From an uncultured Gammaproteobacteria bacterium (GTDB taxonomy: Bacteria > Pseudomonadota > Gammaproteobacteria > Ga0077536): 64,000 nt of DNA. Positions 1-64,000 of the stretch are shown here, piece by piece. The DNA lies in NCBI GenBank assembly GCA_964642505.1, contig CAZXQY010000003.1, positions 324 to 64,323 on the forward strand, written 5' to 3'. Made by a program: the position numbers and the translations under genes. Within the stretch, counting starts at the first letter, position 1, and each line of letters opens with the position of its first letter. The notes beneath the pieces were generated by a model. The model searched no databases and had not been told where the DNA came from. It saw nothing but the letters and a program-made list of their open reading frames with translations.

Positions 1-465
1 TTACCTTACAACCTTGCCACCCCTATGGTTTTGCATCTTTTAAACAGCCGGTCTCTGTTCTCAAAGCTGGTCCTCATGACCCAGCTAGAAGTGGCAGAAA
101 GAATGGTCGCCGCACCCAATACGCCTAACTACGGAAGGCTAAGCATAGCTATTCAGAGAAAAACCCAAGTGCACTTGCGTTACCAGGTAGAGAACACTTG
201 TTTTTATCCTAAACCAAAAGTCACTTCAGCTCTCGTCGAAATCAAACCCACATTCCTAGAAAACCAAGGATATTTAGAAAGCCAACTGGATACAATAACC
301 CGTTCCGCTTTCGGTAATCGACGTAAAACTATAACCAATTCGCTCCGAGAATTTTTCTCTAAAAACGATATTTTATCGTGTGGACTAGATCCGAAGAGCC
401 GTGCGGAAAACCTGTCTATTGAGGATTACGAAAAACTCGCGCGACACAAAAATGAACACCTATAG
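1..465 (+). CDS. rsmA: 16S rRNA (adenine1518/1519-N6)-dimethyltransferase RsmA/KsgA. The 5' end is truncated at the window edge and the open frame runs from nt 1.
   Basis: The translation LPYNLATP...FYPKPKVTSALVEIKP...RRKTITNSLREFF...RAENLSIEDYEKLA matches the C-terminal half of KsgA. The reading frame is open back to nt 1. Confidence 0.85.
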   Translation, partial: LPYNLATPMVLHLLNSRSLFSKLVLMTQLEVAERMVAAPNTPNYGRLSIAIQRKTQVHLRYQVENTCFYPKPKVTSALVEIKPTFLENQGYLESQLDTITRSAFGNRRKTITNSLREFFSKNDILSCGLDPKSRAENLSIEDYEKLARHKNEHL

Positions 466-519
466 AAGACTGGACATAGATGAAAGAAAAAAATAAATAC
501 TAAGCGAGATTTCCATATA

Positions 520-1053
520 ATGATTCTAAAAACGGTCTATGGGTTTCTCAAAGCGATCAAGGAACCCATGGAAACCACCCTTCAGAAATCGGGCTCACTA
601 ATTGGTGGGCTTCTCATTTTGATGGTGTCTTTGACTTTTTACGATGTGGTCATGCGATATGTCTTCAACGCAGGCTCGGTGGGAACGCAAGAACTGGAAT
701 GGCATTTATTTGCGGCCATATTCCTGCTAAGTGGTGCTTATACTTTAAGAGAAGATCAGCACGTGAGAGTAGATGTGTTCTATCGAAGTAAATGGTTTTC
801 AAAACGAGCACAGGTCGGAGTTGATATTTTCGGAACTGTTTTTTTCTTAGTGCCATTCTGTCTAGTAGTAATATGGACATCAATACCTTTCGTTTACGAC
901 GCCTATCTGCATAGCGAGATGTCTCCCGATCCAGGGGGACTAAAGTATCGGTGGATAGTTAAATCTATGATTCCTTTTGGGTTTTTTTTGTTATTACTCC
1001 AAGGGTTAATGAGTATTGCGGACAGGTTACCCGTCTTGTTTAAACAGAAATGA
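520..1053 (+). CDS. TRAP transporter small permease (DctQ-like)
   Basis: 177-aa protein with four TM helices. It overlaps the downstream large-permease gene by 4 nt, the usual DctQ-DctM arrangement. Confidence 0.8.
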   Translation: MILKTVYGFLKAIKEPMETTLQKSGSLIGGLLILMVSLTFYDVVMRYVFNAGSVGTQELEWHLFAAIFLLSGAYTLREDQHVRVDVFYRSKWFSKRAQVGVDIFGTVFFLVPFCLVVIWTSIPFVYDAYLHSEMSPDPGGLKYRWIVKSMIPFGFFLLLLQGLMSIADRLPVLFKQK

Positions 1054-2348
1054 ACGGTTTATTAGCGCTGGGTATGTTTATAACCCTGGTTATCACACTT
1101 TTATTGGGGTATCCGGTGGCTTTTACATTGGGCGCAATTGCTCTTTTCTTCGGCATACCAACACTAGGGCTGGATATATTCTCTCTACTCCCGATGAGAA
1201 TCTTCGGCATTATGACTAATTTCACACTCCTGGCTGTGCCGCTTTTTATTTTTATGGGAGTAATACTGCAAAGATCTGGTCTCGCCGAACGACTACTTGA
1301 AGATATGGCTCAAATATTCGGTCGCCTTAAGGGTGGGCTAGCCATTTCAGTTGTGCTGGTAGGTGTGCTACTTGGAGCGACAACAGGTGTGGTCGGGGCA
1401 ACAGTTGTGACTTTAGGAGTAATAGCTCTTCCCATCATGATTTCAAATAAATATCCAAACGACTTCACTACAGGAACCATAGCAACGGCTGGAACACTTG
1501 GACAAATTATCCCTCCAAGTATTGTTCTAATTTTATTAGCGGATATAATGGGGGTACCCGTCGGCAAACTGTTTATTGGCGCAATTTTACCTAGCGCAAT
1601 CTTAGTTTCTCTTTATTTGTTATACATAACTGTTTATGCAGCGATAAACCTGCAAACATTACCAAGTCCCCTCCTAAATAAACCCTCTAAATGGACGTCA
1701 TTAGCGGCATCTATTACCCCGCCTTTATTATTAATTACGCTAGTTCTCGGCTCTATAATTCTCGGCATCGCATCGCCTACGGAATCTGCCGCTCTGGGTT
1801 GCGTAGGTTCAATTTTCCTGGCCTCTAATTCGGGAAATTTCAAAGTTTCTTCCGTAATAGAATCCGCTACTTATACTGTAAAACTTACTTCAATGGTTTT
1901 CTTGGTTTTAATCGGCGCCACAGCCTTTTCTCTAGTCTTCAAAGGATTGGGAGGAGACGTAGTTATCCGAGACAGTATGGCTTCGTTTGAATCAAGCAAA
2001 GTCATATTCTTGGTTCTAAGTATGTTATTAATTTTCCTTATGGGATTTTTCCTGGACTTCATAGAAATCTGTTTCATAGTGGTACCCATTCTAGTTCCTA
2101 TGTGCCCCTTCCTCGGTATTGATCCACTTTGGTTTGGCCTGATGATTGCGATAAATCTACAAACATCCTTCTTAACACCGCCCTTCGGATTTTCCATATT
2201 TTACCTAAAAGCGGTCTCCCCAGCCGAAATCAAAACAACAGAAATTTACAAAGGAGTATTGCCCTTTATTTTGATACAAATAGTAACTTTGATTATTTTG
2301 GCTCTTTTCCCCGAACTGGTGCTCTGGCTTCCGAAAACAATATCCTGA
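1050..2348 (+). CDS. TRAP transporter large permease (DctM-like)
   Basis: 432-aa polytopic membrane protein with DctM-family sequence features, translationally coupled to the upstream small permease. Confidence 0.85.
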   Translation: MNGLLALGMFITLVITLLLGYPVAFTLGAIALFFGIPTLGLDIFSLLPMRIFGIMTNFTLLAVPLFIFMGVILQRSGLAERLLEDMAQIFGRLKGGLAISVVLVGVLLGATTGVVGATVVTLGVIALPIMISNKYPNDFTTGTIATAGTLGQIIPPSIVLILLADIMGVPVGKLFIGAILPSAILVSLYLLYITVYAAINLQTLPSPLLNKPSKWTSLAASITPPLLLITLVLGSIILGIASPTESAALGCVGSIFLASNSGNFKVSSVIESATYTVKLTSMVFLVLIGATAFSLVFKGLGGDVVIRDSMASFESSKVIFLVLSMLLIFLMGFFLDFIEICFIVVPILVPMCPFLGIDPLWFGLMIAINLQTSFLTPPFGFSIFYLKAVSPAEIKTTEIYKGVLPFILIQIVTLIILALFPELVLWLPKTIS

Positions 2349-2363
2349 TTTACCCAGTACAAT

Positions 2364-3188
2364 TTACTTTATATTTTGCCTTAGCCTCCTGATAACCGGT
2401 CCCGTATCCGGAAAATAACCATGCCATGTTCTAAAAGATTCCGCCGCTTGCTCTACTAACATACCAATACCATCTACAGCTAAGGCGGCGCCCATCTCTA
2501 CAGCCCAGTTAACAAAAGATGTTCCACCCGGTCGATAAGCTAAATCATAGCAGATTGTTTTCGGGCCGATCGCATTGCGATCAACCAAGGGAATTTCATC
2601 AGAAAGGCTCAACGAAGTGCAGTTCAATATTAAATCTAGCGGTTTTTGCGGCCTCTCACCCCACTCAAGGATTGTAATATTTCTTGACGCATCTAACTCT
2701 GCAAAGCGTAACGATTTCTCAAAGGTTCTATTCGTGATCGTAAGTGACCATGGCCTCCTATCCAAAATAGGTCCTAATATTCCCCTTGCAGCACCACCGG
2801 CACCGACAATTAGGATTTTTTTGTCCTTCAAAGAAAAACCAATGTTTTGTTCAATATCTTTAATGATGCCAATGCCATCGGTGTTGTCAGCAAAGGTTTT
2901 CCCTTCCGAAAACCATAGAGTGTTAGCCGACTCGGCAGAGATTGCTCTATCAGAAGGCTCGTCTGCCAAATGGAAAGCCTCCCCTTTCAACGGAACAGTT
3001 GCGTTGATCCCAACCACATCTTCGGTTTTCGCCCTGGCTAAGAATTCTGCTAGATCACCACTGCAGATTCTCTTTTTTTGATAGTCTATAGCTAATCGAA
3101 ACTGGGAAGCGAACTCCAGGTGAATAAAGGGTGATTTACTATGATCTATCGGATCCCCAACCACATAAAATTTCTTAACTATAGTCAT
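2364..3188 (-). CDS. aroE: Shikimate dehydrogenase AroE
   Basis: GDPIDHSKSPFIH, NATVPLK, DNTDGIG and a VGAGGAARG Rossmann motif. The ATG at 3188 gives an MTIVKKFYVVGDP N-terminus like other AroE proteins. The longer ORF from a TTG at 3215 is less likely. Confidence 0.85.
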   Translation of the reverse strand: MTIVKKFYVVGDPIDHSKSPFIHLEFASQFRLAIDYQKKRICSGDLAEFLARAKTEDVVGINATVPLKGEAFHLADEPSDRAISAESANTLWFSEGKTFADNTDGIGIIKDIEQNIGFSLKDKKILIVGAGGAARGILGPILDRRPWSLTITNRTFEKSLRFAELDASRNITILEWGERPQKPLDLILNCTSLSLSDEIPLVDRNAIGPKTICYDLAYRPGGTSFVNWAVEMGAALAVDGIGMLVEQAAESFRTWHGYFPDTGPVIRRLRQNIK

Positions 3189-3235
3189 GGGGATGAAATT
3201 GTAACCCTCGAACAAGCTGAGACAGAAAACTAACC

Positions 3236-4282
3236 TTATCCTTTGAGTAGACCACCTTGGATAACATACGTTTTAAACCCTCGCTCACCCAATAGAAAAG
3301 CTGCGGCCGAACTTTTCCTTTCTGTATCACAATAAACTACATACGAAATTTTAGGATCCAACGAATCAACTTCCAGGCGTAACATAAACAGCGGGATATT
3401 AAGGCTACCCTCGATTCCGTTGTTCCGAAATTCCTCCTCTAATCTGACATCCAGGAATTTCGCTCCTCCTTCCACTAACTCTAAAGCCTTTTCCATAGAA
3501 ACCTTACTTAACATAGGCTCTTTTAATAATTCTTCGAAATCTTCGGATGCTAGTCGCATGAGTGAGCCGTTACTTTCCATCACTACGGAAGCATTTCTAG
3601 CAGAACCCGACACCAACGCTTCCTCCCCGAAAGCCATCCCGACACCTAACGTCGCAAGAGTTATATCGCTGCCGCCGCCTTTAGACTCTCTAGTAACTTT
3701 AGCCGAACCCTTTCTAATGATGTAATAGATATCGCCTTCATCCCCTTGATTAACTACAAGCTGTCTAGCACTAACAGAAATTTCTTCCATTTTCATGAAC
3801 ATAGCTTGAATATTAGCCGCTGGAACATTGAAAAAGGCCTTTTCTCTAAGCATTAAAGTCATCCAATCCTGATCAACCTCGTCTTCCGCTGCTTGCCCAA
3901 TTTCACTCACCTCTATACCGCTTACTTGATCCCATGTGGTCAAAATATCCAGCAGATCGCTATCTATTCGGGTTATCTTACATTCGTTATCAGCTTTCGC
4001 GGTATGTTGCCTCGGCTGGAAATTAGCCAAAGGCTTGCGCGCTTTTTCGGTTCCAGATCTTAAAAGAGTCTTTTTTCCGTCGTCACCTACTAGACTGATA
4101 TCACCCTCTAGTAGATATATGGTTTTGCGGTCCACATCACCAGATTGAAAAATCTGCCTTCCAGTAGCAATCTTCTCAACCGTGGCTTTTCCAGCTAATT
4201 CTTGAAAGTTCTCTGCATTAAGTGGATGCGGAAGTGAGAGCTCCCTGAGTACCTTTATATCGATTCTATCGCCGTCATTCAT
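3236..4282 (-). CDS. Protein with tandem cyclic-nucleotide-binding domains and a C-terminal rhodanese (sulfurtransferase) domain
   Basis: Two CAP-family cNMP folds; the second is well conserved (VVNQGDEGDIYYIIRKGSA...FGEEAL...RNASV). The C-terminal rhodanese has a catalytic-loop cysteine (VVYCDTERKS). Confidence 0.7.
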   Translation of the reverse strand: MNDGDRIDIKVLRELSLPHPLNAENFQELAGKATVEKIATGRQIFQSGDVDRKTIYLLEGDISLVGDDGKKTLLRSGTEKARKPLANFQPRQHTAKADNECKITRIDSDLLDILTTWDQVSGIEVSEIGQAAEDEVDQDWMTLMLREKAFFNVPAANIQAMFMKMEEISVSARQLVVNQGDEGDIYYIIRKGSAKVTRESKGGGSDITLATLGVGMAFGEEALVSGSARNASVVMESNGSLMRLASEDFEELLKEPMLSKVSMEKALELVEGGAKFLDVRLEEEFRNNGIEGSLNIPLFMLRLEVDSLDPKISYVVYCDTERKSSAAAFLLGERGFKTYVIQGGLLKG

Positions 4283-4386
4283 AAAAGCATCTTACATCTT
4301 TCGGGGTCCCGAACCTATTACTTTCTCCTTGAAACCAACGATTCTCGATCCGGCTTTAGTATTGACCCAACACACAGATAATTATT

Positions 4387-4411
4387 CTGGAGGCAGCACT
4401 ACTGCCTCCAG
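4387..4411 (-). terminator. Perfect 10-bp stem / 5-nt loop hairpin immediately downstream of the amtB stop. It lacks a clear U-tract and may be a terminator or processing site.
   Basis: ctggaggcag-cacta-ctgcctccag, read directly from the sequence. Confidence 0.45.
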
Positions 4412-4426
4412 ATAATCGCGAATCCC

Positions 4427-5704
4427 CTACAGGATATAACCTCTTTCATTATGTTCAGCTATATCCAGGCCTTTAGACTCATCCTCATCGGAAGCTCGTA
4501 AACCATTTATAGCCTCTACTACTTTTAAAATGACGAAAGTAACAACTGCACACCAAACTATAGTAGCGAATACTCCTATCACTTGAACCTTAAGTTGCGA
4601 GCCCATAGCCATACCATCCCGATAGCCGGCACCACCGTATTCCGCTGCAACAAAAACTCCTGCCAGAATACAACCGAGCATGCCGCCGACACCATGTACA
4701 GGAAAGACATCTAAAGAATCATCTATTTTTAAGGTTCTCTTGATGGATTGTGTAGCAAAATAACAGACGACACCAGCAGCTAATCCTATAATCAGACCTC
4801 CCACCGGACCCACATATCCAGACGCTGGAGTAATAGTACCTAGACCAGCAACCATTCCAGTCACGATGCCTAATACGCTTGGTTTTCCATATCTGAGCCA
4901 CTCTATAGTCATCCATGCCAGAGAAGCTGCAGCCGCAGAAATGTGTGTAACCAGCATCGCCATACCGGCGTCATTATTTGCCGCTACAGCGCTGCCAGCA
5001 TTAAAGCCGAACCACCCAACCCAAAGCATTGATGCGCCCATAACAGTTATTGTTAAGTTGTGAGGCGGCATTGGAGTATCTGGAAACCCTTTTCGATTTC
5101 CCAAAACCATCGCTGCTACTATCGCCGCCACGCCCGCATTAATATGTACGACAGTTCCGCCAGCAAAATCAAGGAAGTTCTTATCCCCTAACCAGCCTCC
5201 GCCCCAAACCCAGTGGCATACGGGCGCATACACCAAAATTAACCAGAACACGCTAAACAGTAGTACCGAAGAAAATTTCATCCTCTCAGCAAACCCACCT
5301 ATGATAAGGGCTGGTGTGATAATCGCAAAGGTCATCTGAAACATCACGAAAACCGTCTCAGGAATTGAGCCGCTCATGCTGTCTTTAGCCACATCAGTGA
5401 GAAATAAATTACCCGACCCTATAAAAGCGTTGTATTTTCCCCCATCGCCAAACGCCAATCCATAACCCACTGCCATCCACACAATTGACATCAAGCAAGC
5501 GAGAGCAAAACATTGCATTAACACCGACAACACATTTTTACTGCGAACCAGTCCGCTATAAAAAAGCGCCAAACCCGGCAAAGTCATGAACAATACTAAA
5601 GCTGTCGACGTCAACAACCAAGCACTGTCACCCGTATCGATGGTATCCCCAAAAGCCGATCCCGACGACAGAAATACAGTTAAACCAAGAATTAAACGAA
5701 ACAT
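4427..5704 (-). CDS. amtB: Ammonium transporter AmtB (with N-terminal signal peptide)
   Basis: Amt/MEP family signatures (DFAGGTVVHINAG, GxxxGNRKG). Start placed at MFRLILGLTVFLSSGSAFG (signal peptide). Directly downstream of glnK. Confidence 0.9.
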   Translation of the reverse strand: MFRLILGLTVFLSSGSAFGDTIDTGDSAWLLTSTALVLFMTLPGLALFYSGLVRSKNVLSVLMQCFALACLMSIVWMAVGYGLAFGDGGKYNAFIGSGNLFLTDVAKDSMSGSIPETVFVMFQMTFAIITPALIIGGFAERMKFSSVLLFSVFWLILVYAPVCHWVWGGGWLGDKNFLDFAGGTVVHINAGVAAIVAAMVLGNRKGFPDTPMPPHNLTITVMGASMLWVGWFGFNAGSAVAANNDAGMAMLVTHISAAAASLAWMTIEWLRYGKPSVLGIVTGMVAGLGTITPASGYVGPVGGLIIGLAAGVVCYFATQSIKRTLKIDDSLDVFPVHGVGGMLGCILAGVFVAAEYGGAGYRDGMAMGSQLKVQVIGVFATIVWCAVVTFVILKVVEAINGLRASDEDESKGLDIAEHNERGYIL

Positions 5705-5791
5705 TTCTATTCCCTCCCTAATAAAAAGAACGCCTTTGTACTCGTATAAAGACGTCCTCTCATACAAATATATTTTCGAACGATTTTTATG

Positions 5792-6214
<423 letters not shown>

Positions 6215-6334
6215 TTATAACAGCCGGCATTTTTGTTTATCCAGACAAAAAAATCCACCTTCCACCAGAGATCTCTATCCTTTCATAGAGACAGTTTACA
6301 AATGTCTATCAAACTATTCTTTTTAAACTAAATA

Positions 6335-7579
6335 TCATTTAGTAAATTCAGGATAAGCCTCTAATCCACAATCCGTAACATCCAACCCATCACTTTCTTC
6401 TTCTTCAGTTACACGAATGCCAATAGTCGACTTTATCGCAGTCCAAAGTATTAAGGAGGTAATGAAAACCCACCCGAATATTACTACGATACCCAATATC
6501 TGGGAGCCCATGCTAGCTTCGCTGTTGCTCAGACAAACGGCCAGCAATCCCCAAATTCCAGCAGTACCGTGAACCGATATCGCGCCTACGGGATCGTCGA
6601 TTTTTCTCTTATCTAAAAATAGAATAGACAAAACAACTAAAATACCACCTATCCCTCCTATTATCGTAGCCAAAAGCGGCGTGGGGGTTAACGGTTCTGC
6701 CGTAATAGAGACCAACCCGGCTAGGGCACCATTTAGAGCCATGGTTAAATCCGCCTTTTTGAACATAAATTGCGACGTAATCAACGCCAAAATGCAACCT
6801 CCCGCAGCAGCAGCGTTTGTATTTACAAAAATTAATGCGACAGCATTAGATTTTGCCACATCCGAAACAACTAGTTCCGACCCACCATTAAAACCGAACC
6901 ACCCAAACCAAAGCAGGAAGGTTCCTAATGTTGCGAGCGGCAAATTGGCTCCAGGAATTGCGTTGACCTGTCCGGCGGGTCCATATTTTCCTTTCCGAGC
7001 ACCCAGCAGCATGACGCCTGCCAAGGCCGCCGTCGCTCCGGCCATATGTACTACTCCCGAACCCGCAAAATCCAAGAAACCTTTTTCGTCAAGGAAACCT
7101 CCACCCCACTTCCAGTAGCCCTCGATCGGATAAATGAAACCAGCCATAAAAACCGCGAACAGTAGAAAAGACCATAATTTCATTCGCTCAGCTACTGCGC
7201 CCGAGACAATCGACATCGCTGCAGCCACAAATACCGCTTGGAAAAAGAAATCGGACAGATTCGAATAATAAATCTGACCTTCACTGGCAATCACAGCGGC
7301 TGCCTCATTGTCTGTACCACCTAAAGTAGAGGGAAGCCCTGGCACCAGGGAGTTTATCGCTTCGGGAGGGTACATTAAGGAATACCCGCATAGGAGATAC
7401 ATTGTACAAGCCACCGAATATAGTACGATGTTCTTTGTCAAGATTTCGGCGGTATTTTTAGATCGTACCAGGCCAGCTTCGAGCATTGCAAAGCCACAGG
7501 CCATCAACATCACAAATGCTCCCATAACCAAGAAATAAAAAGTATCGAGCGCATATTTTAACTCTACGACGGATTCCAC
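6335..7579 (-). CDS. Ammonium transporter (second copy, no obvious signal peptide)
   Basis: Amt family protein of 414 aa (DFAGSGVVHMAG, GARKGKYG), directly downstream of a second PII gene. Confidence 0.9.
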   Translation of the reverse strand: MESVVELKYALDTFYFLVMGAFVMLMACGFAMLEAGLVRSKNTAEILTKNIVLYSVACTMYLLCGYSLMYPPEAINSLVPGLPSTLGGTDNEAAAVIASEGQIYYSNLSDFFFQAVFVAAAMSIVSGAVAERMKLWSFLLFAVFMAGFIYPIEGYWKWGGGFLDEKGFLDFAGSGVVHMAGATAALAGVMLLGARKGKYGPAGQVNAIPGANLPLATLGTFLLWFGWFGFNGGSELVVSDVAKSNAVALIFVNTNAAAAGGCILALITSQFMFKKADLTMALNGALAGLVSITAEPLTPTPLLATIIGGIGGILVVLSILFLDKRKIDDPVGAISVHGTAGIWGLLAVCLSNSEASMGSQILGIVVIFGWVFITSLILWTAIKSTIGIRVTEEEESDGLDVTDCGLEAYPEFTK

Positions 7580-7618
7580 TTTTGATATCCTCCTAATATT
7601 CTTTGTTTTATATTCCAG

Positions 7619-7957
7619 TTAAAGCACGGCAGAGATCGCATCTCCTCTGCGGATCCTTAAGACTTCCAAAAACTTGCTTGCGGAAATTTTTCGGCCACCT
7701 ATTTCACCGGTCTCGCATGTTGCCTTGATAGCTTCGACCACGTTTGGAACCAAATCCTTATCAACTACCACTTCTACTTTCGTTTTCGGTAAAAAATCAA
7801 CTTGATAGTCAGAACCTCTATAGAGCTCAGTAAGTCCTTTCTGATATCCAAAACCTTTCATTTCTGGAACAGCAGGTCCCTTTACGCCTATCTGCGTGAG
7901 AGTTTCTATGAGATCATCTATTTTGAATGATTTGATAACCGCAGTTATGATTTTCAT
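7619..7957 (-). CDS. Divergent P-II (GlnB/GlnK-like) signal-transduction protein
   Basis: PII fold of 112 aa. The T-loop reads GFGYQKGLTELYRGSDY (Arg38 to Tyr, His42 to Leu) and the B-loop reads GEIGGRKISA instead of [10 protein letters not shown]. Confidence 0.8.
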   Translation of the reverse strand: MKIITAVIKSFKIDDLIETLTQIGVKGPAVPEMKGFGYQKGLTELYRGSDYQVDFLPKTKVEVVVDKDLVPNVVEAIKATCETGEIGGRKISASKFLEVLRIRRGDAISAVL

Positions 7958-8069
7958 CTACTTTCCTCTTTTTTAAACCGAAAATCTCATTCAACGTTCA
8001 CTAATCACCTCGCTTGAATCAAATTTTGCATTTTACAAATATTTAATCTGTATATATTCACTAACCCAA

Positions 8070-8085
8070 AGCACATGTCGTGCCA
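8070..8085 (-). promoter_or_regulatory. Candidate sigma-54 (-24/-12) promoter for the upstream glnK-like/amt operon
   Basis: The minus strand reads TGGCACG-ACAT-GTGCT, which is the consensus TGGCACG-N4-TTGCW with one mismatch. It lies about 110 nt upstream of the PII start codon. Confidence 0.45.
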
Positions 8086-8260
8086 ATCTTGCCCGATTAC
8101 TTTTCTAAATTGGTTTCGCACAGATTTTCTGTCAGAATGGCCGGAAAATTTAGTAATGAAAAAAAGATGGTGCACCCTAGAAGCTCAGTTGAACAACCTG
8201 TGCGCACAATAATGGGGCACGCAAACTATCTTTATATATAACCAAAATGGAGAAATACCT

Positions 8261-8506
8261 GTGTTATTAAATTTAAACAGTCTCGAGAAATTAGCCTCTG
8301 CGATAAGCTCTTTTTTACCAGGCCAGAACGAGGAGCTGAGAGAAGAGCTGAAAAAGAATATCAAACCCGTTTTGTCTTCAATGTTAAAAAAAATGGATCT
8401 GGTAACTCGAGAGGACTTTGAACTACAGCGATCTATTCTTAGAAAGACGCGAGAAAAGCTAGAACGACTGGAGCTTAAAATAGCTGATTTGGAGAAACAC
8501 GAATAA
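8261..8506 (+). CDS. ubiK: Ubiquinone biosynthesis accessory factor UbiK (YqiC/BMFP family)
   Basis: 81-aa coiled-coil protein. The segment DLVTREDFELQRSILRKTREKLERLELKIADLE aligns with E. coli YqiC/UbiK. GTG start with a GGAGAAA ribosome-binding site. Confidence 0.7.
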   Translation: MLLNLNSLEKLASAISSFLPGQNEELREELKKNIKPVLSSMLKKMDLVTREDFELQRSILRKTREKLERLELKIADLEKHE

Positions 8507-8686
8507 ATTGTTCCTATCCGATTTCTAAAGTAAAAAGAAGAAAATCTGATTGACATCCAGAAAATCAAAAGGCATAAAACCGTCCGAAATGACTACTTCT
8601 TCTAGTTCTCTGGCACCAGGAAAACCTTGCCCCCTACTAGGAATTAAAATGAGTATAAAAATATTGGCGAAATGTAGTTAGTCCTC

Positions 8687-9523
8687 ATGGCTACCTATGC
8701 TATAGGGGATATCCAAGGCTGCTTCGATGAATTTCTAGAACTTCTAGATGTAATTGACTTTGACAAACGTAAAGACCAGCTATGGTTGACTGGAGATTTG
8801 GTCAATAGAGGTCCTAAATCTTTGTCAGTTTTACGGAAAATAAGAGAATTGGGAGACTCGGTTGTTTCCGTGCTAGGCAATCATGATCTCTACCTAATAG
8901 CTTTGGCCCGTGTGCCTAAGATGTTCTCCGGCTACCAACACACCCTTGAAGAGATTCTTATGGCTCCAGACAAACATGATCTAATAGATTGGTTAAGCTC
9001 CCTGCCTTTTATTCACTATGATAAAGATTTGAATTTTGTGATGGTCCATGCGGGTCTATATCCATCGTGGGATTTAAATGAAGCCAAGGTTTATGCGGGA
9101 GAGATTGAATCCCAACTAAGAGACAACGACTTAATAGACTATTTTCTCGCTAACGTTTATGGAGATGATCCGCGTCGTTGGCGAACTAGCTTATTAGGCA
9201 TAGAACGAATGCGTTTTATCACAAATAGTTTCACTCGTATGCGCTATTGCACAAAAAAAGGAACCTTAGACCTCAAAGAAAAAAAAACGCCCAAACTGGT
9301 TTCTCCGAAATTGATGCCTTGGTTTGCCGTTCCGTCTAGAACTAACATCAACTGTTCCATAGTTTTTGGGCATTGGTCAACACTTATACTTTCTCCAGAA
9401 GAAAAAAAGAATTATAAAGTTTATCCAGTGGATACCGGAGCAGTTTGGAAAGGAACTTTAACGGCAATACGAATAGATGATCTTAAACACTTTACAACAG
9501 TTCCAAAAACGACTGGAAGATAG
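8687..9523 (+). CDS. apaH: Bis(5'-nucleosyl)-tetraphosphatase (symmetrical) ApaH
   Basis: The N-terminal metallophosphatase motifs YAIGDIQGC...GDLVNRG...GNHD are typical of ApaH. Length 278 aa. Confidence 0.85.
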   Translation: MATYAIGDIQGCFDEFLELLDVIDFDKRKDQLWLTGDLVNRGPKSLSVLRKIRELGDSVVSVLGNHDLYLIALARVPKMFSGYQHTLEEILMAPDKHDLIDWLSSLPFIHYDKDLNFVMVHAGLYPSWDLNEAKVYAGEIESQLRDNDLIDYFLANVYGDDPRRWRTSLLGIERMRFITNSFTRMRYCTKKGTLDLKEKKTPKLVSPKLMPWFAVPSRTNINCSIVFGHWSTLILSPEEKKNYKVYPVDTGAVWKGTLTAIRIDDLKHFTTVPKTTGR

Positions 9524-9532
9524 TTCGAGATA

Positions 9533-10021
9533 TTAATAACGTTCTAATATTTTAAAAGAAAATCCATACTCGTGTTTAGAATCCCGAGAATATCGATCAA
9601 CCGTCTTTATTTCCCATTCTGAAAGGTCGAGTTCGGGGAAATAAACATCGCCGTCCCAAATATTTGCTTCAACCTCGGTTAAATAAATTCTTTTCGCCAT
9701 GGGCACGCACTCGCGATAAATCGTTTCACCACCTATGGCTAATACCTCGTCTTCTTCCCTCAAACTATCCAAAGCTTGATTTAGAGTCGCGTACACTAAA
9801 CACCCGGTCTGAACTTGATCAGGCTGACTCGTTATCACTATATTTTTTCGACCAGGGAGGAGACAGCCGATCGAGAGGTGTGTTTTTCTTCCCATAACAA
9901 TAGCCTTGCCCATCGAAAGTTCTCTAAATCTCTGAAGATCCCTAGGTAGTTTCCAAGGGAGCTCTCCCCTTCTACCGATAACTCTGTTCCTGTCACACGC
10001 TACGATAAGGCTCAAAAGCAA
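9533..10021 (-). CDS. folA: Dihydrofolate reductase
   Basis: Type I DHFR of 162 aa (IVACDRNRVIGRRGELPW...GRKT). Adjacent to thyA. Confidence 0.9.
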   Translation of the reverse strand: MLLSLIVACDRNRVIGRRGELPWKLPRDLQRFRELSMGKAIVMGRKTHLSIGCLLPGRKNIVITSQPDQVQTGCLVYATLNQALDSLREEDEVLAIGGETIYRECVPMAKRIYLTEVEANIWDGDVYFPELDLSEWEIKTVDRYSRDSKHEYGFSFKILERY

Positions 10022-10039
10022 CTTATAAAACCTATAGAT

Positions 10040-10834
10040 TCAAACAGCCACTGGGGCGCTTATAGCTGGGTGAGGATCGTAGTCTGTTAGTGTAATATCC
10101 TCAAATTTGAAATCGAAAAGAGAATCCGCAGTCGGTCGGAAAACGATCTGAGGAAGAGTTTTAGGCTTCCTGGAAAGTTGAATGTCCGCCTGTTTCAAGT
10201 GATTCAAATAAAGATGAGCGTCACCTATACAATGAACAAAAAAACCAGGTTTTAATTTGCAAACGCTCGCCATCATTAGGGTCAAAAGAGAATAGGAGGC
10301 GATATTAAACGGTAAACCTAGAAACAAATCAGCACTTCTCTGATATAACTGGCACGACAACTTCCCATTCCCTACGTAAAACTGGAAAAGCACATGGCAG
10401 GGAGCTAATGCCATCCTTGGCACATCCTCCACATTCCAAGCGCTAACAATCATGCGTCTGGAATCTGGGTCTTTCTTTATTTGTTCAACTACATTTTTGA
10501 TCTGATCTGTTTTTCCTATACTGGAACTAGGCCATGCACGCCACTGGACTCCATAAACCGGTCCAAGCTCACCATCTGCGCCTGCCCACTCGTCCCAAAT
10601 CGTAACTCCGTTGTCCTGCAAATATTTTACGTTAGAGCTGCCGCTCAGAAACCAGAGCAATTCATGAACGATCGATCTGAAATGGACTTTTTTGGTGGTG
10701 ACTAAAGGAAGCCCCAGGCTAAGGTCAAAGCGTAACTGATGTCCGAAGCTACTCAGAGTACCGGTCCCGGTCCTATCGCTCTTTCTTATACCATTATTCC
10801 TAACGTGTCGTAAAAGATCTAAATACTCTTTCAT
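10040..10834 (-). CDS. thyA: Thymidylate synthase ThyA
   Basis: RTGTGT, WDEW and catalytic-Cys (LAPCH) motifs. Length 264 aa. Confidence 0.95.
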
Positions 10835-10836
10835 TT

Positions 10837-11655
10837 TTACATCATTTTGTCTCTTGGCTTTACCTTTTCGGAAGCCGTATCACCGCAAATGACCCAAATA
10901 GCCAAGCCAGCAAACACCATGGGCAACGAGAGGATTTGACCCATAGTCGCCCATCCGTCACTAATATATCCCAAATGCGCGTCTGGGACCCTCACAAATT
11001 CCACTAGAAATCGGAGTAGCCCGTATAAAGTTAAAAAAACAGCTGTTATCTTGCCTTTGGTAGGAACCAATCTAACTAAAATGGCTAGAATAACGAAAAG
11101 CAAAAGACCTTCTGAGAATGCTTCATAAATCTGCGAAGGATGCCTAGGCACATACCCCGCACCAGGAGAAGAAAATATTACCGCCCATGGAAGATTTGAA
11201 GGAATTCCCCAAAGTTCCTGATTAACAAAATTCGCAAGCCTTCCAAACCCTAAACCTATTGGGACAGCCGGCACAATGAAATCGCTAATAGTCAGTACCG
11301 ATCGACCGGTACGAAAACCAAGATACAGAATCGCCAGTGTTACACCTATTAGCCCTCCATGAAACGACATGCCACCCTTCCACACTTCAAATATCGAAAT
11401 CGGATCTAATAAAAAATGTGAGAAATCGTAAAACAGCACGTAGCCCACTCTCCCACCCAAAACTGCTCCCAATGAACAACAAAAAACCAGGTCGTCTATG
11501 GAATTTCTAGGCCACCCTCCTAGATATCGCGCAACATACTTGTGCAAATAAATCCATCCTAGCCCAATGCCGGTTATATAAGATAAACCATACCAATGTA
11601 CTTTAAGCGGACCCAACTCAAACGCTACAGGGCTAATCTCAGGAAACTCGATCAT
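10837..11655 (-). CDS. lgt: Prolipoprotein diacylglyceryl transferase Lgt
   Basis: N-terminus [22 protein letters not shown] with the Lgt signature region. Conserved lgt-thyA linkage. Confidence 0.9.
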
Positions 11656-11683
11656 TTTAATTACCTTAGGCGGAACAACCTAC

Positions 11684-12622
11684 TCACCAATCCAAAGGTT
11701 CCCCAAAAGATTCTACGAATATTTTTTCAACCAGTTCTCTGGTCAATTCGTGGTTCTGAGTTCCTTTTGAAGACACTTTAATCGCCCCTAAAATCGAAGA
11801 TAAGCGACCTGTTTGCAACAAATCAAAACCATTACCAAGTCCGTAAAGTATCCCCGCCCGATAAGCATCACCGCACCCGGTAGGATCTCTTACCTTATCA
11901 ACTGTAACAGAAGGTATTTCTAGTTCGCCATGTTCGCTGTGTATTGACGAGCCCCGCGCGCCACGGGTAACAATGTAGGCCTTCACCCGTTTAGCAATAG
12001 CCGCCGAATCCAACCCAGTACGTTGTTCCATTACTTCGGCCTCATACTCATTAACGCTTACCCAATCCGCTAACTCTATAAAATCTTGAAGCTCCCTACC
12101 GTCAAACATCGGCATCCCTTGACCTGGATCAAATACAAACGGAATCGATTTCTCCGACATTTGTTTAGCATGGGCTAACATTCCTTCTTTTCCGTCGGGA
12201 GAAATTATCCCAATCTCCGCTTCCTCGATAGAGGATAAATCATTTACCGTCGAAAATTCCATCGCACCTGGATGAAAGGCTGTTATCTGATTATTGTCAG
12301 TATCGGTAGTTATAAATGCTTGAGCAGTATAGGTAGTGGGAACTTCTGTAACGAAGTCTCTGACTATTCCGAGCTTATCTAACCAATTCCTATAGGGTAC
12401 AAAATCTTCACCGACAGTCCCCACAGCAAGAGGGTTCCCCCCAATCTTTTTAAAATTGTAAGCTATGTTTCCTGCACAACCTCCAAACTCTTTTCTCAGA
12501 TGCGGAACCAAAAAAGACACGTTCAACATATTTATTTTATCGGGCAAGATGTGATTTCCAAACCTATCCCCGAACACCATGATATTGTCGTAAGCAAAAG
12601 AACCACAAATGACCGCCTTCAT
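11684..12622 (-). CDS. PfkB-family carbohydrate/nucleoside kinase (adenosine-kinase-like)
   Basis: Ribokinase fold with a GG dipeptide region and a C-terminal DPTGCGDAYRAG anion-hole motif. Confidence 0.75.
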   Translation of the reverse strand: MKAVICGSFAYDNIMVFGDRFGNHILPDKINMLNVSFLVPHLRKEFGGCAGNIAYNFKKIGGNPLAVGTVGEDFVPYRNWLDKLGIVRDFVTEVPTTYTAQAFITTDTDNNQITAFHPGAMEFSTVNDLSSIEEAEIGIISPDGKEGMLAHAKQMSEKSIPFVFDPGQGMPMFDGRELQDFIELADWVSVNEYEAEVMEQRTGLDSAAIAKRVKAYIVTRGARGSSIHSEHGELEIPSVTVDKVRDPTGCGDAYRAGILYGLGNGFDLLQTGRLSSILGAIKVSSKGTQNHELTRELVEKIFVESFGEPLDW

Positions 12623-12789
12623 CTAAGTACCTCCGTTCTCTACAGTTTAAGTGTCGAATCTCCCGAAAAAATAACCAAAGCTATTGAGACGACCATGTGA
12701 TTTGAAAACCACCACAACCCCTTGCGGTGTAACATTCAAAATTCAAATTGAAGACTATAGCAGACAAACCGACTTCCTAGTGAGAATCG

Positions 12790-15609
12790 TTATTTATAAA
12801 TCAATTTTTTAAGAAACTGACCCGTGTGACAATCGACTGTCGCCAAATCTTCAGGAGTTCCTTCCGCAACAATTCGACCACCATTAGCCCCACCCTCTGG
12901 CCCCAAATCTATTATCCAATCAGCAGTTTTTACCACTTCCAAATTGTGCTCTATCACCACGATCGTATTGCCCATTTTCCTTAAACGTTGAAGTACGGAA
13001 AGCAATTGTTCGATATCAAAAAAATGTAAGCCTGTCGTCGGTTCATCCAAAATGTAAAGGGTTTTCCCTGAACTCTTGCGAGAAAGCTCTTTCGCTAATT
13101 TAATCCTTTGTGCTTCCCCTCCTGAAAGTGTCGTCGCACTTTGGCCTAATTTGAGATATGAAAGACCCACTTCTATCAGAGTAGATATTTTCCGATTAAT
13201 GCTAGGAATTGAAGCAAACACTTCCTTAGCTTGCTCGATTGTCATATCCAAGATGTCACTAATGGAATTTCCCTTATACAAGATATCTAAGGTTTCTCTG
13301 TTATACCTGCTACCTTTGCACGCGTCACACTCCACATACACATCAGGAAGAAAATGCATCTCAACTTTTACCAAGCCGTCTCCCTGGCAAAATTCGCAAC
13401 GTCCACCTTTGACATTGAAACTGAATCGTCCTGCTTGGTAACCCCGGGATCTCGCCTCCGGCGTTGTCGCAAATAAATCGCGGATCGGGCCAAAAAGACC
13501 TGTATAAGTCGCCGGATTAGAGCGAGGAGTCCTCCCTATTGGGCTTTGGTCTATGTTTACTACCTTGTCAAGATGTTGGAATCCTTCGAATCTCTCAAAA
13601 TCCGCCGGTTTAACTGAAGAACCATTTAACTCGCGCGCAGCTATGGCATACAGTGTATCGTTAATTAGAGTCGACTTTCCGGATCCGGATACTCCAGTAA
13701 CACAAGTCAAGACGGTGAGGGGTATCTCCAAATCTACAGAATCAAGGTTATTACCTGTGGCTCCAGTGATTCGAACAAAATGACCTTGATTTATTTTTTG
13801 GCGAGCCTTCGGTTTAACTATTTCCTTTCTGCCCGAAAGATACTGGCCCGTTATGGATTCTTTGGATTTCTCAATATCAACCGGAGATCCGCTAACCACC
13901 ACTTCCCCACCTTTCACTCCCGCACCCAAACCCATATCGATCACATGATCAGCCGAACGAATGGCATCCTCATCATGCTCTACGACGATCACAGTATTGC
14001 CCAGATCCCGCAACCTGAATAACGTGTCCAAGAGTCGGCGATTATCCCGCTGGTGTAATCCGATAGAAGGCTCGTCTAAAACATACATAACACCGACTAA
14101 ACCAGCCCCAATTTGGCTAGCCAGTCGAATTCTTTGCGCTTCTCCACCTGACAAAGTCCCAGCGCTTCGATCTAAAGTAAGGTAATCCAACCCGATATTA
14201 ACCATAAATTCTAAACGATCTAATATCTCTGATATGATCTTGTTAGCCACCTCTCCTATATTTTCTACTCGGCTAGCGGTAAAAAAAAAGTCTAGCGATT
14301 GACTAATAGATAATCCTGACAATTCACTAATAGTGCGGTCCTCGAAAAACACATTTCTAGCCGCCTGGTTTAATCGACTTCCTTCACATTCTCTACAAGA
14401 TTTAGAACTCATAAATTTCGCGAGTTCGTCTTTTACTGGTTGAGAGTCCGATTGTCGAAATCTACGCTGCATATTCGGTATCACTCCCTCGAAGGGATGC
14501 GATTTTGTATATTTCCGACCACCTGACCCCAAATATTCAAATTTTATTTCTTCTTTTCCGCTTCCATACAAAATAGTGTTTTGTATACTTTTTCCTAAAT
14601 CGACAAAAGGAGTATCAAGCGAGAAGTTATAATGCTTGGATAGAGCCTCAATCAATAGAAAATAATAAGAGTTCCGCCTATCCCATCCTCTAATTGCTCC
14701 CGCTGGAAGACTCATCTTTCGGTTTTGAACCACTAGCTCTTCATCGAAATACTGAAGAAACCCTAACCCGTCACAAACTGAGCAAGCTCCACTAGGGTTA
14801 TTAAAAGAAAAAAGTCTGGGTTCAAGATCGGTCAAGCTATAACCACACACAGGGCAGGCGAAAAGAGAAGAGAAAACCTGGTCTTCACCATCTCCTTCAA
14901 CAGGCTTTACGATTACGATCCCTTCTCCCAACTCTAATGCGGTCTCTATAGATTCTGATAATCTAAGTTGGACATCCTGTCGTATACTAAATCGATCTAC
15001 TATAACGTCAATATTATGCTTTTTTCTCAAAGCTAACTTAGGAGGATCATCTAACATACAGATTTCTCCATCCACCACGATCCTCGCAAACCCAAGACTT
15101 CTTAACTTAACTAGCAACTGGTGATGCTCACCTTTTTTTTCTCTAATTATGGGAGCTAACAACATCCACCTACTACCGAGCGGCAGAGATAGAACCCTAT
15201 CCACCATTTCCGTTACTGTTTGCGCCCTTAAAATACGAGAATGATCAGGACAACGTGGCTCGCCCACCCTGGAAAAAAGCAGTCGAAGGTAATCGTAGAC
15301 TTCGGTTACTGTCCCTACTGTGGATCGCGGATTGTGAGATGTCGACTTCTGCTCTATAGATATCGCTGGGGACAACCCCTCTATGTGGTCTACGTCAGGT
15401 TTGTTCATCACAGACAGGAATTGGCGGGCGTAGGAGGAGAGCGATTCAACGTAACGACGTTGCCCCTCCGCATATATAGTATCAAAAGCGAGAGACGACT
15501 TTCCTGAACCCGATAAACCGGTTATTACCGTAAGTTTACCTCTGGGGATATCCACATCAATATTTTTCAGATTGTGGGTTCGTACTCCGCGTAGGCGTAT
15601 ATTTTCCAT
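12790..15609 (-). CDS. uvrA: Excinuclease ABC subunit A UvrA
   Basis: Two ABC ATPase modules ([14 protein letters not shown]; [10 protein letters not shown]) and zinc-finger cysteine clusters. Start taken at [16 protein letters not shown]. Confidence 0.95.
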
Positions 15610-15908
15610 TAAAGATCCCAAAACCCTTTATTATCAAAGGGTAGATTTGAATAACAGGTGGTCAAAAATGGTATTTTAAATTTTTACGAACCCAATGGCG
15701 AACTAAAAATCCTTGGAATCTGCTACTGGAGCTAAAAAAAGGTGAAATCGATTTAGCGCAATAGAGGGAATCGCCTTGTAAGAGTTGCTATTGTCGCGTT
15801 ATGCTGCCCGTTTAAGCTTGTCGAGACATCGAGTATATCTCGCTAAATAAGCTTTGAAGTTTACTTCTAGACCCAATTATGAGGGCCTAAACAAGGGAGG
15901 ATCAGGAA

Positions 15909-16370
15909 ATGGCGCGGGGACTCAACAAAGTGATGCTAATAGGTAACCTTGGAGGTGACCCCGAAATCCGTCATACCAATAGCGGAATGGCCGTGGCGAC
16001 CTTCAGTTTAGCCACTGCTGAATCCTGGAAGGATCGGGATACCGGTGAATCGAAAGACAGAACGGAGTGGCATCGTATTGTTTTTTTTGGAAGAGTCGCA
16101 GAAGTAGTCGAACAGTACCTAAAAAAGGGCGCCCAAATCTACGTCGAAGGCCGCATCCAAACACGTAAATGGCAAGATCGCGACGGGAATGACCGATACA
16201 CAACCGAAATAGTCGGAAGCGACATGCAAATGCTGGGGAGTAAACGAAACGACTTTACAGAGAATAATGACCTAAAGGAAAGTATAGAAGAGCCCATTAA
16301 GCCTATGAACGAAACAACTGCAGAAGATGTTAGCAGCGGTAAATTTATTGAAGACGATATACCATTTTAA
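15909..16370 (+). CDS. ssb: Single-stranded DNA-binding protein
   Basis: OB-fold N-terminus ([23 protein letters not shown]), acidic C-terminal DDIPF tail, and the classical divergent arrangement with uvrA. Confidence 0.95.
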
Positions 16371-16466
16371 AAGCTGGCTAGCAAATGTTTACTACGGAAA
16401 ATGTAAAGGGTCTGTCTACGAATACTCCAAGCCTCTCTCTATAACTGCATCATTAGAAAAATCTCT

Positions 16467-17777
16467 ATGAATCAAATAAGGTTGTTAGCGTCGCGCTGGT
16501 TTGGGCCATTATTTGCAACCCAATTTCTCGGCGCCTTGAACGACAACATTTTCAGATTCGCCATAATCGTTTTTGTAACCTTCCAAATGCCTGAAACAGG
16601 CATACTAGACACGAAGTCTTTAGTAGCAGTAACTGCCGGTACATTCATTTTGCCTTTCTTTCTCCTTTCTGGGATCGCGGGTCAGCTTGCCGATAAATTC
16701 GAAAAATCGGGTATTGTGATAATCTTGAAGAACATTGAAATAATCCTAGCCATTTTAGCTGGGATAAGTCTACACTTTCAAAGCTACCCAGCACTCTTGG
16801 TAGTTTTGTTTCTAATGGGAACGCAGTCTACTTTTTTCGGACCGATAAAATATAGCCTACTCCCACAACATCTAAGAATTGACGACTTAACTGGAGCAAA
16901 CGGAATAATACAGGCCGGCACCTACGCCGCAATTATTGTGGGCGGATTCATTGGTGGAACGATGATGAGCAGAGACGAGAATACGGCTCTAAATCTAATG
17001 ATTGTAATGTCCCTCATAGCTTGCTCCGGTAGAATAGCCGCCAAATTCATCCCACTGGCGGAAGCAAATGCACCTGACCTAAAATTTAAGATCAACCCCA
17101 TTTCGTCAGGATGGCATTTAATAAAGAGCAATTTAAGCCAAAAAGGAACAGCAGTTTTAATCGTCCTAATCTCGCTTTTTTGGTTCATGGGGTCTACCTA
17201 TTTCACTTTAATACCTATTTACGGTAAGGAAATATTAGAAGCCACGGCTTTTAACGTGAGCTTCCTAACCCTAGCCTTGGCTATAGGCGTAGGTATAGGT
17301 TCTTTGATTTGTGAAAAAATTTCTCGGGATGCGATAGATTTGGGATTAGTCAGTATTGCCGTCATTCTGATATCTTTAATATCGATAGAAATATTTTTTA
17401 TCGGAGAAAAAGGCTCTAACAATACGGCGTGTGACGTTATAGGGGTTTTTCCCATGAAGTGCTTTAATCGATTCTTCATTGATATGATCGGTCTTGGCAT
17501 AGCAGGCGCACTGTATGTCATCCCGCTTTACGCTGCTCTCCAAAGCAGAATAGAACGAACACATAGGGCAAGAACGATGGCCGCGCTGAACATGACAAAC
17601 GCGCTGTTTATGGTCGTATCGTCTGTGTTTACACTAATCCTATTTCAACTTAACGTTGTAACCCATTACATTTTTACCGCTGTAGGATTATTGAACGTCG
17701 GTGTCACCGTTTTTGCGTCACTTTTTGTCCCAGAAATCTTATGGTGGCATCGAAAAAATACTACAAAAAGTAATTAG
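16467..17777 (+). CDS. MFS transporter (lysophospholipid transporter LplT-like)
   Basis: 12-TM MFS protein. The N-terminus FLGALNDNIFRFAI resembles LplT (FLSAFGDNALLFA). Confidence 0.6.
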   Translation: MNQIRLLASRWFGPLFATQFLGALNDNIFRFAIIVFVTFQMPETGILDTKSLVAVTAGTFILPFFLLSGIAGQLADKFEKSGIVIILKNIEIILAILAGISLHFQSYPALLVVLFLMGTQSTFFGPIKYSLLPQHLRIDDLTGANGIIQAGTYAAIIVGGFIGGTMMSRDENTALNLMIVMSLIACSGRIAAKFIPLAEANAPDLKFKINPISSGWHLIKSNLSQKGTAVLIVLISLFWFMGSTYFTLIPIYGKEILEATAFNVSFLTLALAIGVGIGSLICEKISRDAIDLGLVSIAVILISLISIEIFFIGEKGSNNTACDVIGVFPMKCFNRFFIDMIGLGIAGALYVIPLYAALQSRIERTHRARTMAALNMTNALFMVVSSVFTLILFQLNVVTHYIFTAVGLLNVGVTVFASLFVPEILWWHRKNTTKSN

Positions 17778-18899
17778 TTATGCCGTTCTGTGAGGCCTAG
17801 ACAAGTACTCCGTACTACGCATTTCAATCAGTCTACTAGCCGTCCGTTCAAATGGCTTCGCTAGTCTGACCCCTGTATAAAGCATCTCCGGCGTGGCTAC
17901 TGAAGAGACAATCAAATTAACTTTTCTATCATACAGTTCGTCGATTAAATTTATGAATCGCCGAGCAGCATCCTCATCTTCGCGTCCGAGAATTGGAATA
18001 TTCTCCAAAAGCATAGTGTGGTAAAGGTTACCTATCTCAATATAATCCCTTGAAGACCTAGGATTCATACATAACTGTTTGAAACTCGCCCAAATTACGC
18101 CATCAGCGGCTCTCCGTACTTTGAAGGCTCTACCCGCAACAATTATCTCTTCGCTCAAAGAGGCGTTACCCCCTGTCATAACCAAGAAAATCTCCATAAA
18201 ACTATCTGTAAATTCATTTACCTCACCTAAATAGAATACGGGCGCGCTTTCCAAAGCACGGAGCCGATAATCTGTATCTCCTTTAATTTCAACAACCGTA
18301 GTGAATTTTTTAAGAAGGTCGATTGCGGGGACAAAATGTTCTCTCTGCAGCCCATCACTATAGAGCAAATCTGGCTCTTCGTTTGATGTAGCTATCAAAG
18401 TAACTCCTCGCTCAAAAAGATTAGCGAGCAACCGACCTAGCAACATAGCATCAGTAATATCGGTTACTTGAAACTCATCCAGGCAAACCACTCGGATCGA
18501 GCTGGCCCAAGCATCTGCCACCGCGGCTAGCGGGTCTACCAGGAGCGACTTTTCTCTTAACTCATCATGAATACCTTGCATAAAGGAATGAAAATGCAGC
18601 CGTCTCTTAGGAGTACCACTTAACGAATCGTAGAATAAATCCATCAGGTAAGTTTTACCTCTTCCTACATCTCCCCAAAGATAAACACCTGGAACTAAGT
18701 GCCAAGATCTGTAACCAGAAAAGGAAAAAAGTGACCGGAGGCTTTTGAAGTCCTTCTTTCGATCAGCCTCTAAACTTTTGCAAACGAAATCGAGTTGGAT
18801 AGCGACGTCAAGCTGTCTTGAGTTATGGGTAATGAGCCCTCCGAGGCAATCAGAGTAGTACTTTTCACTAGGTAGTACGATATTATTAGAGTTTGCCAT
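17778..18899 (-). CDS. zapE: Cell division protein ZapE (AFG1-family ATPase)
   Basis: YLWGDVGRGKTYLMD Walker A. The arrangement of VVCLDEFQVTD plus TSNEEPDLLY is typical of ZapE/YhcM. Confidence 0.85.
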   Translation of the reverse strand: MANSNNIVLPSEKYYSDCLGGLITHNSRQLDVAIQLDFVCKSLEADRKKDFKSLRSLFSFSGYRSWHLVPGVYLWGDVGRGKTYLMDLFYDSLSGTPKRRLHFHSFMQGIHDELREKSLLVDPLAAVADAWASSIRVVCLDEFQVTDITDAMLLGRLLANLFERGVTLIATSNEEPDLLYSDGLQREHFVPAIDLLKKFTTVVEIKGDTDYRLRALESAPVFYLGEVNEFTDSFMEIFLVMTGGNASLSEEIIVAGRAFKVRRAADGVIWASFKQLCMNPRSSRDYIEIGNLYHTMLLENIPILGREDEDAARRFINLIDELYDRKVNLIVSSVATPEMLYTGVRLAKPFERTASRLIEMRSTEYLSRPHRTA

Positions 18900-19003
18900 G
18901 ATGTGATGACGGGTAAATAAAATAAAAAAACTTAGATTGTTAATAGTTCTTCAAGGTCATTTTTATATACACTATAGGATAGTGTACTAATTTCCGAACA
19001 TTA

Positions 19004-19690
19004 ATGCTTATGACGATCATAATTGTTATTGTTTTTATACTTTTGTTTCTGCCCCAGATTTGGGCCAAAAGGACGATGGCGAAATATGATTTCGAGCGAT
19101 CCGACATACCTGGGACAGGAAGTCAATTTGCGAATCATCTGATAAAAAAACTTAACCTTAACAACTGCCAAGTTGTTAAGGACGAATCTGGACTGGGGGA
19201 TCACTACGATCCTAGAAGCAAAACCGTTAGTCTGTCAGGGCAGTATTTTAGTAATAAATCTTTGACCGCGCTAGTAGTCGCGAGCCACGAAATAGGACAT
19301 GCCTACCAACACCATATAGGTTATAAGCCCCTTCAAATAAGAACCCAGTTAGTTACTATCGCAAACCTAGCTGAGAGAATAGCTTCCTTGGTCTTGATAG
19401 CTAGCCCCATAATCACATTCGTTACAAAAATGCCTATTATCGGAGCCATAGTATTTATGTCTGCGTTTTGCATCATGGCTCTCCCTGTTTTAATTCATCT
19501 CGTAACCCTGCCAACCGAGTTCGACGCTAGCTTCAAAAGAGCACTGCCCATCTTAGCCTCAGGCTACCTAAACGAAGAGGAATTAAAAATTGCCCGAAAA
19601 ATCTTGTTAGCCTGTTCGCTAACCTATGTGGCAGCTTCCCTGGCAGGATTGCTTAATCTATGGAGGTGGATTAGACTCCTCCGGCGTTGA
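19004..19690 (+). CDS. Membrane-anchored zinc metallopeptidase (YugP/PF04298-like)
   Basis: N-terminal TM helix, a HEIGH zinc-binding motif and C-terminal TM helices. Confidence 0.65.
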   Translation: MLMTIIIVIVFILLFLPQIWAKRTMAKYDFERSDIPGTGSQFANHLIKKLNLNNCQVVKDESGLGDHYDPRSKTVSLSGQYFSNKSLTALVVASHEIGHAYQHHIGYKPLQIRTQLVTIANLAERIASLVLIASPIITFVTKMPIIGAIVFMSAFCIMALPVLIHLVTLPTEFDASFKRALPILASGYLNEEELKIARKILLACSLTYVAASLAGLLNLWRWIRLLRR

Positions 19691-19738
19691 AATTATTAGT
19701 CAGTCTACATTAGCGAAAATATACGATTATCAAAACCT

Positions 19739-20518
19739 ATGAGAAAATTCAGGTTGCATAAATTAGAAGGAATAATTTTTGATGTTGATGGCACCTTAGC
19801 TGACACTGAGAATGCACATCGTCAGGCGTTTAATCAGGCCTTCAGGGAATTAGATCTGGATTGGTACTGGTCAATCGAAAGATATACTAAACTACTTTCA
19901 ATTTCCGGCGGAAAAGAAAGGATCACCGTTTTTGGAAAGGAACTTCGGCAAAGATTCCCTAGCGACTCAAAGTTTTTTGACTTTGTAGCTGAGTTGCACG
20001 ATCGGAAAGGTGAAAACTATAGACATTTATTATCTGAAGAGAGAATTAAATTACGACCGGGGGTGAAACGATTGATAGAAGAAGGACATCATAATCTAAT
20101 CAGCCTTAATATCGCGACGAGCTCATCATTTGCGAACGTAGACACGTTGATGCGTGCCAATTTTGGAAACAATTGGGAAGGCCTTTTTAAGGTCATCGAA
20201 ACCAGCGACACCACGAAAGAAAAGAAACCGAACCCGGCCGTTTATAAAAATGTTCTTACGAAAAGTAAATTGAAAGCTGAAAACGTAATTGCTATAGAAG
20301 ACACACCCAACGGTTTAGAGGCCGCTCTCGGGGCCTCTTTAAAAACCGTAGTAACGGTACATCCGATGACGGCCAAAAGCATTTTTCATGATTCTTCCTT
20401 AGTACTTGACGGTATGGGAGAACCCGACCAACCATTTACCGTACTTTTAGGCGATACCTTTGGCCATAGCTTTTTAAACGTAGCTCTTCTAGACAAGATT
20501 TTAGGGCATGCCAGGTAA
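19739..20518 (+). CDS. HAD-IA family hydrolase (CbbY/phosphatase-like)
   Basis: DVDGTLADTE motif I and a C-terminal ED..NG motif region. Confidence 0.7.
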   Translation: MRKFRLHKLEGIIFDVDGTLADTENAHRQAFNQAFRELDLDWYWSIERYTKLLSISGGKERITVFGKELRQRFPSDSKFFDFVAELHDRKGENYRHLLSEERIKLRPGVKRLIEEGHHNLISLNIATSSSFANVDTLMRANFGNNWEGLFKVIETSDTTKEKKPNPAVYKNVLTKSKLKAENVIAIEDTPNGLEAALGASLKTVVTVHPMTAKSIFHDSSLVLDGMGEPDQPFTVLLGDTFGHSFLNVALLDKILGHAR

Positions 20519-20521
20519 AGT

Positions 20522-21874
20522 CTATTCTACCAGAACATACGCATTACCACCTCCTCTATGGACTCGTAAAAGGATTTTACTCCCCGAATCTTTCGCTATA
20601 TCCAGAAACTCTTCTACTGTTTTTATTTTCTGCCTATTGATCGAACTTACGACGTCCCTTTCCCGTAATCCTGCTAACCACCCCTTGCTGCCCTTTTTTA
20701 CCTTATAGAACATAACTCCTTCTATTCTTCCAAAATTTTCGGAAGTTTCCGGAATAGGCCCAACAGATAGTCCTGAAAGCGCACTTTCTTTGAACTGACT
20801 TGTTCCGAGGGCATCTTTATAATCTCCTACAACAAGTTCTACAGTCACACTTTTTCCATTTCTTAAACAGTCCAAGCTAAGCTGTTGACCTGCACGCGCC
20901 AAACCTAGTCGATTCCTCGCATCGGAGGCGCTACTTATCGGACGTCCGTCAATCTCTATTACGACATCGCCGAGCTCAAGCCCTGAAGTATCCGCTGGAG
21001 AACCACCCAAAACGCTGACAATCACTGCGCCTTTTTTAACCGACAATCCAAATGCTTCTATTAAAGACGGATCTAAATCTTGAAACTTAGCACCGACAAA
21101 CCCTCGTCTCACTTCCCCATATTGCACTATCTGGTTAAGCACATCTCTCGCCATATTTACCGGGATAGCGAAGCCTATACCAATATTCCCCCCGTGTTGC
21201 GAATAGATCGCCGTATTGATTCCTATCAATCCCCCTTCTAGGTTCACCAAAGCACCTCCTGAATTTCCGGGATTAATCGAAGCATCGGTCTGAATCAAAT
21301 CCTCGTAGTCGAGAATTCCCAACCCAGAGCGGGCCAGAGCACTTACAATTCCTGAAGTAACAGTTTGGCCTAAACCAAATGGGTTCCCAATTGCCACCAC
21401 AAAATCTCCTACTTTCAAGGAATCTGAATCAGATAGCTCGATTGAAACTAACTTTCCTCCTCCAATCTTCAGAACCGCAATATCTGTTTCCGGATCAAAG
21501 CCGACTAAATCGGCTTTAAAAGTTCCTCCGTCCAACAATTTTACTCTGATCTCATCTGCGCTCTTTATTACGTGATAGTTCGTCAATATCAGGCCTTTTT
21601 TTGAGTCCACGATCACCCCGGAACCCAAGCTTTGTGTTCTCTTCTGCAATGAACGTTCCGGTACATTAAAAAACCGCCTAAAAAAAGGATCGTTAAATAG
21701 TGGATTCAAGCGTAATTCGACACTCCCTTCGGTTGATATATTGACTACGGCAGGCGTGACCGTATTTAACATTGGAGCCAAGCTATATTGTTGGTTTGCG
21801 GGCAATGCACAAAACGGCTCACCCACCCATAGCGTCAGTATTGTGACCCAACCAACTATATTTAATCTTCGCAT
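20522..21874 (-). CDS. Periplasmic serine endoprotease DegP/DegQ (HtrA family)
   Basis: Signal peptide, trypsin-like catalytic triad regions (TNYHVI; DIAVLKI; GNSGGAL) and two PDZ domains. Confidence 0.9.
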   Translation of the reverse strand: MRRLNIVGWVTILTLWVGEPFCALPANQQYSLAPMLNTVTPAVVNISTEGSVELRLNPLFNDPFFRRFFNVPERSLQKRTQSLGSGVIVDSKKGLILTNYHVIKSADEIRVKLLDGGTFKADLVGFDPETDIAVLKIGGGKLVSIELSDSDSLKVGDFVVAIGNPFGLGQTVTSGIVSALARSGLGILDYEDLIQTDASINPGNSGGALVNLEGGLIGINTAIYSQHGGNIGIGFAIPVNMARDVLNQIVQYGEVRRGFVGAKFQDLDPSLIEAFGLSVKKGAVIVSVLGGSPADTSGLELGDVVIEIDGRPISSASDARNRLGLARAGQQLSLDCLRNGKSVTVELVVGDYKDALGTSQFKESALSGLSVGPIPETSENFGRIEGVMFYKVKKGSKGWLAGLRERDVVSSINRQKIKTVEEFLDIAKDSGSKILLRVHRGGGNAYVLVE

Positions 21875-21918
21875 AACACCGTAAATTCTTATGTGATAAA
21901 TGTTGGACAATGTTCCGT

Positions 21919-22578
21919 CTATAACTTAGACGCAACTTCCTTCATGACGAGGGCGGCGGCACCCATCATTTGTTTCACAAAATAGGGTGGTTCAAGAGCA
22001 CCCAAAGACTGAGCTCTCGATCCATGTTCTAACTCGTCTTCTCGCATTTGCTGAAGTATTTGACGAGTCCGGTGATCATCTAAGGGTGTTCTCGATAGGT
22101 GCGCTTCCAGGTGTCGCGATACCTGTTTCTCGGTCTCCTCCACAAAGCCCAGGTTTTTTTGGTCTCCCACCAGCGAAATAAGAGCCCCCATAAAAAAAGA
22201 ACCAAAAAACCAAAATTGTGTGAAAAGACTAATTGAACCACTCAATTCTTCAAGTCGACGAGAACACCACACTAAGTGTCTTCGCTCTTCGGAAGCAGCT
22301 TCTTTCATAAAAGCAAACGTGGTGTGGTCTCTGGCAAATAAAGCCTGCCCCAAATAAAGCCCTTGCGCGGAAACCTCTCCAGCATGATTAACACGCATTA
22401 AGGCGACTACATTACATTTCTCAGATTCACTTATCCATCTTTTTCTCTCTGGCGCCCGGGGGTAATCCTCTAAATAATTCGTCGCATTGGAGGATTCAAT
22501 ATCTATCCGAAATATGCTATCAAAGCGTTCAATCAGAACATCTAGTCCAGAGGGGCACCTCACATTAGAATTTAGCAT
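21919..22578 (-). CDS. coq7: Demethoxyubiquinone hydroxylase Coq7 (di-iron carboxylate)
   Basis: Repeated E...EExH ferritin-like motifs (RVNHAGEVSAQGLY...; EDELEH). Confidence 0.8.
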   Translation of the reverse strand: MLNSNVRCPSGLDVLIERFDSIFRIDIESSNATNYLEDYPRAPERKRWISESEKCNVVALMRVNHAGEVSAQGLYLGQALFARDHTTFAFMKEAASEERRHLVWCSRRLEELSGSISLFTQFWFFGSFFMGALISLVGDQKNLGFVEETEKQVSRHLEAHLSRTPLDDHRTRQILQQMREDELEHGSRAQSLGALEPPYFVKQMMGAAALVMKEVASKL

Positions 22579-22712
22579 CTCGGAATCCTAAAAATTATAC
22601 CTATCATGGTATAATACCATTTATATATCATTGACAGTTATCTGCGTTACTCGTAATATCCACCGTTTGCACGTTTGTTTTAACCACTAAATATTTTTCG
22701 GCGACTTTTCTG

Positions 22713-23144
22713 ATGAAAACATTTTCGGTCACTCCATCTGATATTAAACGAGACTGGTACCTAGTGGACGCGACTGACAAGATACTGGGCAGACTGGCTA
22801 GTGAAATTGCAAAAAGATTGCGAGGGAAACATAAGCCCGAATACACACCGCATGCCGACACGGGCGACTACATAGTTGTGGTAAACGCAGAAAATATAAA
22901 AGTCTCAGGGAACAAGTTGGAAGATAAAGTATATTATCGCCATTCCGGATACCCTGGAGGACTAAAAAGTACAAATTTAGAAGATTTGTTAGCTAAATCC
23001 CCAACGGCTGCCATCGAATATGCTGTAAAAGGCATGCTCCCGAAAGGCCCTCTCGGGAGAGCTATGTTCAAAAAGCTCAAAGTCTACAGTGGACCAAATC
23101 ACAAACATTCCGCTCAGCAACCAACAACTTTGGAACTATCCTAA
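22713..23144 (+). CDS. rplM: 50S ribosomal protein L13
   Basis: [19 protein letters not shown] signature. rplM-rpsI operon. Confidence 0.95.
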
Positions 23145-23147
23145 ATT

Positions 23148-23540
23148 ATGGAAAAATCAGAGCATCTACGCACCGGCCGAAGGAAGACCTCCACTGCCAG
23201 AGTTTTCCTAAAACGAGGGTCAGGACAGATAAATGTAAATGGGAAACCACTTGACGAGTATTTCGGAAGAGTAACCGGTCGGATGTTGGTAAAGCAGCCC
23301 TTAGAGTGCGTTGATATGCTTGATTCACTTGATATCAGAGTAACCGTAAAAGGGGGTGGGAATACCGGGCAAGCTGGAGCAATACAACTGGGAATCACTA
23401 GGGCATTGATAGGATATGATCAAAGTTTTAGAGCTCCTCTTCGGGCCGGAGGATTTGTGACAAGAGATGCCAGAGAAGTAGAACGAAAAAAAATCGGTTT
23501 ACACAAAGCTCGTAAAAAGCCGCAATTCAGTAAACGCTAA
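23148..23540 (+). CDS. rpsI: 30S ribosomal protein S9
   Basis: [13 protein letters not shown]...C-terminal KKPQFSKR. Confidence 0.95.
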
Positions 23541-23641
23541 GAATTCCCCTTCCGTTTAAACGCGCAACCGCGTCCGAGCTCCTCTTCGACGGGGCGGCAG
23601 CTAGTGGTCTTAAGTCCAACAGTAGCTCCTAATTCTGTTTT

Positions 23642-23712
23642 TGGGGGATCGTCTAATGGTAGGACAGCGGACTCTGACTCCGCCAGTCTAGGTTCGAATC
23701 CTAGTCCCCCAG
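23642..23712 (+). tRNA. tRNA-Gln (anticodon CTG)
   Basis: Cloverleaf folded by hand: acceptor TGGGGGA/TCCCCCA, anticodon loop CTCTGAC, T-loop GGTTCGAATCC. Close to E. coli glnV. Confidence 0.85.
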
Positions 23713-23877
23713 GCATTTACAAGTGAGAAGCGGCTCTGGAAGCACACCCAACGAACGCTAATTAATGAATAAATCCACTCTTTCTGGTAATTTCAACTTG
23801 TTAGTTGTAATTTATTTAGTATAAATAATATTTGAAATTAATTATCGCCTTTTGTCACTTTAGCTAAGGGGAAGACT

Positions 23878-25263
23878 ATGCACGTAAAACGATTCGATTT
23901 CGATTACAGTAGACGGTACTTTCTGGAAAAAACTATGGCCGGAGCGGGTGGAGCAGGTGTCCTAACCGCTCTATGGCCCGAAATTTGTCGTTCTTACTCC
24001 GCCGCCAAGTCGTATCCCGACGAACTCTTGGATATAGAAACCTTTACTAAGGGACAAGTAAAGGTTGGAGATGTGATAGATGCAGATAATGTCCTACTTG
24101 TTCAAGATTTAATCGACCCTATCACTTATCAAGAAGTTTTACAGGACGGGAGAAAGTTCTTCATCCAGCCATCTATCCAAGAAGCAGACACTATGTATCC
24201 TCCCTATTTTTTGGATGCGACAATACGCAATCAAGGCCAAGCCACTTTTGATAGTATCGGGAACGTGTATACAAAAGATGGCAAACCATGGATAGGCGGA
24301 CTGCCGTTCCCAGAAGTTTCAAGTGGCGACGAAGCTATCGCGAATATTACCTTGAGCTGGGGACGACACGATAAAGCTATGTACACAATACCGGCAGTGA
24401 CAGTAGACAAGGAAGGAGAACAAAGATTTGAATACGAATGGATTTGGGCTGAACAACAATGCTCCGGCTTGGTTCACCCGAGGGAAAGTAGTCCCTACCT
24501 GGACGGATACGACCATCTTTCCCGAATGCAGGTTATCTGGTTTACGTACACTCTAGACGTTAAGGGTCATGCGTTCTTAAGTTATTGGAAATACGATCAA
24601 AGGGAAATACCTGATCTTTGGGGCTACCTGCCTTCATTGAAAAGAGTACGACGTTTCCCTGCTAACCAAAGATTTGAACCCTATATGCCTGGAATGAACC
24701 TATACCTCTCCGACGCATGGGCATCTGGCGATCCTATGCTCACTTGGGGGAACTGGAAGATAATACACAGAGGTCCATTCTTGGCTTCACCTCACTTTCA
24801 ATGGCAACCGGATAATCCCAATTGGGCCCCCTCACTGATCGGTGGCAATCAAGGACAATCTTACTATTATGTAGGTAAATCTCTAATACCAGAGGTAATT
24901 GTGTTTGAAGGCGAACCAGTAGGTTTCCCAAGCGCACCAGTTAGCAAAAGAAGAATTTTCCTAGACACTAGGAACATGGGAGCTGCAGTGGCCATAACCT
25001 ACGATCGCAATGGTGATGTCTGGAAAGGCTTAGAAGGAGGAGGAGGATTGGCACAAACGGACTCTCAGTCTATATTAACTTCCGACGGAAGACCGGAATG
25101 GAGCTGGTGGTGGGCGATGAGCCATGACGTCCAAAGAAACGACGTGACACGGTTTCACAACGCTCCTACCAGTAGAGGAACCTGGGAATTCGCCTTAGAT
25201 CCTGAAGAAGATTTTGTTGCAAGGTATATGACAAAACAAGCCTTGAGGAGGATGGGAATTTAA
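23878..25263 (+). CDS. Tat-signal periplasmic protein of unknown function (Trp-rich; possibly DUF1329-like)
   Basis: N-terminal SRRYFLEK twin-arginine motif followed by an A/G-rich hydrophobic segment. No recognisable catalytic motif. Tryptophan-rich C-terminus. Confidence 0.5.
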   Translation: MHVKRFDFDYSRRYFLEKTMAGAGGAGVLTALWPEICRSYSAAKSYPDELLDIETFTKGQVKVGDVIDADNVLLVQDLIDPITYQEVLQDGRKFFIQPSIQEADTMYPPYFLDATIRNQGQATFDSIGNVYTKDGKPWIGGLPFPEVSSGDEAIANITLSWGRHDKAMYTIPAVTVDKEGEQRFEYEWIWAEQQCSGLVHPRESSPYLDGYDHLSRMQVIWFTYTLDVKGHAFLSYWKYDQREIPDLWGYLPSLKRVRRFPANQRFEPYMPGMNLYLSDAWASGDPMLTWGNWKIIHRGPFLASPHFQWQPDNPNWAPSLIGGNQGQSYYYVGKSLIPEVIVFEGEPVGFPSAPVSKRRIFLDTRNMGAAVAITYDRNGDVWKGLEGGGGLAQTDSQSILTSDGRPEWSWWWAMSHDVQRNDVTRFHNAPTSRGTWEFALDPEEDFVARYMTKQALRRMGI

Positions 25264-25297
25264 ATTAGTTAGGAACTAACCGTCGATAAATTATTTC

Positions 25298-25981
25298 ATG
25301 TCCAAATACATCCTATCGAAAGACGTTTTTGACATAGGTTATTTCACTGACCATTTGGACAAAACCTTAAGGTTTTGGAAAAACGAACTGGGATCGGATT
25401 GTGAAACTCCTGTACGGTATAACGATGGTTTGACACAATATCGCTACCCTCTTAGAGAAACCATTATTAAGGTAAACACGTCAGATAGAAAACTGGCGAA
25501 ACCGCCAAGTGGATACACTGAACTTTTCATTGCGACGAAAGGTATAAATTCCCCCAAAAGTCTACATAACCCCGATGGCGAACTGGTTACATTTGTCCCG
25601 AAAGGGTATTTGGGAATATCAGAAACTGCCATAAAGGTTTCCGTTAGCAATACTAAGTCACACGGACATTTTTACGAAATTGTGATGGGATTTGAGAAAA
25701 TTGGAGAAAATTCTTTCCGCTCTGGAAATTGTCTCTTGTTTACAGAGAAAAAAGAACAACAAGAGAGAGCCGGCCATTGGGTAAATTTTGGCTTTAGGTA
25801 CTTCACGGTCCACGTGCGTAACTTAGACGACACTTTCAACAGGATGGTTGCTGCGGGCGCGGAAGTGGGAGAAGAGCCGTATGCAATTGGAGACATTGCC
25901 AAAATTTCATTTGTACGCGATCCGGATGGCAATTGGATAGAAGTAGCCCAAAGAGCGTCTTTAGCTGGTCCCTGGACGTAA
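25298..25981 (+). CDS. VOC-family (glyoxalase/bleomycin-resistance/dioxygenase fold) protein
   Basis: Two βαβββ modules and a C-terminal DPDGNWIEV motif. Confidence 0.6.
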   Translation: MSKYILSKDVFDIGYFTDHLDKTLRFWKNELGSDCETPVRYNDGLTQYRYPLRETIIKVNTSDRKLAKPPSGYTELFIATKGINSPKSLHNPDGELVTFVPKGYLGISETAIKVSVSNTKSHGHFYEIVMGFEKIGENSFRSGNCLLFTEKKEQQERAGHWVNFGFRYFTVHVRNLDDTFNRMVAAGAEVGEEPYAIGDIAKISFVRDPDGNWIEVAQRASLAGPWT

Positions 25982-25991
25982 AAGAACAACC

Positions 25992-26762
25992 TTGAAACAT
26001 TACAAGACAATTATTTTCGATTTGTTTAATACAGTCGTTCTTTGGGAACCAAGAAAAATCCCTACCTTTATATACGAAGATAGAAAATTTCGCTCCACCA
26101 ATATGGCTACTTATCAGACCTTAGGAAAGTATAGGGAATTAGTTTCTTTTCCTGAATATCACCGAGCTTGCCAAACAGTAACGGCCCAATTAACAGAAAA
26201 GAAAAAACAGAGTACCAGGGAAATCTCTTCCTTGGACCGATTCAGTTCCATTTTAAAGTCTCTAGATTTTATAGATGCTGAGACGGCAAACGTTTTAGCG
26301 AAGAAAATTGTCTCGACCCACATGGGAATCTTAACTGCCGCTACTTTCATTCCGAAGGCACACATCTTTGAATTAAGGCAACTGCATCTCGAATACCAAA
26401 TCGGCCTGCTATCAAATTTTGATGACAGCCAAACTGTTAAACGGATTTTAGAAAGTGCTGAAATCGACCAATTTTTCGAATCTACCGTAGTTTCTGAAAA
26501 AATTGGTGTGCGAAAGCCTTCTCAGAAAATATTTGCGATTTCTCTTTCTGAACTTAACGCTGACCCGGAGGAGACGTTATTCGTTGGTGATTCCTGGGAA
26601 GAAGATATTGTGGGGGCAATGGATATCGGGATGGACGCCATATGGATAAATGCGGATCGACATAAAATACCTACCCCAAAGGGATCTCTCTGTACTGAAT
26701 CTAGCGTTAGATGTTTACCCTCTATAACAGAACTTTCACATTTCCTACAAAATTTGGCATAG
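25992..26762 (+). CDS. HAD-family hydrolase
   Basis: FDLFNT motif I and GDSWEEDIVGA motif IV. Confidence 0.65.
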   Translation: MKHYKTIIFDLFNTVVLWEPRKIPTFIYEDRKFRSTNMATYQTLGKYRELVSFPEYHRACQTVTAQLTEKKKQSTREISSLDRFSSILKSLDFIDAETANVLAKKIVSTHMGILTAATFIPKAHIFELRQLHLEYQIGLLSNFDDSQTVKRILESAEIDQFFESTVVSEKIGVRKPSQKIFAISLSELNADPEETLFVGDSWEEDIVGAMDIGMDAIWINADRHKIPTPKGSLCTESSVRCLPSITELSHFLQNLA

Positions 26763-28595
26763 ACCTGGATTTAAAACTACTATCAACGCAACCGAAAAAA
26801 TTAAGACTGCAAAAGAAGCAGACCCCAAGAAAATATCCTTGAGAGATAAGTCTTCAGTACTTAATGAAGCTTTTATCGTAAAAACACTTAGACCCAATGG
26901 TGGGGTCAGCAGTCCCACTTCGACTCCTAAAAGGGAAACTATCCCAAACCAGATAAGATCGCCGTTTAAATCAATAATCGTAGGCATGGCGAAGGGCACC
27001 AGTATTAGCAATATAGAAGTGGAATCAATTAGCATTCCTATTAAAACTAGGCAAAAAAGATAAATCAAAGTGAATTCAGTAAGTGTTAATTCGGCTGTGG
27101 TGACGAATTCACCGATTAGGTCTGGAATTCCAGATAACGTTAGCATCATGCCAAACATAGAAGCTCCTAGTATCAAGAACAGAATATTCGCAGAGGTTTC
27201 CGTCGCTGAGAAAAAAGAGTTTTTGAGAACCCGTAGATTAGAACCTCGAACCAGAATAGAAAAAATTATAGCAAACGCCGCTCCAACCGCACCGGCTTCG
27301 GTAGGTGTAAATATACCACTATAGATACCTCCTAAAACAGCTACTAATATTAGCAAAATCAAATAGAAACCTGTGAAAGTTCTCTGATCCGGTTTATCTA
27401 TTAAGAAGTTCTCGGCTTTAGTTCTCCCGATGTTTAAATAAGATAAAATTAAGACCTTGAATACAAGAAGAAATACCAAGATTAAACCCGGAATAATAGC
27501 CGCCAAAAAAAGACGATTGATCGAAACTTCGGCTATCACTCCATAAACAATTAATAAGATACTAGGAGGAATCAGCATTCCCAAAACTGAAGAACCAGCA
27601 ATCAGGCCAACGGAAAACCGAGGGGTATAACCTTCTTCTATCAAGTAAGGATACGCAATCTTACTGAAAATCGCAGCTGAAGCAATCGATACTCCAGTTA
27701 TCGCCGCGAAAAGAGCGTTGGCAAGTACGGTAGCAATCCCCAACCCTCCCCATAACTTAGCGGTCATCCAACGCACAACTCGCAAACCGTCTCTACCAAT
27801 ATCGGCCTCACTAACAACAAGCCCCAACAAAATAAACATAGGAACTGCTGAAAAAACGTAGCTTGAGACAGCCCCTCCGGAGACCATAGCTAACGTATCA
27901 CTAGCTACAACGAAACTTTCCCGCAGCAATCCTATTCCAAGCAATGAGGACATGATAAGCGAGAAGGCCATTGGAATCCCAAGACCCACAAGTACTAAAA
28001 GTAAAGAAATGGCGGCGAAGCCTAAACTAACATTTTCTTCGAATATTGAAACAACCGGAAAGAGTAGCGAGAAAAACAAAAGTGCGAAGAATAATAGAAG
28101 ACCTCTGTTGGTAGCTCTGCCCCACCAAATAAATAGACGTTCAATCGCCACACCAACAAATATACCGCTTCCTAAAACTATCCCTAATTTGCACGGCCAG
28201 ATCATCAGAATAAAGTCTCCTGGGACGCCAAGAAACTCCTGATTTGAAAAAGATCTCCAAAAACTACGAACGTTAGCCATTAACAGGGTCGTGCCCAATA
28301 CTAGAGACACCGCCAACAAAAAAACTTCCGCAAATCGATTAAAATAATGCCCTTTTCTCCCAACAGCATTAGAAAGTAAATCCGCAGAAATCAGATATCC
28401 CTTTGAAAAAATAAAAGGTAACCCTAAGAAAACAAACGCCGGTAAAATCAAGGAAATCAATTCGATTATGCCCAATACGGGTCGTCCCAAAATATTACGG
28501 CCGACAACATCAATATTAATAATAACGAAAAGGACGCCAATTAGAAAAGCCGAGACGGTAAATAAGATGTTAGAAACTTGGCTTGGTTTTTTCAT
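26745..28595 (-). CDS. TRAP transporter fused small/large permease (DctQM)
   Basis: 616-aa polytopic protein with an N-terminal DctQ-like module fused to a DctM module. Confidence 0.8.
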   Translation of the reverse strand: MKKPSQVSNILFTVSAFLIGVLFVIINIDVVGRNILGRPVLGIIELISLILPAFVFLGLPFIFSKGYLISADLLSNAVGRKGHYFNRFAEVFLLAVSLVLGTTLLMANVRSFWRSFSNQEFLGVPGDFILMIWPCKLGIVLGSGIFVGVAIERLFIWWGRATNRGLLLFFALLFFSLLFPVVSIFEENVSLGFAAISLLLVLVGLGIPMAFSLIMSSLLGIGLLRESFVVASDTLAMVSGGAVSSYVFSAVPMFILLGLVVSEADIGRDGLRVVRWMTAKLWGGLGIATVLANALFAAITGVSIASAAIFSKIAYPYLIEEGYTPRFSVGLIAGSSVLGMLIPPSILLIVYGVIAEVSINRLFLAAIIPGLILVFLLVFKVLILSYLNIGRTKAENFLIDKPDQRTFTGFYLILLILVAVLGGIYSGIFTPTEAGAVGAAFAIIFSILVRGSNLRVLKNSFFSATETSANILFLILGASMFGMMLTLSGIPDLIGEFVTTAELTLTEFTLIYLFCLVLIGMLIDSTSILLILVPFAMPTIIDLNGDLIWFGIVSLLGVEVGLLTPPLGLSVFTIKASLSTEDLSLKDIFLGSASFAVLIFSVALIVVLNPGLCQIL

Positions 28596-28627
28596 TTTAA
28601 AGATAAGATCTAGTTCTCAGTAACTCG

Positions 28628-29722
28628 TCACTTCACTTCCGAATCCCATGCTCTCATAGGTTCAATACCCTTAGCCCTTAATCCATTCATAAGACTTACG
28701 ACTACCCGTTTCGCCGGCAGTCCTTTTTCTTCGTTGCGCCTCACCCAATTCTCTCCAAGGGGCGGAAGAGAATTAATCCAAACATCTTTTTCTATCGCGC
28801 TCAATTTTGAAACGATAACACCTTCGCTAATCAGGGCACGGAGCGCTTGTTCAGATTTTTGTAGAGCTAACTCAGCACTTCGTCTCGAATATTCTCTAGC
28901 CAGTTCTTGAAAAAGCGCTCGCCAAGCCATTGGCATTGAATTCCATTTATCTAAATTAACGACTAAACCGCCGACACTCTGAGCTCCTACTCCTACAAGC
29001 GTTAAATAAGGAGCAACTTCGTGCAATCGAAAAGGATAGGCTCCCGTCAAGATAGTTAAGGCACCATCCGCCACACCTGTTTTGATCTGAGTATAATAAG
29101 TTGTTAGAGCACCGTTGACAGCAACGGCTCCAGAACCTTTTAACCAAATCCTCGCTGCCCCCGGCGCGAGAATCTTTTTGTCACGAAGATCGCCAAAACT
29201 CTTCACAGGAAATTTCGTTAAAAGATGATAAGTATCAACACCTGTCGCTCCTAGAAATTTCACGTTACACTTTTCCCAACCCTGTTTCATTTCAGGAATC
29301 TCATCGTGCAACTCATTTACTACTTCCAGTAGAGCGACTAAATCATCTGTTATAAAAGGTAGGCTATAAGTCATATTGGACAATGGCAACCTGGAGGACT
29401 CCCACACGGACCCGACCCAACCAACATCGGAAAGCCCGATCTCTACGCCTGCTAGACTATCATGCCATCTGTAAAGGGTGCCCCAAGCTCTAGTCCATCT
29501 TAAATTAGTACTTGGCTCAAGCTCATAAACTCTTCTGTTGAAACTCGGAATAAATTCGTCCCGCAGCAAGTATACCCAAGGTAACGTCGGCGGATGGGCG
29601 GTAGCGATCACCAGCTCAACATCTTTTGCCGCGGATACGGTAGCTACAAACAGCCCTGTGACGAACAGAACGATCACCTGTACTCGCTTTTTTTTAACCA
29701 AAAGCAGCGAGGCCATACCCAT
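28628..29722 (-). CDS. TRAP transporter substrate-binding protein (DctP-type)
   Basis: Signal peptide plus a periplasmic binding-protein fold. Located directly upstream of the fused TRAP permease. Confidence 0.7.
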   Translation of the reverse strand: MGMASLLLVKKKRVQVIVLFVTGLFVATVSAAKDVELVIATAHPPTLPWVYLLRDEFIPSFNRRVYELEPSTNLRWTRAWGTLYRWHDSLAGVEIGLSDVGWVGSVWESSRLPLSNMTYSLPFITDDLVALLEVVNELHDEIPEMKQGWEKCNVKFLGATGVDTYHLLTKFPVKSFGDLRDKKILAPGAARIWLKGSGAVAVNGALTTYYTQIKTGVADGALTILTGAYPFRLHEVAPYLTLVGVGAQSVGGLVVNLDKWNSMPMAWRALFQELAREYSRRSAELALQKSEQALRALISEGVIVSKLSAIEKDVWINSLPPLGENWVRRNEEKGLPAKRVVVSLMNGLRAKGIEPMRAWDSEVK

Positions 29723-29727
29723 CTCGA

Positions 29728-30504
29728 TTATCCGGCTACTGTCAAACCGCCGTCCACCGGTAACAAGGCTCCTGTTACATATGCTGCGGCCTTAGAGGAT
29801 AAAAATACTGCTACGCCCCCTATATCTTGACTCTCTCCCATTCTCCCCAAAGGAACACCTGATTCGATAGCCTCAGAACCCATTTTTTCTACCATAGGCT
29901 TCATCATATCTGTCAAGAATGGCCCCGGAGCAATGGTGTTAACGGTCAAATGCCTACCCGCTAGCCTCGATGCTAGTATCCTAGTCATATGATGGAGACC
30001 GGCTTTGGAGGTGGAATAAGAGATATTATCGAACAATGAAGTCTGAATGCCGTCTACGGAGCCAATATTAATAATCCGAGCGGGATCGCTATCTTTAGCA
30101 CCCAGCTCAAGCAGCGGCAAAAATTTCTGCACAACAAAAAACGGTGACTTCAGATTAAGTGCCAACACTTTATCCCACCCTTTTTCCGGGAAATCGTCTA
30201 TATTATCTCCCCACGTAGTACCCGAATTATTGATTAAAACATTCAGATGTTTTTCTTTCATGCGAAATTCCGAAACCAGTCTTTCGACCTCTTCTATTTT
30301 AGATAAATCAGCAGGTAGGGCTTCACAATTACCGCCTTTTGACAACCTTTGCGCCAGGTTCATACAATTTTCACCATTTCTAGACGAAATATAGACCTTC
30401 GCGCCAGCCTCTACGAAGGATTTAGTCAACATAAGTCCAATTCCTCGCGCCCCACCCGTAATTAAGACAATTTTTCCAGTGATATCAAATAGTTTTAAAG
30501 GCAA
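29728..30504 (-). CDS. Short-chain dehydrogenase/reductase (SDR)
   Basis: TGGARGIG Rossmann motif, NNSG and a YSTSK catalytic motif. Confidence 0.85.
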   Translation of the reverse strand: MPLKLFDITGKIVLITGGARGIGLMLTKSFVEAGAKVYISSRNGENCMNLAQRLSKGGNCEALPADLSKIEEVERLVSEFRMKEKHLNVLINNSGTTWGDNIDDFPEKGWDKVLALNLKSPFFVVQKFLPLLELGAKDSDPARIINIGSVDGIQTSLFDNISYSTSKAGLHHMTRILASRLAGRHLTVNTIAPGPFLTDMMKPMVEKMGSEAIESGVPLGRMGESQDIGGVAVFLSSKAAAYVTGALLPVDGGLTVAG

Positions 30505-30603
30505 AATGTCCCCCGATCTGAATGGATTTAAGAAGATGACACTGTAATAAGCAAACCTTGAAAATTCAAGGATAACAATAGACTCTTTAGGGGTAACAAG
30601 ATA

Positions 30604-30969
30604 TTGGACTTAGGACAAATTCGTCTCTCAGACGGAAACAAAGTTTTGGTAGACAATTGCTATCGAACGACTAGTTCTTGGGAAAGATTCAGAGGACTTA
30701 TCGGTCGTATGCCGCTCTCCGATTCGACGGCTTTATTCCTAGATCCTAGCGACTGTATCCACACATTTTTTATGCGATACCCAATAGACCTAGTATATCT
30801 GGATGAAAATCTCTGCGTAAAGAAAGCTATTAGTTTAATTAAGCCTTGGAGAATCTCAGCATGCTTCCAGGCTAGTTGCGTTTTAGCCCTGAGCGGCGGA
30901 TCGGTCAAAAGACACGCACTCACCCTTCAGAAACAGCTCGTTTGGTCTCTAAAATACAATCTGTGGTGA
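30604..30969 (+). CDS. DUF192-family protein
   Basis: WERFRGLIGR...IHTFFMRYPIDLVYLD conserved core of the COG1430/DUF192 family. Confidence 0.65.
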   Translation: MDLGQIRLSDGNKVLVDNCYRTTSSWERFRGLIGRMPLSDSTALFLDPSDCIHTFFMRYPIDLVYLDENLCVKKAISLIKPWRISACFQASCVLALSGGSVKRHALTLQKQLVWSLKYNLW

Positions 30970-31072
30970 CTTTTCCTGTCTAATATTGGTAGGAAAATCG
31001 CCAGTTGCCGTCCGATCGAAAAAAATTAATAATCTTGTCTCAGGAACAAGACGTAATTCTAGGAGGAACACA

Positions 31073-31408
31073 ATGGGAAACGTTGGCACTACTAAGGTAT
31101 TCGAAAACGAAAAAATTATCGTATGGGAGTTCTCGCTTAAACCTGGAGAAGAAACCCCCATACATGAGCACCAACATGATTACATTTTTTACATTCTTAA
31201 TGGATCCACCTTGCAAGTCTTTGACGAAGGGGGCGCAGATTTGGGAACACTCGATGCGAGCACTGGATCAGTATTTGCCTTCAAAGTTGAAGACAGCCAC
31301 CTTGTGTCAGTAGACGGAAAAAATCACAGAGTACCAGCTACCCACTCCGCGAAAAATGTAGGATCGGAAGACTATCGTGAAATCTTAGTAGAAACTAAGC
31401 AGGTCTAA
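31073..31408 (+). CDS. Cupin-domain protein
   Basis: HEHQHDYIFYILNG cupin motif. Start placed at an ATG preceded by an AGGAGGAACA ribosome-binding site; the upstream ORF extension is unlikely. Confidence 0.6.
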   Translation: MGNVGTTKVFENEKIIVWEFSLKPGEETPIHEHQHDYIFYILNGSTLQVFDEGGADLGTLDASTGSVFAFKVEDSHLVSVDGKNHRVPATHSAKNVGSEDYREILVETKQV

Positions 31409-31417
31409 ATTGATTCT

Positions 31418-31876
31418 ATGCCTCCCATGGGAGTCCAGTATATGAACGATATCACAAATGAGCCAGACCAATCCGCCCAAAAGGCTGCCTCTGTCATGTA
31501 TGAAAGAGACGTCGCCGCTCAAAAGCTAGGGATTTCCCTCGAAAAAGTAGAAGAGGGCTATGCAATACTCAAAATGACAGTTAAGGATTGGATGATCCAG
31601 GGCCATAACGTATGTCATGGTGGGTTTATATTCTCTTTAGCGGATACCGCGATGGCTTATGCAAGCAACAGCAGGAACAAAGTCAATGTGGCCATGAGCG
31701 CTAACATCGATTTCTTACGACCAGCTGAACTAGAAGAAACTCTGACAGCTGTAGCTAACGAGGGTAATCTAACGAGAAACACAGGTATGTATGACGTTAA
31801 GGTTTACAGTTCTAGTAGACGATTGATCTGCCACTTTCGAGGTCGGACCTTCAATACGCAATCAGATGTTGTATAG
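31418..31876 (+). CDS. PaaI-family hotdog-fold acyl-CoA thioesterase
   Basis: CHGGFIFSLADTA catalytic motif. Start could be at one of the internal Met codons (31427 or 31442). Confidence 0.75.
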   Translation: MPPMGVQYMNDITNEPDQSAQKAASVMYERDVAAQKLGISLEKVEEGYAILKMTVKDWMIQGHNVCHGGFIFSLADTAMAYASNSRNKVNVAMSANIDFLRPAELEETLTAVANEGNLTRNTGMYDVKVYSSSRRLICHFRGRTFNTQSDVV

Positions 31877-31894
31877 GCAAATAAAAATTTAATC

Positions 31895-32104
31895 GTGTCT
31901 CCTCTCTTAATTTTTGATGTTTTAAATTTGGGGCTCGCCATACTGCTGATCGGACTAGGCATCCTGATCCAATTTATACCAAACTTAGATAATTATTTTT
32001 TGAATCTAATCAAAGTCTTACCGTTCCTTAGACCCTTGAGATCCCGACTAATTCAGCTAATAGTTGGTTTTGCCTTCGTCGGCATAGGGATCCGCATGTT
32101 CTGA
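31895..32104 (+). CDS. Small hydrophobic protein (2 TM), hypothetical
   Basis: 69-aa ORF with two predicted TM helices and a GTG start. No strong ribosome-binding site. Confidence 0.3.
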   Translation: MSPLLIFDVLNLGLAILLIGLGILIQFIPNLDNYFLNLIKVLPFLRPLRSRLIQLIVGFAFVGIGIRMF

Positions 32105-32113
32105 CCAGAGAAA

Positions 32114-33166
32114 TTACCTCAAATCGATTATCATTTCTCGTAACTTCTCGCAGTCATCAGCATCAACTGGAATACTGAACTCAACGTCAGTAACGATGTC
32201 CTCATACTTACTTTTCACTACAGACGCAATATCTTTGTGTAAACCCACGCAAGCATACTCATGAAGAATTTCATCATTAATATAAGCGGGCATTTCCTCC
32301 CATCGTCCGCTCTTGGACAAAAATCGAAGGTTTTCCGCCGTTTCTTCTAAACCATTAAATTCAAATGTTTTCCTGTAGCTCCAAGTGGCACCGTAAAACG
32401 CTATACGTGCCCTGACATCCTCAATAACTCTGTCTAGCCTTTCGGGAGTAGAAGCCGTTGCTATCAAGGGTTTTATGGCTATAGAAAAGCGCTTTTCGTC
32501 TCTACCAGATCTGGCTAATCCTTTTCGGATTTCTGGCCACATCACTTCTCTAATAAAAGTTGGGGTACAAACCGGGTGGGGTCTAACTCCCTCCGCAACC
32601 TCTCCGGCCAATCTTGCCATATAAGGATTAACTGCAGCTAAATGAATTGGGATTTTAGGATGATCTATGGGACCAGGATCAAATAAAGGGACCGTCATAC
32701 TGATTTTGTATACGTCACCCGATACATTTGGCTGTCTCCCTTCCTGCCAACTCGCCCATATTTCTCTTAAAGCCAAAACGTATTCACGTATCCATGGGCC
32801 TGGTTTGCGCCACTTTAACCCGTATCGCCTTTCTATATGCCCCTTCACCTGAGTTCCTAAGCCAAGCACAAACCTACCAGATGATAAATGCTGGATATTC
32901 CAGGCTGTCAACGCGGTAATTGCCGGACTACGAGGGAAGGCCATCGCCACCGCCGTTCCTATTTTTACGGAGTGAGTGGCCTCTGCTGCTATTGCACAAG
33001 CAATAAAGGGATCTTGCTTGGTTTCCTCAAACATCAACCCGTCATATCCGAGTGATTCAACCAATTGCGCATTCTGGAAAATACTCCTGAGATCATAAGG
33101 TTTTCGAGGTTTGCGCAAGCCTGGGTCGACTTTTCCCAATGGGAGTAATGTTTCTACTTTCATCAA
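32114..33166 (-). CDS. LLM-class (luciferase-like) flavin-dependent oxidoreductase
   Basis: TIM-barrel LLM signature (GRFVLGLGTQ...). Confidence 0.75.
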   Translation of the reverse strand: MMKVETLLPLGKVDPGLRKPRKPYDLRSIFQNAQLVESLGYDGLMFEETKQDPFIACAIAAEATHSVKIGTAVAMAFPRSPAITALTAWNIQHLSSGRFVLGLGTQVKGHIERRYGLKWRKPGPWIREYVLALREIWASWQEGRQPNVSGDVYKISMTVPLFDPGPIDHPKIPIHLAAVNPYMARLAGEVAEGVRPHPVCTPTFIREVMWPEIRKGLARSGRDEKRFSIAIKPLIATASTPERLDRVIEDVRARIAFYGATWSYRKTFEFNGLEETAENLRFLSKSGRWEEMPAYINDEILHEYACVGLHKDIASVVKSKYEDIVTDVEFSIPVDADDCEKLREMIIDLR

Positions 33167-33292
33167 CTAAGAACTTCTATTGTTTTAATCGGTTAGTTAA
33201 TTCTATACCGAATATAGTATATTTGTTCACTGCCGAATTTAATCGGAAAACTATTACCAATAGTCACCCATAAGTATACCTGAGGCAAACTC

Positions 33293-34255
33293 ATGCGAAT
33301 CATGATTTTCGCAACCTTTATTCTTACAGCCTTCATTACGGGAAAGGCGGACGCCGGCGATATCTATCGTATTTTGAGTAGCTGGCACTCAGAAACAAAA
33401 GAAAGTCAACCACTAGCTCTGTTTCAAAAATCCATGATAAAAGGATTCCCCGACGATCTATTTTTAACATTTGAACCCAATACTGTCCCAACTAATCGTC
33501 AATTTCATGCCGTAGCTCTAGGAATTTTCGACCTCCTTTTTACCCAGGCAAGCTATCATTCCGATTCGGTCCCGGCTAGCCTTCTGTTAGAAACTTTTTC
33601 GGTGTCACCTAACGTACTGCGTCAAACCGGTTTTTGGCAATCTTTAGATAACTATTACCATAAACACGGACTTAAACTGCTCTCCGTTATCAACACTGGC
33701 AATGGTTACCACCTGCTACTACGAGAGACACCAAAATCCTGCAATCTAGAAAGCAATAGAATTTCTGTCGCAAGTCCCTTTAAACAATTCGTTGTTTCTA
33801 TGGACGGCCTGCCAGTAGCACAAACTATACCGAGCAGAGAAAATACTTTTAAAGGACCTGATATCGACGGTGTTTTAGTTCCAATCAAAGATCACTCGAC
33901 TTCATATTGGTCAAAGAGCACGAGATTTCGAACGCAATCTGCATTTGGATCTGTAACATATTTAATCCTGATCAACCTTGATCGGTGGAAAGACATATCA
34001 ACCAACAATCAAGAAAAAATCCTGACCATTGGCGCCTCCTTAGAAACTCAAGTTTACGACACCCGAAAAAAGAGACTTGGGGTTTATGAAGCAGATTTCC
34101 AAAAAAAGAATATAGTACCTATCGATTTCTGTGCCACCGATCCTAACTCCCTACAGAAAACCTTTACTAGAACCATCCTTCAAATATCATCCATCCAAGA
34201 ACCCGGACTAACGGATAAATTCAGACAACTAATTCGATCAATTTCGAATCAATAG
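33293..34255 (+). CDS. Secreted hypothetical protein
   Basis: Signal peptide MRIMIFATFILTAFITGKADA. No recognisable family by eye. Confidence 0.45.
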   Translation: MRIMIFATFILTAFITGKADAGDIYRILSSWHSETKESQPLALFQKSMIKGFPDDLFLTFEPNTVPTNRQFHAVALGIFDLLFTQASYHSDSVPASLLLETFSVSPNVLRQTGFWQSLDNYYHKHGLKLLSVINTGNGYHLLLRETPKSCNLESNRISVASPFKQFVVSMDGLPVAQTIPSRENTFKGPDIDGVLVPIKDHSTSYWSKSTRFRTQSAFGSVTYLILINLDRWKDISTNNQEKILTIGASLETQVYDTRKKRLGVYEADFQKKNIVPIDFCATDPNSLQKTFTRTILQISSIQEPGLTDKFRQLIRSISNQ

Positions 34256-34290
34256 TAGTTAGATTGATTTCCCGCTGGTTAAACTAAAAC

Positions 34291-35598
34291 TTAAGATTGC
34301 GATCCGACGATTTCTTCTTTCAGCAAGATGGCCTCACCAACCTGCTCTGCTGTCCCCTCTTCTAAAATTTCCTCTAGAATGAACCTTGCACTAGGATAGT
34401 ACCCTAACTCGATATATGCTTTTGCCAAGTTTAATTTAACATCGTTCTCTCCACCCTCTGCACTAACAGTCTTTATGACGCTAGATACATTTTCCTCGGT
34501 ATCGCCCTCTTGCCTTTCGTCCTCCTCAATTGAAACAATTGATCCAGCAGCGACTCTAGATTCACTCTCCCAACTTGAATCTTCGGAAGGATCTACATCT
34601 TCATCCTCAGAAAGCCCTTCATTTTGGTCCTTCTCAATTTGTGCGATTTTATCTAAATCTTGACCATGCAATGAGAAACCGTCGTAATTCTTCCCGTCCC
34701 AATTCGTATCCCATCCGACTTCGGCGACCACTTTTGGAGGGCTTTCCACTTCCTCAGGAGGCTGTTGTGACATTTCACCTTTCCTACTGATGTCCGCCAG
34801 TGGTGAATCCACATCGACACTACCTTTAGAGTCTTCCAATCTTTCTACCGACTCAGAAAGCCCTTTGTTCGTTTCTAGCTGGCCAGTGCCCCAAACTCGC
34901 ATCCCGCCCAAGGAGTCGTCTATTTTTCGCTGAATTTCTCGCAGGAAGGACGTCCTTATTTGTCTAAGTTCGTTGGAAGGCCTTCTCGTTAACATAAAAG
35001 CTATCTCTCGAGCCCTGTTAAGCAGATCCTTTCTTCGCATTATCTCTGCCACGATACCACTCTTTCTAGCCTCCTTTACAGACATCGACTTCCCGGTCAA
35101 CAGAAAGTAACGTGCTCGATTCAGACCTAACAAACTACGGAGAGCCAGTCGTCTGACTTCCCTGTCAGCGACAGATTGTGCTAGATTAGACTGCGTTTCC
35201 TGGAATTCCACATTCTCTGACGCGAGGACAACGTCGGAAAACAAAGGGATTTCACAATATTGCCTGACTGGCCCATTTATTGCAGCTATCACCGGGACAG
35301 GTATTTTCATTAAGATTTCCAAAAGGCTGGTTTCTTGCCAGTCTTCCACAGGATAAACTGACCTGGACTCTTCCTCATCAGCTCTCCAAAAGTGGTCGCC
35401 GAATCCAGTTAGAATAACGATTTTATTATCAGGATCTTTCGCTATCTCTCTGAAAACGCTAGCAACTTGCGGCCGTATCTTTGGTGCCCAAATCAGAGTT
35501 TGATCTAATCCAAAAGTGAGTTCTAAAATCCCCCCGTGCCTTTCAAGTTTTATATCTTGATAACTATGGAAATACGTTTCAAAATTACTAACGGTCAT
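34291..35598 (-). CDS. Fusion protein: enoyl-CoA hydratase/isomerase (crotonase) fold, long acidic Ser/Glu/Asp-rich linker, then a FimV-type C-terminal domain
   Basis: Crotonase motifs (VILTGFGDHFWRADEEE; PVIAAINGPV...SENVEFQETQ). The linker covers about residues 250-390. The C-terminal VKLNLAKAYIELGYYPSARFILEEILEEGTAEQVGEAIL matches the conserved FimV C-terminal module. Start at an ATG or at a TTG 12 nt upstream. Confidence 0.65.
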   Translation of the reverse strand: MTVSNFETYFHSYQDIKLERHGGILELTFGLDQTLIWAPKIRPQVASVFREIAKDPDNKIVILTGFGDHFWRADEEESRSVYPVEDWQETSLLEILMKIPVPVIAAINGPVRQYCEIPLFSDVVLASENVEFQETQSNLAQSVADREVRRLALRSLLGLNRARYFLLTGKSMSVKEARKSGIVAEIMRRKDLLNRAREIAFMLTRRPSNELRQIRTSFLREIQRKIDDSLGGMRVWGTGQLETNKGLSESVERLEDSKGSVDVDSPLADISRKGEMSQQPPEEVESPPKVVAEVGWDTNWDGKNYDGFSLHGQDLDKIAQIEKDQNEGLSEDEDVDPSEDSSWESESRVAAGSIVSIEEDERQEGDTEENVSSVIKTVSAEGGENDVKLNLAKAYIELGYYPSARFILEEILEEGTAEQVGEAILLKEEIVGSQS

Positions 35599-35801
35599 AG
35601 AATACCCCAAAAATCTTCCTCAAATGATTACGAAGTGAGTGCACTTGTAAAAATTGTAGCATCGTACTCAGACAATTTTACAAGAATTTTGCTATAAAAA
35701 GCAGAAATTTGTCTCGGAAACAATTTTGATCCACATCTTCAATTAAATAAAAGGGAACGCTAAAATAGTTCTTGCTAACTTCTTATTTTTAGGAACAACC
35801 T

Positions 35802-36569
35802 ATGAGAAAACTTAATGGTAAAGTGGCTGTAATAACCGGAGCCACCGGCGGTATAGGACAAGCATCTGCCAATCTTTTCGTTAAAGAAGGCGCCAAGGTG
35901 ATCCTCATAGACCTCTCTCAAGAAGGTTTGGACGAAATAACTGACAGATTAGGTACAGAAAATGCTCTTGGTATTGCTGGAAATGTGACGAATAGCATGG
36001 ATTTTAAAAATGCCGTCCAAAAAGGCGCAGACGCTTTCGGAAAAATAGACACAGTTTTCTTAAATGCCGGCATCGAGGGCCCGGTCAAAATACTAACCGA
36101 ATACCCGGAAGAGGACTTTGAAAACGTCATGAACGTAAACGTTCGTGGCGTTTTTCTAGGTTTGAAGTATTCTATTCCGCACCTAAAACGTGCTGGCGGC
36201 GGTAGTATCGTTATTACCTCCTCTTTGGGGGGGTTGAGAGGCATGCCGAAAATCTCAGGATATATCGCCTCTAAACACGCTGTGGTTGGTTTGATGAAGT
36301 CTGCCGCCCTAGAACTAGCATCTTCTGGGATCAGAGTTAACACGATAAACCCTGCTCCCATAGCCACTAGAATGATCGAATCTTTAGAAGAAGGGTTTTC
36401 AACAGGTTCTATCGATTCTGTTAAACAAAAAATGGAAAAATCAGTCCCTTTACGTCGCTATGGCAAGCCGGAGGAGGTGGCTCAGCTAGCGTTATTCCTA
36501 TGCTGCGACGACGCTAGTTACATCACTGGTAACAGCTATCCTATAGATGGTGGGAGTTCGGCAAAATGA
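35802..36569 (+). CDS. Short-chain dehydrogenase/reductase (SDR)
   Basis: TGATGGIG, NAG and YIASK motifs. Confidence 0.85.
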   Translation: MRKLNGKVAVITGATGGIGQASANLFVKEGAKVILIDLSQEGLDEITDRLGTENALGIAGNVTNSMDFKNAVQKGADAFGKIDTVFLNAGIEGPVKILTEYPEEDFENVMNVNVRGVFLGLKYSIPHLKRAGGGSIVITSSLGGLRGMPKISGYIASKHAVVGLMKSAALELASSGIRVNTINPAPIATRMIESLEEGFSTGSIDSVKQKMEKSVPLRRYGKPEEVAQLALFLCCDDASYITGNSYPIDGGSSAK

Positions 36570-36600
36570 CCTTTAAACACCTTAGAAAAGACGACACTAT

Positions 36601-37224
36601 ATGATTCAAGCGATTGGAGCCGGCGTGGGCAGGACTGGAACTAGGTCTCTTCAAAGTGCTCTACAATACTTGTTGAATGGCGACTGTTACCACATGTTTG
36701 AAGTCGGAAAACGACCGAAGGACATACCGATTTGGAAGGACGCAGCGAAAGGACGAATGCCAGATTGGAAGGTTTTCTTATCTGAGTGGTCTGCCGTCGT
36801 GGACTGGCCAGCAGCCGCCTACTGGGAAGAGATTTCCGATTCATTTCCCAATGCTGTAATAATCCTATCTCTTCGGGATCCCGAGGATTGGTGGCAAAGC
36901 GCTTCCAGCACAATATTCCAAGCCCTTAGAGAAGCTGAACCGAGTAACTGGCGAGATATGGTTCTAGAAACTTTTGAAAATAGATTTACCGCTGATATAA
37001 ACGATAAAGCCGGATGTATCTCCGAGTATAAAAAACACAACCTTAACGTGAAAAAGAAGGCGGATCCTAAGCGCTTATTGGAGTGGCACCCTGCGGAAGG
37101 GTGGCCCTCGATTTGCCGAGCTCTCAAACTACCTATTCCGCAACGACCTTTTCCTCATTTAAACGATAAGAATTGTTTCACGAAACGAATTCTACGTAAG
37201 GATCGAAATAAAAAAGAAGATTAG
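36601..37224 (+). CDS. Sulfotransferase-family protein
   Basis: N-terminal GVGRTGTRS 5'-PSB-loop-like motif and an RDPEDWWQS region (3'-PB-like). Confidence 0.55.
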   Translation: MIQAIGAGVGRTGTRSLQSALQYLLNGDCYHMFEVGKRPKDIPIWKDAAKGRMPDWKVFLSEWSAVVDWPAAAYWEEISDSFPNAVIILSLRDPEDWWQSASSTIFQALREAEPSNWRDMVLETFENRFTADINDKAGCISEYKKHNLNVKKKADPKRLLEWHPAEGWPSICRALKLPIPQRPFPHLNDKNCFTKRILRKDRNKKED

Positions 37225-37274
37225 AATCAATTTGCTTTTGATAAGCTAGATATTAAACGAAAAAACCAATTAGT

Positions 37275-38474
37275 ATGATACGTAAAAATAAAGAAAAAAT
37301 CTCGGAACCTAAAGTTTTTGAGGGAGTCAACGTTTTGGATTTTTCTGGCGTAATCGCTGGGTCATATTGCACTCGAATGCTTTCAGACTTGGGAGCTGAG
37401 GTTCTAAAAATAGAACATCCCAAGGGAGAAATAATGCGTCGAGTCGCCCCGATGAGGGGCAAGGCTAGCGCGGTTTTTGGTGCACTTAACATGGGAAAGA
37501 AAAATATAGCTTTGGATTTAAAACGAGAAGAAGCTGTCTCAATTTGTAAGCAGTTGCTTAAAAAATACGACGTGATAGTAGAAAACTATAGTCCGGGCGT
37601 TATGTCTCGACTAGGGTTAGGATATGACCAGTTAAAGGAGATAAATCCGCAGTTAATTATGTGCTCAATCTCTGGCTACGGGCAGAATGGACCAAGCAGT
37701 CAAAAACCGGCTTTTGCCCCGATCGTTCAAGCAGCCAGTGGATTTGATCTCACCTACCTACAAACCCAACCTGACCTCGCTAAACCTCTCAATATGGGTC
37801 CGCCTGTGGGGGATACGACGGCTTCACTGCAAGCCTTTGGAGCAATAAGTGCTGCCCTATACTATAGGAGCAAAACTGGAATCGGCCAACATATAGATAT
37901 TGCAATGATGGACTGCCTAATAGCGAGTATGCACCGAGATTTCCAAAGCGCGTTACTAGGAGACGAAGTAGATAGAAGATATGGCCCTATTGCCACTAAA
38001 GACGGTTTTATAGTTGTCATACCACTTACACAGGTTCAATTTACTCGACTCGTAAAATGTATAGGTAGAGCGGAACTCCTGGAGAACGATCGTTTTTCGA
38101 GCGAAAAAGAACGTTTTGAGAACTATAATGAACTAATGGAAATAACCGAAAAATGGTCAAAAAAATTAGATTCAAAGACCGCCATAGAAGCGTTAGAAGA
38201 CGCTAAGATACCATGTGCAGCGTATAGGACCCTTAAGGAGTCTGCGAACGACCCCCAGCTTGATTTTAGAAAATTTATTATTAAGATTGAGGATGAGATT
38301 GGATCCTATGAGGTGACAGATACCCCCATAAGATTTTCTAACACCTCAACTGCAAATAAGCTCTTTGTCGCTGAGATAGGCGAGCACTCGATTTCAACTT
38401 TAGAAAAAGATCTCCGCATGAGAAAAGTTGATATACAGACTTTGATCGACCAAGAAGTTGTTTTTCAGGCGTAA
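37275..38474 (+). CDS. Family III CoA-transferase (CaiB/BaiF family)
   Basis: VLDFSGVIAGSYCTRMLSDLGAEVLKIE N-terminus and conserved Asp region. Confidence 0.85.
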   Translation: MIRKNKEKISEPKVFEGVNVLDFSGVIAGSYCTRMLSDLGAEVLKIEHPKGEIMRRVAPMRGKASAVFGALNMGKKNIALDLKREEAVSICKQLLKKYDVIVENYSPGVMSRLGLGYDQLKEINPQLIMCSISGYGQNGPSSQKPAFAPIVQAASGFDLTYLQTQPDLAKPLNMGPPVGDTTASLQAFGAISAALYYRSKTGIGQHIDIAMMDCLIASMHRDFQSALLGDEVDRRYGPIATKDGFIVVIPLTQVQFTRLVKCIGRAELLENDRFSSEKERFENYNELMEITEKWSKKLDSKTAIEALEDAKIPCAAYRTLKESANDPQLDFRKFIIKIEDEIGSYEVTDTPIRFSNTSTANKLFVAEIGEHSISTLEKDLRMRKVDIQTLIDQEVVFQA

Positions 38475-38512
38475 GTGCGTCTACTTAAAATTTAGGAAGG
38501 CAGTACAATTTA

Positions 38513-38668
38513 ATGATTTCTTGGATAGGTTTATGGGTTTTCGCTTTTTCTATCGGCGGCCTAATAGCCATATTAGCTGACAAAGACAATCTTTCGCAAA
38601 ATAAAACAGTCATCTTTTTTTTCTTTTGTTTGTCAATAGCCTCAGGTCTTGCCGTCTTTTTTCGGTAA
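38513..38668 (+). CDS. Small membrane protein (51 aa, 2 TM), hypothetical
   Basis: AGGAAGG ribosome-binding site 12 nt upstream of the ATG. It fits exactly between the CoA-transferase and the convergent SnoaL gene. Not in the ORF track (<60 aa). Confidence 0.35.
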   Translation: MISWIGLWVFAFSIGGLIAILADKDNLSQNKTVIFFFFCLSIASGLAVFFR

Positions 38669-38678
38669 TTGCTAGAAA

Positions 38679-39116
38679 TCAAACCCAATCTTCTTCCGTA
38701 TGTATCCGAGTAAGGTGAATTTTTTGAATTCTCCACCCATTTGAGTCGTTCAGATACTCCTCATAATAGTGTCCCCAACCTTTAAAGTTACAGGTAGGGA
38801 GCCTAACATAATCAAACATGGCCCAAATAGCCGTAGCCCTATTTTCGTCAACAAACTCGATTTCTGGCATAAACCCTTGATGCATCGACTTTGCTCCAGT
38901 CATTAATTTTTTTACACCCTCGACTAGTTCTTCTCGACCCACAATATGTATGTCTGTCGGTTCGTCTACACTCACCCTGGGAGCACCTTCGTATGTCGCA
39001 GCTATATCGTCTGTAAAACAATCATGCCATGAGTCCCATTTCTGGGTATCCATCAATCTAAAATAACGAGACTTTAACACGCGTATTTGTTCGAAATCTT
39101 CCGCTCTATGTGACAT
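38679..39116 (-). CDS. SnoaL-like / NTF2-fold protein (BaiE-like dehydratase family)
   Basis: 145-aa α+β barrel family with an N-terminal RYFRLMDTQKWD segment. Confidence 0.55.
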   Translation of the reverse strand: MSHRAEDFEQIRVLKSRYFRLMDTQKWDSWHDCFTDDIAATYEGAPRVSVDEPTDIHIVGREELVEGVKKLMTGAKSMHQGFMPEIEFVDENRATAIWAMFDYVRLPTCNFKGWGHYYEEYLNDSNGWRIQKIHLTRIHTEEDWV

Positions 39117-39156
39117 ATGTAACTCCCTTCAATACTCGACTTTATTACCACTAATT

Positions 39157-40314
39157 TTACCACAGCGTCTTACTCGCGAGTCTAGCGCCTTCGGAAAGAG
39201 CTCCTAATTTGGCCCAAACCACGCTCGGAGCAACCATTTCCCACCCTGCGAAAGTACCGAAACCGCAGTCCGCCCCTGCGATCACGCGCTCTTTATCACC
39301 CACAGCCTCCACGGCCTCTAAGATTCTATTGCATACAACCTGAGGATGTTCTACGTAGTTAACCGTGGAGTCTATAACTCCAGGAATCAACAGGAAATTA
39401 TCACGCTTATTGACTTTTTTAAGCGTGTCATATTCATGTTGATGCCGGGGATTCGCGAACTCGACAGAAAACGCTCCGACATTAGCCCCGGATATAATAG
39501 GCCATATGTCGGCGAGGGGCACATCAAAATCGTGCGGACCATCGTAGTTTCCCCAGCACACATGGAGACGAATCCTATCCAGCGGAATACCACTACAAGC
39601 CTGATTTATTGCGTCGATGTGGATAGCTATAGCATCTAAAAATTGACTGGTACTGGAATGTTGAAACATCCCATGTCTCTCCATCGCTAAATCTGGACAA
39701 TCTAGCTGTAACAGGTAGCCACGGCCAGCAATGAGTTCGTATTCTTTCTTCATTTGCTTGGCAACCGCGTATACGTAATCTGAATGAGACTCATAATATT
39801 TGTTTCCAAGCGTAGTACACACTATCCCTGGACTAGCCGCAGTCATAAAAGTTTCGACGTATTCCCCGCTAAAAGAAGAAATGGCTGTCTCAAAAATCTC
39901 ACACTCTTTTGTCGCTGGCCCTAAATCATTGTATTCGACCTCTTCGCTAGCCGCCGGGGCGTCAAAAACCGACGAATAGACCATACCTCTCTTATTCCAG
40001 ACCTCTCCAAAATCTTGATAACGCGCAAAATCCGCAAAAATCATTCTCTCACTCACACCACCAAACCCGCTCAATCTCTGACCTACATAGGTTTGAAATC
40101 CTACTCGCGGTTGCTCACCATCATTAATTACATCTATTCCGGATTCTATCTGTTTCCGAACACAACGATTTACCCCTTCCTCACTAAGAGCTGCCAGACT
40201 TTTTTTGTCGACCTTCTCGCCACGCTCTTCCGCGATAAGAAGATCAGACAAAGCCCTTTGCCGGGGCAAGCTACCTACATGGGTAGTCAGGATCCTATTT
40301 TCGCTATCGCGCAT
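39157..40314 (-). CDS. Cobalamin-independent methionine synthase (MetE) C-terminal-domain-like methyltransferase
   Basis: The segment THVGSLPR...INDGE...HVCWGNY resembles the MetE catalytic-domain zinc ligand region (His, Cys, Glu, Cys). Confidence 0.65.
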   Translation of the reverse strand: MRDSENRILTTHVGSLPRQRALSDLLIAEERGEKVDKKSLAALSEEGVNRCVRKQIESGIDVINDGEQPRVGFQTYVGQRLSGFGGVSERMIFADFARYQDFGEVWNKRGMVYSSVFDAPAASEEVEYNDLGPATKECEIFETAISSFSGEYVETFMTAASPGIVCTTLGNKYYESHSDYVYAVAKQMKKEYELIAGRGYLLQLDCPDLAMERHGMFQHSSTSQFLDAIAIHIDAINQACSGIPLDRIRLHVCWGNYDGPHDFDVPLADIWPIISGANVGAFSVEFANPRHQHEYDTLKKVNKRDNFLLIPGVIDSTVNYVEHPQVVCNRILEAVEAVGDKERVIAGADCGFGTFAGWEMVAPSVVWAKLGALSEGARLASKTLW

Positions 40315-40343
40315 TTAATCTACTCCTCCAAATCAATTATTAA

Positions 40344-41183
40344 TTAGGGCGAATATGCTGTCGGCACTTCCACCGTACAAATCTCTATACGCGAATTCCT
40401 GCCCCCACTCCCAACATCTTCTATTTCCCCTTCAAATGTTAAACCAAAGAAAGTAGTACCGTTCCGACCTCCCAAATTACAGGCCACCGCCCTCTTTCCT
40501 CGCACATGAATCTCTTCTAGAATTTTTCCGCCGCCCTGAACCCTTAGAAAAACCCCAGTAACAAAGCTCGCCACCCAGACAGCTCCTTCAGCGTCCAAGC
40601 AAATGCCGTCGGGGGTATGCTCTCCTAATGCAGCCCAAACGCGTTTGTTGCTTAATCTACCTTCCGAATCCAGATCAAAAGCGGTCAAACAATGACCGAA
40701 TGTCTCTGCACAAATTAGCGTATTACCATCAGAAGTGATGACAGATCCATTCGGAAAATTCAACTGATCAGCTGCTACAGAGCCTTTCCCATTTTCGTTT
40801 ACCTTTACAATAGTTGCTAGTTTAGGCTCTTCGCCAGCCAATAAATCGTAACCGAAATTGCCTACAAATATATTTCCAAGACTATCGACCACCGAATCGT
40901 TTATATCTGAGTCTACAATTTTAGACAGATCGGCATACTCCTTTAGGTCTCCGGCACTAGTAATTTCCAAAAGCTTACGATCTGCCATCGAAACCGCAAT
41001 TAATCTACCGTCAGGTAAGAAATTTAACCCAGAGGGTCGGCCTGGGACATCCGCCAACTTCTGGCAGTCTCCGGTCTCTGACGTAGCATAAACGGCGTGC
41101 CCCCACATATCTGAAAAAAACAGCCGATCCTCTTTCCAGCGCGGCCCTTCTAAAAAAACAAACCCATCAAGTAGCGTTTCCAT
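40344..41183 (-). CDS. SMP-30/gluconolactonase/LRE-family β-propeller hydrolase
   Basis: N-terminus LEGPRW, repeated NG..DG propeller motifs and a terminal DG..L. The ATG at 41183 is preferred over the TTG at 41252. Confidence 0.7.
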   Translation of the reverse strand: METLLDGFVFLEGPRWKEDRLFFSDMWGHAVYATSETGDCQKLADVPGRPSGLNFLPDGRLIAVSMADRKLLEITSAGDLKEYADLSKIVDSDINDSVVDSLGNIFVGNFGYDLLAGEEPKLATIVKVNENGKGSVAADQLNFPNGSVITSDGNTLICAETFGHCLTAFDLDSEGRLSNKRVWAALGEHTPDGICLDAEGAVWVASFVTGVFLRVQGGGKILEEIHVRGKRAVACNLGGRNGTTFFGLTFEGEIEDVGSGGRNSRIEICTVEVPTAYSP

Positions 41184-41405
41184 TTTTTTCACTGAATTTT
41201 CCTTAGTATGATTACCCAACCATAAACTAGGTTCCAAATAGAATTCTGTCAAGAGCTAGCTATTTTTTAGTAGATCATGAATCCGGAAATCCCATTCCGC
41301 CGACGATAAACCGAAAAAATATGAACATAAGGATTTGTTCTAAAAAGATCTGGGATGGTTCGCCGGTCAAATCAGGTTTTTACCAGCGACTCTATGATTT
41401 TTATT

Positions 41406-42665
41406 TCAAAATCTGGATAATCGATAATCTTTCTCTGGTATCGTAGTAGCGCTATTCGATATGATATCGGCAAGTAACTTTCCTGAACCAGGAGCCATGG
41501 TCCAACCAAGATGTCCGTGCCCCGTATTCAAATACAAGCCCTTTAAATCTGTCCTGCTTACCACAGCGACGCCGTCAGGTGTCATTGGTCGGTAACCGAA
41601 CCACGGAGAAGCGTCCACGCAATTATTGGGAATATCCCCGAACGGATAGAGTGCTTGACAAACATCAAATAGATTATTTATTCGGCCGAGGGGCATATCC
41701 GAATTAAAAGCAGCGAACTCGGCAGTTCCGGCTATTCGCAACCTAGAGCCAAGAGGACAAACCGCCGCATGACGGAATTCATCAATTACCGGAATTTTAG
41801 GGTAATTATCCCAACCTTCCATAGCCAGAGTAATCGAGTATCCTTTCACAGGCTCAACAGGCAATTTAATCCCGATAGCTCGGATTAAGTTTTTACTGTG
41901 ACAACCTGCTGCTACAATACAAGCTTCTCCAGCCACGATTTCACCTCTCACCCTGAGTCCACAAAACCGATCGTTTTCGATAACGATTTCGTCCACCTCA
42001 GAATTCCTCAGGATAGTGATTCCCGCCTTACGGCACGCATCAGCCAAAGATTTACAAAACTTATTAGCATCGCCTGATGCGTCATCCGGATAGTATATTC
42101 CCCCTACGAGATTAGACGACGCCGCTTCCAGTGCTGGTTCTAACTCCGCCAATTCCGAACACTCTAGTACCCGCGATATGGTACCCATTACCTTCGCTTC
42201 ATCTGCCACCACGCAGGCGGTGTTAAACGCGCCAAAATCAGAATAGATCTTTAAGGTACCGACCGCCTTGTAATCGAAATCTAGTTGCAAACCAAGAAGT
42301 TCGTCCTTTAGAACATCTAACGAATATTTCGCCAGCCGAGCATTCTTCTCAAGATTGGATCGAAACTCTTTTGAAGACGAATTTCTGAAAAAAGACCAAA
42401 TCCAAGGCAACATCTGAGCAACCGCATACGGCCTAATTAACAGAGCAGAATCTTCTCTACCCAGCATTTTCATCGCTTCCCAGAAAATTCCGGGGTGGTT
42501 CCAAGGATTAGCCTCACTAGCGTGAAGCATTCCCCCATTTCCGTAACTCGTACCTAGCCCAACTTCTTCACCGGCCTCATAAACCGACACCTGGTAGCCC
42601 AACCGTCCGAGAAACCAGGCCGAGGTGAGTCCCAACAACCCAGCGCCGATTACTTGGCAGTGCAT
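41406..42665 (-). CDS. FAD-dependent oxidoreductase (D-amino-acid dehydrogenase DadA-like)
   Basis: N-terminal GAGLLGLTSAWFL dinucleotide-binding motif. DAO-family length and C-terminal motifs. Confidence 0.75.
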   Translation of the reverse strand: MHCQVIGAGLLGLTSAWFLGRLGYQVSVYEAGEEVGLGTSYGNGGMLHASEANPWNHPGIFWEAMKMLGREDSALLIRPYAVAQMLPWIWSFFRNSSSKEFRSNLEKNARLAKYSLDVLKDELLGLQLDFDYKAVGTLKIYSDFGAFNTACVVADEAKVMGTISRVLECSELAELEPALEAASSNLVGGIYYPDDASGDANKFCKSLADACRKAGITILRNSEVDEIVIENDRFCGLRVRGEIVAGEACIVAAGCHSKNLIRAIGIKLPVEPVKGYSITLAMEGWDNYPKIPVIDEFRHAAVCPLGSRLRIAGTAEFAAFNSDMPLGRINNLFDVCQALYPFGDIPNNCVDASPWFGYRPMTPDGVAVVSRTDLKGLYLNTGHGHLGWTMAPGSGKLLADIISNSATTIPEKDYRLSRF

Positions 42666-42732
42666 GACGCCTCCCTACTAAAAAAATTAGACTCTAACTA
42701 TCCGCGCTCAAGGTATAAACAACCTTCTTACA

Positions 42733-42762
42733 AAAAAGCCGGCTTTTAACCGGCTTTTTTAA
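42733..42762. terminator. Bidirectional rho-independent terminator
   Basis: AAAAAAGCCGG-CTTTTAA-CCGGCTTTTTT: a GC stem flanked by A- and T-tracts, between the convergent 3' ends. Confidence 0.7.
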
Positions 42763-42784
42763 AACAAGCTATCCAAGCAGAAAA

Positions 42785-43108
42785 TTAAAGGACAACGTCC
42801 TTTATTGCTTTCATAGCAGTCGCCCTAACCGATAGACTAGCGGGCCTAGCTTCTACATCGACCATTTCACCGGTAAACGGATTCCTTGCTTTACCTGCTG
42901 GCCTGGCTGGCTTATCGACTCGTCTCAGTTTCACACCTATCTCAGGGACTGTGAACTCGCCTGATCCATTATTTATCAAGTGACCTGCGGCAAGTCCTTT
43001 AACAGCCAGTAGTACCGCTTGAACGTACTTTTTAATCAGGTTGACTTCGTCTGCTACCGCAGAAATAATTTGAGACTTGGTTTGTTTCTGTGTTATCGCG
43101 CTGCTCAT
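42785..43108 (-). CDS. HU/IHF-family nucleoid-associated DNA-binding protein with an N-terminal extension
   Basis: The segment GEFTVPEIGVKLRRVDKPARPAGKARNPFTGEMVDVEARP corresponds to the HU β-arm RNPxTGE motif. Confidence 0.75.
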   Translation of the reverse strand: MSSAITQKQTKSQIISAVADEVNLIKKYVQAVLLAVKGLAAGHLINNGSGEFTVPEIGVKLRRVDKPARPAGKARNPFTGEMVDVEARPASLSVRATAMKAIKDVVL

Positions 43109-43476
43109 ATTTCCTCCCATGGCAGTGGCACTATATACTTAGGAATTGACCTATCTTAATCAAAAACAACTGGAGGTCTACTCGGATCGCTTTTCATAGA
43201 CCTGAGCGCCTTCGGCAAAAATCCGAGTCGCCTATTACAATGTCTCAATTCCCGATTCTTCTTGTAAAATGCTATCTCTTTAACAGAACTCGATTCAAGT
43301 TAAAAATCCAGCATTTGTTATTTAGCTCGATCTTCCCTAGATTAGCCCTTAGGTTTTGATCGTTGCTTCACTTTGTCCGGCGCCCACAAGTTTAATCTTA
43401 ATTCGTCCGGCAAATCAATCCATAAGGGAAAAAAAGCCATAATTTATGGATAAAACACTTCTATCCCGCGGAACTT

Positions 43477-43893
43477 TCAGGTACTTTCCTTGACGGCAGG
43501 CGCTAATTCCTCAGTTACATTACCTTTATCTACTTGCTTATGTTCAAGTTCACCTTCGAACACTGCCCCCGGTTCTAACTTAAGAAGCGAGTACGCAAGC
43601 CTACCTTTTACGCTAGCAGTGCTGCCTATTTCTAGCTGATGGAGCGCTAGTATGTCTCCCTCAACGGTGCCATAGATTAGAACATAATCGCCCTTTACTT
43701 GCCCCTTTACACTGCCCGTCTCTCCGATCTCAACAACAGCCTTTCCCGTAGCAATAATATCCCCTTCTACTTGTCCCGCAACGAAAACATTATTATCACA
43801 CCTCAGATTGCCTTGGAAAATCGTCCCAAACCCCACTATCGATGTGTCTTTTGATAACTTTTTGAGAGTATTTTTGTAGCGATTTAGAATCAT
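43477..43893 (-). CDS. Bactofilin (DUF583) cytoskeletal protein
   Basis: Repetitive β-helical G/V-rich core (VFVAGQVEGDIIATGKAVVEIGETGSVKGQVKGD...). Confidence 0.8.
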   Translation of the reverse strand: MILNRYKNTLKKLSKDTSIVGFGTIFQGNLRCDNNVFVAGQVEGDIIATGKAVVEIGETGSVKGQVKGDYVLIYGTVEGDILALHQLEIGSTASVKGRLAYSLLKLEPGAVFEGELEHKQVDKGNVTEELAPAVKEST

Positions 43894-43907
43894 TTCACCC
43901 CCCACTC

Positions 43908-44816
43908 TTAAATTTGCCGTAGACTACTTGGTCTAATCGAGGTAAGGCCATCGTCATTAATTATTTTGACCACCCATCCACCAAATTCTTTTGTCGTCTG
44001 CATTAATTTAACGACATTATGGTCACTTATCCCGTAACTAAAAGTACTTCTAAAGACCTTTGAATAAAATATAGGTTGCCCTAAGTAACAGGGAAACTCT
44101 TTAAGAGTTCGGTATATTTGTAAGATTTCGCTCCTGTCATCCAATAAATTAGGGATCACCACCACTGTTGGCAGAAATTCAATCTTTCCACCACTGTTTA
44201 TTTGCGGATTTGGATCAAATAACCTCGATAGAAATTTTTTAGTCGCCGTCAAATCAGCATCCGACGCAGACGTTGGAACGAAGAGATAATTAGCATCTAA
44301 CATGAAAGAATACTCAGCAGGAGTGGTACCAGCCGGAGTATCAAAGAAAACGAAACGACGTTCGCTTTCAGAGGACCGCACATAATCAGTCCTCAAATGT
44401 TGGTAAATTCTAGCATTATTTGGTCCACCCGAAGCCAGTATAAATTCGGGATCCGACACCAAACTAAACTTAGCGTTAACAAATCTGTGCAAAGACTCGC
44501 TAGTTGTAGCCTGTCTATCTAGATCAATAAATTCTATCCGGGAATCAGGTTCTTCGATCGCAAGATTTAGACATGTCATGAACGCAACGGTACTCTTCCC
44601 AACTCCTCCCTTGGAATTAGCAAAAACCACCGAGGTCGCGCCTTTTAACTCATGGCGCCGAAGCTCCTCGCTCCCAACAGAGCCTTGTTCTTCACCGCTT
44701 CCAGATCCGCCACCCGGCTGAACTGGAATCTCGGATACCTCCCTGGTAGCCAGAGAATCAGCGCCGCCCTTACTCTCATTTTGCCGCCCTAACTGTTTAA
44801 GAAATCTATCTAGCAC
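43908..44816 (-). CDS. ParA/MinD-family P-loop ATPase with a Gly/Ser-rich N-terminal extension
   Basis: Deviant Walker A NSKGGVGKST, IDLDRQ, and Walker B VFFDTPAG. Confidence 0.8.
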   Translation of the reverse strand: MLDRFLKQLGRQNESKGGADSLATREVSEIPVQPGGGSGSGEEQGSVGSEELRRHELKGATSVVFANSKGGVGKSTVAFMTCLNLAIEEPDSRIEFIDLDRQATTSESLHRFVNAKFSLVSDPEFILASGGPNNARIYQHLRTDYVRSSESERRFVFFDTPAGTTPAEYSFMLDANYLFVPTSASDADLTATKKFLSRLFDPNPQINSGGKIEFLPTVVVIPNLLDDRSEILQIYRTLKEFPCYLGQPIFYSKVFRSTFSYGISDHNVVKLMQTTKEFGGWVVKIINDDGLTSIRPSSLRQI

Positions 44817-44851
44817 AGCTTTGAACCGGATATTCTGGCGCAGTAATGTCC

Positions 44852-45289
44852 CTATTTGTCACCGTCTGCAGGTTTAGGAGGGCCGCCAGTAGGTTTCATA
44901 TCTACCTTCTGAGCCAGGCGGTTGAGTCTGTCCTCGGAGCTCGCAGCTGATGGAGCATCCCAATCAGTGGATATTTCCCCAACAAGCTTGGCCCCTTCAT
45001 GTGCCTCTATCGAGCCATATGATATTTTTCCTCTAATTTTACCTGTAGACGCAACCGTCAGTTTGCCGGACAGATTTAGACTTTCGTCCACTACGCCCTC
45101 AATCCAAGCAGTCTCACCAGATATATCGCCCGAAACATTACCGCTCTTTCCAACAATGAGGTGCTTTACCTGCACTTTCCCGACCAGACGACCGTCTATC
45201 CTCGCAGTACCTTGTATCGCTAAGGAAGCACCTTCTAATTCCGTCGACTCCCCAACGAAAAACTCATAGTTTTTTTGCTCATCTTTCAT
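44852..45289 (-). CDS. Bactofilin (DUF583) cytoskeletal protein
   Basis: β-helical repeat core (IDGRLVGKVQVKHLIVGKSGNVSGDISGE...) and a Pro-rich C-terminal tail. Confidence 0.8.
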   Translation of the reverse strand: MKDEQKNYEFFVGESTELEGASLAIQGTARIDGRLVGKVQVKHLIVGKSGNVSGDISGETAWIEGVVDESLNLSGKLTVASTGKIRGKISYGSIEAHEGAKLVGEISTDWDAPSAASSEDRLNRLAQKVDMKPTGGPPKPADGDK

Positions 45290-45418
45290 CTGTCTACTTC
45301 TCTCTTAAATAACGGATTCGCGTCCCCGTTTAGCCGATTTTCTTGGCCAATTCTTGGACTATTTAACCTTAACGTAGTCCATTATACACAAAAAACATTT
45401 TATCGAACCTTTCTTTGA

Positions 45419-45505
45419 CGGAGAGGGAGGGATTCGAACCCCCGGTCCGGTTACCCGGACAACTGATTTCGAGTCAGCCCCATTCGACCGCTCTGGCACC
45501 TCTCC
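45419..45505 (-). tRNA. tRNA-Ser (anticodon CGA)
   Basis: The reverse complement folds as a class II tRNA. Acceptor GGAGAGG, anticodon loop CUCGAAA, long variable arm GTCCGGGTAACCGGAC, T-loop GGTTCGAATCC. Close to E. coli serU. Confidence 0.85.
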
Positions 45506-45650
45506 TGAAAACTACTTGAACCGTCGGTTAGTAAAAATCCTAAGAAATTCTTCAAAAGTTAGCTATTTACTTGATTTTCTTAGGAATAATTAGCTTAATC
45601 CAGCGATACCTTAGAATTAGAAATTTGACTAGTTTTGGCATAATCCCTAG

Positions 45651-47420
45651 CTAACTGCAATCATCTTCAAATTCTCTTTTTTTAACATAATGCCCGGGCG
45701 CCCGTTCCAAAATCAAGCCCCGGTCAACAGGAGTTGCCCGAATCTTTCTTCCACTGTGCGGTTTCACCCACTCTAGCCAACTAATCCACCAACTGAATTG
45801 GTGTTTTTCTTCGTCACAACCATTATCCAAAAACTGTCCTGACGACTCATCTACTTTCAGAATTCGATGGCAATATGCCTTTTCCCCTGGTGGATTAACT
45901 ATCCCTGCAACATGTCCTCCTTCTGTGAGAATAAATTGTGGCGCAACGCCCATCAACTTCGCACCGGCTAAAGTCGACTGCCATGGAGCAATATGGTCTT
46001 CGATTGCAGAAACAAAGCACGTGGGTAGCAACACCTCGTCTAAATCCACCTCGACCCCCCCGACGGATAGGGAATTAGGCGTCACTAGACGATTTTCCAG
46101 GTACATATTCCTTAAATAGGTGCTATGCATTTTAACCGGTAGTCGGGTGGTATCCGAGTTCCAAAACAGAATATCAAAGGCAACAGGATCTTTACCTAAA
46201 AGGTAGTTTTGAACAAAAAAATACCAAATCAAATCCGCAGCCCTTATTAAATCAAAAACGACAGCTAAATCTTTGCCTGCCAAATAGCCTCTCTCCTCCA
46301 TACGATCTTCAATTAGCTCTATATTCTCATCGTCGACGAAGACGCCCAAATCCCCGGGCTCACTAAAATCCAACATAGTCGTGAGGAAAGTAGCGGAATT
46401 CACACGCGGATCACCCTTAGATTGCATGACCGCTAACATGGTGCCGAGTAAGGTACCTCCCAGACAGTAACCCAAAACGTTTATCGACGAAACTGCCGAA
46501 TTTTTTACCACTACCTCGACGGCTTCGAGAAAGCCCTCTTTCCCATAATCGTCAAAGTCGACACTTGACAATTTATCGTCCGGATTTACCCATGAAATAA
46601 CATAAACCGTCAAACCCTGGTTTGTCGCCCACTTTATAAAGGAATTTTCTGGGCTCAAATCCAGGATATAGAATTTATTTATCCAGGGAGGAACAATGAG
46701 AAGTGGTTTTTCATAAACTTCCGAGACTACAGGTTCATATTGAATCAATTGCATCAACCGATTTTGAAAAATAACGGCTCCTTTAGAGGTCGCTATATTT
46801 CTCCCAAGCTCAAAGGCACACTCGTCAACCTTTTTCGGTTTTAAAAACCCTTCTCCAGAACTAAAGTCGCTCAGAAAATTAGTTGCACCCTTTATAAGAT
46901 TCTGCCCTCCACTTTCAAAAGTGGCCCTTAATACCTCTGGATTGGTCAATATGAAATTAGAAGGCGACATCGTTTCAAAATACCTCGCTGAATAAAACTC
47001 TACCTTTCGACGCATCTGATCGTCCAGACCGTCGATTTTGCCAATGGAATCTAGTAGAACCTCAACAATTTGAAGGTAGGTATCACGTATGTATTTGAAG
47101 AAAGGGTTTTCCTCCCAGTCACCGGATTTAAAACGGTTATCCTTTACTACGGATCCCGGCAAGCCCGGCACATTGTCTGTCATAAATCGAAAACCGTCGT
47201 TTCCGTCCGTCAACAATTGAAGGATGGTACGTTGAACAGTCAAACTTTGATCAGGATTTTTCGCCAATAAATCAAAATATTGTCGAAAAGCCGACTTTAT
47301 TCCTAAGATGTCTTCTTCTGACGAAAACCACATATCCGACGATCTTCCTCGTGGTCCCAGAGTTTGATCTGGTTGAAGACTACCCACCTCTGGTTCTTTT
47401 GGTCGCTTATCCGTTCCCAT
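45651..47420 (-). CDS. phaC: Class I poly(3-hydroxyalkanoate) synthase PhaC
   Basis: 589 aa with an α/β-hydrolase lipase box GYCLGG. N-terminal region typical of class I PhaC. Confidence 0.85.
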   Translation of the reverse strand: MGTDKRPKEPEVGSLQPDQTLGPRGRSSDMWFSSEEDILGIKSAFRQYFDLLAKNPDQSLTVQRTILQLLTDGNDGFRFMTDNVPGLPGSVVKDNRFKSGDWEENPFFKYIRDTYLQIVEVLLDSIGKIDGLDDQMRRKVEFYSARYFETMSPSNFILTNPEVLRATFESGGQNLIKGATNFLSDFSSGEGFLKPKKVDECAFELGRNIATSKGAVIFQNRLMQLIQYEPVVSEVYEKPLLIVPPWINKFYILDLSPENSFIKWATNQGLTVYVISWVNPDDKLSSVDFDDYGKEGFLEAVEVVVKNSAVSSINVLGYCLGGTLLGTMLAVMQSKGDPRVNSATFLTTMLDFSEPGDLGVFVDDENIELIEDRMEERGYLAGKDLAVVFDLIRAADLIWYFFVQNYLLGKDPVAFDILFWNSDTTRLPVKMHSTYLRNMYLENRLVTPNSLSVGGVEVDLDEVLLPTCFVSAIEDHIAPWQSTLAGAKLMGVAPQFILTEGGHVAGIVNPPGEKAYCHRILKVDESSGQFLDNGCDEEKHQFSWWISWLEWVKPHSGRKIRATPVDRGLILERAPGHYVKKREFEDDCS

Positions 47421-47531
47421 TGCTGTCTGAACGCTTTAGCTTGATTTCTATTTGATGATCTTGCTTTATCACGACACAGTAAAAACCGCACTATTTTGCA
47501 GGGCGATCCGAAACCAGAAAGCAAATACCAT

Positions 47532-48935
47532 TTATTTTTTTCCACCTAAATAAAGGTCGGTTATTGTTCCGGAAGCAACCTCGGCAGCTAAGCCTATGGT
47601 TTCTACAAGCGTAGGATGAGGATGAATAGTCAATCCGAGATCCTCGAAATCACTTCCCATTTCTAAAGCCAGAGCAATTTCACCGATCAATTCACCGGCA
47701 TTTGCACCCACGATCCCACCACCTATGAGTCGTCCGCCATTTTTTTCAAATAATAACTTCGTAATACCTTCCTGACGTCCCATGGACAAGGAACGTCCAC
47801 TGGCCCCCCACGGAAATACTCCTTTTTTAAATTCTAAATCTGCCCGAAGAGCTTGGTCCTCAGTAAGACCCACCCATGCCAATTCCGGATCGGTGTAGGC
47901 TACCGAAGGAATTGACCGGGGTTCGAATACACTTTTTAATCCGACAGCCGATTCTGCCGCGACTTTCCCTTGACGAGACGCCTTATGGGCCAGCATAGGC
48001 TCACCCAAAACATCTCCAATAGCATAAATGTTAGGCATTGAAGTTTTCAGGCAATTATCCACGGAAATAAAGCCATTTTCAGATAAATTTACCCCCAAAG
48101 TCTCGAGCCCGATTGAATCCGTGTTTGGCACTCGCCCTATCGCCATCAGAATTTTGTCAAAAGCCGCTTTCGCCGGCGCTCCCTGCCCATCGAAAGTTAC
48201 GACGAGAGAATCCGGGTTAGGTTCCACTCCTACTACCCTGACTTCTTTGTAAATGGATTCTACTCTTTTTATAATCGACTTTTCTAAGGGAGCGACCAAA
48301 TCTATATCCGCACCGGACATAAGGTTAGGGGCAATCTCAACTATGGTTACTCGGCTTCCAAGTTCCGCGTATACCGAAGCCATCTCCAAGCCAATGATAC
48401 CCCCTCCTACAATTAATAGCCTTTCGGGAATATCCTTCAAACTTAAAGCTCCTGTCGAATCCATTATCCTAGGATCGTCGGCAGTCCCAGCCAATTTAGT
48501 AGGAAGAGAACCTGTAGCTATTATAGCCTTCTCAAAATTCAATTGAGTAGAGCCACCCATAGACTTGACTGTCAACTGATCAGTACCCGTAAAAAAGCCT
48601 ACTCCAGTCACGACATCAACTTGCCGCTTCTTAGCAAGGGCTCCCAAGCCTTTTGATAGCAGAGAGATCACCGAGTCCTTTTTGCTATTTAATTTATCCA
48701 AATCCAGATTTTTTTCTTCATAATAGACGCCGTAGTCGGCTATATCCCGTACGTCACTAATAACCTTAGCAACATGCAGAAGAGTTTTTGATGGGATACA
48801 ACCTACATTAAGACAAACACCTCCCAATTTGGGGTGCTTTTCCACCAAAGCCACTTTCAGACCAAGATCAGCAGCTCGAAAAGCCGCAGTATATCCTCCG
48901 GGGCCGGAGCCCAAAACCACTAAATCATAATTCAT
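47532..48935 (-). CDS. lpdA: Dihydrolipoyl dehydrogenase (E3)
   Basis: GSGPGGY...GGVCLNVGCIPSK redox-active disulfide motif, NAD-binding GGGIIG, and a C-terminal HPT dimerisation motif. Confidence 0.95.
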   Translation of the reverse strand: MNYDLVVLGSGPGGYTAAFRAADLGLKVALVEKHPKLGGVCLNVGCIPSKTLLHVAKVISDVRDIADYGVYYEEKNLDLDKLNSKKDSVISLLSKGLGALAKKRQVDVVTGVGFFTGTDQLTVKSMGGSTQLNFEKAIIATGSLPTKLAGTADDPRIMDSTGALSLKDIPERLLIVGGGIIGLEMASVYAELGSRVTIVEIAPNLMSGADIDLVAPLEKSIIKRVESIYKEVRVVGVEPNPDSLVVTFDGQGAPAKAAFDKILMAIGRVPNTDSIGLETLGVNLSENGFISVDNCLKTSMPNIYAIGDVLGEPMLAHKASRQGKVAAESAVGLKSVFEPRSIPSVAYTDPELAWVGLTEDQALRADLEFKKGVFPWGASGRSLSMGRQEGITKLLFEKNGGRLIGGGIVGANAGELIGEIALALEMGSDFEDLGLTIHPHPTLVETIGLAAEVASGTITDLYLGGKK

Positions 48936-49113
48936 AAGTCAGCCCATTAATTATTTTGAACACAGAATTGAACATCCAGTAAAGTCTTGTAAGATAACTA
49001 TAGGTTTCCATATCTTAATATCTTTATAGCTAGAAAAATTCGTTAGCACAATTTAATCCCTTGGGGTAACCTTATTAAGAGTGTAAAATTTTTCAACGCC
49101 AGGGATTGTAACC

Positions 49114-49299
49114 GTGAACACCCGAGAAATAAAAATCTTGCCAGAAAACGAAGAAGCCTGCCACTGCGACGGCGGCCAGCTGGGGCACCCTAGGATTAGG
49201 CTCCTTTTCGGGAGTAACAGATACGTAGATTGCTACTATTGCGGACAGAGATTCGCGAAGGCCGGATACTCCGAAAAGACCCAGGAATTACTCTCCTGA
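49114..49299 (+). CDS. Small zf-CHCC-type zinc-finger protein (NDUFS6-like fold)
   Basis: 61-aa protein with a C-H-C...H...C-x2-C pattern (CHCDGG..GHPRI...CYYCGQRF). Confidence 0.5.
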   Translation: MNTREIKILPENEEACHCDGGQLGHPRIRLLFGSNRYVDCYYCGQRFAKAGYSEKTQELLS

Positions 49300-49815
49300 A
49301 TTTGCGACTCCGATATCAACGAGCGGTTTATCCTGACCTCTCGTTTTGAGCCAATCCCTAAGCGCCATCCCGGTTCCAGCATCCCAAGGTTCTACTTTTT
49401 CCACACCCACCCATTTTGCGTCTGCGACTTCGTTTCGATCCAAAGAATAATTATCGCTATCCACCGATACATGGTAGGCAATGATCAGTTCATTCTTTCT
49501 ATAAAATTCGTACATTCCAATATAAGATTCCAGGCGAGCGTCCAGTCCTATTTCTTCTTTAACCTCTCTCAATACAGCTTGCACCGGCATCTCGCCTGAC
49601 TCAACGAACCCAGTAACTAAGCCGTACCAGCTCTCGGGCCAACCCACATTACGCACCAAAAGGATTGATTCTTTGCATTCAACGATAGCGGCCACCACTG
49701 GTATAGGATTACGCCAATTTACGAAACCGCACTTTACATCGGGACATACCATGCGCTCTCGTTCAGACAAGAACATTTCCTCAAGTGCTTTTCCGCAGTA
49801 AGGACAAAAATTCAT
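49288..49815 (-). CDS. NUDIX hydrolase with an N-terminal zinc-ribbon (NudC-like)
   Basis: CPYCG...CPDVKCGF zinc ribbon followed by the Nudix box GFVESGEMPVQAVLREVKEEIGL. Confidence 0.8.
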   Translation of the reverse strand: MNFCPYCGKALEEMFLSERERMVCPDVKCGFVNWRNPIPVVAAIVECKESILLVRNVGWPESWYGLVTGFVESGEMPVQAVLREVKEEIGLDARLESYIGMYEFYRKNELIIAYHVSVDSDNYSLDRNEVADAKWVGVEKVEPWDAGTGMALRDWLKTRGQDKPLVDIGVANSGE

Positions 49816-49880
49816 AATCCCCCAACAATTTGTTTTACTTTTCTAGATATAAATCCATGATAGCATTAATCTTTTTACGG

Positions 49881-52800
49881 TTACCAGACATCAGGATACC
49901 TGGACAGTCGTCTCTTTTTACGTGAGAGTTTGCTCGACCACAAACCCATCAAAAGCCAATCACCCGTATCTCTACGATCAATCACGGCGTCAACATCAAA
50001 GGCGGAGGCGACCGAAACACCCTTCCCCTTCGCATACATGCTTTCAAGTAGACTATCAAAAATCGATTTTCTTTCCCTTTCATTCATCGCACCATCTAGC
50101 TCCTTGCGAAAACCCAATTCCACCGCACCTTCTAAACCCATCGGGCCCATTTCTGAAGTAGGCCACCCTATCGTAAAAAAAGGCTGATGGAAACTACCAC
50201 CTGCCATAGCTTGTGCACCTAGACCATAGCCTTTACGCAAAACAATTGTAAAAAGAGGAACGGATAAATTGGCACTAGCCGTTATCAACCGGGAGCCTCT
50301 ACGCACGGAAGCCGTCTCCTCGCTGGCAGGGCCTACCATGAAGCCTGGAGTATCACATAACGAGATAACCGGCAGGCCAAAGCAATCGCATAATTGAAGA
50401 AACCTCGCCCCCTTCTCTCCCCCTTCGCCGTCGATGGCGCCTCCAAGGTGGGTAGGGTCATTCGCAATCAGCCCAAAAGAATGACCCTCTATTCGCAGTA
50501 GGATAGTAAGCAAACCGATTCCATAATCTCTTCGTAACTCAATAACCGAGCCCTCGTCGGCCAAATTTCTTATTAGCTTTCTGATGTCATATACCCGTAA
50601 TCGGTCCTCAGGGATTATGTGCCTGAGGATTCTTTGATCCGAAAAATCATAATGCTCTAATTTCCCTTGAAAATATCCGAGTATTTTTTTGGCCTTATCG
50701 GTAGCATCTGATTCATCTTTGCATAGCAAGTCGATAACACCATTCTTACTTTGCGTGTCGGACGGTCCGATATCTTCGGATTTGAATTTCCCCAACCCCC
50801 CGCTTTTATCTATCATCGCAGGTCCGGCCAGACCAATATTGGAGTTTTTAGTCGCTATCGTGATATCCGCACACCCGAAAATAACAGCGTTACCAGCGAA
50901 GCACCTACCTGAATTGATCGCTATCCTAGGCGCAATCCCCCCAAGTTGAGGCCAAGTGGCGAACGTCTTTATATCCAACCAACTCATGATTAGATCGTCA
51001 GTATCCACGTCACCGGGTCGACCTCCTCCTCCTTCCGTAAAAAAGACCACAGGAGTCTCCCAGTCACGCGCTAATTCGAAAATTCTATCCTTTTTTTTGT
51101 GGCTATTATGCCCCTGCGTACCGGCCAATACTGTGTAGTCATACGCCAACACGGCACACTTGGCCCTGTCCTCACCAAAATGTGTACTGTTCACGGTTCC
51201 AAAGCCAGCTACCAAGCCATCAGCAGGCGTCGCGATCTGCAGTTCGTCTACACTCCTTCTACGTCTTTGAGCTGCTATCGCCAAAGCTCCGTATTCCAAG
51301 AAACTATCCTCGTCACATAAGTCGTCGACATTCTCGCGCGCAGTCCTCGATCCGATTTTCCTTCGCTTAGCAACCGCCTCACCTCTCTGCTCGTCCATAA
51401 CCAAAGAGTGGCGAAAAATAACTTCCTTCAAATCAGCGCGAATATCGTCCAGATCGATTTTATCGTCACTGTGTATACTTTCGTTCATCCGGCTATCGAC
51501 TGCTAACTCGATGACTGGTTGACCTGTATCTATTACCTCACCCTCGTGTACCTTTATCCGCTTGATTAACCCGGACGCAGGCGCTTTTATTTCGTGATGC
51601 ATTTTCATCGCCTCGACAATTAAAAGCGTCTGTCCTTCCGAAACCACTTGATCTTCTTCTGATGGAATCTTTACTACGTTCCCCCTCAGCTGAGCTTCTA
51701 TCGTAACTAGCCCTGAGCCAGCGATTTTTGAATTTCTAACATCCGACCCGATTCTCTCTTGCTCGCTACCCTTCTTCCGTGAATCTTTTACAATTTCGTC
51801 TATATAAGAGGTCGTGAACTCCGCATTTACCACACCTTGCCGCTTCATAAGCTCCATTAGAAAATCAATATTTGTGTCTACTCCACGGACTTCGAATTCG
51901 GACAGCGCTCTAATGCCTTTACGGAGTAAAGACGACAAATCGCTTTCCAAGTTATGGACGATTAACTTGGCTAAAAGGGAATCAAATTCCCCACTTACTT
52001 CAAAACCCTCACGAACACCTGGGTCTACTCTGATTCCGATACCAAGCGGCGCTCGAAATTTAGACACCACCCCGGTCGACGGAAGAAAACTTCCTGCGGA
52101 ACTAAGTTTTTCCGCATTTATACGCATTTGGACGGCGCTGCCCGCAGGTTTGTCGCGCTTAGTTATCAGAACATCATCTAGCTTTTCACCTAATGCCAAT
52201 TGCAACTGAACTCGCGCCAAATCTATGCCATAAAGCATCTCCGTAATGGTATGTTCGACCTGCAATCTGGCATTTACTTCGATAAAATAGAATCTGCCTG
52301 ATCTTGGATCTACCATGAATTCCACCGTCCCGACACCCCTATATCCAACCGATCGTGCAAGACTCAAAGCGCCATCGAAAAGCTGACTTCTCATCTCTTC
52401 AGGTAGAGAAGGAGCCGGAGCTAACTCGACAATTTTTTGACGATTCCGTTGCAAACTACAGTCTCGCTCGCCTAAATGTTCCACTTGACCATTCCCGTCG
52501 CCTACCACTTGAACCTCAATGTGACGGGCACCTTCAAAAAACTCCTCGATATAAACGTCTCCTGAGCCAAAAGCATGTTTAGCTTCTTCACAAGCCAATA
52601 AAAACGCGGCTTCCAAATCGGTTTCGGCATCGATCACTCGAATACCTCTGCCTCCTCCTCCAGCAACCGCCTTGAGCACAAAAGATTTATTGGAGGGACA
52701 CTTCCGAATATAACTTTCCAAATCACCGGGATTTCGGAGCACGGCTGAACCATCTAATATTGGAAGCCCAACCTTCACGGCCTGAGATCGAGCCGATAAC

Positions 52801-53150
52801 TTATTTCCGAACAGCCTGAGCTGAGAAACGGTCGGGCCCACCCATGTGATACCAGCGTTCTCCATTTGCTCGGCAAAATCGGCACTCTCTGACAAAAATC
52901 CATAACCGGGATGAATAAGATTACAATCGAATTTCTGCGCCGCAGAAAGTATCGCTGACGTATTTAAATAGGCTGCCGCTCCTTGGCCAGAAATTTCCAC
53001 TGAATTTCCCTGCGAGAAAAGCACATGGGATGCAAACCTGTCCGACTCACAATGTACCGCAATAGCTTTCAGATTCAGATCATGTGCCGACTGCAAAACT
53101 CGCAACGCAATTTCGCCTCTATTAGCTACTAGGACCCGAGCATCAGACAT
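49881..53150 (-). CDS. Single-chain multi-domain biotin-dependent carboxylase (biotin carboxylase, then biotinyl/BCCP domain, then carboxyltransferase)
   Basis: N-terminal ATP-grasp BC domain (VLVANRGEIA...), a central biotinylation motif (LLIVEAMKMHHEIKAPASG), and a C-terminal crotonase-superfamily CT domain (acyl-CoA carboxylase β-like). Total length 1096 aa. Confidence 0.85.
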   Translation of the reverse strand: MSDARVLVANRGEIALRVLQSAHDLNLKAIAVHCESDRFASHVLFSQGNSVEISGQGAAAYLNTSAILSAAQKFDCNLIHPGYGFLSESADFAEQMENAGITWVGPTVSQLRLFGNKLSARSQAVKVGLPILDGSAVLRNPGDLESYIRKCPSNKSFVLKAVAGGGGRGIRVIDAETDLEAAFLLACEEAKHAFGSGDVYIEEFFEGARHIEVQVVGDGNGQVEHLGERDCSLQRNRQKIVELAPAPSLPEEMRSQLFDGALSLARSVGYRGVGTVEFMVDPRSGRFYFIEVNARLQVEHTITEMLYGIDLARVQLQLALGEKLDDVLITKRDKPAGSAVQMRINAEKLSSAGSFLPSTGVVSKFRAPLGIGIRVDPGVREGFEVSGEFDSLLAKLIVHNLESDLSSLLRKGIRALSEFEVRGVDTNIDFLMELMKRQGVVNAEFTTSYIDEIVKDSRKKGSEQERIGSDVRNSKIAGSGLVTIEAQLRGNVVKIPSEEDQVVSEGQTLLIVEAMKMHHEIKAPASGLIKRIKVHEGEVIDTGQPVIELAVDSRMNESIHSDDKIDLDDIRADLKEVIFRHSLVMDEQRGEAVAKRRKIGSRTARENVDDLCDEDSFLEYGALAIAAQRRRRSVDELQIATPADGLVAGFGTVNSTHFGEDRAKCAVLAYDYTVLAGTQGHNSHKKKDRIFELARDWETPVVFFTEGGGGRPGDVDTDDLIMSWLDIKTFATWPQLGGIAPRIAINSGRCFAGNAVIFGCADITIATKNSNIGLAGPAMIDKSGGLGKFKSEDIGPSDTQSKNGVIDLLCKDESDATDKAKKILGYFQGKLEHYDFSDQRILRHIIPEDRLRVYDIRKLIRNLADEGSVIELRRDYGIGLLTILLRIEGHSFGLIANDPTHLGGAIDGEGGEKGARFLQLCDCFGLPVISLCDTPGFMVGPASEETASVRRGSRLITASANLSVPLFTIVLRKGYGLGAQAMAGGSFHQPFFTIGWPTSEMGPMGLEGAVELGFRKELDGAMNERERKSIFDSLLESMYAKGKGVSVASAFDVDAVIDRRDTGDWLLMGLWSSKLSRKKRRLSRYPDVW

Positions 53151-53259
53151 ACAATCTTCCTTTAATATCAAGTGGTATAGACTAAGCTAGCTTATCTTCA
53201 CTCGACTTTCAAAATTTCGGGTTATTATAGCCGCCCTCATAACGGACTTAATAATGCGG

Positions 53260-53336
53260 TGGCGCGCCCGGAGAGATTCGAACTCCCGACCACCTGGTTC
53301 GAAGCCAGGTACTCTATCCAGCTGAGCTACGGGCGC
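53260..53336 (-). tRNA. tRNA-Arg (anticodon TCG), CCA encoded
   Basis: The reverse complement folds as GCGCCCG...anticodon loop CUUCGAA...CGGGCGC-G-CCA. The backbone is almost identical to E. coli argV. Confidence 0.85.
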
Positions 53337-53364
53337 GCAGAAGATAAATCATCTATTCACTATT

Positions 53365-53441
53365 TGGCGCGCCCGGAGAGATTCGAACTCCCGACCGCCT
53401 GGTTCGTAGCCAGGTACTCTATCCAGCTGAGCTACGGGCGC
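53365..53441 (-). tRNA. tRNA-Arg (anticodon ACG), CCA encoded
   Basis: Same scaffold as the neighbouring copy, but the anticodon loop reads CUACGAA and there is one variable-loop difference. Confidence 0.85.
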
Positions 53442-53639
53442 TTATTCTAAAATGTGCCATTACTCTCGGTTGCCTGAGATTATCATCGCCATAAAACCCG
53501 CTGTCAAATACTCTAAAAGCAAAGCCAAGAAAAATAAACTTAAGTTCCCGAAGCAACTAATTTTACTACCTAATAACTAGCATCATTGGTCTAGCGGAGC
53601 TACACTCTGCATTATAGAGACAAAGCAAGGGGTAGTTTT

Positions 53640-54398
53640 GTGAGGAAAAACATAGACATTAACTGCGATATGGGTGAAAGCTTTGGCAATTGGATTATGG
53701 GTGACGACGAAGGCATGATGTCTAGGATAACCACTGCGAACGTAGCGTGCGGCTTCCACGCGAGCGATCCGGTAACCATGGTCAAAACTGTGGCACTGGC
53801 TAAAAAACATGATGTTGTCGTGGGCTCACACCCTGGCCTGCCTGATCTTCTCGGGTTCGGTCGCCGGGCTATGAATATTACACCGGAAGATGCTTACGCC
53901 TATATGGTGTATCAAACCGGAGCTCTGGAGGCGACTCTTAAAACGCAAGGGATGAACCTCCATCATGTCAAACCTCATGGGGCTTTTTATTCGATCTTGA
54001 GAGACAACGAAGAAGTAGCATCTGCCGTTGCTGAAGCGATAGCTTCTTTGTCGACCGCACCCATCCTTTATTGGCCCGCTCCGACTTCTGCAGCGCTGCC
54101 CGCTGCGGCAAATAAGTTGGGAGTGAAAGTGGTAGGAGAAATCTATCCCGATCTACAGTACGCGTCTGACGGCTCCTTGATAATTCAACGAGAAAAACAT
54201 TTAACAGACACAGTTTTCGCTTCAAAACAAGTTGAGCGGTACGTTGAAACAGGAAAAGTGGAAGCCACAGATGGAAGCTTGTTGCAGCTGGATGCTGAAA
54301 GCATCTGCATCCATGGGGACGGGCCTAATGCGACCGAAGTGGCCGATGCCATACGAAAAAGGCTACACGATTTGGGCTGTGAAATTAACGCCGCGTGA
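53640..54398 (+). CDS. pxpA: 5-oxoprolinase subunit A (LamB/YcsF family)
   Basis: DINCDMGES...ACGFHASDP...HVKPHGA motifs. GTG start. Confidence 0.85.
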   Translation: MRKNIDINCDMGESFGNWIMGDDEGMMSRITTANVACGFHASDPVTMVKTVALAKKHDVVVGSHPGLPDLLGFGRRAMNITPEDAYAYMVYQTGALEATLKTQGMNLHHVKPHGAFYSILRDNEEVASAVAEAIASLSTAPILYWPAPTSAALPAAANKLGVKVVGEIYPDLQYASDGSLIIQREKHLTDTVFASKQVERYVETGKVEATDGSLLQLDAESICIHGDGPNATEVADAIRKRLHDLGCEINAA

Positions 54399-54430
54399 CG
54401 CTAGGATTCTAATTAAAAAGGCGGATTATT

Positions 54431-55462
54431 ATGAAATTTGGTTTATTGTTTTCACACCAAGTCCCTCCTACCTCTGGGGGGTCTTGGTCAACCCCGTATA
54501 AGGATATGCTTGAATGCCTCCCTTATGCAGAGGAATTGGGATATCAATCCGCTTTTCACGCCACCCACCATGCCCAGAAAGACGGACTCTGCCCGGCACC
54601 TATGGTGGCCTGTGCGGCGGCGGCGGCTGTCACTAAAACCATGAGAATAGGGACCGGTGTATTACTCGTTCCACTCTACGCACCACTAAAATTGGCAGAA
54701 GATATAGCGGTACTAGATAACGTCTCTAATGGCCGGTTCGTGTTTGGCGTCGCTCCGGGCTACGTGGCCAAAGAGTTTGAAGCACACCAGATTCCCAGAT
54801 CAGAAAGAGTGGGCCGATTTGAAGAGGCGCTGGACCTGATGACAATGGCTTGGACGTCAGAGAACTTTGAGTTCAATGGTAAATACTATAAAGTTCCGGA
54901 AACGCAACTAACCCCAAAACCGCAACAGTCTCCCCACCCACCCATTTGGTATGGTGTCTCCGCCACTAATTCCTTGAAAAGAGCCGCTCGTCGCAAGGCG
55001 GTACAAATTATGTCTCCACGACATGGCCCAGAAGAATTGGTCCAGCATTTTAAACCCTACGAAGAAGAGGCCGCCAAAATTGGATGGAAAATTCCTGAAA
55101 GACCAATAATCCGCAACGTATTTGTGGCCGAAACGCATACCAAAGCAGAGGAAATTGCCGGGCCTGCTCTTAAGTACTTGTACACGGAGTTATACGGAGC
55201 GGCCTCCGCAGCAGGGGAAAGGGTCCTCAAAGCTGCGGACGGCTCTATTATCACGGATAAAGATTCAGTCACTTTTGATACCTTCAAAAATCGGTATATT
55301 GTTGGAGACCCCAATTTCGCGATAGAACAACTATCCTTGTATCGCGATGCTGTAGATCCTAGTGAAGTCGTCTGCTGGATGCATTTACCTGGAATAAGCG
55401 GAGCCAACGCAAGAAAATCGATGGAGTTATTCGCGAAAGAAGTGATGCCTCACTTCAGTTGA
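54431..55462 (+). CDS. LLM-class flavin-dependent oxidoreductase
   Basis: Luciferase-like TIM-barrel signature (GRFVFGVAPG...). Confidence 0.75.
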   Translation: MKFGLLFSHQVPPTSGGSWSTPYKDMLECLPYAEELGYQSAFHATHHAQKDGLCPAPMVACAAAAAVTKTMRIGTGVLLVPLYAPLKLAEDIAVLDNVSNGRFVFGVAPGYVAKEFEAHQIPRSERVGRFEEALDLMTMAWTSENFEFNGKYYKVPETQLTPKPQQSPHPPIWYGVSATNSLKRAARRKAVQIMSPRHGPEELVQHFKPYEEEAAKIGWKIPERPIIRNVFVAETHTKAEEIAGPALKYLYTELYGAASAAGERVLKAADGSIITDKDSVTFDTFKNRYIVGDPNFAIEQLSLYRDAVDPSEVVCWMHLPGISGANARKSMELFAKEVMPHFS

Positions 55463-55479
55463 GAGCTCTGGAACACGAG

Positions 55480-56448
55480 TTAAAAAAGGTCACGAATGCG
55501 TTCCAGTCGACCCTCTTCATCAAGCCTCGCCTGAAGAGCCTCTTCCATTGAAACTTTTACAAATTTTACAGGGGTATTTGGTTGTAGTTGTCCAAGAATA
55601 TCCATGTCTGCAGAAATAACCGCTCCGATCTGAAAATAGCCGCCGGCAGACACCGCGTCCCTATGTAATACGATAGGTTCAAGCCCCGAAGGAATTTGAA
55701 CAGAACCATACGGATATGGACTATCAACTATGTTGGAAGGATCTGAACCAGCGCCAAAGGGTTGATCTCTAGGCTCAAACTCCATTGGGCGACCTCCTGA
55801 AAATCGAACTCCCATCCGATCTGCCTCGGTAGAAACTACCCAACGATCTTCAAAAAAGCCCTCCCCCGAGGTTTTTGTCAAACGGTGCCAGAATAAACCT
55901 GGCATAACTCTCAAATTAGCGGCCTCTCCCATGGTGCGTCTTAGCTCTTCTGGAATATATCGGCATTTACTTTTTAGATCACCCTGACCACAATGCAGGA
56001 CATCTTCAGCTACCAGTATTCTACCGTGAAAGCCTCCCAGCTGCCCTACCAAATATGTCGACCGACTGCCCAGCACCAAAGGTACATCTACCCCACCCGA
56101 CACAGCTATATAGATCCGCGCTCCACCCTTGAGGTAGCCAAATTCCAAAACTTGTCCTGCCTTAACTTCGATAGCAGTCCAAGTCTGATGCTCCTTTCCA
56201 TCCAAGCACACGGGAAGGTCAGCCCCAGTGACAGACACGAGGGTATCTGTATCAAACAGTAATCTAGGACCGATGTAGGGGCTCTCTATACAGGCCGCCG
56301 ACTCGTCGTTGCCAACCAAGAGATTAGCCACACGCAACGCGAAGCGATCCATTGCCCCTCCGATAGGAATCCCCAACTGATAATATCCAGGTCTCCCTAG
56401 ATCCTGAATCGTTGCTGCCAATCCTGCTTCCAAAATTTTAATTGCCAT
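55480..56448 (-). CDS. pxpC: 5-oxoprolinase subunit C (KipA/allophanate-hydrolase-subunit-2 family)
   Basis: MAIKILEAGLAATIQDLGRPGYYQLGIPIGGAMD N-terminus and cyclophilin-like fold family. Confidence 0.8.
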   Translation of the reverse strand: MAIKILEAGLAATIQDLGRPGYYQLGIPIGGAMDRFALRVANLLVGNDESAACIESPYIGPRLLFDTDTLVSVTGADLPVCLDGKEHQTWTAIEVKAGQVLEFGYLKGGARIYIAVSGGVDVPLVLGSRSTYLVGQLGGFHGRILVAEDVLHCGQGDLKSKCRYIPEELRRTMGEAANLRVMPGLFWHRLTKTSGEGFFEDRWVVSTEADRMGVRFSGGRPMEFEPRDQPFGAGSDPSNIVDSPYPYGSVQIPSGLEPIVLHRDAVSAGGYFQIGAVISADMDILGQLQPNTPVKFVKVSMEEALQARLDEEGRLERIRDLF

Positions 56449-57313
56449 ATAGGGCACCTATGAGACCAGCATTATATCCATCCCTATCAGCCAAAAAAGC
56501 AGACAAATCAAAACGTATCTCCACTCGGGGTGGCTCGAACAAATTGTTCCGAACCAGATCCACTATATGCTCATATTCTTCCACATCTATAGCACGAAAC
56601 TTTACAATGTCTCCGGTACGGAAAAATACCATCGAACCTTCCAGATAAGATTGATGACAATCGGGATTGAAAATTTGCATAGGGGTTATTCCAAACATTT
56701 GATACCCCCCAGCACCTCGCACGGCATAGATAGCTGTAAAACAACCACCATGCCCAATTGTATGCCTGGGAGTATCAGTTCTTGGCCGGACATATTTGGG
56801 TACTTCAATCTGTCTAGAGCGTTCCACCATTTGGTACAATCCCGGGACGCCGCAAACAAACCCAAGAAGTGAAACAAACCAAGGGGAACCGTGATGGCTT
56901 TCTATAAACTCCGTTACAGATGAAAAACCATTGAGCCTAGCAGCATATTCTAGGTCTGTTGAATCAGGATCTTGATGTCGATCTCTAAAACTATTCATCG
57001 TTTCTCTCGTCCAAGGATCTTCGTAAAAAACTGGCACCTCAACAATCCTCGTGTCTATTGAATTACCAGTTAACCCAGATTCATTATCGATTCTCTTTAT
57101 TTCTTTTAATAATTCTTCCGGGCTAATAAGACCCGGATCAAATCGGACCATATACGTGGTGTTTACCGCGCAAATCTCTGATACTCCCGTAATCTTGTGC
57201 TTTCGTATCAACTCGGCAGCATTCATGCTTTTAAAAAATGCCTCTAAAGACATTTCCTCGGAACACTCCCCTAAAAGGTGTTCATCTGCTCCGAAAGTAA
57301 AACGCGTCTCCAT
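56438..57313 (-). CDS. pxpB: 5-oxoprolinase subunit B (KipI/allophanate-hydrolase-subunit-1 family)
   Basis: AHS1/KipI family. Its 3' end overlaps the pxpC start, consistent with translational coupling. Confidence 0.75.
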   Translation of the reverse strand: METRFTFGADEHLLGECSEEMSLEAFFKSMNAAELIRKHKITGVSEICAVNTTYMVRFDPGLISPEELLKEIKRIDNESGLTGNSIDTRIVEVPVFYEDPWTRETMNSFRDRHQDPDSTDLEYAARLNGFSSVTEFIESHHGSPWFVSLLGFVCGVPGLYQMVERSRQIEVPKYVRPRTDTPRHTIGHGGCFTAIYAVRGAGGYQMFGITPMQIFNPDCHQSYLEGSMVFFRTGDIVKFRAIDVEEYEHIVDLVRNNLFEPPRVEIRFDLSAFLADRDGYNAGLIGALYGN

Positions 57314-57410
57314 CCTGTTATCTCCTACTTCAGTAACTTAGTAAGACTATAATATTAGAGTTCCTCTTTATAGGATTTAATAGAAGCCAGGGATTGTCAA
57401 TCTGGCGCAA

Positions 57411-59300
57411 TTGAAAGAAAATTTGCCATCGCTTCAGTTATTTAATATCTTATTGGACAAAATCACCGAGCGCCATCCCCGTTGTGTAGGAAATGGAGGG
57501 CGCCAGCAAAGGACACCGCAAGGGGGACTGTCGAGCGTGAAGCCGACAAATGTACGTGATCCAGATTACTTCCACAAGGTAGTAGATTGCCAGTGGGCTT
57601 GCCCTGCTCATACTCCCGTGCCGGAATATATCCGTCTGATCGCTGAAGAACGGTACGCAGACGCTTATATGGTTAACTGGGAATCGAATGTTTTCCCAGG
57701 AATACTTGGTAGGACTTGCGACAGACCCTGTGAGCCCGCCTGCCGGCGAGGGAGAGTTGAAGAAAAACCCGTAGCAATATGCAGACTGAAAAGGGTCGCT
57801 GCGGATTTCAAAGGGGATATTTCAGAGCGACTTCCTAGAGAGCCGAATACAAAAAACAATCATAAAATAGCTTGTGTGGGCGGCGGCCCCGCCTCACTCA
57901 CCGTCGCTCGAGACCTCTCTAGAATAGGTTATAGAGTTACAATCCTCGACTCTGAAAGGCAACTGGGAGGTATGATAAGAAGCCAGATTCCCAAGTTCCG
58001 TCTGCCGGAAGAAATTATAGACGAAGAGATAAACTACGTCTTGAAACTGGGTATAAATTTCGAAAGCCGTTGGGTGGAATCTCTGCAGCACTTGCTGGAA
58101 GAAGATTATGACGCGATTTTCGTGGGTACAGGCGCTCCACGTGGTAAAGACCTTGAGATACCTGGACATGTGGAGGCCGCGGACAATATACATATAGGCA
58201 TTGACTGGTTATCTTCTGTCGCGTTTGGTCATATCTCTCGGATTGGAAAAAGAGTCATCGTTCTCGGTGGCGGCAACACGGCTATGGACTGTTGCCGCTC
58301 CTCAATGCGCTTAGGGGGGGAATCCGTAACGGTAGTTGTTAGATCAGGTTTTGAAGAAATGAAAGCCTCCGAGTGGGAGAAAGAAGATGCCATGCATGAG
58401 GGAATCCCGATTCGGAACTACCTAGTTCCTAAAGCCTTCTTAATCGACCAGGGCACTCTCTCTGGCATGCAATTTGAGAAAGTTAGAGCCGAGTATATCG
58501 GCAAAAAAAGAAAGCTTATACCCACTGGAGAACCAGACGAAATCATTGCGTGCGATGACGTGTTAATTGCCATCGGTCAGGAAAATGCTTTCCCTTGGAT
58601 AGAGAGAGATATTGGAATCGAATTCGACGATTGGGGACTACCAAAACTGGACCCGAACTCTCTACAATCCACTCGTCCAGAAATCTTCTTCGGTGGAGAT
58701 GCCGCGTTCGGCCCCGAGAATATAATTTGGGCTGTAGCTCATGGACATGAGGCGGCTATTTCTATCGATAAATTTCTGACTAATAAGTCAGTTAAGAAAC
58801 GTCCAAAACCAAATGTTCAGATAGAACCCCAGAAAATGGGAATTCATGAATGGAGCTATGATAACGACATTTCCAGTGGTCCGAGACAAAAAGTGCCCCT
58901 GGAGCGACTAAAAAAAGCTCTCTCAAACATAAAAGTCGAAGTGGAAAAAGGTTTTCCCACTTCGACTGCGTGGACAGAAGCGCAAAGATGCTTAAATTGC
59001 GATGTGCAAACCGTTTTCTCTGACAATCTTTGTATAGAATGTGATGCTTGTACAGATATTTGCCCTACCGATTGTATCAACTTCACTGATAACGCTGCAG
59101 AAAATAATCTCCGGAAACAGTTGCGAGCACCTGCCGATGACTTAGATCAAGATCTATATGTATCAGGTAAACTTCCAACCGGATTAGTAATGGTGAAAGA
59201 CGAAAACGTTTGCCTCCATTGTGGCCTATGCGCCGAACGATGCCCCACGGGAGCTTGGGATATGAAAAAATATCTGATCAACATCGAACAGGTGCGCTAA
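57411..59300 (+). CDS. GltD/SudA-family FAD/NAD(P)H oxidoreductase fused to a C-terminal 2x[4Fe-4S] ferredoxin domain (candidate electron-transfer partner of KorAB)
   Basis: N-terminal Cys cluster like the glutamate synthase small subunit (NVFPGILGRTCDRPCEPAC), a dinucleotide fold (KIACVGGGPASL), a second GGGNTAMD motif, and two CxxCxxCxxxCP ferredoxin motifs at the C-terminus. TTG start. Confidence 0.75.
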   Translation: MKENLPSLQLFNILLDKITERHPRCVGNGGRQQRTPQGGLSSVKPTNVRDPDYFHKVVDCQWACPAHTPVPEYIRLIAEERYADAYMVNWESNVFPGILGRTCDRPCEPACRRGRVEEKPVAICRLKRVAADFKGDISERLPREPNTKNNHKIACVGGGPASLTVARDLSRIGYRVTILDSERQLGGMIRSQIPKFRLPEEIIDEEINYVLKLGINFESRWVESLQHLLEEDYDAIFVGTGAPRGKDLEIPGHVEAADNIHIGIDWLSSVAFGHISRIGKRVIVLGGGNTAMDCCRSSMRLGGESVTVVVRSGFEEMKASEWEKEDAMHEGIPIRNYLVPKAFLIDQGTLSGMQFEKVRAEYIGKKRKLIPTGEPDEIIACDDVLIAIGQENAFPWIERDIGIEFDDWGLPKLDPNSLQSTRPEIFFGGDAAFGPENIIWAVAHGHEAAISIDKFLTNKSVKKRPKPNVQIEPQKMGIHEWSYDNDISSGPRQKVPLERLKKALSNIKVEVEKGFPTSTAWTEAQRCLNCDVQTVFSDNLCIECDACTDICPTDCINFTDNAAENNLRKQLRAPADDLDQDLYVSGKLPTGLVMVKDENVCLHCGLCAERCPTGAWDMKKYLINIEQVR

Positions 59301-59310
59301 TTAAATAATA

Positions 59311-61116
59311 ATGGGACTAATTAACGATTTCGTCATAAAGTTCGCAAACGTCAACGGCTCGGGCTCGGCTTCTGCCAACACTTTGTTTACCAAAGCGATA
59401 CTCAGAATGGGAATCCCGGCCACACCGCGAAATATCTTCCCCTCAAACATACAAGGGTTGCCTACATGGTACGAAGTAAGAGTGTCGGCAGAAGGTTGGC
59501 TAGGAAGGAAAGAAGGAATCGATTTCCTCGTAGCCATGAATCCGGAGACAATAGAACAAGATATCAGTGAATTAAAAGCAGGAGGGAACCTCCTTTACGA
59601 CTCGACTAAATCGTTGCCTGTGAAATACCGTCGGGAGGATATAAACTCATATGGACTACCATTCATGTCTTTATGCAACGAAAAATACGACGATCCTCGT
59701 CAACGCCAGCTTTTCAAAAATATAATGTATATTGGTTCTCTTTCCGCTTTAGTAGGGATGAAAAAGGAAATTCTAGTTCGATTGATTACAGAACTCTATG
59801 GAGATAAAAAACCACTTATAGAATCAAATCTAGAGGCTTTATCGACAGGGTTCGAGGCGGCGGAATCAAATTTCACCACTCCTTCCACAATTTCTATTCC
59901 TGCCGGCAATAAAATTGGAGAGAAAATTTTCATTGAAGGAAATGAGGCCGCGGCGTTAGGCGCCCTATACGCAGGAGCCACGGTAGCCGCTTGGTACCCA
60001 ATCACTCCATCATCCTCTTTGGCCGAAGCATTCGAAAGATACTGTAAAAAATATCGTAAAGATCCCAAAACTAAAAAAGACCGCTATGCAATTCTACAAG
60101 CCGAAGACGAACTCGCTTCCATCGGGATGGTTTTGGGAGCTAGTTGGAATGGGGCAAGAGCTTTTACCTGCACATCTGGGCCTGGCATCTCCTTGATGCA
60201 AGAATTTCTAGGTTTCGGCTATTTCGCTGAAATACCTGCCGTCGTCTTTAACGTGCAACGCGGCGGCCCATCGACAGGCATGCCTACGAGAACGCAGCAA
60301 TCTGATTTATTGTCTTGCGCCTATGCCTCACATGGTGATACAAAGCACGTCATGCTTTTCCCTGAAGATCCAAAAGAATCATTTGATATGAGTGCACTAG
60401 CTTTCGATATCGCCGACCGCCTTCAAACACCGGTATTCGTAATGCTTGATCTTGATATCGGAATGAATGAAAGATTATGCGAACCTTTAGCTTGGCACGA
60501 CAAACGTTGTTACGACCGAGGCAAAGTATTGACCGACGACGCCATCCAAGATTTAGAGACGTTCGGCAGATATCTCGATATAGATAGGGATGGTATCTCC
60601 TATCGAACCTACCCAGGTACACATACCAACCTCGGATCCTATTTTACCAGGGGGACGACAAAGGATCAGTACGCAAACTATAGTGAGTCTCCTCAGGACT
60701 ATACTGAAAACATGGAGAGACTAACTAAGAAACACCAAACCGCGGTACGTTTTGTTCCAACACCTGTGGTGCGGTACCAGCATGGTCAAAGGGAAATCGG
60801 AGCAGTTTATTTTGGCTCTACATCTCCCGCCATGAAAGAAGCATTAGCTTTGCTATCGGCCGAAAACTTTACCCTAAATGATTTGAGAATCAGGTCCTAC
60901 CCTTTTTCACAGGAAATCCAAGAATTCATTGAGAGCCACCGAATTATTTTTATAATAGAGCAAAATAGAGACCATCAAATACGCACGCTGTTGGTCAACG
61001 AATTAAATCTCTCACAGAATAACTTGGTGTCAGTACTACACTACGATGGAACCCCAATCACAGCCCAAATAATAAAAGAAAAAATCATGGCGCACCTAAA
61101 AGAACAAGCAACTTAA
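59311..61116 (+). CDS. korA: 2-oxoacid:ferredoxin oxidoreductase alpha subunit (fused γ/α, KorA)
   Basis: FVIKFANVNGSGSASAN N-terminus (γ-domain) followed by a pyrimidine-binding α-domain. Length 601 aa. Confidence 0.85.
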   Translation: MGLINDFVIKFANVNGSGSASANTLFTKAILRMGIPATPRNIFPSNIQGLPTWYEVRVSAEGWLGRKEGIDFLVAMNPETIEQDISELKAGGNLLYDSTKSLPVKYRREDINSYGLPFMSLCNEKYDDPRQRQLFKNIMYIGSLSALVGMKKEILVRLITELYGDKKPLIESNLEALSTGFEAAESNFTTPSTISIPAGNKIGEKIFIEGNEAAALGALYAGATVAAWYPITPSSSLAEAFERYCKKYRKDPKTKKDRYAILQAEDELASIGMVLGASWNGARAFTCTSGPGISLMQEFLGFGYFAEIPAVVFNVQRGGPSTGMPTRTQQSDLLSCAYASHGDTKHVMLFPEDPKESFDMSALAFDIADRLQTPVFVMLDLDIGMNERLCEPLAWHDKRCYDRGKVLTDDAIQDLETFGRYLDIDRDGISYRTYPGTHTNLGSYFTRGTTKDQYANYSESPQDYTENMERLTKKHQTAVRFVPTPVVRYQHGQREIGAVYFGSTSPAMKEALALLSAENFTLNDLRIRSYPFSQEIQEFIESHRIIFIIEQNRDHQIRTLLVNELNLSQNNLVSVLHYDGTPITAQIIKEKIMAHLKEQAT

Positions 61117-61124
61117 TCCTAAAA

Positions 61125-62180
61125 ATGACTTACATTAAAAAACCAAAATTCGCCCATCCCAAAACCACCCTTAATGATTTGGGCTTCGCCCGCAGAGATT
61201 ACGAAGGAAAGATTTCCACACTTTGCGCCGGATGCGGGCACGACTCTATCAGTGCCGCAGTAGCTAGCGCTTTTTTTGAACTTTCGGTAGCACCTCACAG
61301 AGTGGCCAAACTATCTGGTATAGGTTGTTCATCGAAAACTCCCGCCTATTTCCTAAATCATTCTCATGGATTAAATAGTGTACACGGCAGAATGCCGTCT
61401 GTATTAACGGGCGCAAATTTGGCAAACAAAGATATGCTTTACCTCGGAATATCCGGCGACGGTGATTCAGCCTCTATAGGACTTGGGCAATTCGCACACG
61501 CCCTTCGCAGAGGCGTAAACATGACCTATGTTGTCGAGAATAACGGGGTTTATGGACTGACGAAGGGCCAATTCTCTGCTACCGCGGACAAAGGTTCTGC
61601 AAGCAAGAGGGGTATTGTCAATGAGAGTAATCACGTAGACCTTGTCGCCTTAGCGCTCCAATTAGGTTCTACCTTTGTGGCCAGAAGCTTTTCTGGAGAT
61701 AAAAAACAACTTATCCCGATCTTGAAGGCCGCGATTGCGCATCGAGGGGCTGCTCTTATCGACGTGATCAGCCCTTGTGTAGCATTTAACAATCATTCTG
61801 GATCTACTAAAAGCTACGATTTCGTTAGAGAACATAATGTAGCTGTAAACAAACTCGATTTCATCACTGCAAAAAAACCAATGGAAGCAGACTATAAAGA
61901 AGGAAGCTCCCATTCTGTCATCGGCCACGACGGAACCACCTTCAAACTACGAAAGATAAAACAAGAACATGACCCGCGTGATAGAATGGCCGCAATCAAT
62001 AATCTTGAATACCATTCGGCTAGGGGAGAAATACTCACTGGACTAATCTTTGAAGATCCTGACAGTCTAGAATTACATCAACATTTAAATACAGTAGATG
62101 TGCCGCTTAACTCCCTAAACGAGGAAGAGTTATGTCCAGGTTCTTCGATCTTGGACGAAATCAATAATAGGTCCCGCTAA
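61125..62180 (+). CDS. korB: 2-oxoacid:ferredoxin oxidoreductase beta subunit (TPP-binding, KorB)
   Basis: CAGCGHD and GDGDSASIG TPP-binding motifs. Confidence 0.85.
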   Translation: MTYIKKPKFAHPKTTLNDLGFARRDYEGKISTLCAGCGHDSISAAVASAFFELSVAPHRVAKLSGIGCSSKTPAYFLNHSHGLNSVHGRMPSVLTGANLANKDMLYLGISGDGDSASIGLGQFAHALRRGVNMTYVVENNGVYGLTKGQFSATADKGSASKRGIVNESNHVDLVALALQLGSTFVARSFSGDKKQLIPILKAAIAHRGAALIDVISPCVAFNNHSGSTKSYDFVREHNVAVNKLDFITAKKPMEADYKEGSSHSVIGHDGTTFKLRKIKQEHDPRDRMAAINNLEYHSARGEILTGLIFEDPDSLELHQHLNTVDVPLNSLNEEELCPGSSILDEINNRSR

Positions 62181-62191
62181 TATTTGAAGCT

Positions 62192-62587
62192 ATGAAAATC
62201 TCTGTGCCAATATCTGTGGGAGAACTTCTAGATAAAATTTCGATCCTGCAAATAAAAAATGAAAAAGTTAAAGACCAAGTTAAATTAGTGAACATTCGTC
62301 ATGAATTAGAATTACTAGAAAGAACAATTACCGAATTCGAAATAGAGGATTTAGTCTGTCCAAAAATCCTTACAAAGCTTCGAACCGAATTAATAAATGT
62401 AAATCAGGAGTTATGGTCGATAGAGGACAAATTGCGGGTTTTGGAGACCAAAAGAGAATTCGGCGTTGATTTCATAACTGCGGCACGAAAGGTATACGAA
62501 TACAACGACCACCGGGCAAAAATAAAACGGAAAATAAACGAATTGACTGGCTCCGAATTGATAGAGGAGAAGTATTATTCGGAGTAA
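62192..62587 (+). CDS. Conserved hypothetical coiled-coil protein
   Basis: 131-aa charged α-helical protein. Its stop is 8 nt before the region encoding the heptosyltransferase N-terminus. Confidence 0.5.
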   Translation: MKISVPISVGELLDKISILQIKNEKVKDQVKLVNIRHELELLERTITEFEIEDLVCPKILTKLRTELINVNQELWSIEDKLRVLETKREFGVDFITAARKVYEYNDHRAKIKRKINELTGSELIEEKYYSE

Positions 62588-62654
62588 TTGTTCTCGAAGT
62601 GTACTAGTTTATGTCACGGGCGATAGGATTGGAGACGGAATACTGAAGTTTCCG

Positions 62655-63590
62655 GTGTTGCGAGCTTTTAAGGCAGTCAACCCGCACACTAAACTAATAT
62701 GGGTCACAGGAAAGAACCCTTCCGTTTTCCTGCGGGGTTTGTCGGCACTTACCCGGAATATATTCGATGAGATTCACGAAAAAACAGGTCTTGCTTCTTT
62801 TTCCAATAGGAACGGATTCCGTTTTAACACTGAAATCGAATCAATACTTTGTACCGAAACAAATTTAATTGATACCCTTCTTTTAAGGCGATTAGGAGCA
62901 GAAACTTTCATATCGCCTGCGGCAAAATTTTCTTTCTCCTCGAAGAAGCCTGAACCAGGGTACGACCAACTGCCGATATACGGAAAATTTTTAGCTTTAA
63001 TGTCTCTAGTCAGTGAAAAACCCTTATCCCCGGATTTAAGCATACCGATCCCAAAAGAATACTTAAATTTTTCCACAAAACTATTTAAAAAAAACCGACA
63101 CTATGTGGGATTGAGCCCCGGAGCTGGTTCCAACGCAAAACAATGGCCTCTCAAATTCTTTGTTAAGATAGCAAAAGTCCTGACTTCTCAAAATGTAACT
63201 CCGACTTTCTTTTTAGGCCCCATGGAAGAACATCTTAAAGAGAAGCTGTGCAAACAAATACCTGCTGCCATATTCCCCGAAAGCCAACTTGAAGTAGGGC
63301 TCCCTAAGTCACCGCTACTGACTATTGCTTTAGCTCGAAATTTAGATTTTTCATTGGTAAACGATTCTGGAGGCGGTCAGCTAGTCGCTGCGGGAGGCAA
63401 GAAAACAATCACTCTGTTCAATGCAAAAAGGGGAGCTAAGTTTAAGTCACCCTTTTGCGAGCAAATAGCTCTCAATGCGACTAGTTACAACGCGACTAAA
63501 GTCAAATCGATTCCGTACCGACCAGTCCTCGAGGCAGTTGAAAAAGCGCTCGGCGAATTGCTAAAAAATCCACTGCAACAACGAGTTTGA
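62655..63590 (+). CDS. Glycosyltransferase family 9 (LPS heptosyltransferase-like). The true start probably lies upstream, near 62600.
   Basis: GT9 C-terminal nucleotide-sugar binding region. The in-frame upstream codons encode the conserved N-terminal VTGDRIGDGILKFPVLRAFK motif, but no ATG/GTG/TTG precedes it. Confidence 0.65.
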   Translation: MLRAFKAVNPHTKLIWVTGKNPSVFLRGLSALTRNIFDEIHEKTGLASFSNRNGFRFNTEIESILCTETNLIDTLLLRRLGAETFISPAAKFSFSSKKPEPGYDQLPIYGKFLALMSLVSEKPLSPDLSIPIPKEYLNFSTKLFKKNRHYVGLSPGAGSNAKQWPLKFFVKIAKVLTSQNVTPTFFLGPMEEHLKEKLCKQIPAAIFPESQLEVGLPKSPLLTIALARNLDFSLVNDSGGGQLVAAGGKKTITLFNAKRGAKFKSPFCEQIALNATSYNATKVKSIPYRPVLEAVEKALGELLKNPLQQRV

Positions 63591-63670
63591 CAGTTACAGA
63601 ATAAATGGTGTTATCATCGTCAGTAGAACCAACTGACGACGTATCCAATTAAAATACCAGGCGAAAGATA

Positions 63671-63913
63671 ATGCAAAAACTTGAGATAATGTCCCCTCTA
63701 CCAGGTACCTTCTACAGGAAACCATCACCGGACGCTGCGCCCTACAAAAGTAACGGTGACTCGGTAGAAAAAGGAGATGTTATCGGGCTAGTTGAAGTTA
63801 TGAAAAATTTCCACGAAATCAAGGCCCAAGATTCTGGGGTAAACATCAAATTCTCGATAGAGGACGCTGACCCAGTGCAACCGGGCCAATCTATAGCTAC
63901 CTTAGAAAAATAA
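63671..63913 (+). CDS. Standalone biotinyl (BCCP C-terminal-like) domain protein
   Basis: 80 aa, aligning with the E. coli AccB C-terminal domain (SPLPGTFYRKPSPDA...GLVEVMKNFHEIKA). The lysine of the A/VMK motif is present but the flanking residue is Asn instead of Met. Confidence 0.7.
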   Translation: MQKLEIMSPLPGTFYRKPSPDAAPYKSNGDSVEKGDVIGLVEVMKNFHEIKAQDSGVNIKFSIEDADPVQPGQSIATLEK

Positions 63914-63928
63914 CGCAGATTAAACTGA

Positions 63929-63955
63929 CTCCCCAAAAATAGTTGGGGAGTCAAC
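63929..63955 (+). terminator. Hairpin downstream of the biotinyl-domain gene (putative terminator)
   Basis: gactcccca-aaaatag-ttggggagtc stem-loop. Confidence 0.4.
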
Positions 63956-64000
63956 ATATTTAAATGCCTGGCAATGTCCTACTTTCACATGGGCGAACCA

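Follow-up and report, generated by a model that had tools for sequence, protein, structure and literature searches.

According to a review (PMC11139211), the action of cAMP in most bacteria is believed to run almost solely through CRP-type transcription factors. The mycobacterial acetyltransferase Pat (Rv0998) and the Bdellovibrio EAL enzyme Bd1971 are cAMP-regulated enzymes with a fused cyclic nucleotide-binding (CNB) domain. Pseudomonas aeruginosa CbpA is reportedly a cAMP receptor that is not a transcription factor and combines degenerate and functional CNB-type domains; it is not known to have a rhodanese domain. To our knowledge, non-transcriptional receptors for cyclic mononucleotides (cNMPs) in bacteria are few. 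Also among the closest known systems are the tandem CNB modules of PKG and PKA, especially CNB-C and CNB-D of Plasmodium PKG (PfPKG), at ~20% identity; the closest single-domain rhodaneses are PspE, GlpE and TSTD1. Here we describe a gene for two CNB domains followed by a rhodanese, found in a 64,000-nucleotide stretch of DNA (the window) from an uncultured gammaproteobacterium. Unlike PKG and PKA, its bacterial product of 348 aa has a rhodanese output and no kinase, pseudosubstrate or docking domain. It differs from Pat and Bd1971 in that the output is a rhodanese rather than GNAT or EAL, an extra degenerate CNB domain is present, and the protein is known by sequence. In contrast to PspE, GlpE and TSTD1, the rhodanese is fused to two CNB domains, is not periplasmic and has the loop CDT(G/E)R(R/K)S, with Asp after Cys. 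NCBIfam equivalog scores were all far below cut-offs, and none of the named rhodaneses can therefore be called its orthologue. It shares the CNB effector domain with CRP/FNR factors (CRP E 2e-8) and is labelled 'CRP-like cAMP-binding protein' in databases; however, a rhodanese occupies its C-terminal position and Pfam at E<=1 found no helix-turn-helix domain in the protein, which is therefore not a CRP-family regulator. NCBIfam scores for CRP, FtrB and NtcA were all far below cut-offs. The explanation that we favor, held as a whole with moderate confidence, is that the protein, which belongs to a large gammaproteobacterial family that is still uncharacterised, is a soluble enzyme of signalling, namely a cNMP-sensing sulfurtransferase, and that its gene forms a unit with aroE that is insulated from the neighbouring nitrogen operon.

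The gene is a complete open reading frame that starts with the ATG at 4280-4282 on the reverse strand (Table 1), and its product runs from a degenerate CNB domain (CNB-A) through a canonical one (CNB-B) to a single-domain rhodanese. In the whole protein, Pfam detected PF00027 over two stretches (E 2.3e-22) and PF00581 at residues 264-345 (E 2e-10), and no other domain at E<=1. Scanned alone, CNB-B scored 58.2 bits (E 8e-16) and the rhodanese 45.1 bits (E 1.4e-11), whereas CNB-A, at 26.1 bits (E 8.3e-6), fell just below the 27.5-bit cut-off. The architecture proposed in an earlier note on this DNA, two PF00027 folds and one PF00581 domain, stood up to this analysis with that one borderline score; the proposed dual sensor did not, as CNB-A is without the Gly-Glu pair. 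Homologues of the 348-aa protein numbered 3,458 at E<=1e-3, and length and architecture were identical in all of the best 120 of these. The family, which is both abundant and strongly conserved, comprises 1,229 clusters at 50% identity (E<=1e-30), and a separate search at E<=1e-40 recovered at least 7,989 proteins, with those of soil Steroidobacteraceae as the top matches; a scan of genome contigs with the single protein gave one match, distant and partial. Database names within the family are generic only. A literature search for the combination of CNB and rhodanese domains found no experimental study of such an architecture; papers on P. stutzeri RB-TnSeq, A. baumannii Tn-seq and Thiohalobacter genomics mention the two domains, but in separate genes. 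In a 68-sequence alignment, mean column conservation was 0.56 for CNB-A, 0.68 for CNB-B and 0.65 for the rhodanese and, judging from the sequences, all three domains are kept across the family. Giant relatives carry the CNB-CNB-rhodanese module at the N-terminus, followed by a ~1,000-aa coiled coil and an FGE-sulfatase domain at the end, and such long fused forms lie in unrelated genomic contexts.

Table 1 Features of the locus and of the encoded protein (positions in the window).
Feature	Positions	Strand	Basis
aroE, encoding a shikimate dehydrogenase of 274 aa, 47 nt past the gene	2364-3188	-	Pfam; ATG at 3188
CNB-CNB-rhodanese gene, complete ORF, 348 aa + stop	3236-4282	-	ORF call, Pfam, homologue search
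Single-domain rhodanese, residues 259-348	3239-3508	-	Pfam
Rhodanese active-site loop, C318-D-T-E-R-K-S324	3311-3331	-	Cys codon at 3329-3331
CNB-B, residues 151-258, canonical cNMP-binding domain, C-terminal end = hinge LLKEPML	3509-3832	-	
CNB-B phosphate-binding cassette, residues 218-232, FGEEALVSGSARNAS	3587-3631	-	Sequence, alignment
Inter-domain connector, residues 113-150, motifs LTWDQ and DWMT flanking an acidic loop	3833-3946	-	Conservation, pLDDT
CNB-A, residues ~12-112, degenerate cNMP-binding fold	3947-4249	-	Pfam on region alone, hhalign, pLDDT
Spacer between amtB stop and gene start, 144 nt	4283-4426	-	Sequence
Hairpin with a G+C-rich core of 10 perfect pairs (4387-4411) and an A-U extension	4380-4417	-	Folding, shuffles, L088 comparison
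amtB, 425 aa, upstream neighbour, same strand	4427-5704	-	PF00909 E 2.6e-124; ATG at 5704
glnK (P-II), 112 aa, operon with amtB	5792-6130	-	PF00543 E 4e-34; ATG at 6130

The C-terminal domain has the rhodanese alpha/beta fold and contains the string YCDTERKS, whose Cys the earlier note had taken to be catalytic. Its position in the active-site loop was borne out: in gap-free alignments Cys318 matched the PspE Cys (VYCNAGRQS) and the catalytic loop in rhodanese domains of CoA-disulfide reductase (CoADR); it is the first residue of a 6-residue active-site loop, and was invariant among diverse homologues (68/68). The family consensus loop, CDTGRRS, occurred in 33 of the 68 sequences, and the window's CDTERKS (G321E, R323K) was unique within the alignment; the loop Gly, replaced by Glu here, is near-invariant in the family. 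Together, G321E and the Lys for Arg might weaken catalysis in the window's orthologue. The segments that join the domains are also conserved. Two near-invariant motifs, LTWDQ and DWMT, mark the connector (W140 invariant; W117, Q119 and M141 >=90% conserved), and the hinge LLKEPML between CNB-B and the rhodanese is near-invariant too. In the structure model that we used, built from 68 sequences (pLDDT 85, pTM 0.55) and superseding one from 14 sequences that was too weak (pTM 0.38), connector residues 122-135 had pLDDT below 50 and only ~8 residues separated the last CNB-B helix from the first rhodanese helix. These data bear on whether the rhodanese is a sensor rather than the output, with Cys318 reversibly persulfidated or oxidised and the whole protein being an adaptor without catalytic activity, which would combine the cNMP signal with the sulfane-sulfur or redox state and work through protein-protein contacts. 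Such a role would suit a protein that has no further output domain, whose well-conserved LTWDQ and DWMT are poorly modelled in the manner typical of interaction surfaces, whose module is joined to long coiled coils in the giant relatives, and whose loop tolerates the Gly-to-Glu change in the window's lineage, but it sits poorly with the family-wide retention of the sulfurtransferase consensus C-x-T-G-R-R-S, with best sequence matches that are active sulfurtransferases, e.g. PspE and GlpE, and with the lack of a partner gene common to the clades. We therefore regard the adaptor role as unlikely, though worth keeping in mind, and prefer a rhodanese that serves as the output.

We next turn to the position of the gene, which follows amtB on the same strand as the earlier note had it, with the amtB stop TAG at 4427-4429 and the 144-nt spacer in between. 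The starts of amtB, glnK and aroE in the ORF list were over-extended and the ATGs at 5704, 6130 and 3188 were used; GGGAGGGA precedes the first of these. The earlier note had placed a perfect 10-bp stem/5-nt loop hairpin without a U-tract in the spacer and had considered partial read-through from the nitrogen-regulated operon possible. This structure proved exact: its core (CTGGAGGCAG-tagtg-CTGCCTCCAG) lies 15 nt past the amtB stop, and six A-U/G-U pairs lengthen the stem from 10 perfect pairs to 16, with an energy of -23 to -25 kcal/mol. None of 200 shuffles was equally stable (z -4.1), and the pattern occurred once in the window compared to 0.00 expected. Because of this single occurrence, we rejected a REP-like repeat as its identity. 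Like the rho-independent terminators found after amtB, the hairpin has a G+C-rich stem-loop near the stop codon; unlike the relatives' equivalents, which have U-tracts, it is followed by a U-poor tail (AAUAAUUAUCUGUGUGUU) with no T-tract. The U-tract of an intrinsic terminator is thus missing (tail AAUAAUUAUCUG), as it is from the hairpin of the two closest relatives, L088 and L002, and a terminator consensus scan did not call the window's hairpin. When the spacer was compared with that of L088 (82% identical), only its last ~48 nt and the hairpin were alignable, and three double, compensatory changes plus one G-U preserved the hairpin. Among the relatives that have amtB upstream, nearly all had a strong hairpin 9-52 nt past the amtB stop, with canonical U-tract terminators at the equivalent position in L013, L014, L016, L023, L029 and L030. 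An Rfam scan gave no match in the spacer, the whole window holding four tRNAs only. In position, the hairpin corresponds to a terminator that is conserved after amtB, which weakens the case for read-through, and its preservation suggests that it probably serves the glnK-amtB transcript as a terminator or 3'-end structure. Some read-through from amtB could still occur, because the U-tract is poor, the spacer is short and a search of it revealed no recognisable sigma-70 promoter; no convincing sigma-54 or sigma-70 promoter of the gene was found in 4283-4386.

Comparison of loci set the two neighbours apart. In the window's clade (clade A), aroE was directly downstream in 25/25 informative loci, mostly with spacers of 20-70 nt, while amt was upstream in 18 of 23; amtB was not upstream in L019, L020, L021, L025 and L026. 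In clade B (Steroidobacteraceae-type), amt was upstream in none of the 40 informative loci, and the gene lies between a fadB-like gene and pilZ-holB-tmk-mltG. Around the gene lie housekeeping genes that are conserved from genome to genome; neither an adjacent cyclase nor a defence island is present. These counts weaken the connection to nitrogen regulation that the earlier note had drawn from amtB: aroE is the probable co-transcribed partner, and the adjacency of amtB looks like lineage-specific inherited gene order rather than nitrogen control. Alternatively, the gene could function as the tail of the glnK-amtB operon under nitrogen regulation, expressed when transcription partly passes a leaky hairpin, such that cNMP and sulfur signalling is tied to ammonium uptake. 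A sigma-54-like site (TGGCACGACATGTGCT at 8070-8085) upstream of the first glnK fits this idea, as do the shared strand and short distance, the U-poor hairpins of the window and its two closest relatives, the promoter-poor spacer and the upstream amt of most clade A loci. Set against it are the compensatory changes that keep the structured element, the canonical terminators of several relatives, amtB-gene spacers of 200-500 nt in other relatives, the loci of both clades in which amtB is not upstream and aroE's constancy, and the unrelated contexts of the long fused forms. Linkage to amtB across the family with no intervening terminator, as expected of an operon member, was not what we found, and we consider membership improbable; a separate unit with aroE accounts better for the gene order.

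Of the two CNB domains, only the second has an intact predicted site. CNB-A adopts the CNB fold (pLDDT about 90-95), matched CNB-B in hhalign with a probability of 96.9%, and is alignable with CNB-C of PfPKG. In the profile-profile alignment, R91 of CNB-A fell on R229 of CNB-B, and A81-R82 fell on G219-E220. The cassette Arg singled out in the earlier note is therefore present in both domains and the Gly-Glu pair in CNB-B only. CNB-A retains P90-R91 and T94 but not a complete phosphate-binding cassette (Gly-Glu plus Arg), and its site is degenerate because the ribose-binding Gly-Glu pair is missing; the family consensus at this position is A-x-H-P-L-A-N-x-Q-P-R. CNB-B has the eight-stranded beta-sandwich with flanking helices, and its cassette, FGEEAL-x5-RNAS, matches F-G-E-x-A-L-x5-R-x-A-[ST]. 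In such cassettes, the Glu contacts the ribose 2'-OH and the Arg contacts the phosphate. G219, E220, R229 and A231 were invariant in the 68 homologues, at identities down to 38%, and the 9-residue spacing from Glu to Arg is that of PKA RI-alpha. CNB-B thus carries a complete predicted cAMP/cGMP phosphate-binding cassette. The cassette Arg is followed by Asn, where PKA has Ala and PKG has Thr, and the sequence therefore does not fix the identity of the CNB-B ligand. CNB folds with different ligands exist, and the bound molecule could be a nucleoside, 2-oxoglutarate (as in NtcA), or cCMP or cUMP (as in Pycsar effectors). Fold-search matches include structures of trypanosome PKA-R that contain inosine or guanosine, PADLOC matched the CNB domains of PycTIR weakly (E 4e-6 to 4e-5), and the unusual Asn and the conserved NxQPR motif of CNB-A point the same way; yet all canonical cNMP-contacting residues are at canonical spacing in CNB-B, the PADLOC matches are limited to the CNB domain, and the context is one of core housekeeping genes with no cyclase or defence island, making a different ligand a distinctly improbable choice over cAMP or cGMP. 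A Pycsar-type defence effector was ruled out by the housekeeping neighbours and by PADLOC matches on the CNB region only (E 4e-6 or weaker). Finally, the phosphatase-like alternative of the earlier note, taken here as a Cdc25/Acr2-like phosphatase or arsenate reductase, can be set aside as highly improbable despite a rhodanese fold with a Cys and, as in Cdc25, an acidic residue next after it, because the CX5R motif is absent (both the window and the family consensus have Ser rather than Arg at C+6), the loop is of the 6-residue sulfurtransferase type, gap-free on PspE, rather than the 7-residue C-X5-R type, and no phosphatase family was among the profile matches.

We infer that the protein most likely serves as a sulfurtransferase or sulfur carrier that forms a persulfide and is controlled by a cNMP. 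A cyclic mononucleotide would bind CNB-B, and a hinge or lid motion, as is usual in CNB domains, would be relayed to the rhodanese domain. This motion would alter the exposure of Cys318, the putative persulfide carrier, or the access of partners to it, and sulfane-sulfur transfer to an acceptor would thereby come under second-messenger control. CNB-A and the LTWDQ...DWMT connector may serve as a structural or regulatory scaffold, by analogy with the degenerate CNB domains of PfPKG. Because the relative placement of the domains is uncertain in the model (pTM 0.55), this coupling between the CNB domains and the rhodanese is inferred. At the level of transcription, the gene and aroE would most likely form a separate unit; if the hairpin past amtB is the glnK-amtB terminator, the gene would therefore be insulated from the nitrogen operon rather than part of it.

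For annotation, these findings call for a correction: the gene should be labelled as one for a CNB-rhodanese protein paired with aroE, rather than as a member of the nitrogen-regulated amtB operon or as a CRP-like regulator. More tentatively, the CNB-CNB-rhodanese module may represent a widespread and unrecognised class of second-messenger receptor that places persulfide trafficking under the control of cAMP or cGMP, both as a stand-alone protein and at the head of giant (1,200-1,800 aa) coiled-coil FGE-sulfatase/EgtB-like proteins. If so, cyclic-nucleotide signalling would be linked to sulfur chemistry, for which there is no characterised precedent. If the wiring between the CNB domains and the rhodanese is functional, sulfur transfer or persulfide signalling would join the known outputs of cyclic nucleotides in bacteria, and the family would offer a way to approach the giant fusion proteins that carry an FGE domain.

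A Pfam scan of the 348-residue protein encoded next to amtB found two cyclic-nucleotide-binding domains (CNB-A and CNB-B; PF00027) and one rhodanese domain (PF00581), the architecture proposed in the earlier note. Scanned alone, CNB-A scored 26.1 bits (E 8.3e-6), slightly below the 27.5-bit gathering score, CNB-B 58.2 bits (E 8e-16) and the rhodanese domain 45.1 bits (E 1.4e-11). Because Pfam detects CNB-A, the note's reservation that this region might escape domain HMMs falls away. Among solved structures, PKG and PKA come closest with their tandem CNB regions; the alignment to Plasmodium PKG covers CNB-C, which is likewise degenerate, and CNB-D. Profile-profile alignment of the family's CNB-A with its CNB-B (probability 96.9%) brought their cassettes into gap-free register, with R91 equivalent to R229, T94 to S232, and A81-R82 standing where CNB-B has G219-E220. 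Since these equivalences put Gly-Glu and Arg in CNB-B, it is this domain that carries the complete cassette (FGEEAL-x5-RNA[ST]), whose residues G219, E220, R229 and A231 are invariant among 68 sequences with identities down to 38%. Judged from these residues, CNB-B is a predicted canonical cNMP site and CNB-A a degenerate one that has kept only the Arg of the cassette, which leaves one predicted functional site of the two proposed. In the connector between them, the motifs LTWDQ and DWMT are as conserved as the catalytic residues and Trp140 is invariant; the acidic loop separating the motifs (residues 122-135) was unplaceable in the AlphaFold model (pLDDT <50). The connector may serve for interaction or capping. 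Equally conserved is the hinge LLKEPML, which forms the almost linkerless junction of CNB-B with the rhodanese domain.

The string YCDTERKS was present, and its Cys318 aligned without gaps with the catalytic Cys of PspE (VYCNAGRQS), in the active-site loop position as the note had it, and with that of the rhodanese domains of CoA-disulfide reductases. Cys318 is invariant in the family alignment. The note had allowed for a sulfurtransferase or a phosphatase-like activity: the six-residue loop is of the sulfurtransferase type, and the phosphatase fails because C+6 is Ser and the CX5R signature is absent. The loop consensus is CDTGRRS (33 of 68 sequences). By contrast, the window has CDTERKS (G321E, R323K), seen elsewhere in the alignment only in its 99% metagenome twin P0001; relatives at 76-82% identity, unlike the window, have Gly at position 321. 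Given this change of a near-invariant Gly to Glu, activity of the window orthologue may be altered or reduced.

In the mechanism that we propose, cAMP or cGMP would bind CNB-B and shift its hinge/lid, and this shift would change how accessible the Cys318 persulfide site is or how it binds partners; CNB-A and the connector would serve as a scaffold or interaction surface. Such control logic would resemble that of cAMP-regulated Pat or Bd1971, from which the protein differs in its new output domain, the rhodanese. Alternatively, the rhodanese domain could be a redox or persulfide sensor within a non-catalytic adaptor, or the CNB ligand could be something other than a cNMP.

The 144-nt spacer downstream of amtB contained the perfect hairpin previously described, with no T-tract after the stem. 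None of 200 shuffles was as stable (z -4.1), the sequence is unique within the window, and six more A-U/G-U pairs lengthen the stem. In an 82%-identical relative (L088) a hairpin lies at the matching offset from the amtB stop, with three pairs altered in both arms (G-C to A-U, A-U to G-C, G-C to A-U) and one further pair changed to G-U, in a spacer that is otherwise barely alignable. Where amtB is upstream in clade A, the window's own clade, the strongest hairpin falls 9-52 nt past its stop in nearly every locus; the exception, L003/L004, has only a weak one (-6.1 kcal/mol). Textbook intrinsic terminators occupy this position in L013, L014, L016, L023, L029 and L030 (for example, AAAAGGGCGCagauGCGCCCUUUUUUU), and the spacers are 117-508 nt long. 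Given the compensatory pairs in L088 and these textbook terminators, the best reading of the window hairpin is as a terminator or 3'-end structure of glnK-amtB, its U-tract degenerate here, a reading that favours insulation of the target gene from the nitrogen operon over coupling. Expression by read-through, as the note envisaged, may occur to some extent in the window's lineage, since the spacer is short, the U-tract poor and no promoter was recognisable in a scan of the spacer; the conserved position of the predicted terminator argues against it, as does the gene order of relatives.

Gene order was compared in three comparisons of 59-76% relatives, four of close relatives and 80 metagenome loci from a family-alignment search. 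The backbone of clade A (at least 50% identity; close relatives from marine metagenomes, a TARA scaffold among them) is invariable: apaH-apaG-comM-ubiK ... [gene]-aroE, then convergent dctM-dctQ-rsmA-pdxA-surA-lptD. In all 25 informative loci aroE is the next gene on the same strand, mostly 20-70 nt away. In 18 of 23 loci the end of an amt gene lies within 700 nt on the upstream side; L019, L020, L021, L025 and L026 lack one there. Clade B (44-49% identity; assigned to Steroidobacteraceae from NCBI names; L032-L087, e.g. L056:8001-9050, from soil, peat and freshwater) had amt upstream in 0 of 40 loci and aroE downstream in 0 of 49. Its context is equally conserved, with a fadB-like enoyl-CoA hydratase/3-hydroxyacyl-CoA dehydrogenase preceding the gene in the same orientation and pilZ-holB-tmk-mltG-pabC-pabB-fabF facing it from the downstream side. 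Two giant relatives sit in other housekeeping contexts, unrelated to amtB or aroE. With contexts differing in this way, there is no family-wide partner gene; adjacency to amtB is a matter of lineage-specific gene order, and locally the link to aroE is the tighter. The earlier framing needs correcting to one predicted functional site, a putative sulfurtransferase-type output, pairing with aroE and separation from amtB by a conserved predicted terminator.

Features of the locus in the direction of transcription (minus strand, 2364-8085)
Feature	Coordinates	Strand	Size	Remark
Sigma-54-like site	8070-8085	minus		TGGCACGACATGTGCT; one mismatch; ~110 nt upstream of first glnK
First glnK	7619-7957	minus		
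amt	6335-7579	minus		paired with first glnK
Second glnK	5792-6130	minus	112 aa	ATG 6130
amtB	4427-5704	minus	425 aa	ATG 5704
Spacer amtB/target ORF		minus	144 nt	
Hairpin	4387-4411		10-bp stem, 5-nt loop	lengthened stem 4380-4417
Start-stop	4292-4297	minus		ATG-TAA
Mini-ORF	4279-4290	minus	3 codons	ATG CTT TTA TGA
Target ORF	3236-4282	minus	348 aa	
CNB-A/CNB-B connector	3833-3946	minus	residues 113-150	
Active-site loop	3311-3331	minus		CDTERKS
Spacer target ORF/aroE		minus	47 nt	
aroE	2364-3188	minus	274 aa	ATG 3188; converges on dctQ/dctM

By itself, the sigma-54-like site was not above chance in a scan of the window. The two tandem glnK-amt pairs encode Amt proteins only ~30% identical to each other, and the tandem duplication is also kept in L002, L005, L011, L012 and L030. 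In L003/L004:3113-6776 (one relative of ~5.9 Mb), an IS1595-family transposase is inserted between glnK and amtB together with three small ORFs, so that the operon is split immediately ahead of the CNB-rhodanese gene. The automatic ORF list stretches three neighbours to upstream TTG codons (4427-5767, 5792-6178 and 2364-3215, minus strand); the tabulated ATG starts follow homologue lengths and ribosome-binding sites. Immediately 5' of the target start lie a start-stop and a mini-ORF whose stop overlaps the main ATG (ATGA), ahead of which no clear Shine-Dalgarno was found. In L088 both elements recur, though their internal codons differ (ATG CCA GTA TGA); they are absent from L002.

The protein had 3,458 matches at E<=1e-3 in a 90%-clustered database; each of the best 120 had the same two Pfam families within 333-358 aa, their only names being 'cyclic nucleotide-binding domain-containing protein' and 'CRP-like cAMP-binding protein'. 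A CRP-type regulator, despite such names, was rejected: Pfam detected no helix-turn-helix domain, and a rhodanese takes the C-terminal position. There were 1,229 clusters at E<=1e-30 among 50%-identity representatives, and a further search, started from a soil locus, returned no fewer than 7,989 proteins at E<=1e-40, its top matches with NCBI names being Steroidobacteraceae. No NCBIfam model reached its cut-off on the protein, and a literature search for the architecture found no paper. Within its very large family the gene is unexceptional; the family itself is an uncharacterised variant on the CNB-regulated-enzyme theme. About 70 of the best 150 representatives (50% identity; manual count, setting aside one 3,779-aa eukaryote-like multi-CNB protein) were 1,000-1,800 aa long. 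These giant forms, such as P0125, P0128, P0139 and P0155 (1,200-1,800 aa; loci L007:4870-9792 and L094:10001-15271), carry the entire 340-aa module at the N-terminus, 43-47% identical to the target protein, followed by ~1,000 residues with weak coiled-coil-type matches and, at the C-terminus, by an FGE-sulfatase domain (PF03781, E about 1e-61). The most intriguing lead to emerge from the family is this reuse of the module in giant proteins with an FGE domain.

Follow-up and report, generated by a model that had tools for sequence, protein, structure and literature searches.

Within the window analyzed here, a stretch of 64,000 nucleotides from an uncultured gammaproteobacterium, a single reading frame appears to join an enzyme fold to the C-terminal module of a polar hub protein. 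To our knowledge, work on the FimV domain has so far dealt only with the tails of polar landmark proteins that are large and anchored to peptidoglycan, and its presence behind a crotonase-fold domain raises the question of what such a protein does: whether it is an enzyme sent to the cell pole, a landmark protein of unusual build, or something else. The gene and its upstream region comprise the following features:

34291..35610, minus strand: the whole fusion gene, an uninterrupted ORF (ORF list and translation check).
34891..35598, minus strand: crotonase-fold domain, residues 1–236 in ATG numbering (PF00378, PDB matches, AlphaFold2, Foldseek).
34489..34890, minus strand: acidic Ser-rich linker, residues 237–370, predicted to be disordered (composition and pLDDT).
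34621..34677, minus strand: FSLHG-x-[DE]-[IL] motif and a short amphipathic helix, residues 308–326, within the linker (alignment of 23 sequences and AlphaFold2).
34294..34488, minus strand: FimV C-terminal module, residues 371–435 (TIGR03504, 4mal match, AlphaFold2).
35624..35651, minus strand: weak candidate for a sigma-70-like promoter, TTTACA, a 16-nt spacer and AATCAT (from a consensus scan, with 9 of 12 positions matching).

The ORF can start at a TTG at 35610, giving 439 amino acids and preceded by an SD-like GAGGA ∼6 nt upstream, or at an ATG at 35598, giving 435 amino acids; the public gene calls of the fusion protein (P0001) use the ATG. The stop codon occupies 34291–34293, and a scan for intrinsic terminators 3′ of the gene found none. 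The promoter candidate lies in the 191-bp divergent intergenic region that the fusion gene shares with an SDR gene.

The initial annotation proposed a crotonase fold, an acidic linker, and a FimV C terminus in one protein, and this architecture is borne out, with both curated HMM cutoffs passed. Pfam ECH_1 (PF00378) matches residues 48–229 with 67.2 bits (E 1.9e-18; cutoff 27). NCBIfam TIGR03504 (FimV_Cterm) matches residues 392–429, scoring 40.5 bits when the whole protein is searched and 45.4 bits for the isolated C terminus (cutoff 30.65). The gene could nonetheless be a product of sequencing or assembly error, in which a separate hydrolase gene and a FimV fragment were merged, and the locus is indeed split into short ORFs in some assemblies (P0241–P0249). 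However, every split locus comes from an error-rich long-read assembly, and there the neighboring genes are broken up as well. Independent assemblies from Tara, ENA, Logan, NCBI, and JGI, some with contigs of ∼1.9 Mb, carry the undivided ORF. Near-complete genomes with the gene include ENA ERZ28548078 contig hoskyn_2__contig_38031 (1.9 Mb), contigs of 1.90–1.91 Mb that encode the homologs P0446 and P0449, and the single-cell genomes AG-453-E14 and AG-365-F14. Clustered at 90% identity, the full-length homologs amount to 169 sequences in 22 clusters; they fall into three subclades, reach down to 32% identity, and always occupy the same syntenic position. Purifying selection acts on all three parts of the protein, with dN/dS of 0.14–0.16 in the N-domain, 0.29–0.50 in the linker, and 0–0.08 in the FimV C-terminal module (FimV_C). 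The fusion gene is therefore functional and is not a frameshift artifact. The possibility of two ORFs separated by a frameshift, which the annotation had itself raised against its reading, is thus refuted, and we regard an artifact as vanishingly improbable: the fusion of a crotonase fold with FimV_C is real and is encoded by a single gene. Stand-alone FimV_C mini-proteins of 50–113 amino acids, considered as split-gene relatives, turned out to be pieces of this gene from long-read assemblies rich in frameshifts. The carriers of the family are uncultured marine bacteria of a small, narrow lineage that accounts for 3 of 185,579 species representatives. By UvrA, the closest named relatives are MAGs labeled “Gammaproteobacteria bacterium,” at about 69% identity.

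The N-domain belongs to the ClpP/crotonase superfamily by both profile and predicted fold. AlphaFold2 models it with pLDDT above 90, and Foldseek gives the model a probability of 1.00 against many crotonase structures. Within the superfamily, its closest relative by sequence and predicted fold is 6-oxocamphor hydrolase (OCH) of Rhodococcus (PDB 1o8u/1szo), which matches residues 4–229 of a 240-amino-acid N-domain query with an E value of 2.6e-38. Beside it at the top stands the Anabaena β-diketone hydrolase ABDH (Alr4455; PDB 2j5g/2j5s), whose entry 2j5g matches residues 5–231 of the same query with an E value of 2.6e-30. The fold search ranks these relatives as the sequence search does, with OCH and ABDH as the top hits (E 5.5e-20, TM 0.80–0.82, 31–34% identity) and OCH first. 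Canonical enoyl-CoA hydratases and isomerases, such as M. tuberculosis EchA8 and rat ECHS1, share the superfamily and fold (PF00378), but their similarity to the N-domain is much weaker, with enoyl-CoA hydratases reaching only about E 1e-12. The N-domain is thus closest to the CoA-independent β-diketone hydrolases and is not an acyl-CoA-type crotonase. It has in common with OCH and ABDH the core glycines, prolines, and hydrophobic positions as well as W40 and E124, and all three lack the CoA-type GGG loop. It differs from them at its C-terminal end, where the GLxLEG region is remodeled and runs on into the long tether; OCH and ABDH have neither the tether nor the FimV domain.

These relationships bear on the enoyl-CoA hydratase/isomerase motifs first assigned to the N terminus, of which the superfamily profile stands and the catalytic signatures do not. 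The oxyanion loop (A-x-G-G-G-x-E) is one residue shorter, with GYALGGGCE replaced by GPVRQYCE, and the F-x-A-G-A-D motif is absent, with FAAGADI replaced by FWRADEE. As for the two catalytic glutamates of crotonases, the first is kept: E120 aligns with EchA8 E111 and is invariant in the fusion family. The second is lost, as EchA8 E131 aligns with Q140, a position that is Gln in subclades 1 and 2 and Ser in subclade 3.

The residues that serve catalysis in OCH and ABDH are also gone. We compared these positions in 98 stand-alone homologs and 23 fusion proteins. Among the stand-alone homologs, H145 and D142 are invariant (98/98 each), H122, D154, and the E244 equivalent are each present in 97/98, H32 in 96/98, and H45 in 77/98. 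In all 23 fusion proteins, by contrast, H122 is replaced by Tyr or Phe, H145 by Ser, Asn, Leu, or Phe, D154 by Glu or Ser, H32 by Gly, and H45 by Arg, Ser, Tyr, or Asn, and E244 is either Trp or absent; D142 is likewise replaced in the fusion N-domain. Beyond the residues listed for ABDH, the catalytic roles in OCH are those reported by Whittingham 2003 and Leonard & Grogan 2004. [quoted passage not shown] The His/Asp dyad (OCH H145/D154; ABDH H144/D153) is accordingly missing from every fusion protein (23/23). The invariants common to fusion proteins and stand-alone enzymes are mainly glycines, prolines, and hydrophobic residues, with a few charged residues among them. The replacements often differ from one subclade to another, which argues against a new catalytic set shared by the fusion family. 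By these comparisons the N-domain is apparently an inactivated hydrolase and a presumed pseudo-enzyme, so that the idea of a non-catalytic crotonase fold, offered in the initial annotation as a fallback, is the one favored by the evidence. Its leading idea, an acyl-CoA enzyme targeted to the pole by the FimV domain, is not borne out: the nearest relatives are CoA-independent, and their catalytic residues are replaced in 23/23 fusion proteins.

A pseudo-enzyme call made from sequence can mislead if the catalytic residues have moved to other positions. With a dN/dS of about 0.15, the N-domain is constrained by purifying selection, and it retains W41, the equivalent of the substrate-contacting W40 of OCH, together with E120 (OCH E124), while E138 and R154 are also invariant in the family. 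From their conservation, W41, E120, E138, and R154 could build another active or ligand-binding site. The protein might then be an active enzyme with altered chemistry, using for example E120, E138, and R154, which docks through its FimV domain onto a pole or scaffold hub and acts with the SDR and the CoA-transferase on a keto-acid or acyl-CoA substrate. The gene neighborhood gives this account some appeal. An SDR and CoA-transferase III pair always adjoins the fusion gene and is divergently transcribed from it, and the SDR, CoA_transf_3, and SnoaL_4 neighbors are kept at all loci examined; this constancy could hint at a metabolic link. Stand-alone homologs of the N-domain sit in catabolic clusters, one of them with an SDR immediately downstream.

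However, the synteny is not that of a specific operon. All related genomes are collinear here over more than 20 kb, and between them the neighbors are 50–78% identical versus 32–47% for the fusion protein. Lineage-wide collinearity with better-conserved neighbors points to shared ancestry, and we therefore set the neighborhood aside as a functional clue. An active enzyme is further opposed by the loss of all six residues that are near-invariant in the 98 stand-alone homologs, with chemically different substitutes in different subclades, by the absence of the oxyanion loop of CoA-type enzymes and of their second catalytic Glu, and by the role of the FimV domain in FimV/HubP, where it is the client-binding end and not the localization determinant. 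We consider catalysis with altered chemistry unlikely. Two bactofilins (43477–43905 and 44852–45289) and, between them, a ParA/MipZ-like ATPase (43908–44816) are also encoded near the fusion gene.

The C-terminal module is of the FimV type, as first proposed: besides scoring above the TIGR03504 cutoff, it matches the solved structure of the P. aeruginosa FimV C terminus (4mal) with an E value of 6.6e-5. The FimV C-terminal module is described as one TPR repeat plus a capping helix, and AlphaFold2 predicts three helices here, at residues 384–434 (pLDDT about 90), after a short lead-in helix. The module is 53–66% identical to the C termini of FimV-like proteins of ∼1000 amino acids, in which the VKLNLAKAYIELG core is nearly the same. 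The fusion shares this domain with FimV of Pseudomonas and HubP of Vibrio and Shewanella, and in all of them it follows an acidic, largely unstructured region. These likenesses, together with the TIGR03504 score, could make the protein a genuine FimV/HubP polar landmark protein, and this is the name that NCBI gives to a 99%-identical protein (MEC9248147.1).

The remainder of the protein does not fit that name. A Pfam scan with E values up to 10 returned only ECH_1 and TPR_19, with no LysM and no FimV_N (PF25800) domain; the true FimVs P0289 and P0294 score 125–131 bits for FimV_N. A search for transmembrane segments was negative for the fusion protein and likewise for all 22 homologs; the highest 19-residue Kyte-Doolittle mean is 1.47 and lies inside a core strand of the crotonase domain. 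The fusion lacks the signal peptide, the Ig-like FimV_N domain, the LysM domain, and the transmembrane segment of FimV/HubP and carries the crotonase-fold domain in place of the anchor (features that define the FimV/HubP family are listed in PMC12918733). At 435 amino acids, it is less than half the size of FimV/HubP; FimV_C-bearing representatives have a median length of about 880 and an upper quartile of 1102 amino acids. Its gene also lies outside the asd-fimV-truA position in which real fimV genes were found. Without LysM, FimV_N, and a membrane segment, the fusion is not a FimV/HubP; membership in that family is refuted, and we consider it very improbable that the public name is right. 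Nor does the FimV domain alone imply polar targeting. In HubP/FimV it is described as the principal surface for binding clients such as PdeB and FimL, with targeting assigned to the LysM region. The best match in an exhaustive FimV_C search, P0268, is an ordinary fimV at asd-truA, and its high score comes from four tandem FimV_C repeats. Other enzyme fusions were sought in 20 top-scoring or mid-length FimV_C proteins of the ∼2,300 hits, and these gave TPR matches only.

Between the two domains lies the acidic linker of ∼135–147 amino acids, originally put at ∼140. As measured over 147 amino acids, it contains 26.5% Asp+Glu and 13.6% Ser, with a pI of 4.05. AlphaFold2 assigns pLDDT below 50 to residues 259–311 and 327–369, predicting disorder. 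Across the family, the linker ranges from about 91 to 148 amino acids, and its identity between subclades is only 20–40%. Within this variable sequence, one motif, FSLHGx[DE][IL], stands out, with F, L, H, and G invariant in 23/23 sequences, and beside it AlphaFold2 places a helix at residues 313–326 with pLDDT of about 55. Outside the fusion family, the motif was found at a similar relative position only in the genuine FimVs P0289 and P0294, which carry [FL]SLHGxE upstream of the FimV domain as the fusion does. The fusion and these two FimVs also have the same order of elements: Φ-SLHG-x-E-Φ, then S-Φ-x-x-Φ-x-K-S-Φ, then FimV_C. BLAST of the linker against FimV was significant for the FimV_C part only. 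A likeness that involves two related proteins and a short pattern is suggestive of a link between the linker motif and real FimVs. The C-terminal ∼130 residues resemble the end of a real FimV in compacted form, so the gene probably arose in a single lineage of marine gammaproteobacteria, when the 3′ end of a fimV gene was fused to a gene for a hydrolase.

The conserved motif also admits a reading in which the pseudo-enzyme senses a ligand. Its pocket, which keeps W41 and E120 within a constrained N-domain, would bind a cyclic diketone, a keto acid, or an acyl compound and thereby alter the exposure of the FSLHG motif or the FimV domain, relaying the presence of a metabolite to a partner protein or hub. 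The tether motif and its helix could dock back on one of the domains, and the neighborhood is metabolic. However, the motif helix is not confidently docked in the AlphaFold2 model (pLDDT about 55), and many pocket positions vary between subclades. We regard a sensor of this kind as decidedly unlikely.

A soluble scaffold or adaptor is more likely than a pole-targeted metabolic enzyme. With moderate confidence, we propose that the fusion is a multivalent adaptor or hub that has no anchor and is built on an oligomeric core of dead enzyme. It would be soluble and cytoplasmic, with a crotonase-fold domain that no longer catalyzes, a disordered acidic tether bearing the conserved motif, and a C-terminal domain of the FimV type. 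The crotonase-fold domain would descend from the CoA-independent β-diketone-hydrolase branch (6-oxocamphor hydrolase/ABDH) and would have been kept as a stable trimeric or hexameric core, possibly with ligand binding retained. Several tethers would extend from this core, each offering a FimV-type client-binding module and an FSLHG motif. Such a hub could gather, or compete for, the kinds of partners that the C-terminal domain of FimV/HubP binds. The crotonase fold is habitually trimeric or hexameric, and the solved relatives of the N-domain have 6 or 12 chains per crystal entry. Judged from these relatives, the core is most likely oligomeric, consistent with their chain counts.

The proposed adaptor has a functional analog, though not a homolog, in PopZ. 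The Caulobacter protein follows the same modular logic, combining an oligomerization domain with a disordered acidic linker and a small module of helices that binds clients (PMC9512792). The acidic fraction of its linker is 0.29 (PMC9512792), compared to 0.17–0.26 in the fusion family. PopZ arranges its modules in the reverse order and has no sequence relationship to the fusion, in which a presumed dead enzyme fold would supply the core.

By extension of this analogy, the fusion might be a membrane-free hub in which a hexameric core bears six FimV-tipped tethers, self-assembles or phase separates as PopZ does, positions partners such as the bactofilin and ParA/MipZ-like proteins, and partly or wholly replaces FimV/HubP. 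The lineage is a streamlined marine gammaproteobacterial one, with genome contigs of about 1.9 Mb. We hold this extended version to be a long shot; if it is true, no earlier case is known in which an enzyme fold was recruited to drive the oligomerization of a polar or cytoplasmic hub in bacteria.

The importance of the fusion is limited, since only a narrow lineage of uncultured bacteria carries it (3 of 185,579 species representatives) and its proposed function is inferred. It nevertheless carries a warning for annotation, in that the public names “FimV/HubP family polar landmark protein” and “enoyl-CoA hydratase-related protein” are both incorrect. What appears to be new is a combination of known parts, with a FimV module placed on a soluble, probably oligomeric core of dead enzyme. 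As a compact natural design of oligomer, tether, and binder comparable to PopZ, the protein may serve the study of how hubs work. It suggests that FimV/HubP can give up its client-binding end for reuse elsewhere, free of the anchor.

The fusion gene encodes a three-part protein in which a crotonase-fold N-domain is joined through an acidic linker to a C-terminal FimV module. Its reading frame is open throughout:

34291–35610, minus strand, fusion gene, 439 amino acids from a TTG start

An in-frame ATG at 35598 gives a 435-amino-acid product, as in public gene calls. An SD-like GAGGA lies ∼6 nt 5′ of the TTG (35610) and ∼18 nt 5′ of the ATG (region 35598–35640, minus strand), and because of the former spacing either start is possible. 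Residue numbers from family alignments and HMM matches (E120, Q140, W41) are counted from the TTG unless stated; structure-model ranges and part boundaries are counted from the ATG and are four lower. The N-domain matches Pfam ECH_1 (PF00378) at 67.2 bits (E = 1.9e-18, residues 48–229; cut-off 27). The C terminus matches NCBIfam TIGR03504 (FimV_Cterm) at 40.5 bits when part of the full protein and at 45.4 bits in isolation (cut-off 30.65), as well as the crystallized P. aeruginosa FimV C-terminal fragment (4mal, E = 6.6e-5). The linker comprises 26.5% Asp+Glu and 13.6% Ser, with a pI of 4.05, and spans 147 amino acids as measured for composition or 134 between the adopted part boundaries. In an AlphaFold2 model made from a 66-sequence alignment, both the crotonase core (pLDDT above 90) and a three-helix C-terminal module (residues 384–434, pLDDT about 90) are confident, and linker residues 259–311 and 327–369 are disordered (pLDDT below 50), with a weakly predicted short helix at 313–326. 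The arrangement described in the initial annotation, a crotonase-type N terminus, an acidic low-complexity linker of ∼140 residues, and a FimV-type C terminus, is almost certainly correct.

In a search of 5.8 billion proteins, the same full-length architecture was found in 22 clusters (169 member sequences), and the remaining matches were all stand-alone crotonase-fold proteins of ∼255 amino acids. The family comprises three subclades, whose identity to the window protein is 85–99%, about 47%, and about 33%, respectively. A frameshift separating two ORFs had been raised as a possible artifact. However, the ORF is unbroken in assemblies from independent sources (Tara, ENA, Logan, JGI, and NCBI), in some cases on contigs of 1.90–1.91 Mb, and split copies are confined to error-rich long-read assemblies; this is one real gene, and an artifactual fusion is, for all practical purposes, refuted. 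In two pilon-polished long-read loci (L024 7169–8342 and L025 7006–8153), the fusion gene and many neighbors are frameshifted into several short ORFs, and such copies yield spurious 50–113 amino acid FimV-domain “proteins” in protein databases. The “FimV-only” ORFs of this length from our profile search were rejected as pieces of the fusion gene, from error-rich long-read assemblies with broken neighbors too.

Of 185,579 species-representative genomes, only 3 carry the gene (a MAG and two single-cell genomes from the tropical ocean), and the window-encoded UvrA has at most ∼69% identity to named relatives, all of them “Gammaproteobacteria bacterium” MAGs. The position of the fusion gene is identical in every locus examined, within a region that is collinear over more than 20 kb. 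Between genomes, neighboring genes are 50–78% identical but the fusion protein only 32–47%, which, together with the shared position, identifies a vertically inherited, fast-evolving ortholog. Nei-Gojobori dN/dS values for orthologous pairs (N-domain, 0.14–0.16; linker, 0.29–0.50; FimV_C module, 0–0.08) show that each part is under purifying selection.

Within the crotonase superfamily, 6-oxocamphor hydrolase (OCH, Rhodococcus) and ABDH, a β-diketone hydrolase of Anabaena, do not depend on CoA and cleave C–C bonds of β-diketones. Among all PDB sequences, OCH is the best match to the N-domain (1o8u/1szo, E = 2.6e-38, with nearly the whole query aligned), followed by ABDH (2j5g/2j5s, E = 2.6e-30), and ordinary enoyl-CoA hydratases reach only about 1e-12. 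Foldseek places OCH first for the N-domain model (E = 5.5e-20, TM 0.80–0.82), ahead of ABDH and then CoA-dependent crotonases. The enoyl-CoA hydratase/isomerase identity first assigned thus holds for the superfamily but not more closely, with OCH and ABDH nearer and the GGG oxyanion loop of M. tuberculosis EchA8 replaced by “RQY,” one residue shorter. Of the two crotonase catalytic glutamates, the first is kept (EchA8 E111 aligns with E120, invariant in the family) but the second is lost (E131 aligns with Q140, a Ser in subclade 3). A role for OCH H122 was reportedly described by Leonard and Grogan in 2004, which fits the title of the 1szo entry. For ABDH, cited as “a coenzyme A-independent member,” H43, H144, D153, and E243 are given as the known catalytic residues (PMC3584854), equivalent to OCH H45, H145, D154, and E244.

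Residues at OCH positions in an alignment of OCH, ABDH, 23 fusion N-domains, and 98 stand-alone homologs. Stand-alone counts come first, then fusion-family residues (23/23 except at E244).
H32: His 96/98; Gly
H45: His 77/98; Arg, Ser, Tyr, or Asn
H122: His 97/98; Tyr or Phe
D142: Asp 98/98; Glu
H145: His 98/98; Ser, Asn, Leu, or Phe
P152: Pro 98/98; Asp, Ile, Val, Leu, or Thr
D154: Asp 97/98; Glu or Ser
H157: His 80/98; Arg
E244 equivalent: Glu 97/98; Trp in subclades 1–2; in subclade 3 the motif is missing and the alignment unreliable

The fusion N-domains resemble OCH/ABDH-type enzymes mostly at Gly, Pro, and hydrophobic positions and at a small number of charged ones, as well as at W40 and E124. 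A non-catalytic crotonase fold had been offered as an alternative, and the replacement of OCH/ABDH catalytic residues in all 23 aligned fusion proteins argues for it. Given this kinship and these replacements, the N-domain is best described, from the alignment, as a pseudo-enzyme of the β-diketone-hydrolase branch, its fold kept by selection and its known chemistry dismantled; ancestral catalysis has probably been lost. Retention of W41, E120, E138, and R154, and the conserved, divergently oriented neighboring genes for an SDR and a CoA-transferase III, are consistent with two other readings: a hub-docked enzyme whose chemistry was re-invented, or a ligand-sensing pseudo-enzyme. The replacements at catalytic positions vary from subclade to subclade, however, a pattern not expected of a new catalytic constellation held in common. 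We consider the re-invented enzyme unlikely and the ligand sensor quite improbable.

The last ∼65 residues of the fusion protein are a bona fide FimV domain, the core of which, VKLNLAKAYIELG, is near-identical in ∼1000 amino acid FimV-like proteins of other Gammaproteobacteria (53–66% identity over 38–48 residues). Like FimV/HubP, the window protein has both an acidic region and a C-terminal FimV domain. However, a Pfam scan of it found neither LysM nor FimV_N, and it has no hydrophobic segment (maximum 19-residue hydropathy 1.47, within a core β strand). With all three missing, it is not FimV/HubP, despite the NCBI name of a 99%-identical homolog, and that identity is effectively refuted. In FimV/HubP, the LysM region directs septal or polar targeting via peptidoglycan binding, and the FimV domain is seen as the main client-binding interface, as with Shewanella PdeB and P. 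aeruginosa FimL (PMC12918733; bioRxiv 10.1101/116954). Pole targeting is therefore not to be assumed. The suggestion of an acyl-CoA enzyme sent to the pole is not supported at either end, the N-domain lacking the catalytic residues of OCH and ABDH and the C terminus corresponding to the client-binding end of FimV/HubP, with LysM absent.

With the C-terminal module of the family as HMM query, 1.84 billion representative proteins were searched exhaustively, yielding 2,439 proteins at E ≤ 0.001, among which the fusion family forms three 50%-identity clusters plus fragments. The 143 top matches outside these three intact clusters have a median length of 878 amino acids and an upper quartile of 1102; the many shorter sequences seem to be fragments of genes, and those of full length have the size of FimV/HubP. 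When 20 matches of top score or medium length were scanned with Pfam, TPR was the only match and no other enzyme domain turned up, and no description of the crotonase-fold/FimV_C architecture was found in the literature searched.

Linker identity across the family is just 20–40%, yet the motif FSLHG-x-[DE]-[IL]-x-x-[IL] is invariant and is followed by a short predicted helix. Four of 143 representative FimV_C-bearing proteins outside the intact clusters contain it: two fusion-family fragments and the genuine FimVs P0289 and P0294 (FimV_N at 125–131 bits), the former also with a weak LysM match and located at an asd-fimV-truA locus. In both FimVs the motif lies about 135–140 residues upstream of the FimV domain, and between the two lies another small helix pattern that is also shared with the fusion family (S-Φ-x-x-Φ-x-K-S-Φ). 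The C-terminal ∼130 residues as a whole may thus derive from the 3′ end of a fimV-type gene, an origin suggested rather than proven because BLAST is significant for the FimV_C part alone. The canonical FimVs P0268 (L026 8001–11429) and P0270 carry three or four tandem C-terminal FimV domains with acidic spacers between them, instead of one.

Three features lie near the fusion gene:

33293–34255, plus strand, 320-amino-acid ORF convergent with the fusion gene, with a signal-peptide-like N terminus, MRIMIFATFILTAFITGKADA
36601–37224, plus strand, Sulfotransfer_4 gene between the SDR and CoA-transferase III genes
43477–45289, minus strand, bactofilin, ParA/MinD/MipZ-like ATPase (302 amino acids), and bactofilin, some 8 kb away from the fusion gene

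The convergent ORF has no Pfam match and no counterpart in the subclade-3 loci searched; its identity to the counterpart in loci L006 and L007 is only 42%, a rate of change matching that of the fusion protein. The Sulfotransfer_4 gene is likewise placed in L006 and L007 and missing from the equivalent position of subclade-3 loci L001, L005, and L008, and is therefore an insertion specific to its lineage within a block that is otherwise collinear. The bactofilin-ATPase-bactofilin cluster is kept in related genomes (L001 2710–4536, L024 1–1697) and resembles a cytoskeletal or positioning module. Since ParA-type ATPases are classic HubP clients, it is a candidate, and conceivable, partner of the FimV-domain protein.

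Elsewhere, the window encodes:

520–2348 and 26745–29722, two separate TRAP-type transporter sets, one with a fused DctQ-DctM protein (616 amino acids) adjoining a DctP-type binding protein
3236–4282, minus strand, protein with cyclic-nucleotide-binding and rhodanese domains
4427–5767 and 6335–7579, minus strand, ammonium-transporter genes adjoining the preceding gene
49881–53171, minus strand, 1096-amino-acid polypeptide with biotin carboxylase, biotin carrier (biotinyl), and carboxyltransferase domains, a fully fused acyl-CoA/acetyl-CoA carboxylase-type enzyme
57411–61116, plus strand, 629-amino-acid protein with Pyr_redox_2, Fer4_20, and 4Fe-4S dicluster domains, followed by a 601-amino-acid pyruvate/2-oxoacid:ferredoxin oxidoreductase-type protein

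The last pair represents anaerobic-type chemistry, unexpected-looking within an otherwise aerobic-heterotroph-like region.

The fusion protein is conserved, selected, soluble, and three-part. Its N-domain has an OCH-type fold without the OCH catalytic residues, and its C terminus is the client-binding module of FimV, carried by a predicted disordered, acidic tether with one conserved motif. Crotonase-fold proteins characteristically form trimers or hexamers, and OCH and ABDH PDB entries hold 6–13 chains each, which makes it likely that the dead hydrolase domain is retained as an oligomer core. Such a core would display three to six FimV modules, and the multivalent protein may serve as an adaptor or hub that has no anchor and either collects FimV-type clients or competes for them. 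In PopZ, a polar hub is built by an oligomerization domain, a short client-binding helix, and a disordered linker with an acidic fraction of 0.29 (PMC9512792), a layout mirrored by the fusion protein (linker acidic fraction 0.17–0.26 in the family). We give this overall reading, an anchor-less adaptor or hub with a dead-enzyme core, an even chance; a scaffold role is plausible but tentative.

Family members bear conflicting public names, “FimV/HubP family polar landmark protein” in some cases and “enoyl-CoA hydratase-related protein” in others. The protein is uncharacterized, wrongly annotated in two conflicting ways, and restricted to a narrow uncultured marine lineage, and it is not a pole-targeted acyl-CoA enzyme but a set of known parts in a new arrangement.

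What the first reader, a model, noticed from the sequence alone, without database searches (positions are those of the whole stretch)
43477..45289. Operon with two bactofilins flanking an orphan ParA-like ATPase
Two DUF583 bactofilin genes (44852-45289 and 43477-43893) flank a ParA/MinD-type ATPase on one strand with gaps under 40 bp. The ATPase has the deviant Walker A KGGVGKST and a roughly 60-aa Gly/Ser/Glu-rich N-terminal extension. No parB or min partner is present, so this is not the chromosomal parAB or minCDE locus. In Myxococcus, bactofilins are known to scaffold ParA through adaptor proteins. Here a dedicated ParA-like positioning ATPase appears genetically hard-wired between two bactofilin paralogues. 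This suggests a self-contained scaffold-plus-motor positioning module whose cargo is unknown. Neighbours that might be cargo-related are the HU-like gene, phaC (PHA granules are known ParA-like cargo) and tRNA-Ser.
Basis: partly seen in the sequence, partly recalled or inferred. Interest (0 to 1): 0.7.

Follow-up and report, generated by a model that had tools for sequence, protein, structure and literature searches.

The report
Bactofilin operon with dedicated ParA-like ATPase
A marine gammaproteobacterium encodes a divergent ParA-type ATPase that, wherever it occurs, sits directly behind one special, very conserved bactofilin cytoskeleton gene, which points to an undescribed nucleotide-controlled bactofilin module whose cellular job is still unknown.

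Summary
On the minus strand lie bactofilin Bac1 (44852-45289), a ParA/MinD-fold ATPase (43908-44816, KGGVGKST, about 57-aa disordered N-extension) and bactofilin Bac2 (43477-43893), separated by gaps of 35 and 14 bp.

The ATPase belongs to a small, sharply bounded family: about 21 clusters at 50% identity among 1.84 billion representatives. It is not chromosomal ParA or MinD, and no parB or minCE lies nearby.

- **Forward synteny:** in 49 of 49 loci carrying this ATPase, across at least 10 unrelated neighbourhoods, a Bac1-type bactofilin lies immediately upstream on the same strand.
- **Control:** 0 of 50 loci with ordinary ParA-like genes carry a bactofilin.
- **Reverse test:** 3 of 3 Bac1-type queries are followed by the ATPase.

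The conserved core is therefore Bac1 followed by the ATPase. The second bactofilin is facultative and moves: downstream here, upstream of Bac1 in another large clade, absent nearby in others. phaC, the HU-like gene, tRNA-Ser and the N-extension are lineage-specific, so they give no evidence about cargo.

Bac1 is under extreme purifying selection, lacks a membrane-targeting peptide, and carries a conserved C-tail motif (D-R-L) plus an acidic tail.

I infer that Bac1 is the ATPase's cognate partner and that ATP-dependent dimerisation controls the position or assembly of the bactofilin scaffold. No description of this module was found in the literature searched.

The parts
44852..45289 (-). Bac1: bactofilin with no membrane-targeting peptide, the obligate upstream partner of the ATPase (145 aa)
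   Evidence: Pfam PF04519 at 69.8 bits. The AF2 model is a beta-helix whose best PDB matches are Thermus bactofilin 6rib (target-normalised TM 0.78) and Caulobacter BacA 2n3d. A Bac1-type gene lies directly upstream of the ATPase in 49 of 49 loci. It is 88-93% identical between genomes whose neighbouring genes are 44-67% identical and whose synonymous sites are saturated.
44909..44935 (-). Bac1 C-tail motif, residues 119-127 (E-D-R-L-N-R-L-A-Q), followed by an acidic or Pro-rich tail. Candidate docking site for the ATPase.
   Evidence: R121 is invariant, and D120 and L122 nearly invariant, in the 21 sequences of A5. The same motif is visible in the 35 unique Bac1 sequences aligned from the loci. 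It is predicted as a short helix at 119-127 with low confidence. The docking role is an inference, by analogy with the BacP C-tail that binds PadC (PMC5703909).
43908..44816 (-). Divergent ParA/MinD-fold ATPase (302 aa, GTG start)
44589..44612 (-). Deviant Walker A K69-G-G-V-G-K74-S-T76, including the signature lysine K69
   Evidence: The sequence shows it directly. K69 and K74 are invariant in 21 of 21 diverse family members.
44781..44816 (-). N-terminal cationic amphipathic peptide MLDRFLKQLGRQ, specific to this lineage
   Evidence: Conserved as ML(D/G)(R/K)F(L/F)(K/R) in the window's clade and in P0014 only. Hydrophobic moment 0.68-0.85 and charge +2 to +5. AF2 predicts a helix at 2-11. Binding to membrane or bactofilin is an inference.
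44646..44780 (-). Disordered Gly/Ser/Glu-rich linker of the ATPase (residues 13-57)
   Evidence: pLDDT is below 50 for residues 9-57. Sequence and length vary among relatives. Absent from most of the family.
43477..43893 (-). Bac2: second, more canonical bactofilin (138 aa from the ATG; an alternative GTG lies at 43905). Facultative member of the module.
   Evidence: Pfam PF04519 at 82.9 bits. It is only 21-29% identical to Bac1. It is 36% identical (E 1e-18) to the bactofilin that lies upstream of Bac1 in the other arrangement, and that protein shows no significant similarity to Bac1.

Best explanation
This is a chromosomal cytoskeletal module of two or three genes. Its core is a cognate pair. 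One partner is a distinct clade of bactofilin (Bac1) that has no N-terminal membrane-targeting peptide and carries a conserved C-terminal D-R-L motif plus an acidic tail. The other is a dedicated, divergent ParA/MinD-type ATPase encoded directly downstream. A second, more canonical bactofilin (Bac2) probably co-assembles with Bac1.

Proposed mechanism, by the general rules of the ParA/MinD family:
1. The ATPase binds ATP and forms a sandwich dimer.
2. The dimer engages a surface, most likely the nucleoid. In the window's clade an N-terminal amphipathic peptide may add membrane contact.
3. The dimer contacts the Bac1 polymer through the Bac1 C-tail.
4. That contact stimulates hydrolysis and release.

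The result would be ATP-dependent control of where, how many or how large the bactofilin assemblies are. The bactofilin scaffold itself, with whatever it recruits, would be the positioned object.

**Shown:** the gene linkage, the family distinctness, intact catalytic motifs, the two folds, and strong purifying selection on Bac1.
**Inferred:** dimerisation, the surface used, the tail contact, and the direction of control.
For: **Linkage**
- 49 of 49 loci carrying the family ATPase have a Bac1-type bactofilin immediately upstream on the same strand. These loci fall into 13 flanking-gene clusters, at least 10 of them clearly unrelated.
- 0 of 50 loci with ordinary ParA-like genes have any bactofilin in the stored flanks. 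By my count from the coordinates, 37 of these hold at least 500 bp upstream.
- Starting instead from Bac1-type proteins, 3 of 3 look-ups (10 loci, one new neighbourhood) show the ATPase directly downstream. P0014 adds a further context.
- The trio survives a change of gene order: Bac1-ATPase-Bac2 here, Bac2-like-Bac1-ATPase in about 24 loci.
- No other gene is conserved with the pair.

**ATPase competence and distinctness**
- The signature Lys, Walker A, Walker A' and Walker B are invariant.
- The fold is ParA/MinD.
- Profile scores drop sharply from 171 to 74 bits. Only 21 representatives reach E 1e-30 among 1.84 billion.

**Bac1 properties**
- 88-93% amino-acid identity against 44-67% for neighbouring genes, at saturated synonymous divergence.
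- Conserved tail motif.
- pI 4.1-5.2 with an acidic tail.
- Bac1 and ATPase divergences correlate at r = 0.88.

**Framework from the literature**
- The gene next to a ParA/MinD ATPase normally encodes its activating partner (PMC11407121; PMC10241942).
- A bactofilin C-tail is a proven docking site in Myxococcus (PMC5703909).
Against: - No physical interaction has been tested.
- ParA partners usually act through an N-terminal peptide (PMC11407121). The conserved Bac1 motif is C-terminal, and the Bac1 N-terminus is short, acidic and variable.
- The surface the ATPase uses is unknown. Net charge of the ATPase core runs from -6 to +10 across the family.
- In an HMMER alignment to Vibrio ParA2, the conserved FR[RK]AF segment aligns with ParA2's IPRSRAFE. 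From my own recollection that segment includes the Soj R189 DNA-binding arginine. That position is Ser in the window's own protein.
- In Myxococcus, bactofilins did not bind ParA directly.
- The r = 0.88 correlation is confounded by shared phylogeny.
- The family is known only from metagenomes and MAGs, so no phenotype is available.
Confidence: 0.55

Rival explanations
1. Scaffold-and-sink model, which is the first reader's reading and the analogue of BacNOP-PadC-ParA. The bactofilin polymer is a static landmark that stores or localises the ATPase. The ATPase in turn positions a third cargo encoded elsewhere, such as a protein cluster, an organelle or a chromosomal region.
For: There is precedent for bactofilin patches sequestering a ParA (PMC5703909). 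The pair has no third conserved neighbour, so any cargo would have to be encoded elsewhere. The linkage evidence fits this model as well as the best explanation.
Against: In characterised ParA/MinD systems the cargo adaptor is normally encoded next to the ATPase (PMC11407121 and PMC10241942). Here the only conserved neighbour is the bactofilin. phaC, the HU-like gene and tRNA-Ser are not conserved with the module. There is no PadC-like or ParB-like adaptor in any locus.
Confidence: 0.28
2. Assembly-regulator model, like MipZ or MinCD. The ATPase dimer does not move the scaffold. It locally inhibits or promotes bactofilin polymerisation, giving nucleotide control to an otherwise nucleotide-independent polymer.
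For: The strict one-to-one coupling with a single bactofilin clade and the extreme conservation of the Bac1 polymer surface fit a direct regulator. MipZ is among the weak sequence and structure matches.
Confidence: 0.15
3. An ordinary partition or division ATPase (chromosomal ParA, plasmid type Ib ParA or MinD) that merely happens to lie beside bactofilin genes.
Against: - The NF041546 score is 44 bits against a cut-off of 180.
- No parB, parG or minCE gene lies in any locus.
- No iteron-like repeats lie around the genes.
- The contexts are chromosomal and housekeeping in kind, for example bamA-skp-fabZ, ligA-zipA and ilvC.
- The 49 of 49 against 0 of 50 association excludes chance.
Confidence: 0.02
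4. The module positions PHA granules or acts with the HU-like protein, as the neighbouring genes in the window might suggest.
For: phaC lies upstream and the HU-like gene downstream in the window and in its syntenic relatives. The HU-like protein is also unusually conserved, at 85-92%.
Against: That whole neighbourhood is collinear in those relatives, so it counts as one observation. None of the other neighbourhoods carries phaC or HU next to the pair. The HU-like gene is 356 bp away, with its own promoter-like site and a conserved upstream block.
Confidence: 0.03

Closest known systems
Myxococcus xanthus BacNOP-PadC-ParA scaffold (Lin et al. 2017, PMC5703909)
   Same: Several bactofilin paralogues are encoded together and are functionally tied to a ParA-type ATPase. 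A bactofilin C-terminal tail serves as the docking site.
   Different: In Myxococcus the ATPase is the canonical chromosomal ParA, encoded elsewhere with ParB. Binding needs the ParB-like adaptor PadC, which is encoded in the bactofilin operon, and bactofilins do not bind ParA directly. Here there is no PadC-like gene. The ATPase is a separate, divergent family and lies inside the bactofilin operon.
Type Ib plasmid partition ATPases (TP228 ParA / ParF with ParG; NCBIfam NF041546)
   Different: Only 15% identity, and 44 bits against a cut-off of 180. No centromere-binding partner and no iterons. The partner gene is upstream and encodes a polymer-forming bactofilin. The contexts are chromosomal.
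Orphan ParA-like systems with a self-assembling partner: PomXYZ (Myxococcus) and McdAB (carboxysomes)
   Same: A dedicated ParA-like ATPase is encoded beside the protein or proteins that form or mark the positioned structure. The expected logic is an ATP-dimer on a surface with partner-stimulated release (framework: PMC11407121; the PomXYZ details are from my own knowledge).
   Different: The partner here is a bactofilin beta-helix polymer, not a coiled-coil or condensate-forming protein. Nucleoid binding and ATPase stimulation are untested.
MinCDE and MipZ
   Same: Same ATPase superfamily. They set the precedent for an ATPase that spatially regulates a cytoskeletal polymer (FtsZ).
SofG-BacP (Myxococcus)
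   Same: A nucleotide switch protein that works on a bactofilin patch to localise other proteins (from my own knowledge; cited within PMC9178275).
   Different: SofG is a Ras-like GTPase, not a ParA/MinD ATPase, and it is not part of a conserved gene pair with the bactofilin.

Membership tests
ParA/MinD (deviant Walker A) ATPase superfamily | Deviant Walker A KGGxxK[ST] with the signature lysine | tested here: met
   K69-GGVG-K74-S-T76. K69 and K74 are invariant in 21 of 21 diverse members.
ParA/MinD (deviant Walker A) ATPase superfamily | Walker A' / switch I aspartates and Walker B aspartate | tested here: met
   D98, D100 and D159 are invariant and Q102 nearly so (at least 90%), within D159-x-P-A-G.
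ParA/MinD (deviant Walker A) ATPase superfamily | ParA/MinD three-dimensional fold | tested here: met
ParA/MinD (deviant Walker A) ATPase superfamily | ATP-dependent sandwich dimer and partner-stimulated hydrolysis | not testable with these tools
   Needs biochemistry. Only the catalytic residues could be checked.
Chromosomal ParA (Soj) of ParABS | Adjacent parB, and a score above the curated family threshold | tested here: not met
   No ParB-domain gene lies in the window region or in any of the annotated loci. The best NCBIfam partition model scores 44 bits against a cut-off of 180.
Chromosomal ParA (Soj) of ParABS | Non-specific DNA binding through conserved C-terminal basic residues | tested here: inconclusive
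   The conserved FR[RK]AF segment aligns with IPRSRAFE of ParA2. The second basic residue is Ser in the window protein. Equivalence to Soj R189 rests on my own recollection, not on a test.
MinD | minC and minE neighbours, and a C-terminal amphipathic membrane-targeting helix | tested here: not met
   No such neighbours in any locus. The C-terminus is a conserved LFQ[LI] end whose last two residues are modelled as a short strand, not an amphipathic helix.
Bactofilin (PF04519 / DUF583) | Bactofilin domain above the Pfam gathering score | tested here: met
   Bac1 scores 69.8 bits and Bac2 82.9 bits against a cut-off of 27.9.
Bactofilin (PF04519 / DUF583) | Beta-helical core fold | tested here: met
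   The Bac1 model has 12 beta strands, with mean pLDDT of about 77-93 per ten-residue block over residues 11-110. Its best PDB hits are bactofilins 6rib, 2n3d and 6ria. Bac2 was not modelled.
Bactofilin (PF04519 / DUF583) | N-terminal membrane-targeting peptide (consensus MFSKKKK; F2 and K4/K7 critical; PMC12448750) | tested here: not met
   The Bac1 N-terminus MKDEQKNYEF (MAQNESDYEF in other clades) is acidic and has no hydrophobic residue at position 2. Bac2 (MILNRYKNTLKKLSK) is only loosely similar to the consensus. This feature is typical of bactofilins but is not required for membership.
Bactofilin (PF04519 / DUF583) | Nucleotide-independent polymerisation | not testable with these tools
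   Needs purified protein or expression.
BacNOP-PadC-ParA type scaffold | ParB-like adaptor (PadC) in the bactofilin operon that recruits the canonical ParA | tested here: not met
   No ParB/Srx-domain gene lies in any locus, and the ATPase is not canonical ParA.
Orphan ParA-like positioning system with an adjacent cognate partner (McdAB / PomXYZ logic) | Conserved adjacency of the ATPase and one partner gene across unrelated genomic contexts | tested here: met
   49 of 49 loci, 0 of 50 controls, 3 of 3 reverse look-ups.
Orphan ParA-like positioning system with an adjacent cognate partner (McdAB / PomXYZ logic) | The partner binds the ATPase and stimulates it, and the ATPase patterns on the nucleoid or membrane | not testable with these tools
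No experimental data exist.

The most novel reading that the evidence does not exclude
The bactofilin polymer itself, decorated with conserved acidic C-tails, is the surface on which this ParA-type ATPase cycles. That would make it a third kind of matrix beside the nucleoid and the membrane. It would also be the first nucleotide-driven controller of the bactofilin cytoskeleton, which is regarded as nucleotide-independent. The system would be widespread in abundant marine Gammaproteobacteria (Porticoccaceae, Ca. Azotimanducaceae and relatives).
Probability: 0.15. Interest if true: 0.85.

Novelty: new variant of a known kind. Interest (0 to 1): 0.62.

Why it matters
Bactofilins are viewed as static polymers that need no nucleotide, and their placement is poorly understood. 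ParA/MinD ATPases are the general positioning switches of bacteria, and each known one works with a cognate partner. A ParA-type ATPase whose only conserved partner is a bactofilin would link these two fields and add a new class of partner or cargo to the ParA/MinD repertoire. It would also give a concrete, testable handle on how bactofilin scaffolds are positioned or sized.

The module occurs in very abundant, partly genome-streamlined marine Gammaproteobacteria. One Bac1 variant is indexed in 559 blocks of the sequence collection, many from Tara Oceans samples. Bac1 is conserved to about the level of the neighbouring HU-like nucleoid protein. Both points suggest an important role in the cell.

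Tried and rejected
- **Complex prediction.** I built a paired alignment of Bac1, a linker and the ATPase (A4, 13 pairs) to mimic a multimer run.
- **AlphaFold database search.** The afdb50 library was not available.
- **N-extension tied to a downstream Bac2.** Rejected. P0014 has the extension, but its downstream gene is a convergent anmK.
- **tRNA-Ser as part of the module.** Rejected. It is absent from 14 related loci, including the closest syntenic ones.
- **Centromere-like iterons around the genes.** None found.
- **Known RNA families in the window.** Only four tRNAs.
- **Anti-phage defence system.** No meaningful PADLOC hit; the best is E 0.0018 at 15 bits.
- **Promoter and terminator scan.** Uninformative: 9 promoter-like sites against 4.6 expected, and no clear terminator after Bac2.
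- **Net charge of the ATPase core as a proxy for DNA binding.** Uninformative, ranging from -6 to +10.
- **Literature.** Six full-text searches and eight papers found no description of a bactofilin paired with a dedicated ParA-like ATPase. Subscription-only papers are not covered.
- **Not attempted.** Whether these genomes also carry canonical parAB, minCDE or mreB.
Full report
**1. The observation**

ORF listing shows three consecutive minus-strand ORFs: 44852-45289 (145 aa), 43908-44816 (302 aa, GTG start) and 43477-43905/43893 (142 or 138 aa). Pfam calls the outer two bactofilins, at 69.8 and 82.9 bits against a cut-off of 27.9. The middle one is only a weak AAA_31/MipZ/CbiA match at 28-33 bits. 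Its deviant Walker A KGGVGKST (residues 69-76) is the only such motif in the whole window. The gaps are 35 and 14 bp. About 57 residues precede the ATPase core; AlphaFold2 predicts residues 9-57 as disordered and residues 2-11 as a short helix. The deposited record is a MAG labelled 'Pseudomonadota bacterium', which annotates the three genes only as 'polymer-forming cytoskeletal protein' and 'ParA family protein'.

**2. What the ATPase is**

- The best NCBIfam model, NF041546 'ParA family partition ATPase', scores 44 bits against a cut-off of 180.
- The best PDB sequence hit has E 3.8e-5.
- A family profile reaches only 57 bits or less on solved ParA, MipZ and Soj proteins.

A word-indexed search of 5.8 billion proteins found 27 relatives. 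A profile search showed a sharp boundary, from 171 bits for the last member to 74 bits for the first small generic ParA. An exhaustive HMMER scan of 1.84 billion representatives found 21 at E 1e-30 or better. Across 21 diverse members the signature lysine, the P-loop lysine, both switch I aspartates and the Walker B aspartate are invariant. It therefore looks like an active ATPase and is neither chromosomal ParA nor MinD. No parB, parG, minC or minE gene occurs in the window region or in any related locus whose genes were annotated. There are no iteron-like repeats.

**3. The synteny test**

*Close relatives.* At 49-66% identity the same trio is present, but the whole neighbourhood is collinear (lpd-phaC-Bac1-ATPase-Bac2-HU-DAO), so these count as one observation.

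*More distant members.* At 28-41% identity the ATPase sits in unrelated contexts. In each, a bactofilin lies directly upstream on the same strand:
- after ilvC in a Porticoccaceae bacterium
- after dxr-rseP-bamA-skp-fabZ
- next to nnrS
- next to a DAO gene
- next to sdh5

*Metagenome scan.* A scan with the family alignment returned 80 loci. I scored all 99 sequence sets held at that point with HMMs of the ATPase family and of the bactofilins. All 49 loci with a family ATPase have a Bac1-type bactofilin immediately upstream; three of these bactofilins are cut by a contig end. None of the 50 loci with ordinary ParA-like genes (45-108 bits) has any bactofilin in the stored flanks. By my count from the coordinates, 37 of those hold at least 500 bp upstream. 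Clustering the flanking proteins gives 13 neighbourhood groups, at least 10 of them clearly unrelated.

*Reverse test.* The last protein search used Bac1 as the query. Three Bac1-type hits, chosen only for their long contigs, are all followed by the ATPase. One is in yet another context: PhyH-GFO-MFS.

Names attached to members are Porticoccaceae, Candidatus Azotimanducaceae, Pseudomonadales and Gammaproteobacteria TMED92. One Bac1 variant is indexed in 559 blocks of the collection, many from Tara Oceans samples.

**4. Anatomy of the module**

The conserved core is Bac1 followed by the ATPase. The second bactofilin moves:
- **Arrangement A**, Bac1-ATPase-Bac2: the window's clade, 9 loci.
- **Arrangement B**, Bac2-like-Bac1-ATPase: about 24 loci.
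- **Arrangement C**, Bac1-ATPase alone: the remainder.

The upstream bactofilin of arrangement B is 36% identical (E 1e-18) to the window's Bac2 and shows no significant similarity to Bac1. The same three gene types have thus stayed together through a change of gene order.

*Bac1.*
- Between genomes where 55-65% of identical-residue codons already differ, Bac1 is 88-93% identical, with the core domain essentially unchanged. The ATPase is 51-67% identical, Bac2 50-70%, phaC 44-54% and lpd 53-67%.
- Bac1 lacks the bactofilin membrane-targeting peptide. The consensus is MFSKKKK, with F2 and K4/K7 critical (PMC12448750). Bac1 starts MKDEQKNYEF here and MAQNESDYEF elsewhere.
- After the beta-helix comes TDW, a short variable spacer, a conserved (S/E)-D-R-L-x-x-(L/F) motif, then an acidic tail. 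R121 is invariant in the 21 sequences of A5.
- The motif is predicted as a short, low-confidence helix at 119-127.
- The Bac1 model matches solved bactofilins 6rib and 2n3d.
- Bac1 proteins have pI 4.1-5.2.

*The ATPase.*
- The N-extension is not a family feature. It occurs only in the window's clade and in P0014.
- It begins with a conserved cationic amphipathic peptide, ML(D/G)(R/K)F(L/F)(K/R), with hydrophobic moment 0.68-0.85 and charge +2 to +5.
- The extension is not tied to a downstream Bac2. The P0014 locus has Bac1 upstream and a convergent anmK downstream.
- Most ATPases end in (K/R)-L-F-Q-(L/I).
- ATPase starts in the window's clade are GTG or TTG.

Bac1 and ATPase divergences correlate at r = 0.88, with Bac1 changing about half as fast. 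Shared phylogeny confounds this figure.

**5. What is not part of it**

phaC and the HU-like gene accompany the module in one neighbourhood only. tRNA-Ser is missing even from the closest syntenic relatives. The window holds no known RNA family apart from four tRNAs, and PADLOC finds nothing meaningful.

**6. How it most likely works**

The 2024 review of the ParA/MinD family sets out the general rules (PMC11407121). ATP binding gives a sandwich dimer. The dimer binds a matrix, either the nucleoid or the membrane. A partner, usually encoded next door, binds the dimer and stimulates hydrolysis and release.

Here the only conserved neighbour is a polymer-forming bactofilin, so I take Bac1 to be the cognate partner. 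The Myxococcus work shows that a bactofilin C-tail can be a specific docking site: the BacP C-tail binds PadC with a KD of 340 nM (PMC5703909). This makes the conserved Bac1 tail motif the best candidate contact.

My best explanation (confidence 0.55) is that ATP-dependent cycling of this ATPase sets the position, number or size of a Bac1 or Bac1/Bac2 scaffold.

- **Shown:** linkage, distinctness of the family, intact catalytic motifs, both folds, purifying selection on Bac1.
- **Inferred:** dimerisation, which matrix is used, the tail contact, and who controls whom.

Points against this explanation:
- ParA partners usually act through N-terminal peptides.
- Myxococcus bactofilins do not bind ParA directly.
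- The matrix is undetermined.

Rivals:
- A scaffold-and-sink model in which a third cargo is encoded elsewhere (0.28).
- An assembly-regulator model like MipZ (0.15).
- Chance adjacency of an ordinary ParA or MinD (0.02).
- PHA granules or HU as cargo (0.03).

**7. Comparison with what is known, and novelty**

The closest system in concept is BacNOP-PadC-ParA. It uses the canonical ParA and needs a ParB-like adaptor, and neither is the case here. The closest relatives by fold and profile are type Ib plasmid ParA proteins, but the partner, the context and the scores all differ. PomXYZ and McdAB share the logic of an orphan ParA with an adjacent self-assembling partner, but the partner there is of a different kind.

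Six full-text searches and eight papers gave no description of a dedicated ParA-like ATPase paired with a bactofilin. These include the 2022 Walker-ATPase review, the 2023 ParA/MinD survey, the 2024 ParA/MinD review, and the 2024 and 2025 bactofilin papers. Neither the 2023 survey nor the 2024 review contains the word 'bactofilin'. Subscription-only literature was not covered.

I rate it a new variant of a known kind: a ParA/MinD system with a new class of partner. It is known only from uncultured genomes, and no mechanism has been tested, so I score interest at 0.62.

Noticed in passing
window 43383-43420 (-), in the 356-bp spacer between Bac2 and the HU-like gene: A block of about 38 nt, GATTGATTTGCCGGACGAATTAAGATTAAACTTGT, directly after a T-run. 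It is conserved in four genomes whose synonymous sites are saturated and is not in Rfam. It could be the promoter or operator of the HU-like gene, or a small RNA.
   Followed up: partly
window 42785-43120 (-): An atypical HU-like protein of 111 aa. Pfam Bac_DNA_binding scores only 35.6 bits and it falls well below the NCBIfam IHF-alpha cut-off. It is nevertheless 85-92% identical across the diverged relatives, as conserved as Bac1.
   Followed up: partly
L053:1431-2805 and L050:124-1150: A sister group of ParA-like ATPases scores about 107 bits on the family HMM, just below the family boundary. Its upstream, overlapping partner gene encodes a 211-aa coiled-coil protein with no Pfam match, in place of a bactofilin. 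This suggests that the upstream scaffold partner has been swapped during evolution.
   Followed up: partly
window 44814-44816; L001 and L003 near position 8001: The ATPase start codons in the window's clade are not ATG: GTG in the window and L001, TTG in L003. Both bactofilins start with ATG, and Bac2 has a strong GGGGGTG Shine-Dalgarno sequence. This may keep the ATPase substoichiometric.
   Followed up: no
window 45419-45505 (-): tRNA-Ser(CGA) lies between phaC and Bac1 only in the window's own lineage. The closest syntenic relatives (L003, L004, L009) have no tRNA there.
   Followed up: yes
L026:4925-5509 (-), L099-L105, and L109:1264-2211 (-): In two unrelated neighbourhoods the gene converging on the end of the ATPase is a peptidoglycan-turnover gene. 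One is an SLT_4 lytic transglycosylase (232 bits), followed by ligA and zipA. The other is AnmK (317 bits). This is a weak hint of a cell-wall connection, which is typical of bactofilins.
   Followed up: partly
L045:6842-7312 (-): A further bactofilin with a near-canonical membrane-targeting start (MFEKSKKS) lies 2 kb downstream of a Bac1-ATPase pair on the opposite strand. Some carriers therefore also have an ordinary membrane-binding bactofilin.
   Followed up: no
Bac1 cluster members and contigs: Bac1-type genes occur on contigs of 1.8-3.0 Mb, so these are fairly small genomes. One variant is indexed in 559 blocks of the collection. The carriers appear to be abundant marine Gammaproteobacteria, some of them genome-streamlined.
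   Followed up: no

What the first reader, a model, noticed from the sequence alone, without database searches (positions are those of the whole stretch)
49114..53171. Single-polypeptide biotin carboxylase / BCCP / carboxyltransferase enzyme with NUDIX and zf-CHCC neighbours
A 1096-aa protein contains all three functional units of a biotin-dependent acyl-CoA carboxylase in the order BC, then a biotinyl domain (EAMKM), then CT. Most bacterial carboxylases are multi-subunit. Single-chain bacterial forms, such as the long-chain acyl-CoA carboxylase described from Mycobacterium and Pseudomonas, are rare and their substrates are mostly unknown. Immediately downstream on the same strand is a Zn-ribbon NUDIX hydrolase, which could hydrolyse a CoA or nucleotide by-product. 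A convergent zf-CHCC mini-protein overlaps its 3' end.
Basis: partly seen in the sequence, partly recalled or inferred. Interest (0 to 1): 0.6.

Follow-up and report, generated by a model that had tools for sequence, protein, structure and literature searches.

The report
Ordinary single-chain long-chain acyl-CoA carboxylase homolog

Summary
One uninterrupted minus-strand ORF (49881..53150; 1089 aa from the likely ATG) carries BC, a biotinyl domain (EAMKM) and a crotonase-type CT domain. A Zn-ribbon NUDIX gene lies 65 bp downstream. A real, conserved zf-CHCC gene converges on it with a 12-bp overlap.

The carboxylase is not a new architecture.
- It aligns end to end with the crystallised Mycobacterium avium LCC (4RCN; E 5e-287, 45.6% identity, largest gap 12 residues).
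- Its CT half scores 587 bits against LCC but at most 209 bits against any PCC, MCC, GCC or 12S CT.
- All BC catalytic residues, the biotinyl lysine and both LCC-type CT oxyanion loops are intact.

The family is not rare. At least 120 full-length clusters from several phyla match it, and 545 representatives at 50% identity match an LCC-specific linker.

The NUDIX link is not supported. Adjacency is limited to close relatives. The NUDIX/zf-CHCC/Lpd/PhaC block also occurs without LCC, and nine other LCC loci have no NUDIX box within their sometimes short flanks. The NUDIX protein lacks the CoA-pyrophosphatase and NudC motifs.

Verdict: a new member of a known kind, of low interest. The physiological substrate remains unknown, as it does for the whole family.

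The parts
49881..53150 (-). Single-chain LCC-family biotin-dependent acyl-CoA carboxylase CDS (1089 aa plus stop).
   Evidence: It matches 4RCN at E 5.3e-287, collinear over residues 4-1067. An AAGGAAG Shine-Dalgarno sequence precedes the ATG at 53150.
51795..53141 (-). Biotin carboxylase (ATP-grasp) domain, residues 4-452.
   Evidence: Pfam. One search shows that K116, K159, the GGGGR loop, E201, H209, K238, E276, E288, N290, R292, Q294, V295, E296 and R338 (E. coli AccC numbering) are all conserved.
51504..51677 (-). Biotinyl (BCCP) domain, residues 492-549. The biotin-accepting Lys516 sits in E-A-M-K-M (codon 51603..51605).
   Evidence: One search shows M-K-M invariant in 120 of 120 family members.
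49962..51362 (-). Carboxyltransferase domain (crotonase fold, N and C subdomains), residues 597-1063. It has LCC-type loops EGGGGRPGD (706-714), GRCFAGNA (748-755) and RKGYGLGAQAM (972-982).
49288..49815 (-). Zn-ribbon plus NUDIX hydrolase, 175 aa, 65 bp downstream of the carboxylase. It is a syntenic neighbour and co-transcription is possible.
   Evidence: The Nudix box GFVESGEMPVQAVLREVKEEIGL is intact. The NuCoA and NudC-specific motifs are absent.
49114..49299 (+). zf-CHCC mini-protein gene (61 aa), convergent with the NUDIX gene and overlapping its 3' end by 12 bp.
   Evidence: It is called as a PF10276 gene in L024 and L027.
53260..53441 (-). Two tRNA-Arg genes (anticodon TCG at 53260-53336, ACG at 53365-53441) directly upstream of the carboxylase on the same strand.
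   Evidence: The same pair sits in the same position in L001 and L016.
53479..53507 (-). Strong sigma-70-like promoter match (TTGACA, 17 nt, GATAAT; 11 of 12) upstream of the tRNA pair. It could also drive read-through into the carboxylase gene.
   Evidence: This is a consensus match only.

Best explanation

**Mechanism, inferred from homology.**
- The N-terminal ATP-grasp BC domain uses MgATP and bicarbonate to carboxylate biotin attached to Lys516 of the central BCCP domain.
- The BCCP domain swings to the C-terminal crotonase-fold CT domain.
- CT transfers the carboxyl group to the alpha-carbon of an acyl-CoA, giving a 2-carboxyacyl-CoA (alkylmalonyl-CoA).
- By analogy with MapLCC, the enzyme should be a homohexamer with broad C2-C16 activity and the lowest Km for long chains.

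**Shown here:** the architecture, end-to-end homology, intact catalytic and biotinylation motifs, and placement of the CT domain in the LCC clade.

**Inferred only:** biotinylation, oligomeric state, substrate range and physiological role.

**Neighbours.** The NUDIX and zf-CHCC genes belong to a lineage-specific synteny block (NUDIX, zf-CHCC, Lpd, PhaC). They are not a dedicated partner system for the carboxylase.
For: - **Homology to the prototype.** Full-length phmmer match to 4rcn_A, E 5.3e-287 and 958 bits, collinear over 4-1067 against 3-1070. Identity is 45.6% over 1088 columns and the largest gap is 12 residues.
- **CT clade.** The CT half scores 587 bits against LCC and 566 against the Deinococcus single-chain carboxylase CT (5fif). 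It scores at most 209 bits against 12S, PCCβ, ACC β, GCCβ or MCCβ. In an NJ tree the window CT falls inside the LCC radiation, with 12S as outgroup.
- **BC domain.** All BC catalytic residues are conserved.
- **Family motifs.** MKM and both CT loops match family-invariant positions in 120 homologs and are identical in MapLCC and DrSCC.
- **Architecture.** All 120 homologs share the same five Pfam domains and are 1077-1159 aa long.
- **Biochemistry of the family.** C2-C16 activity, a Km for palmitoyl-CoA 350-fold lower than for acetyl-CoA, and a homohexamer, as summarised in PMC6491548 citing Tran et al. 2015. The Pseudomonas homolog PA1400 is biotinylated (PMC9894557).
- **Neighbourhood.**
Against: - No experiment exists on this protein or on any member of its marine gammaproteobacterial clade.
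- Identity to the characterised enzyme is only 45.6%, so substrate preference may differ. The position equivalent to the PccB specificity residue D422 is Q here and in 102 of 120 homologs, but M in MapLCC.
- The primary LCC paper could not be read, so the acyl-pocket residues were not compared.
- The 65-bp gap with no predicted terminator leaves co-transcription with the NUDIX gene possible in this genome.
Confidence: 0.88

Rival explanations
1. The carboxylase and the NUDIX hydrolase (with zf-CHCC) form a functional module. For example, the NUDIX enzyme might hydrolyse CoA, an acyl-CoA or a nucleotide by-product of carboxylation.
For: - The genes share a strand, the gap is 65 bp and no terminator is predicted between them.
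- The adjacency is kept in L001 and L016, and the genes stay close in L003 and L004.
- In L025 a BC-less BCCP-CT homolog lies upstream of the NUDIX gene.
Against: - L001 and L016 share whole-region synteny, from PxpA to the ParA-like ATPase gene (window 43908-44816), so their adjacency is uninformative.
- In L003, L004 and L025, 1.9-3.7 kb of signalling genes separate the pair.
- No Nudix box was found in nine other LCC loci (L002, L005, L012-L014, L018-L020, L022). The downstream flank is 2 kb or less in L002, L005 and L012.
- NUDIX and zf-CHCC occur with no LCC within 5 kb upstream in L024 and L027, and the NUDIX gene occurs with neither LCC nor zf-CHCC in a Bacteroidia genome.
- The protein has no NuCoA motif and falls below the NCBIfam NudC cutoff (80.5 against 158 bits).
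Confidence: 0.08
2. The enzyme acts physiologically as a short-chain carboxylase, for example the cell's acetyl-CoA or propionyl-CoA carboxylase, not as a long-chain enzyme.
For: - MapLCC has comparable kcat from C2 to C16.
- The window holds no accA, accD or full-size accB. The only other biotinyl ORF is the 80-aa gene at 63671-63913.
- The residue at the D422-equivalent position differs from MapLCC.
Against: - A 64-kb window says nothing about accABCD elsewhere in the genome.
- The CT domain is far closer to LCC than to any ACC or PCC CT.
- In the only family member assayed, the Km strongly favours long chains.
Confidence: 0.1
3. The fused ORF is an assembly or frameshift artefact that joins separate accC, accB and pccB genes.
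For: None found.
Against: - The frame is a continuous 3270-nt ORF.
- Both linkers align with 4RCN.
- The same fusion appears in at least 120 clusters and in independent single-cell genomes, metagenome bins and Tara assemblies.
Confidence: 0.01
4. It is a pyruvate carboxylase. This is the top NCBIfam hit, and it is the label that homologs such as PA1400 carry in some databases.
For: NF009554 pyruvate carboxylase scores E 1.9e-161. PA1400 is called pyruvate carboxylase in PMC9894557.
Against: - The hit covers only the BC domain (residues 4-453) and scores 539 bits against a cutoff of 965.
- The C-terminal half is a crotonase-type acyl-CoA CT (PF01039), not the TIM-barrel CT of pyruvate carboxylase.
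Confidence: 0.01

Closest known systems
Single-chain long-chain acyl-CoA carboxylase, MapLCC (PDB 4RCN; Tran et al., Nature 2015) and its Pseudomonas aeruginosa homolog PA1400/PA14_46320
   Same: - Same BC-BCCP-CT order in one chain of about 120 kDa, with no BT or central domain.
- Collinear end-to-end alignment at 45.6% identity.
- Identical LCC-type CT loops (EGGGGRPGD, CFAGNA, RKGYGLGA).
- Intact MKM and BC catalytic residues.
   Different: - The source is an uncultured marine gammaproteobacterium, not an actinobacterium or a pseudomonad.
- The PccB-D422-equivalent position is Q here and M in MapLCC.
- There are small indels in BC and in the BC-BCCP linker.
- No biochemical data exist for this protein.
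Deinococcus radiodurans single-chain carboxylase (PDB 5FIF for CT, 5H80 for BC)
   Same: Same family. CT scores 566 bits with about 52% identity, BC scores 383 bits, and the D422-equivalent residue is Q in both.
   Different: In the NJ tree it branches outside the proteobacterial and actinobacterial LCC radiation.
Multi-subunit PCC, 12S transcarboxylase, MCC and GCC β subunits
   Same: Homologous crotonase-fold CT with the same two oxyanion loops at aligned positions, and the same BC and BCCP chemistry.
   Different: - CT scores are only 105-209 bits, with about 32% identity to 12S.
- The canonical GPCAGG and YGG(A/S/G)Y motifs are replaced by GRCFAG and YGLGA.
- In those enzymes BC-BCCP and CT are separate polypeptides, and the α subunit carries a BT domain.
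Eukaryote-like multidomain ACC of actinobacteria (SACE_4237; PMC6491548)
   Same: A single chain with BC, BCCP and CT domains.
   Different: That enzyme is about 200 kDa, has an ACC central domain, is a homodimer and takes short-chain substrates only. Its CT belongs to a different clade. The window protein is 1089 aa with no central domain.
Mycobacterial multi-subunit 'LCC' complex (AccA3/AccD4/AccD5/AccE5; 2025-26 cryo-EM papers)
   Same: It shares the name and carboxylates long-chain acyl-CoA.
   Different: It is a hetero-oligomer of separate BC-BCCP, CT and ε subunits. AccD4 and AccD5 score only 170-180 bits against the window CT (chains of 9t97). It is not the same family.

Membership tests
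Single-chain LCC family (MapLCC/4RCN type) | One polypeptide of about 120 kDa with the order BC, then BCCP, then CT | tested here: met
   domains in that order within 1089 aa; homologs are 1077-1159 aa with the same domains.
Single-chain LCC family (MapLCC/4RCN type) | End-to-end collinear homology to the crystallised prototype | tested here: met
   E 5.3e-287 over residues 4-1067 against 3-1070; 45.6% identity, largest gap 12 residues.
Single-chain LCC family (MapLCC/4RCN type) | CT domain belongs to the LCC clade, not to PCC, MCC, GCC or ACC | tested here: met
   587 bits against LCC and at most 209 bits against other CTs. NJ tree. LCC-specific loop variants.
Single-chain LCC family (MapLCC/4RCN type) | No BT or central domain; short BC-BCCP and BCCP-CT linkers | tested here: met
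   no additional Pfam domain, and only about 40 residues between Biotin_carb_C (ends at 452) and Biotin_lipoyl (starts at 492). The linkers align with 4RCN. That this feature defines LCC rests on my own knowledge of the family; the primary paper was not readable.
Single-chain LCC family (MapLCC/4RCN type) | Biotinylation motif and actual biotinylation | tested here: inconclusive
   The E-A-M-K-M motif with K516 is present, and MKM is invariant in the family. Actual modification needs an avidin blot; it has been shown for the homolog PA1400 only.
Single-chain LCC family (MapLCC/4RCN type) | Catalytically competent BC active site | tested here: met
   all 16 core catalytic positions, including the GGGGR loop, match E. 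coli AccC. Only three peripheral positions (202, 204, 236) differ, and these vary across the family.
Single-chain LCC family (MapLCC/4RCN type) | Domain-swapped homohexamer | not testable with these tools
   Needs SEC-MALS, cryo-EM or crystallography.
Single-chain LCC family (MapLCC/4RCN type) | Preference for long-chain acyl-CoA | not testable with these tools
   Known only for the prototype. The acyl-pocket residues could not be compared because the primary paper is not held.
Pyruvate carboxylase | Full-length match above the NCBIfam cutoff, and a TIM-barrel (HMGL-like) CT domain | tested here: not met
   539 bits against a cutoff of 965, covering residues 4-453 only; the CT is PF01039.
NudC (NAD+ diphosphatase), for the NUDIX neighbour | NCBIfam equivalog score, the N-terminal domain and the SQPWPFPxS motif | tested here: not met
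   80.5 bits against a cutoff of 158, matching only profile positions 103-238; motif absent. Only the Zn ribbon and the Nudix fold are shared.
CoA pyrophosphatase Nudix (NuCoA, PROSITE PS01293), for the NUDIX neighbour | The motif [LIVM](2)-x-R-[SA]-x(3)-R-x(3)-G-x(3)-F-P-G-G upstream of the Nudix box | tested here: not met
   the regular expression found no match. The pattern was recalled from memory.
zf-CHCC (PF10276), for the mini-ORF | Pfam gathering score and conserved Cys/His ligands | tested here: met
   33.5 bits against a cutoff of 27. C18, H25, C40 and C43 are invariant in seven genomes.

The most novel reading that the evidence does not exclude
In this marine gammaproteobacterial lineage the LCC gene belongs to a conserved block (LCC or a BC-less BCCP-CT derivative, then NUDIX, convergent zf-CHCC, Lpd and PhaC). 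That block may mark a still-unknown physiological role of LCC tied to storage-lipid or polyhydroxyalkanoate and acyl-CoA metabolism. The repeated loss of the BC domain in sister lineages would then show that the CT-BCCP half can work with a BC supplied in trans, or as a decarboxylase or transcarboxylase.
Probability: 0.08. Interest if true: 0.4.

Novelty: new member of a known kind. Interest (0 to 1): 0.15.

Why it matters
It matters little as a discovery. The architecture, structure and in-vitro activity of this family were published in 2015, and the window protein conforms to the family at every position tested.

Three points have modest value:
- The idea that single-chain bacterial acyl-CoA carboxylases are rare is wrong. 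They form hundreds of sequence clusters across several phyla.
- The physiological substrate and role of the family remain open. Gene neighbourhoods vary too much to resolve this.
- BC-less BCCP-CT derivatives nested within this clade are a small, testable evolutionary curiosity.

Tried and rejected
- **Primary LCC paper.** I tried to read Tran et al. 2015 by DOI and by PMC id. It is not held, so the family's properties are cited second-hand or from memory.
- **Deinococcus paper.** A search for the Deinococcus single-chain carboxylase paper found nothing.
- **Source organism.** The organism is known only as an uncultured marine gammaproteobacterium. Its closest genome records are the single-cell genomes AG-365-F14 and AG-453-E14, with LCC 63-64% identical.
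- **Newer functional assignment.** A literature search found none. The 2025-26 'LCC' papers concern the unrelated multi-subunit mycobacterial complex.
- **Chimera or frameshift.** Considered and rejected.
- **Pyruvate carboxylase.** Considered and rejected.
- **Link to PxpB/PxpC.** These genes lie 2.3 kb upstream and are homologs of the urea-carboxylase CT. Nothing supports a link to the carboxylase. They belong to a PxpABC 5-oxoprolinase set, and the arrangement is syntenic only in L001 and L016.
- **Structure prediction.** Not run, because a 958-bit match to a solved structure makes it redundant.


Full report
**1. Observation**

The region holds one long minus-strand ORF, 49881..53171 (1096 aa from the first TTG). 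The likely start is the ATG at 53150, which is preceded by AAGGAAG. That gives 1089 aa, the same length as the identical public protein P0001.

Pfam finds five domains in order:

| Domain | Residues |
|---|---|
| Biotin_carb_N | 4-110 |
| CPSase_L_D2 | 157-326 |
| Biotin_carb_C | 341-452 |
| Biotin_lipoyl (EAMKM at 513-517) | 492-549 |
| Carboxyl_trans | 597-1063 |

- A 175-aa Zn-ribbon/NUDIX gene (49288..49815) lies 65 bp downstream on the same strand.
- A 61-aa zf-CHCC ORF (49114..49299, plus strand) converges on it and overlaps its end by 12 bp.
- The zf-CHCC ORF is a real gene. It passes the Pfam threshold and is conserved in six other genomes, with its Cys/His ligands invariant.

The only corrections are the strand and the probable start.

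**2. What the large protein is**

A search of all PDB sequences gives a full-length, collinear match to 4RCN, the single-chain long-chain acyl-CoA carboxylase of Mycobacterium avium subsp. paratuberculosis (E 5.3e-287, 958 bits, residues 4-1067 against 3-1070). Realignment of the sequence recovered from that output gives 45.6% identity over 1088 columns, with no gap longer than 12 residues.

The next matches are the CT (5FIF) and BC (5H80) domains of a second single-chain bacterial carboxylase.

The CT half alone separates the families clearly:

| Compared with | Score (bits) |
|---|---|
| LCC (4RCN) | 587 |
| 5FIF | 566 |
| 12S transcarboxylase, PCCβ, AccD4/5/6, ACC β | 147-209 |
| GCCβ | 134 |
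| MCCβ | 105-125 |

In a neighbour-joining tree of CT halves rooted on 12S, the window protein sits inside the LCC radiation.

**3. Is it catalytically intact?**

- **BC domain.** I aligned it with E. coli AccC, taken from NC_000913. It keeps K116, K159, the GGGGR loop, E201, H209, K238, E276, E288, N290, R292, Q294, V295, E296 and R338.
- **First CT oxyanion loop.** The canonical GPC-A-G-G aligns with G-R-C-F-A-G (window residues 748-753).
- **Second CT oxyanion loop.** The canonical RKAYGG(A/S/G)Y aligns with R-K-G-Y-G-L-G-A (972-979). These are not degenerate motifs. They are identical in the enzymatically active MapLCC and in 5FIF, and they are invariant or nearly so in 120 family members.
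- **Biotinyl motif.** M-K-M is invariant in 120 of 120 members.
- **Specificity position.** The position equivalent to the PccB specificity residue D422 (numbering from my own knowledge of Diacovich et al. 2004) is Q here and in 102 of 120 homologs, and M in MapLCC.

**4. Is the family rare?**

It is not. In the 5.8-billion-protein collection, the best 120 clusters are all 1077-1159 aa and 45-70% identical. All 120 carry the five core Pfam domains and 118 align over 97% or more of the query. They come from:
- Alpha-, Beta-, Gamma- and Deltaproteobacteria;
- Bacillota and Myxococcota;
- Dehalococcoidia and Verrucomicrobiota.

They are usually named 'carboxyl transferase domain-containing protein'.

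A 98-aa segment specific to LCC (the BCCP-CT linker and the start of CT, residues 553-650) finds 545 representatives at 50% identity with E<=1e-10, and 978 with E<=1e-3. Many of these are metagenomic fragments.

The statement that these enzymes are rare appears in the literature (PMC6491548), but sequence space does not support it.

**5. Neighbours**

Among 17 related genome loci, tblastn with the window's proteins gives this picture:
- **L001 and L016** (LCC 63-64% identical) reproduce the window's order: LLM, PxpA, two tRNA-Arg genes, LCC, NUDIX, zf-CHCC, Lpd, PhaC, bactofilin and ParA-like ATPase. The tRNA pair is confirmed.
- **L003 and L004** have 1.9-3.2 kb of signalling genes between LCC and NUDIX. 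In L004 these are response-regulator genes.
- **L002, L005, L012, L013 and L014**, plus four more distant homologs looked up individually (L018, L019, L020, L022), have no Nudix box within their flanks. The downstream flanks of L002, L005 and L012 are 2 kb or less.

The neighbours of those distant homologs are unrelated to one another. They include an acyl-CoA dehydrogenase with a MaoC hydratase and a Zn-ADH, cytochrome oxidase genes, flagellar genes, an acyl-CoA ligase and an autotransporter.

The reverse test points the same way. The NUDIX protein belongs to a widespread family of about 173 aa. In L024 and L027 it lies with the convergent zf-CHCC gene and, further on, Lpd (followed by PhaC in L024), with no LCC in the 5 kb upstream. 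In a Bacteroidia genome it has neither neighbour.

The NUDIX protein has an intact Nudix box and a C4 ribbon. It lacks the NuCoA motif and the NudC-specific motif, and it falls below the NudC cutoff.

LCC and NUDIX may be co-transcribed here, because no terminator is predicted in the gap. Even so, the association reflects lineage synteny and is not a conserved functional pairing.

**6. Mechanism**

The mechanism is inferred from the family:
- BC uses ATP and bicarbonate to make carboxybiotin on K516.
- The BCCP domain translocates to CT.
- CT carboxylates the alpha-carbon of an acyl-CoA.

[quoted passage not shown] 2015). From my memory of that paper's abstract, the domains are swapped between monomers, and a Pseudomonas knockout alters the use of some carbon and nitrogen sources. 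I found no later work that assigns a physiological pathway. The Pseudomonas homolog PA1400 has been shown to be biotinylated.

**7. Verdict**

The protein is a well-preserved, uncharacterised member of a known and common family, from an uncultured marine gammaproteobacterium. It is a new member of a known kind and of low interest.

The side observations are listed under 'noticed in passing':
- BC-less derivatives of this protein;
- the conserved NUDIX/zf-CHCC/Lpd/PhaC block;
- a small PRK07051-type BCCP gene at the window's end.

Noticed in passing
L006-L011 (e.g. L008:5983-7812 +) and L025:1-1318: Several gammaproteobacterial MAGs encode a two-domain BCCP+CT protein of about 605-615 aa with no BC domain. 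No BC lies within 6 kb in L006-L011. It is 72-73% identical to the window's CT half. In an NJ tree these proteins nest inside the full-length marine LCC clade, which suggests secondary loss of BC. In L025 such a protein lies about 3.7 kb upstream of the NUDIX gene, roughly where LCC lies in L003 and L004.
   Followed up: partly
window 45651-49815; L024, L025, L027: A conserved gene block recurs in gammaproteobacterial genomes with or without LCC upstream. Its order is NUDIX, convergent zf-CHCC, then in some genomes SRPBCC, a GcvH-like gene and peptidase C13, then a stand-alone dihydrolipoyl dehydrogenase and a class I PHA synthase. The zf-CHCC gene may relate functionally to the GcvH-like and Lpd genes instead of to the carboxylase.
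   Followed up: partly
window 53260-53507 (-): Two tRNA-Arg genes (anticodons ACG and TCG) sit directly upstream of the carboxylase behind an 11-of-12 sigma-70 consensus promoter. The arrangement is conserved in L001 and L016. The carboxylase might be transcribed by read-through from the tRNA operon.
   Followed up: partly
window 63671-63913 (+): A stand-alone 80-aa biotinyl-carrier-like gene matches NCBIfam PRK07051 (122.5 bits against a cutoff of 87). Its motif is E-V-M-K-N instead of E-A-M-K-M. It follows a GT9 glycosyltransferase-like gene, and its downstream partners lie beyond the window end.
   Followed up: partly
window 43477-45289 (-): Two bactofilin genes flank a ParA/MinD-like ATPase gene. 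The bactofilin at 44852-45289 is 96-97% identical to its counterparts in L001 and L016, whereas neighbouring proteins are only 54-77% identical. That is unusually strong conservation.
   Followed up: no
window 53640-57313: The 5-oxoprolinase genes are split. pxpA (+) is followed by a luciferase-like monooxygenase gene (+), while pxpC and pxpB lie on the opposite strand. PxpB and PxpC score well below their equivalog cutoffs (60 against 146 bits, and 211 against 500), so they may be a divergent PxpBC-like pair.
   Followed up: no
LCC family alignment (P0001-P0120): In this family the CT domain is consistently more conserved than the BC domain. For example, window against P0002 gives CT 84% and BC 62%, and against P0003 gives 80% and 56%. 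I would have expected BC to be the better conserved domain in biotin enzymes (my expectation, not tested). The pattern is in line with BC being dispensable in some lineages.
   Followed up: partly
L014:6001-9261 (Ottowia beijingensis): The LCC homolog is split into three overlapping tblastn segments. It is either a frameshifted pseudogene or carries long-read assembly errors.
   Followed up: no
window 57411-62180 (+): A gene for a DPD/GltD-like Fe-S flavoprotein is followed by genes for the alpha and beta subunits of a 2-oxoacid:ferredoxin oxidoreductase (POR/KOR-like), in what is presumably an aerobic marine bacterium.
   Followed up: no
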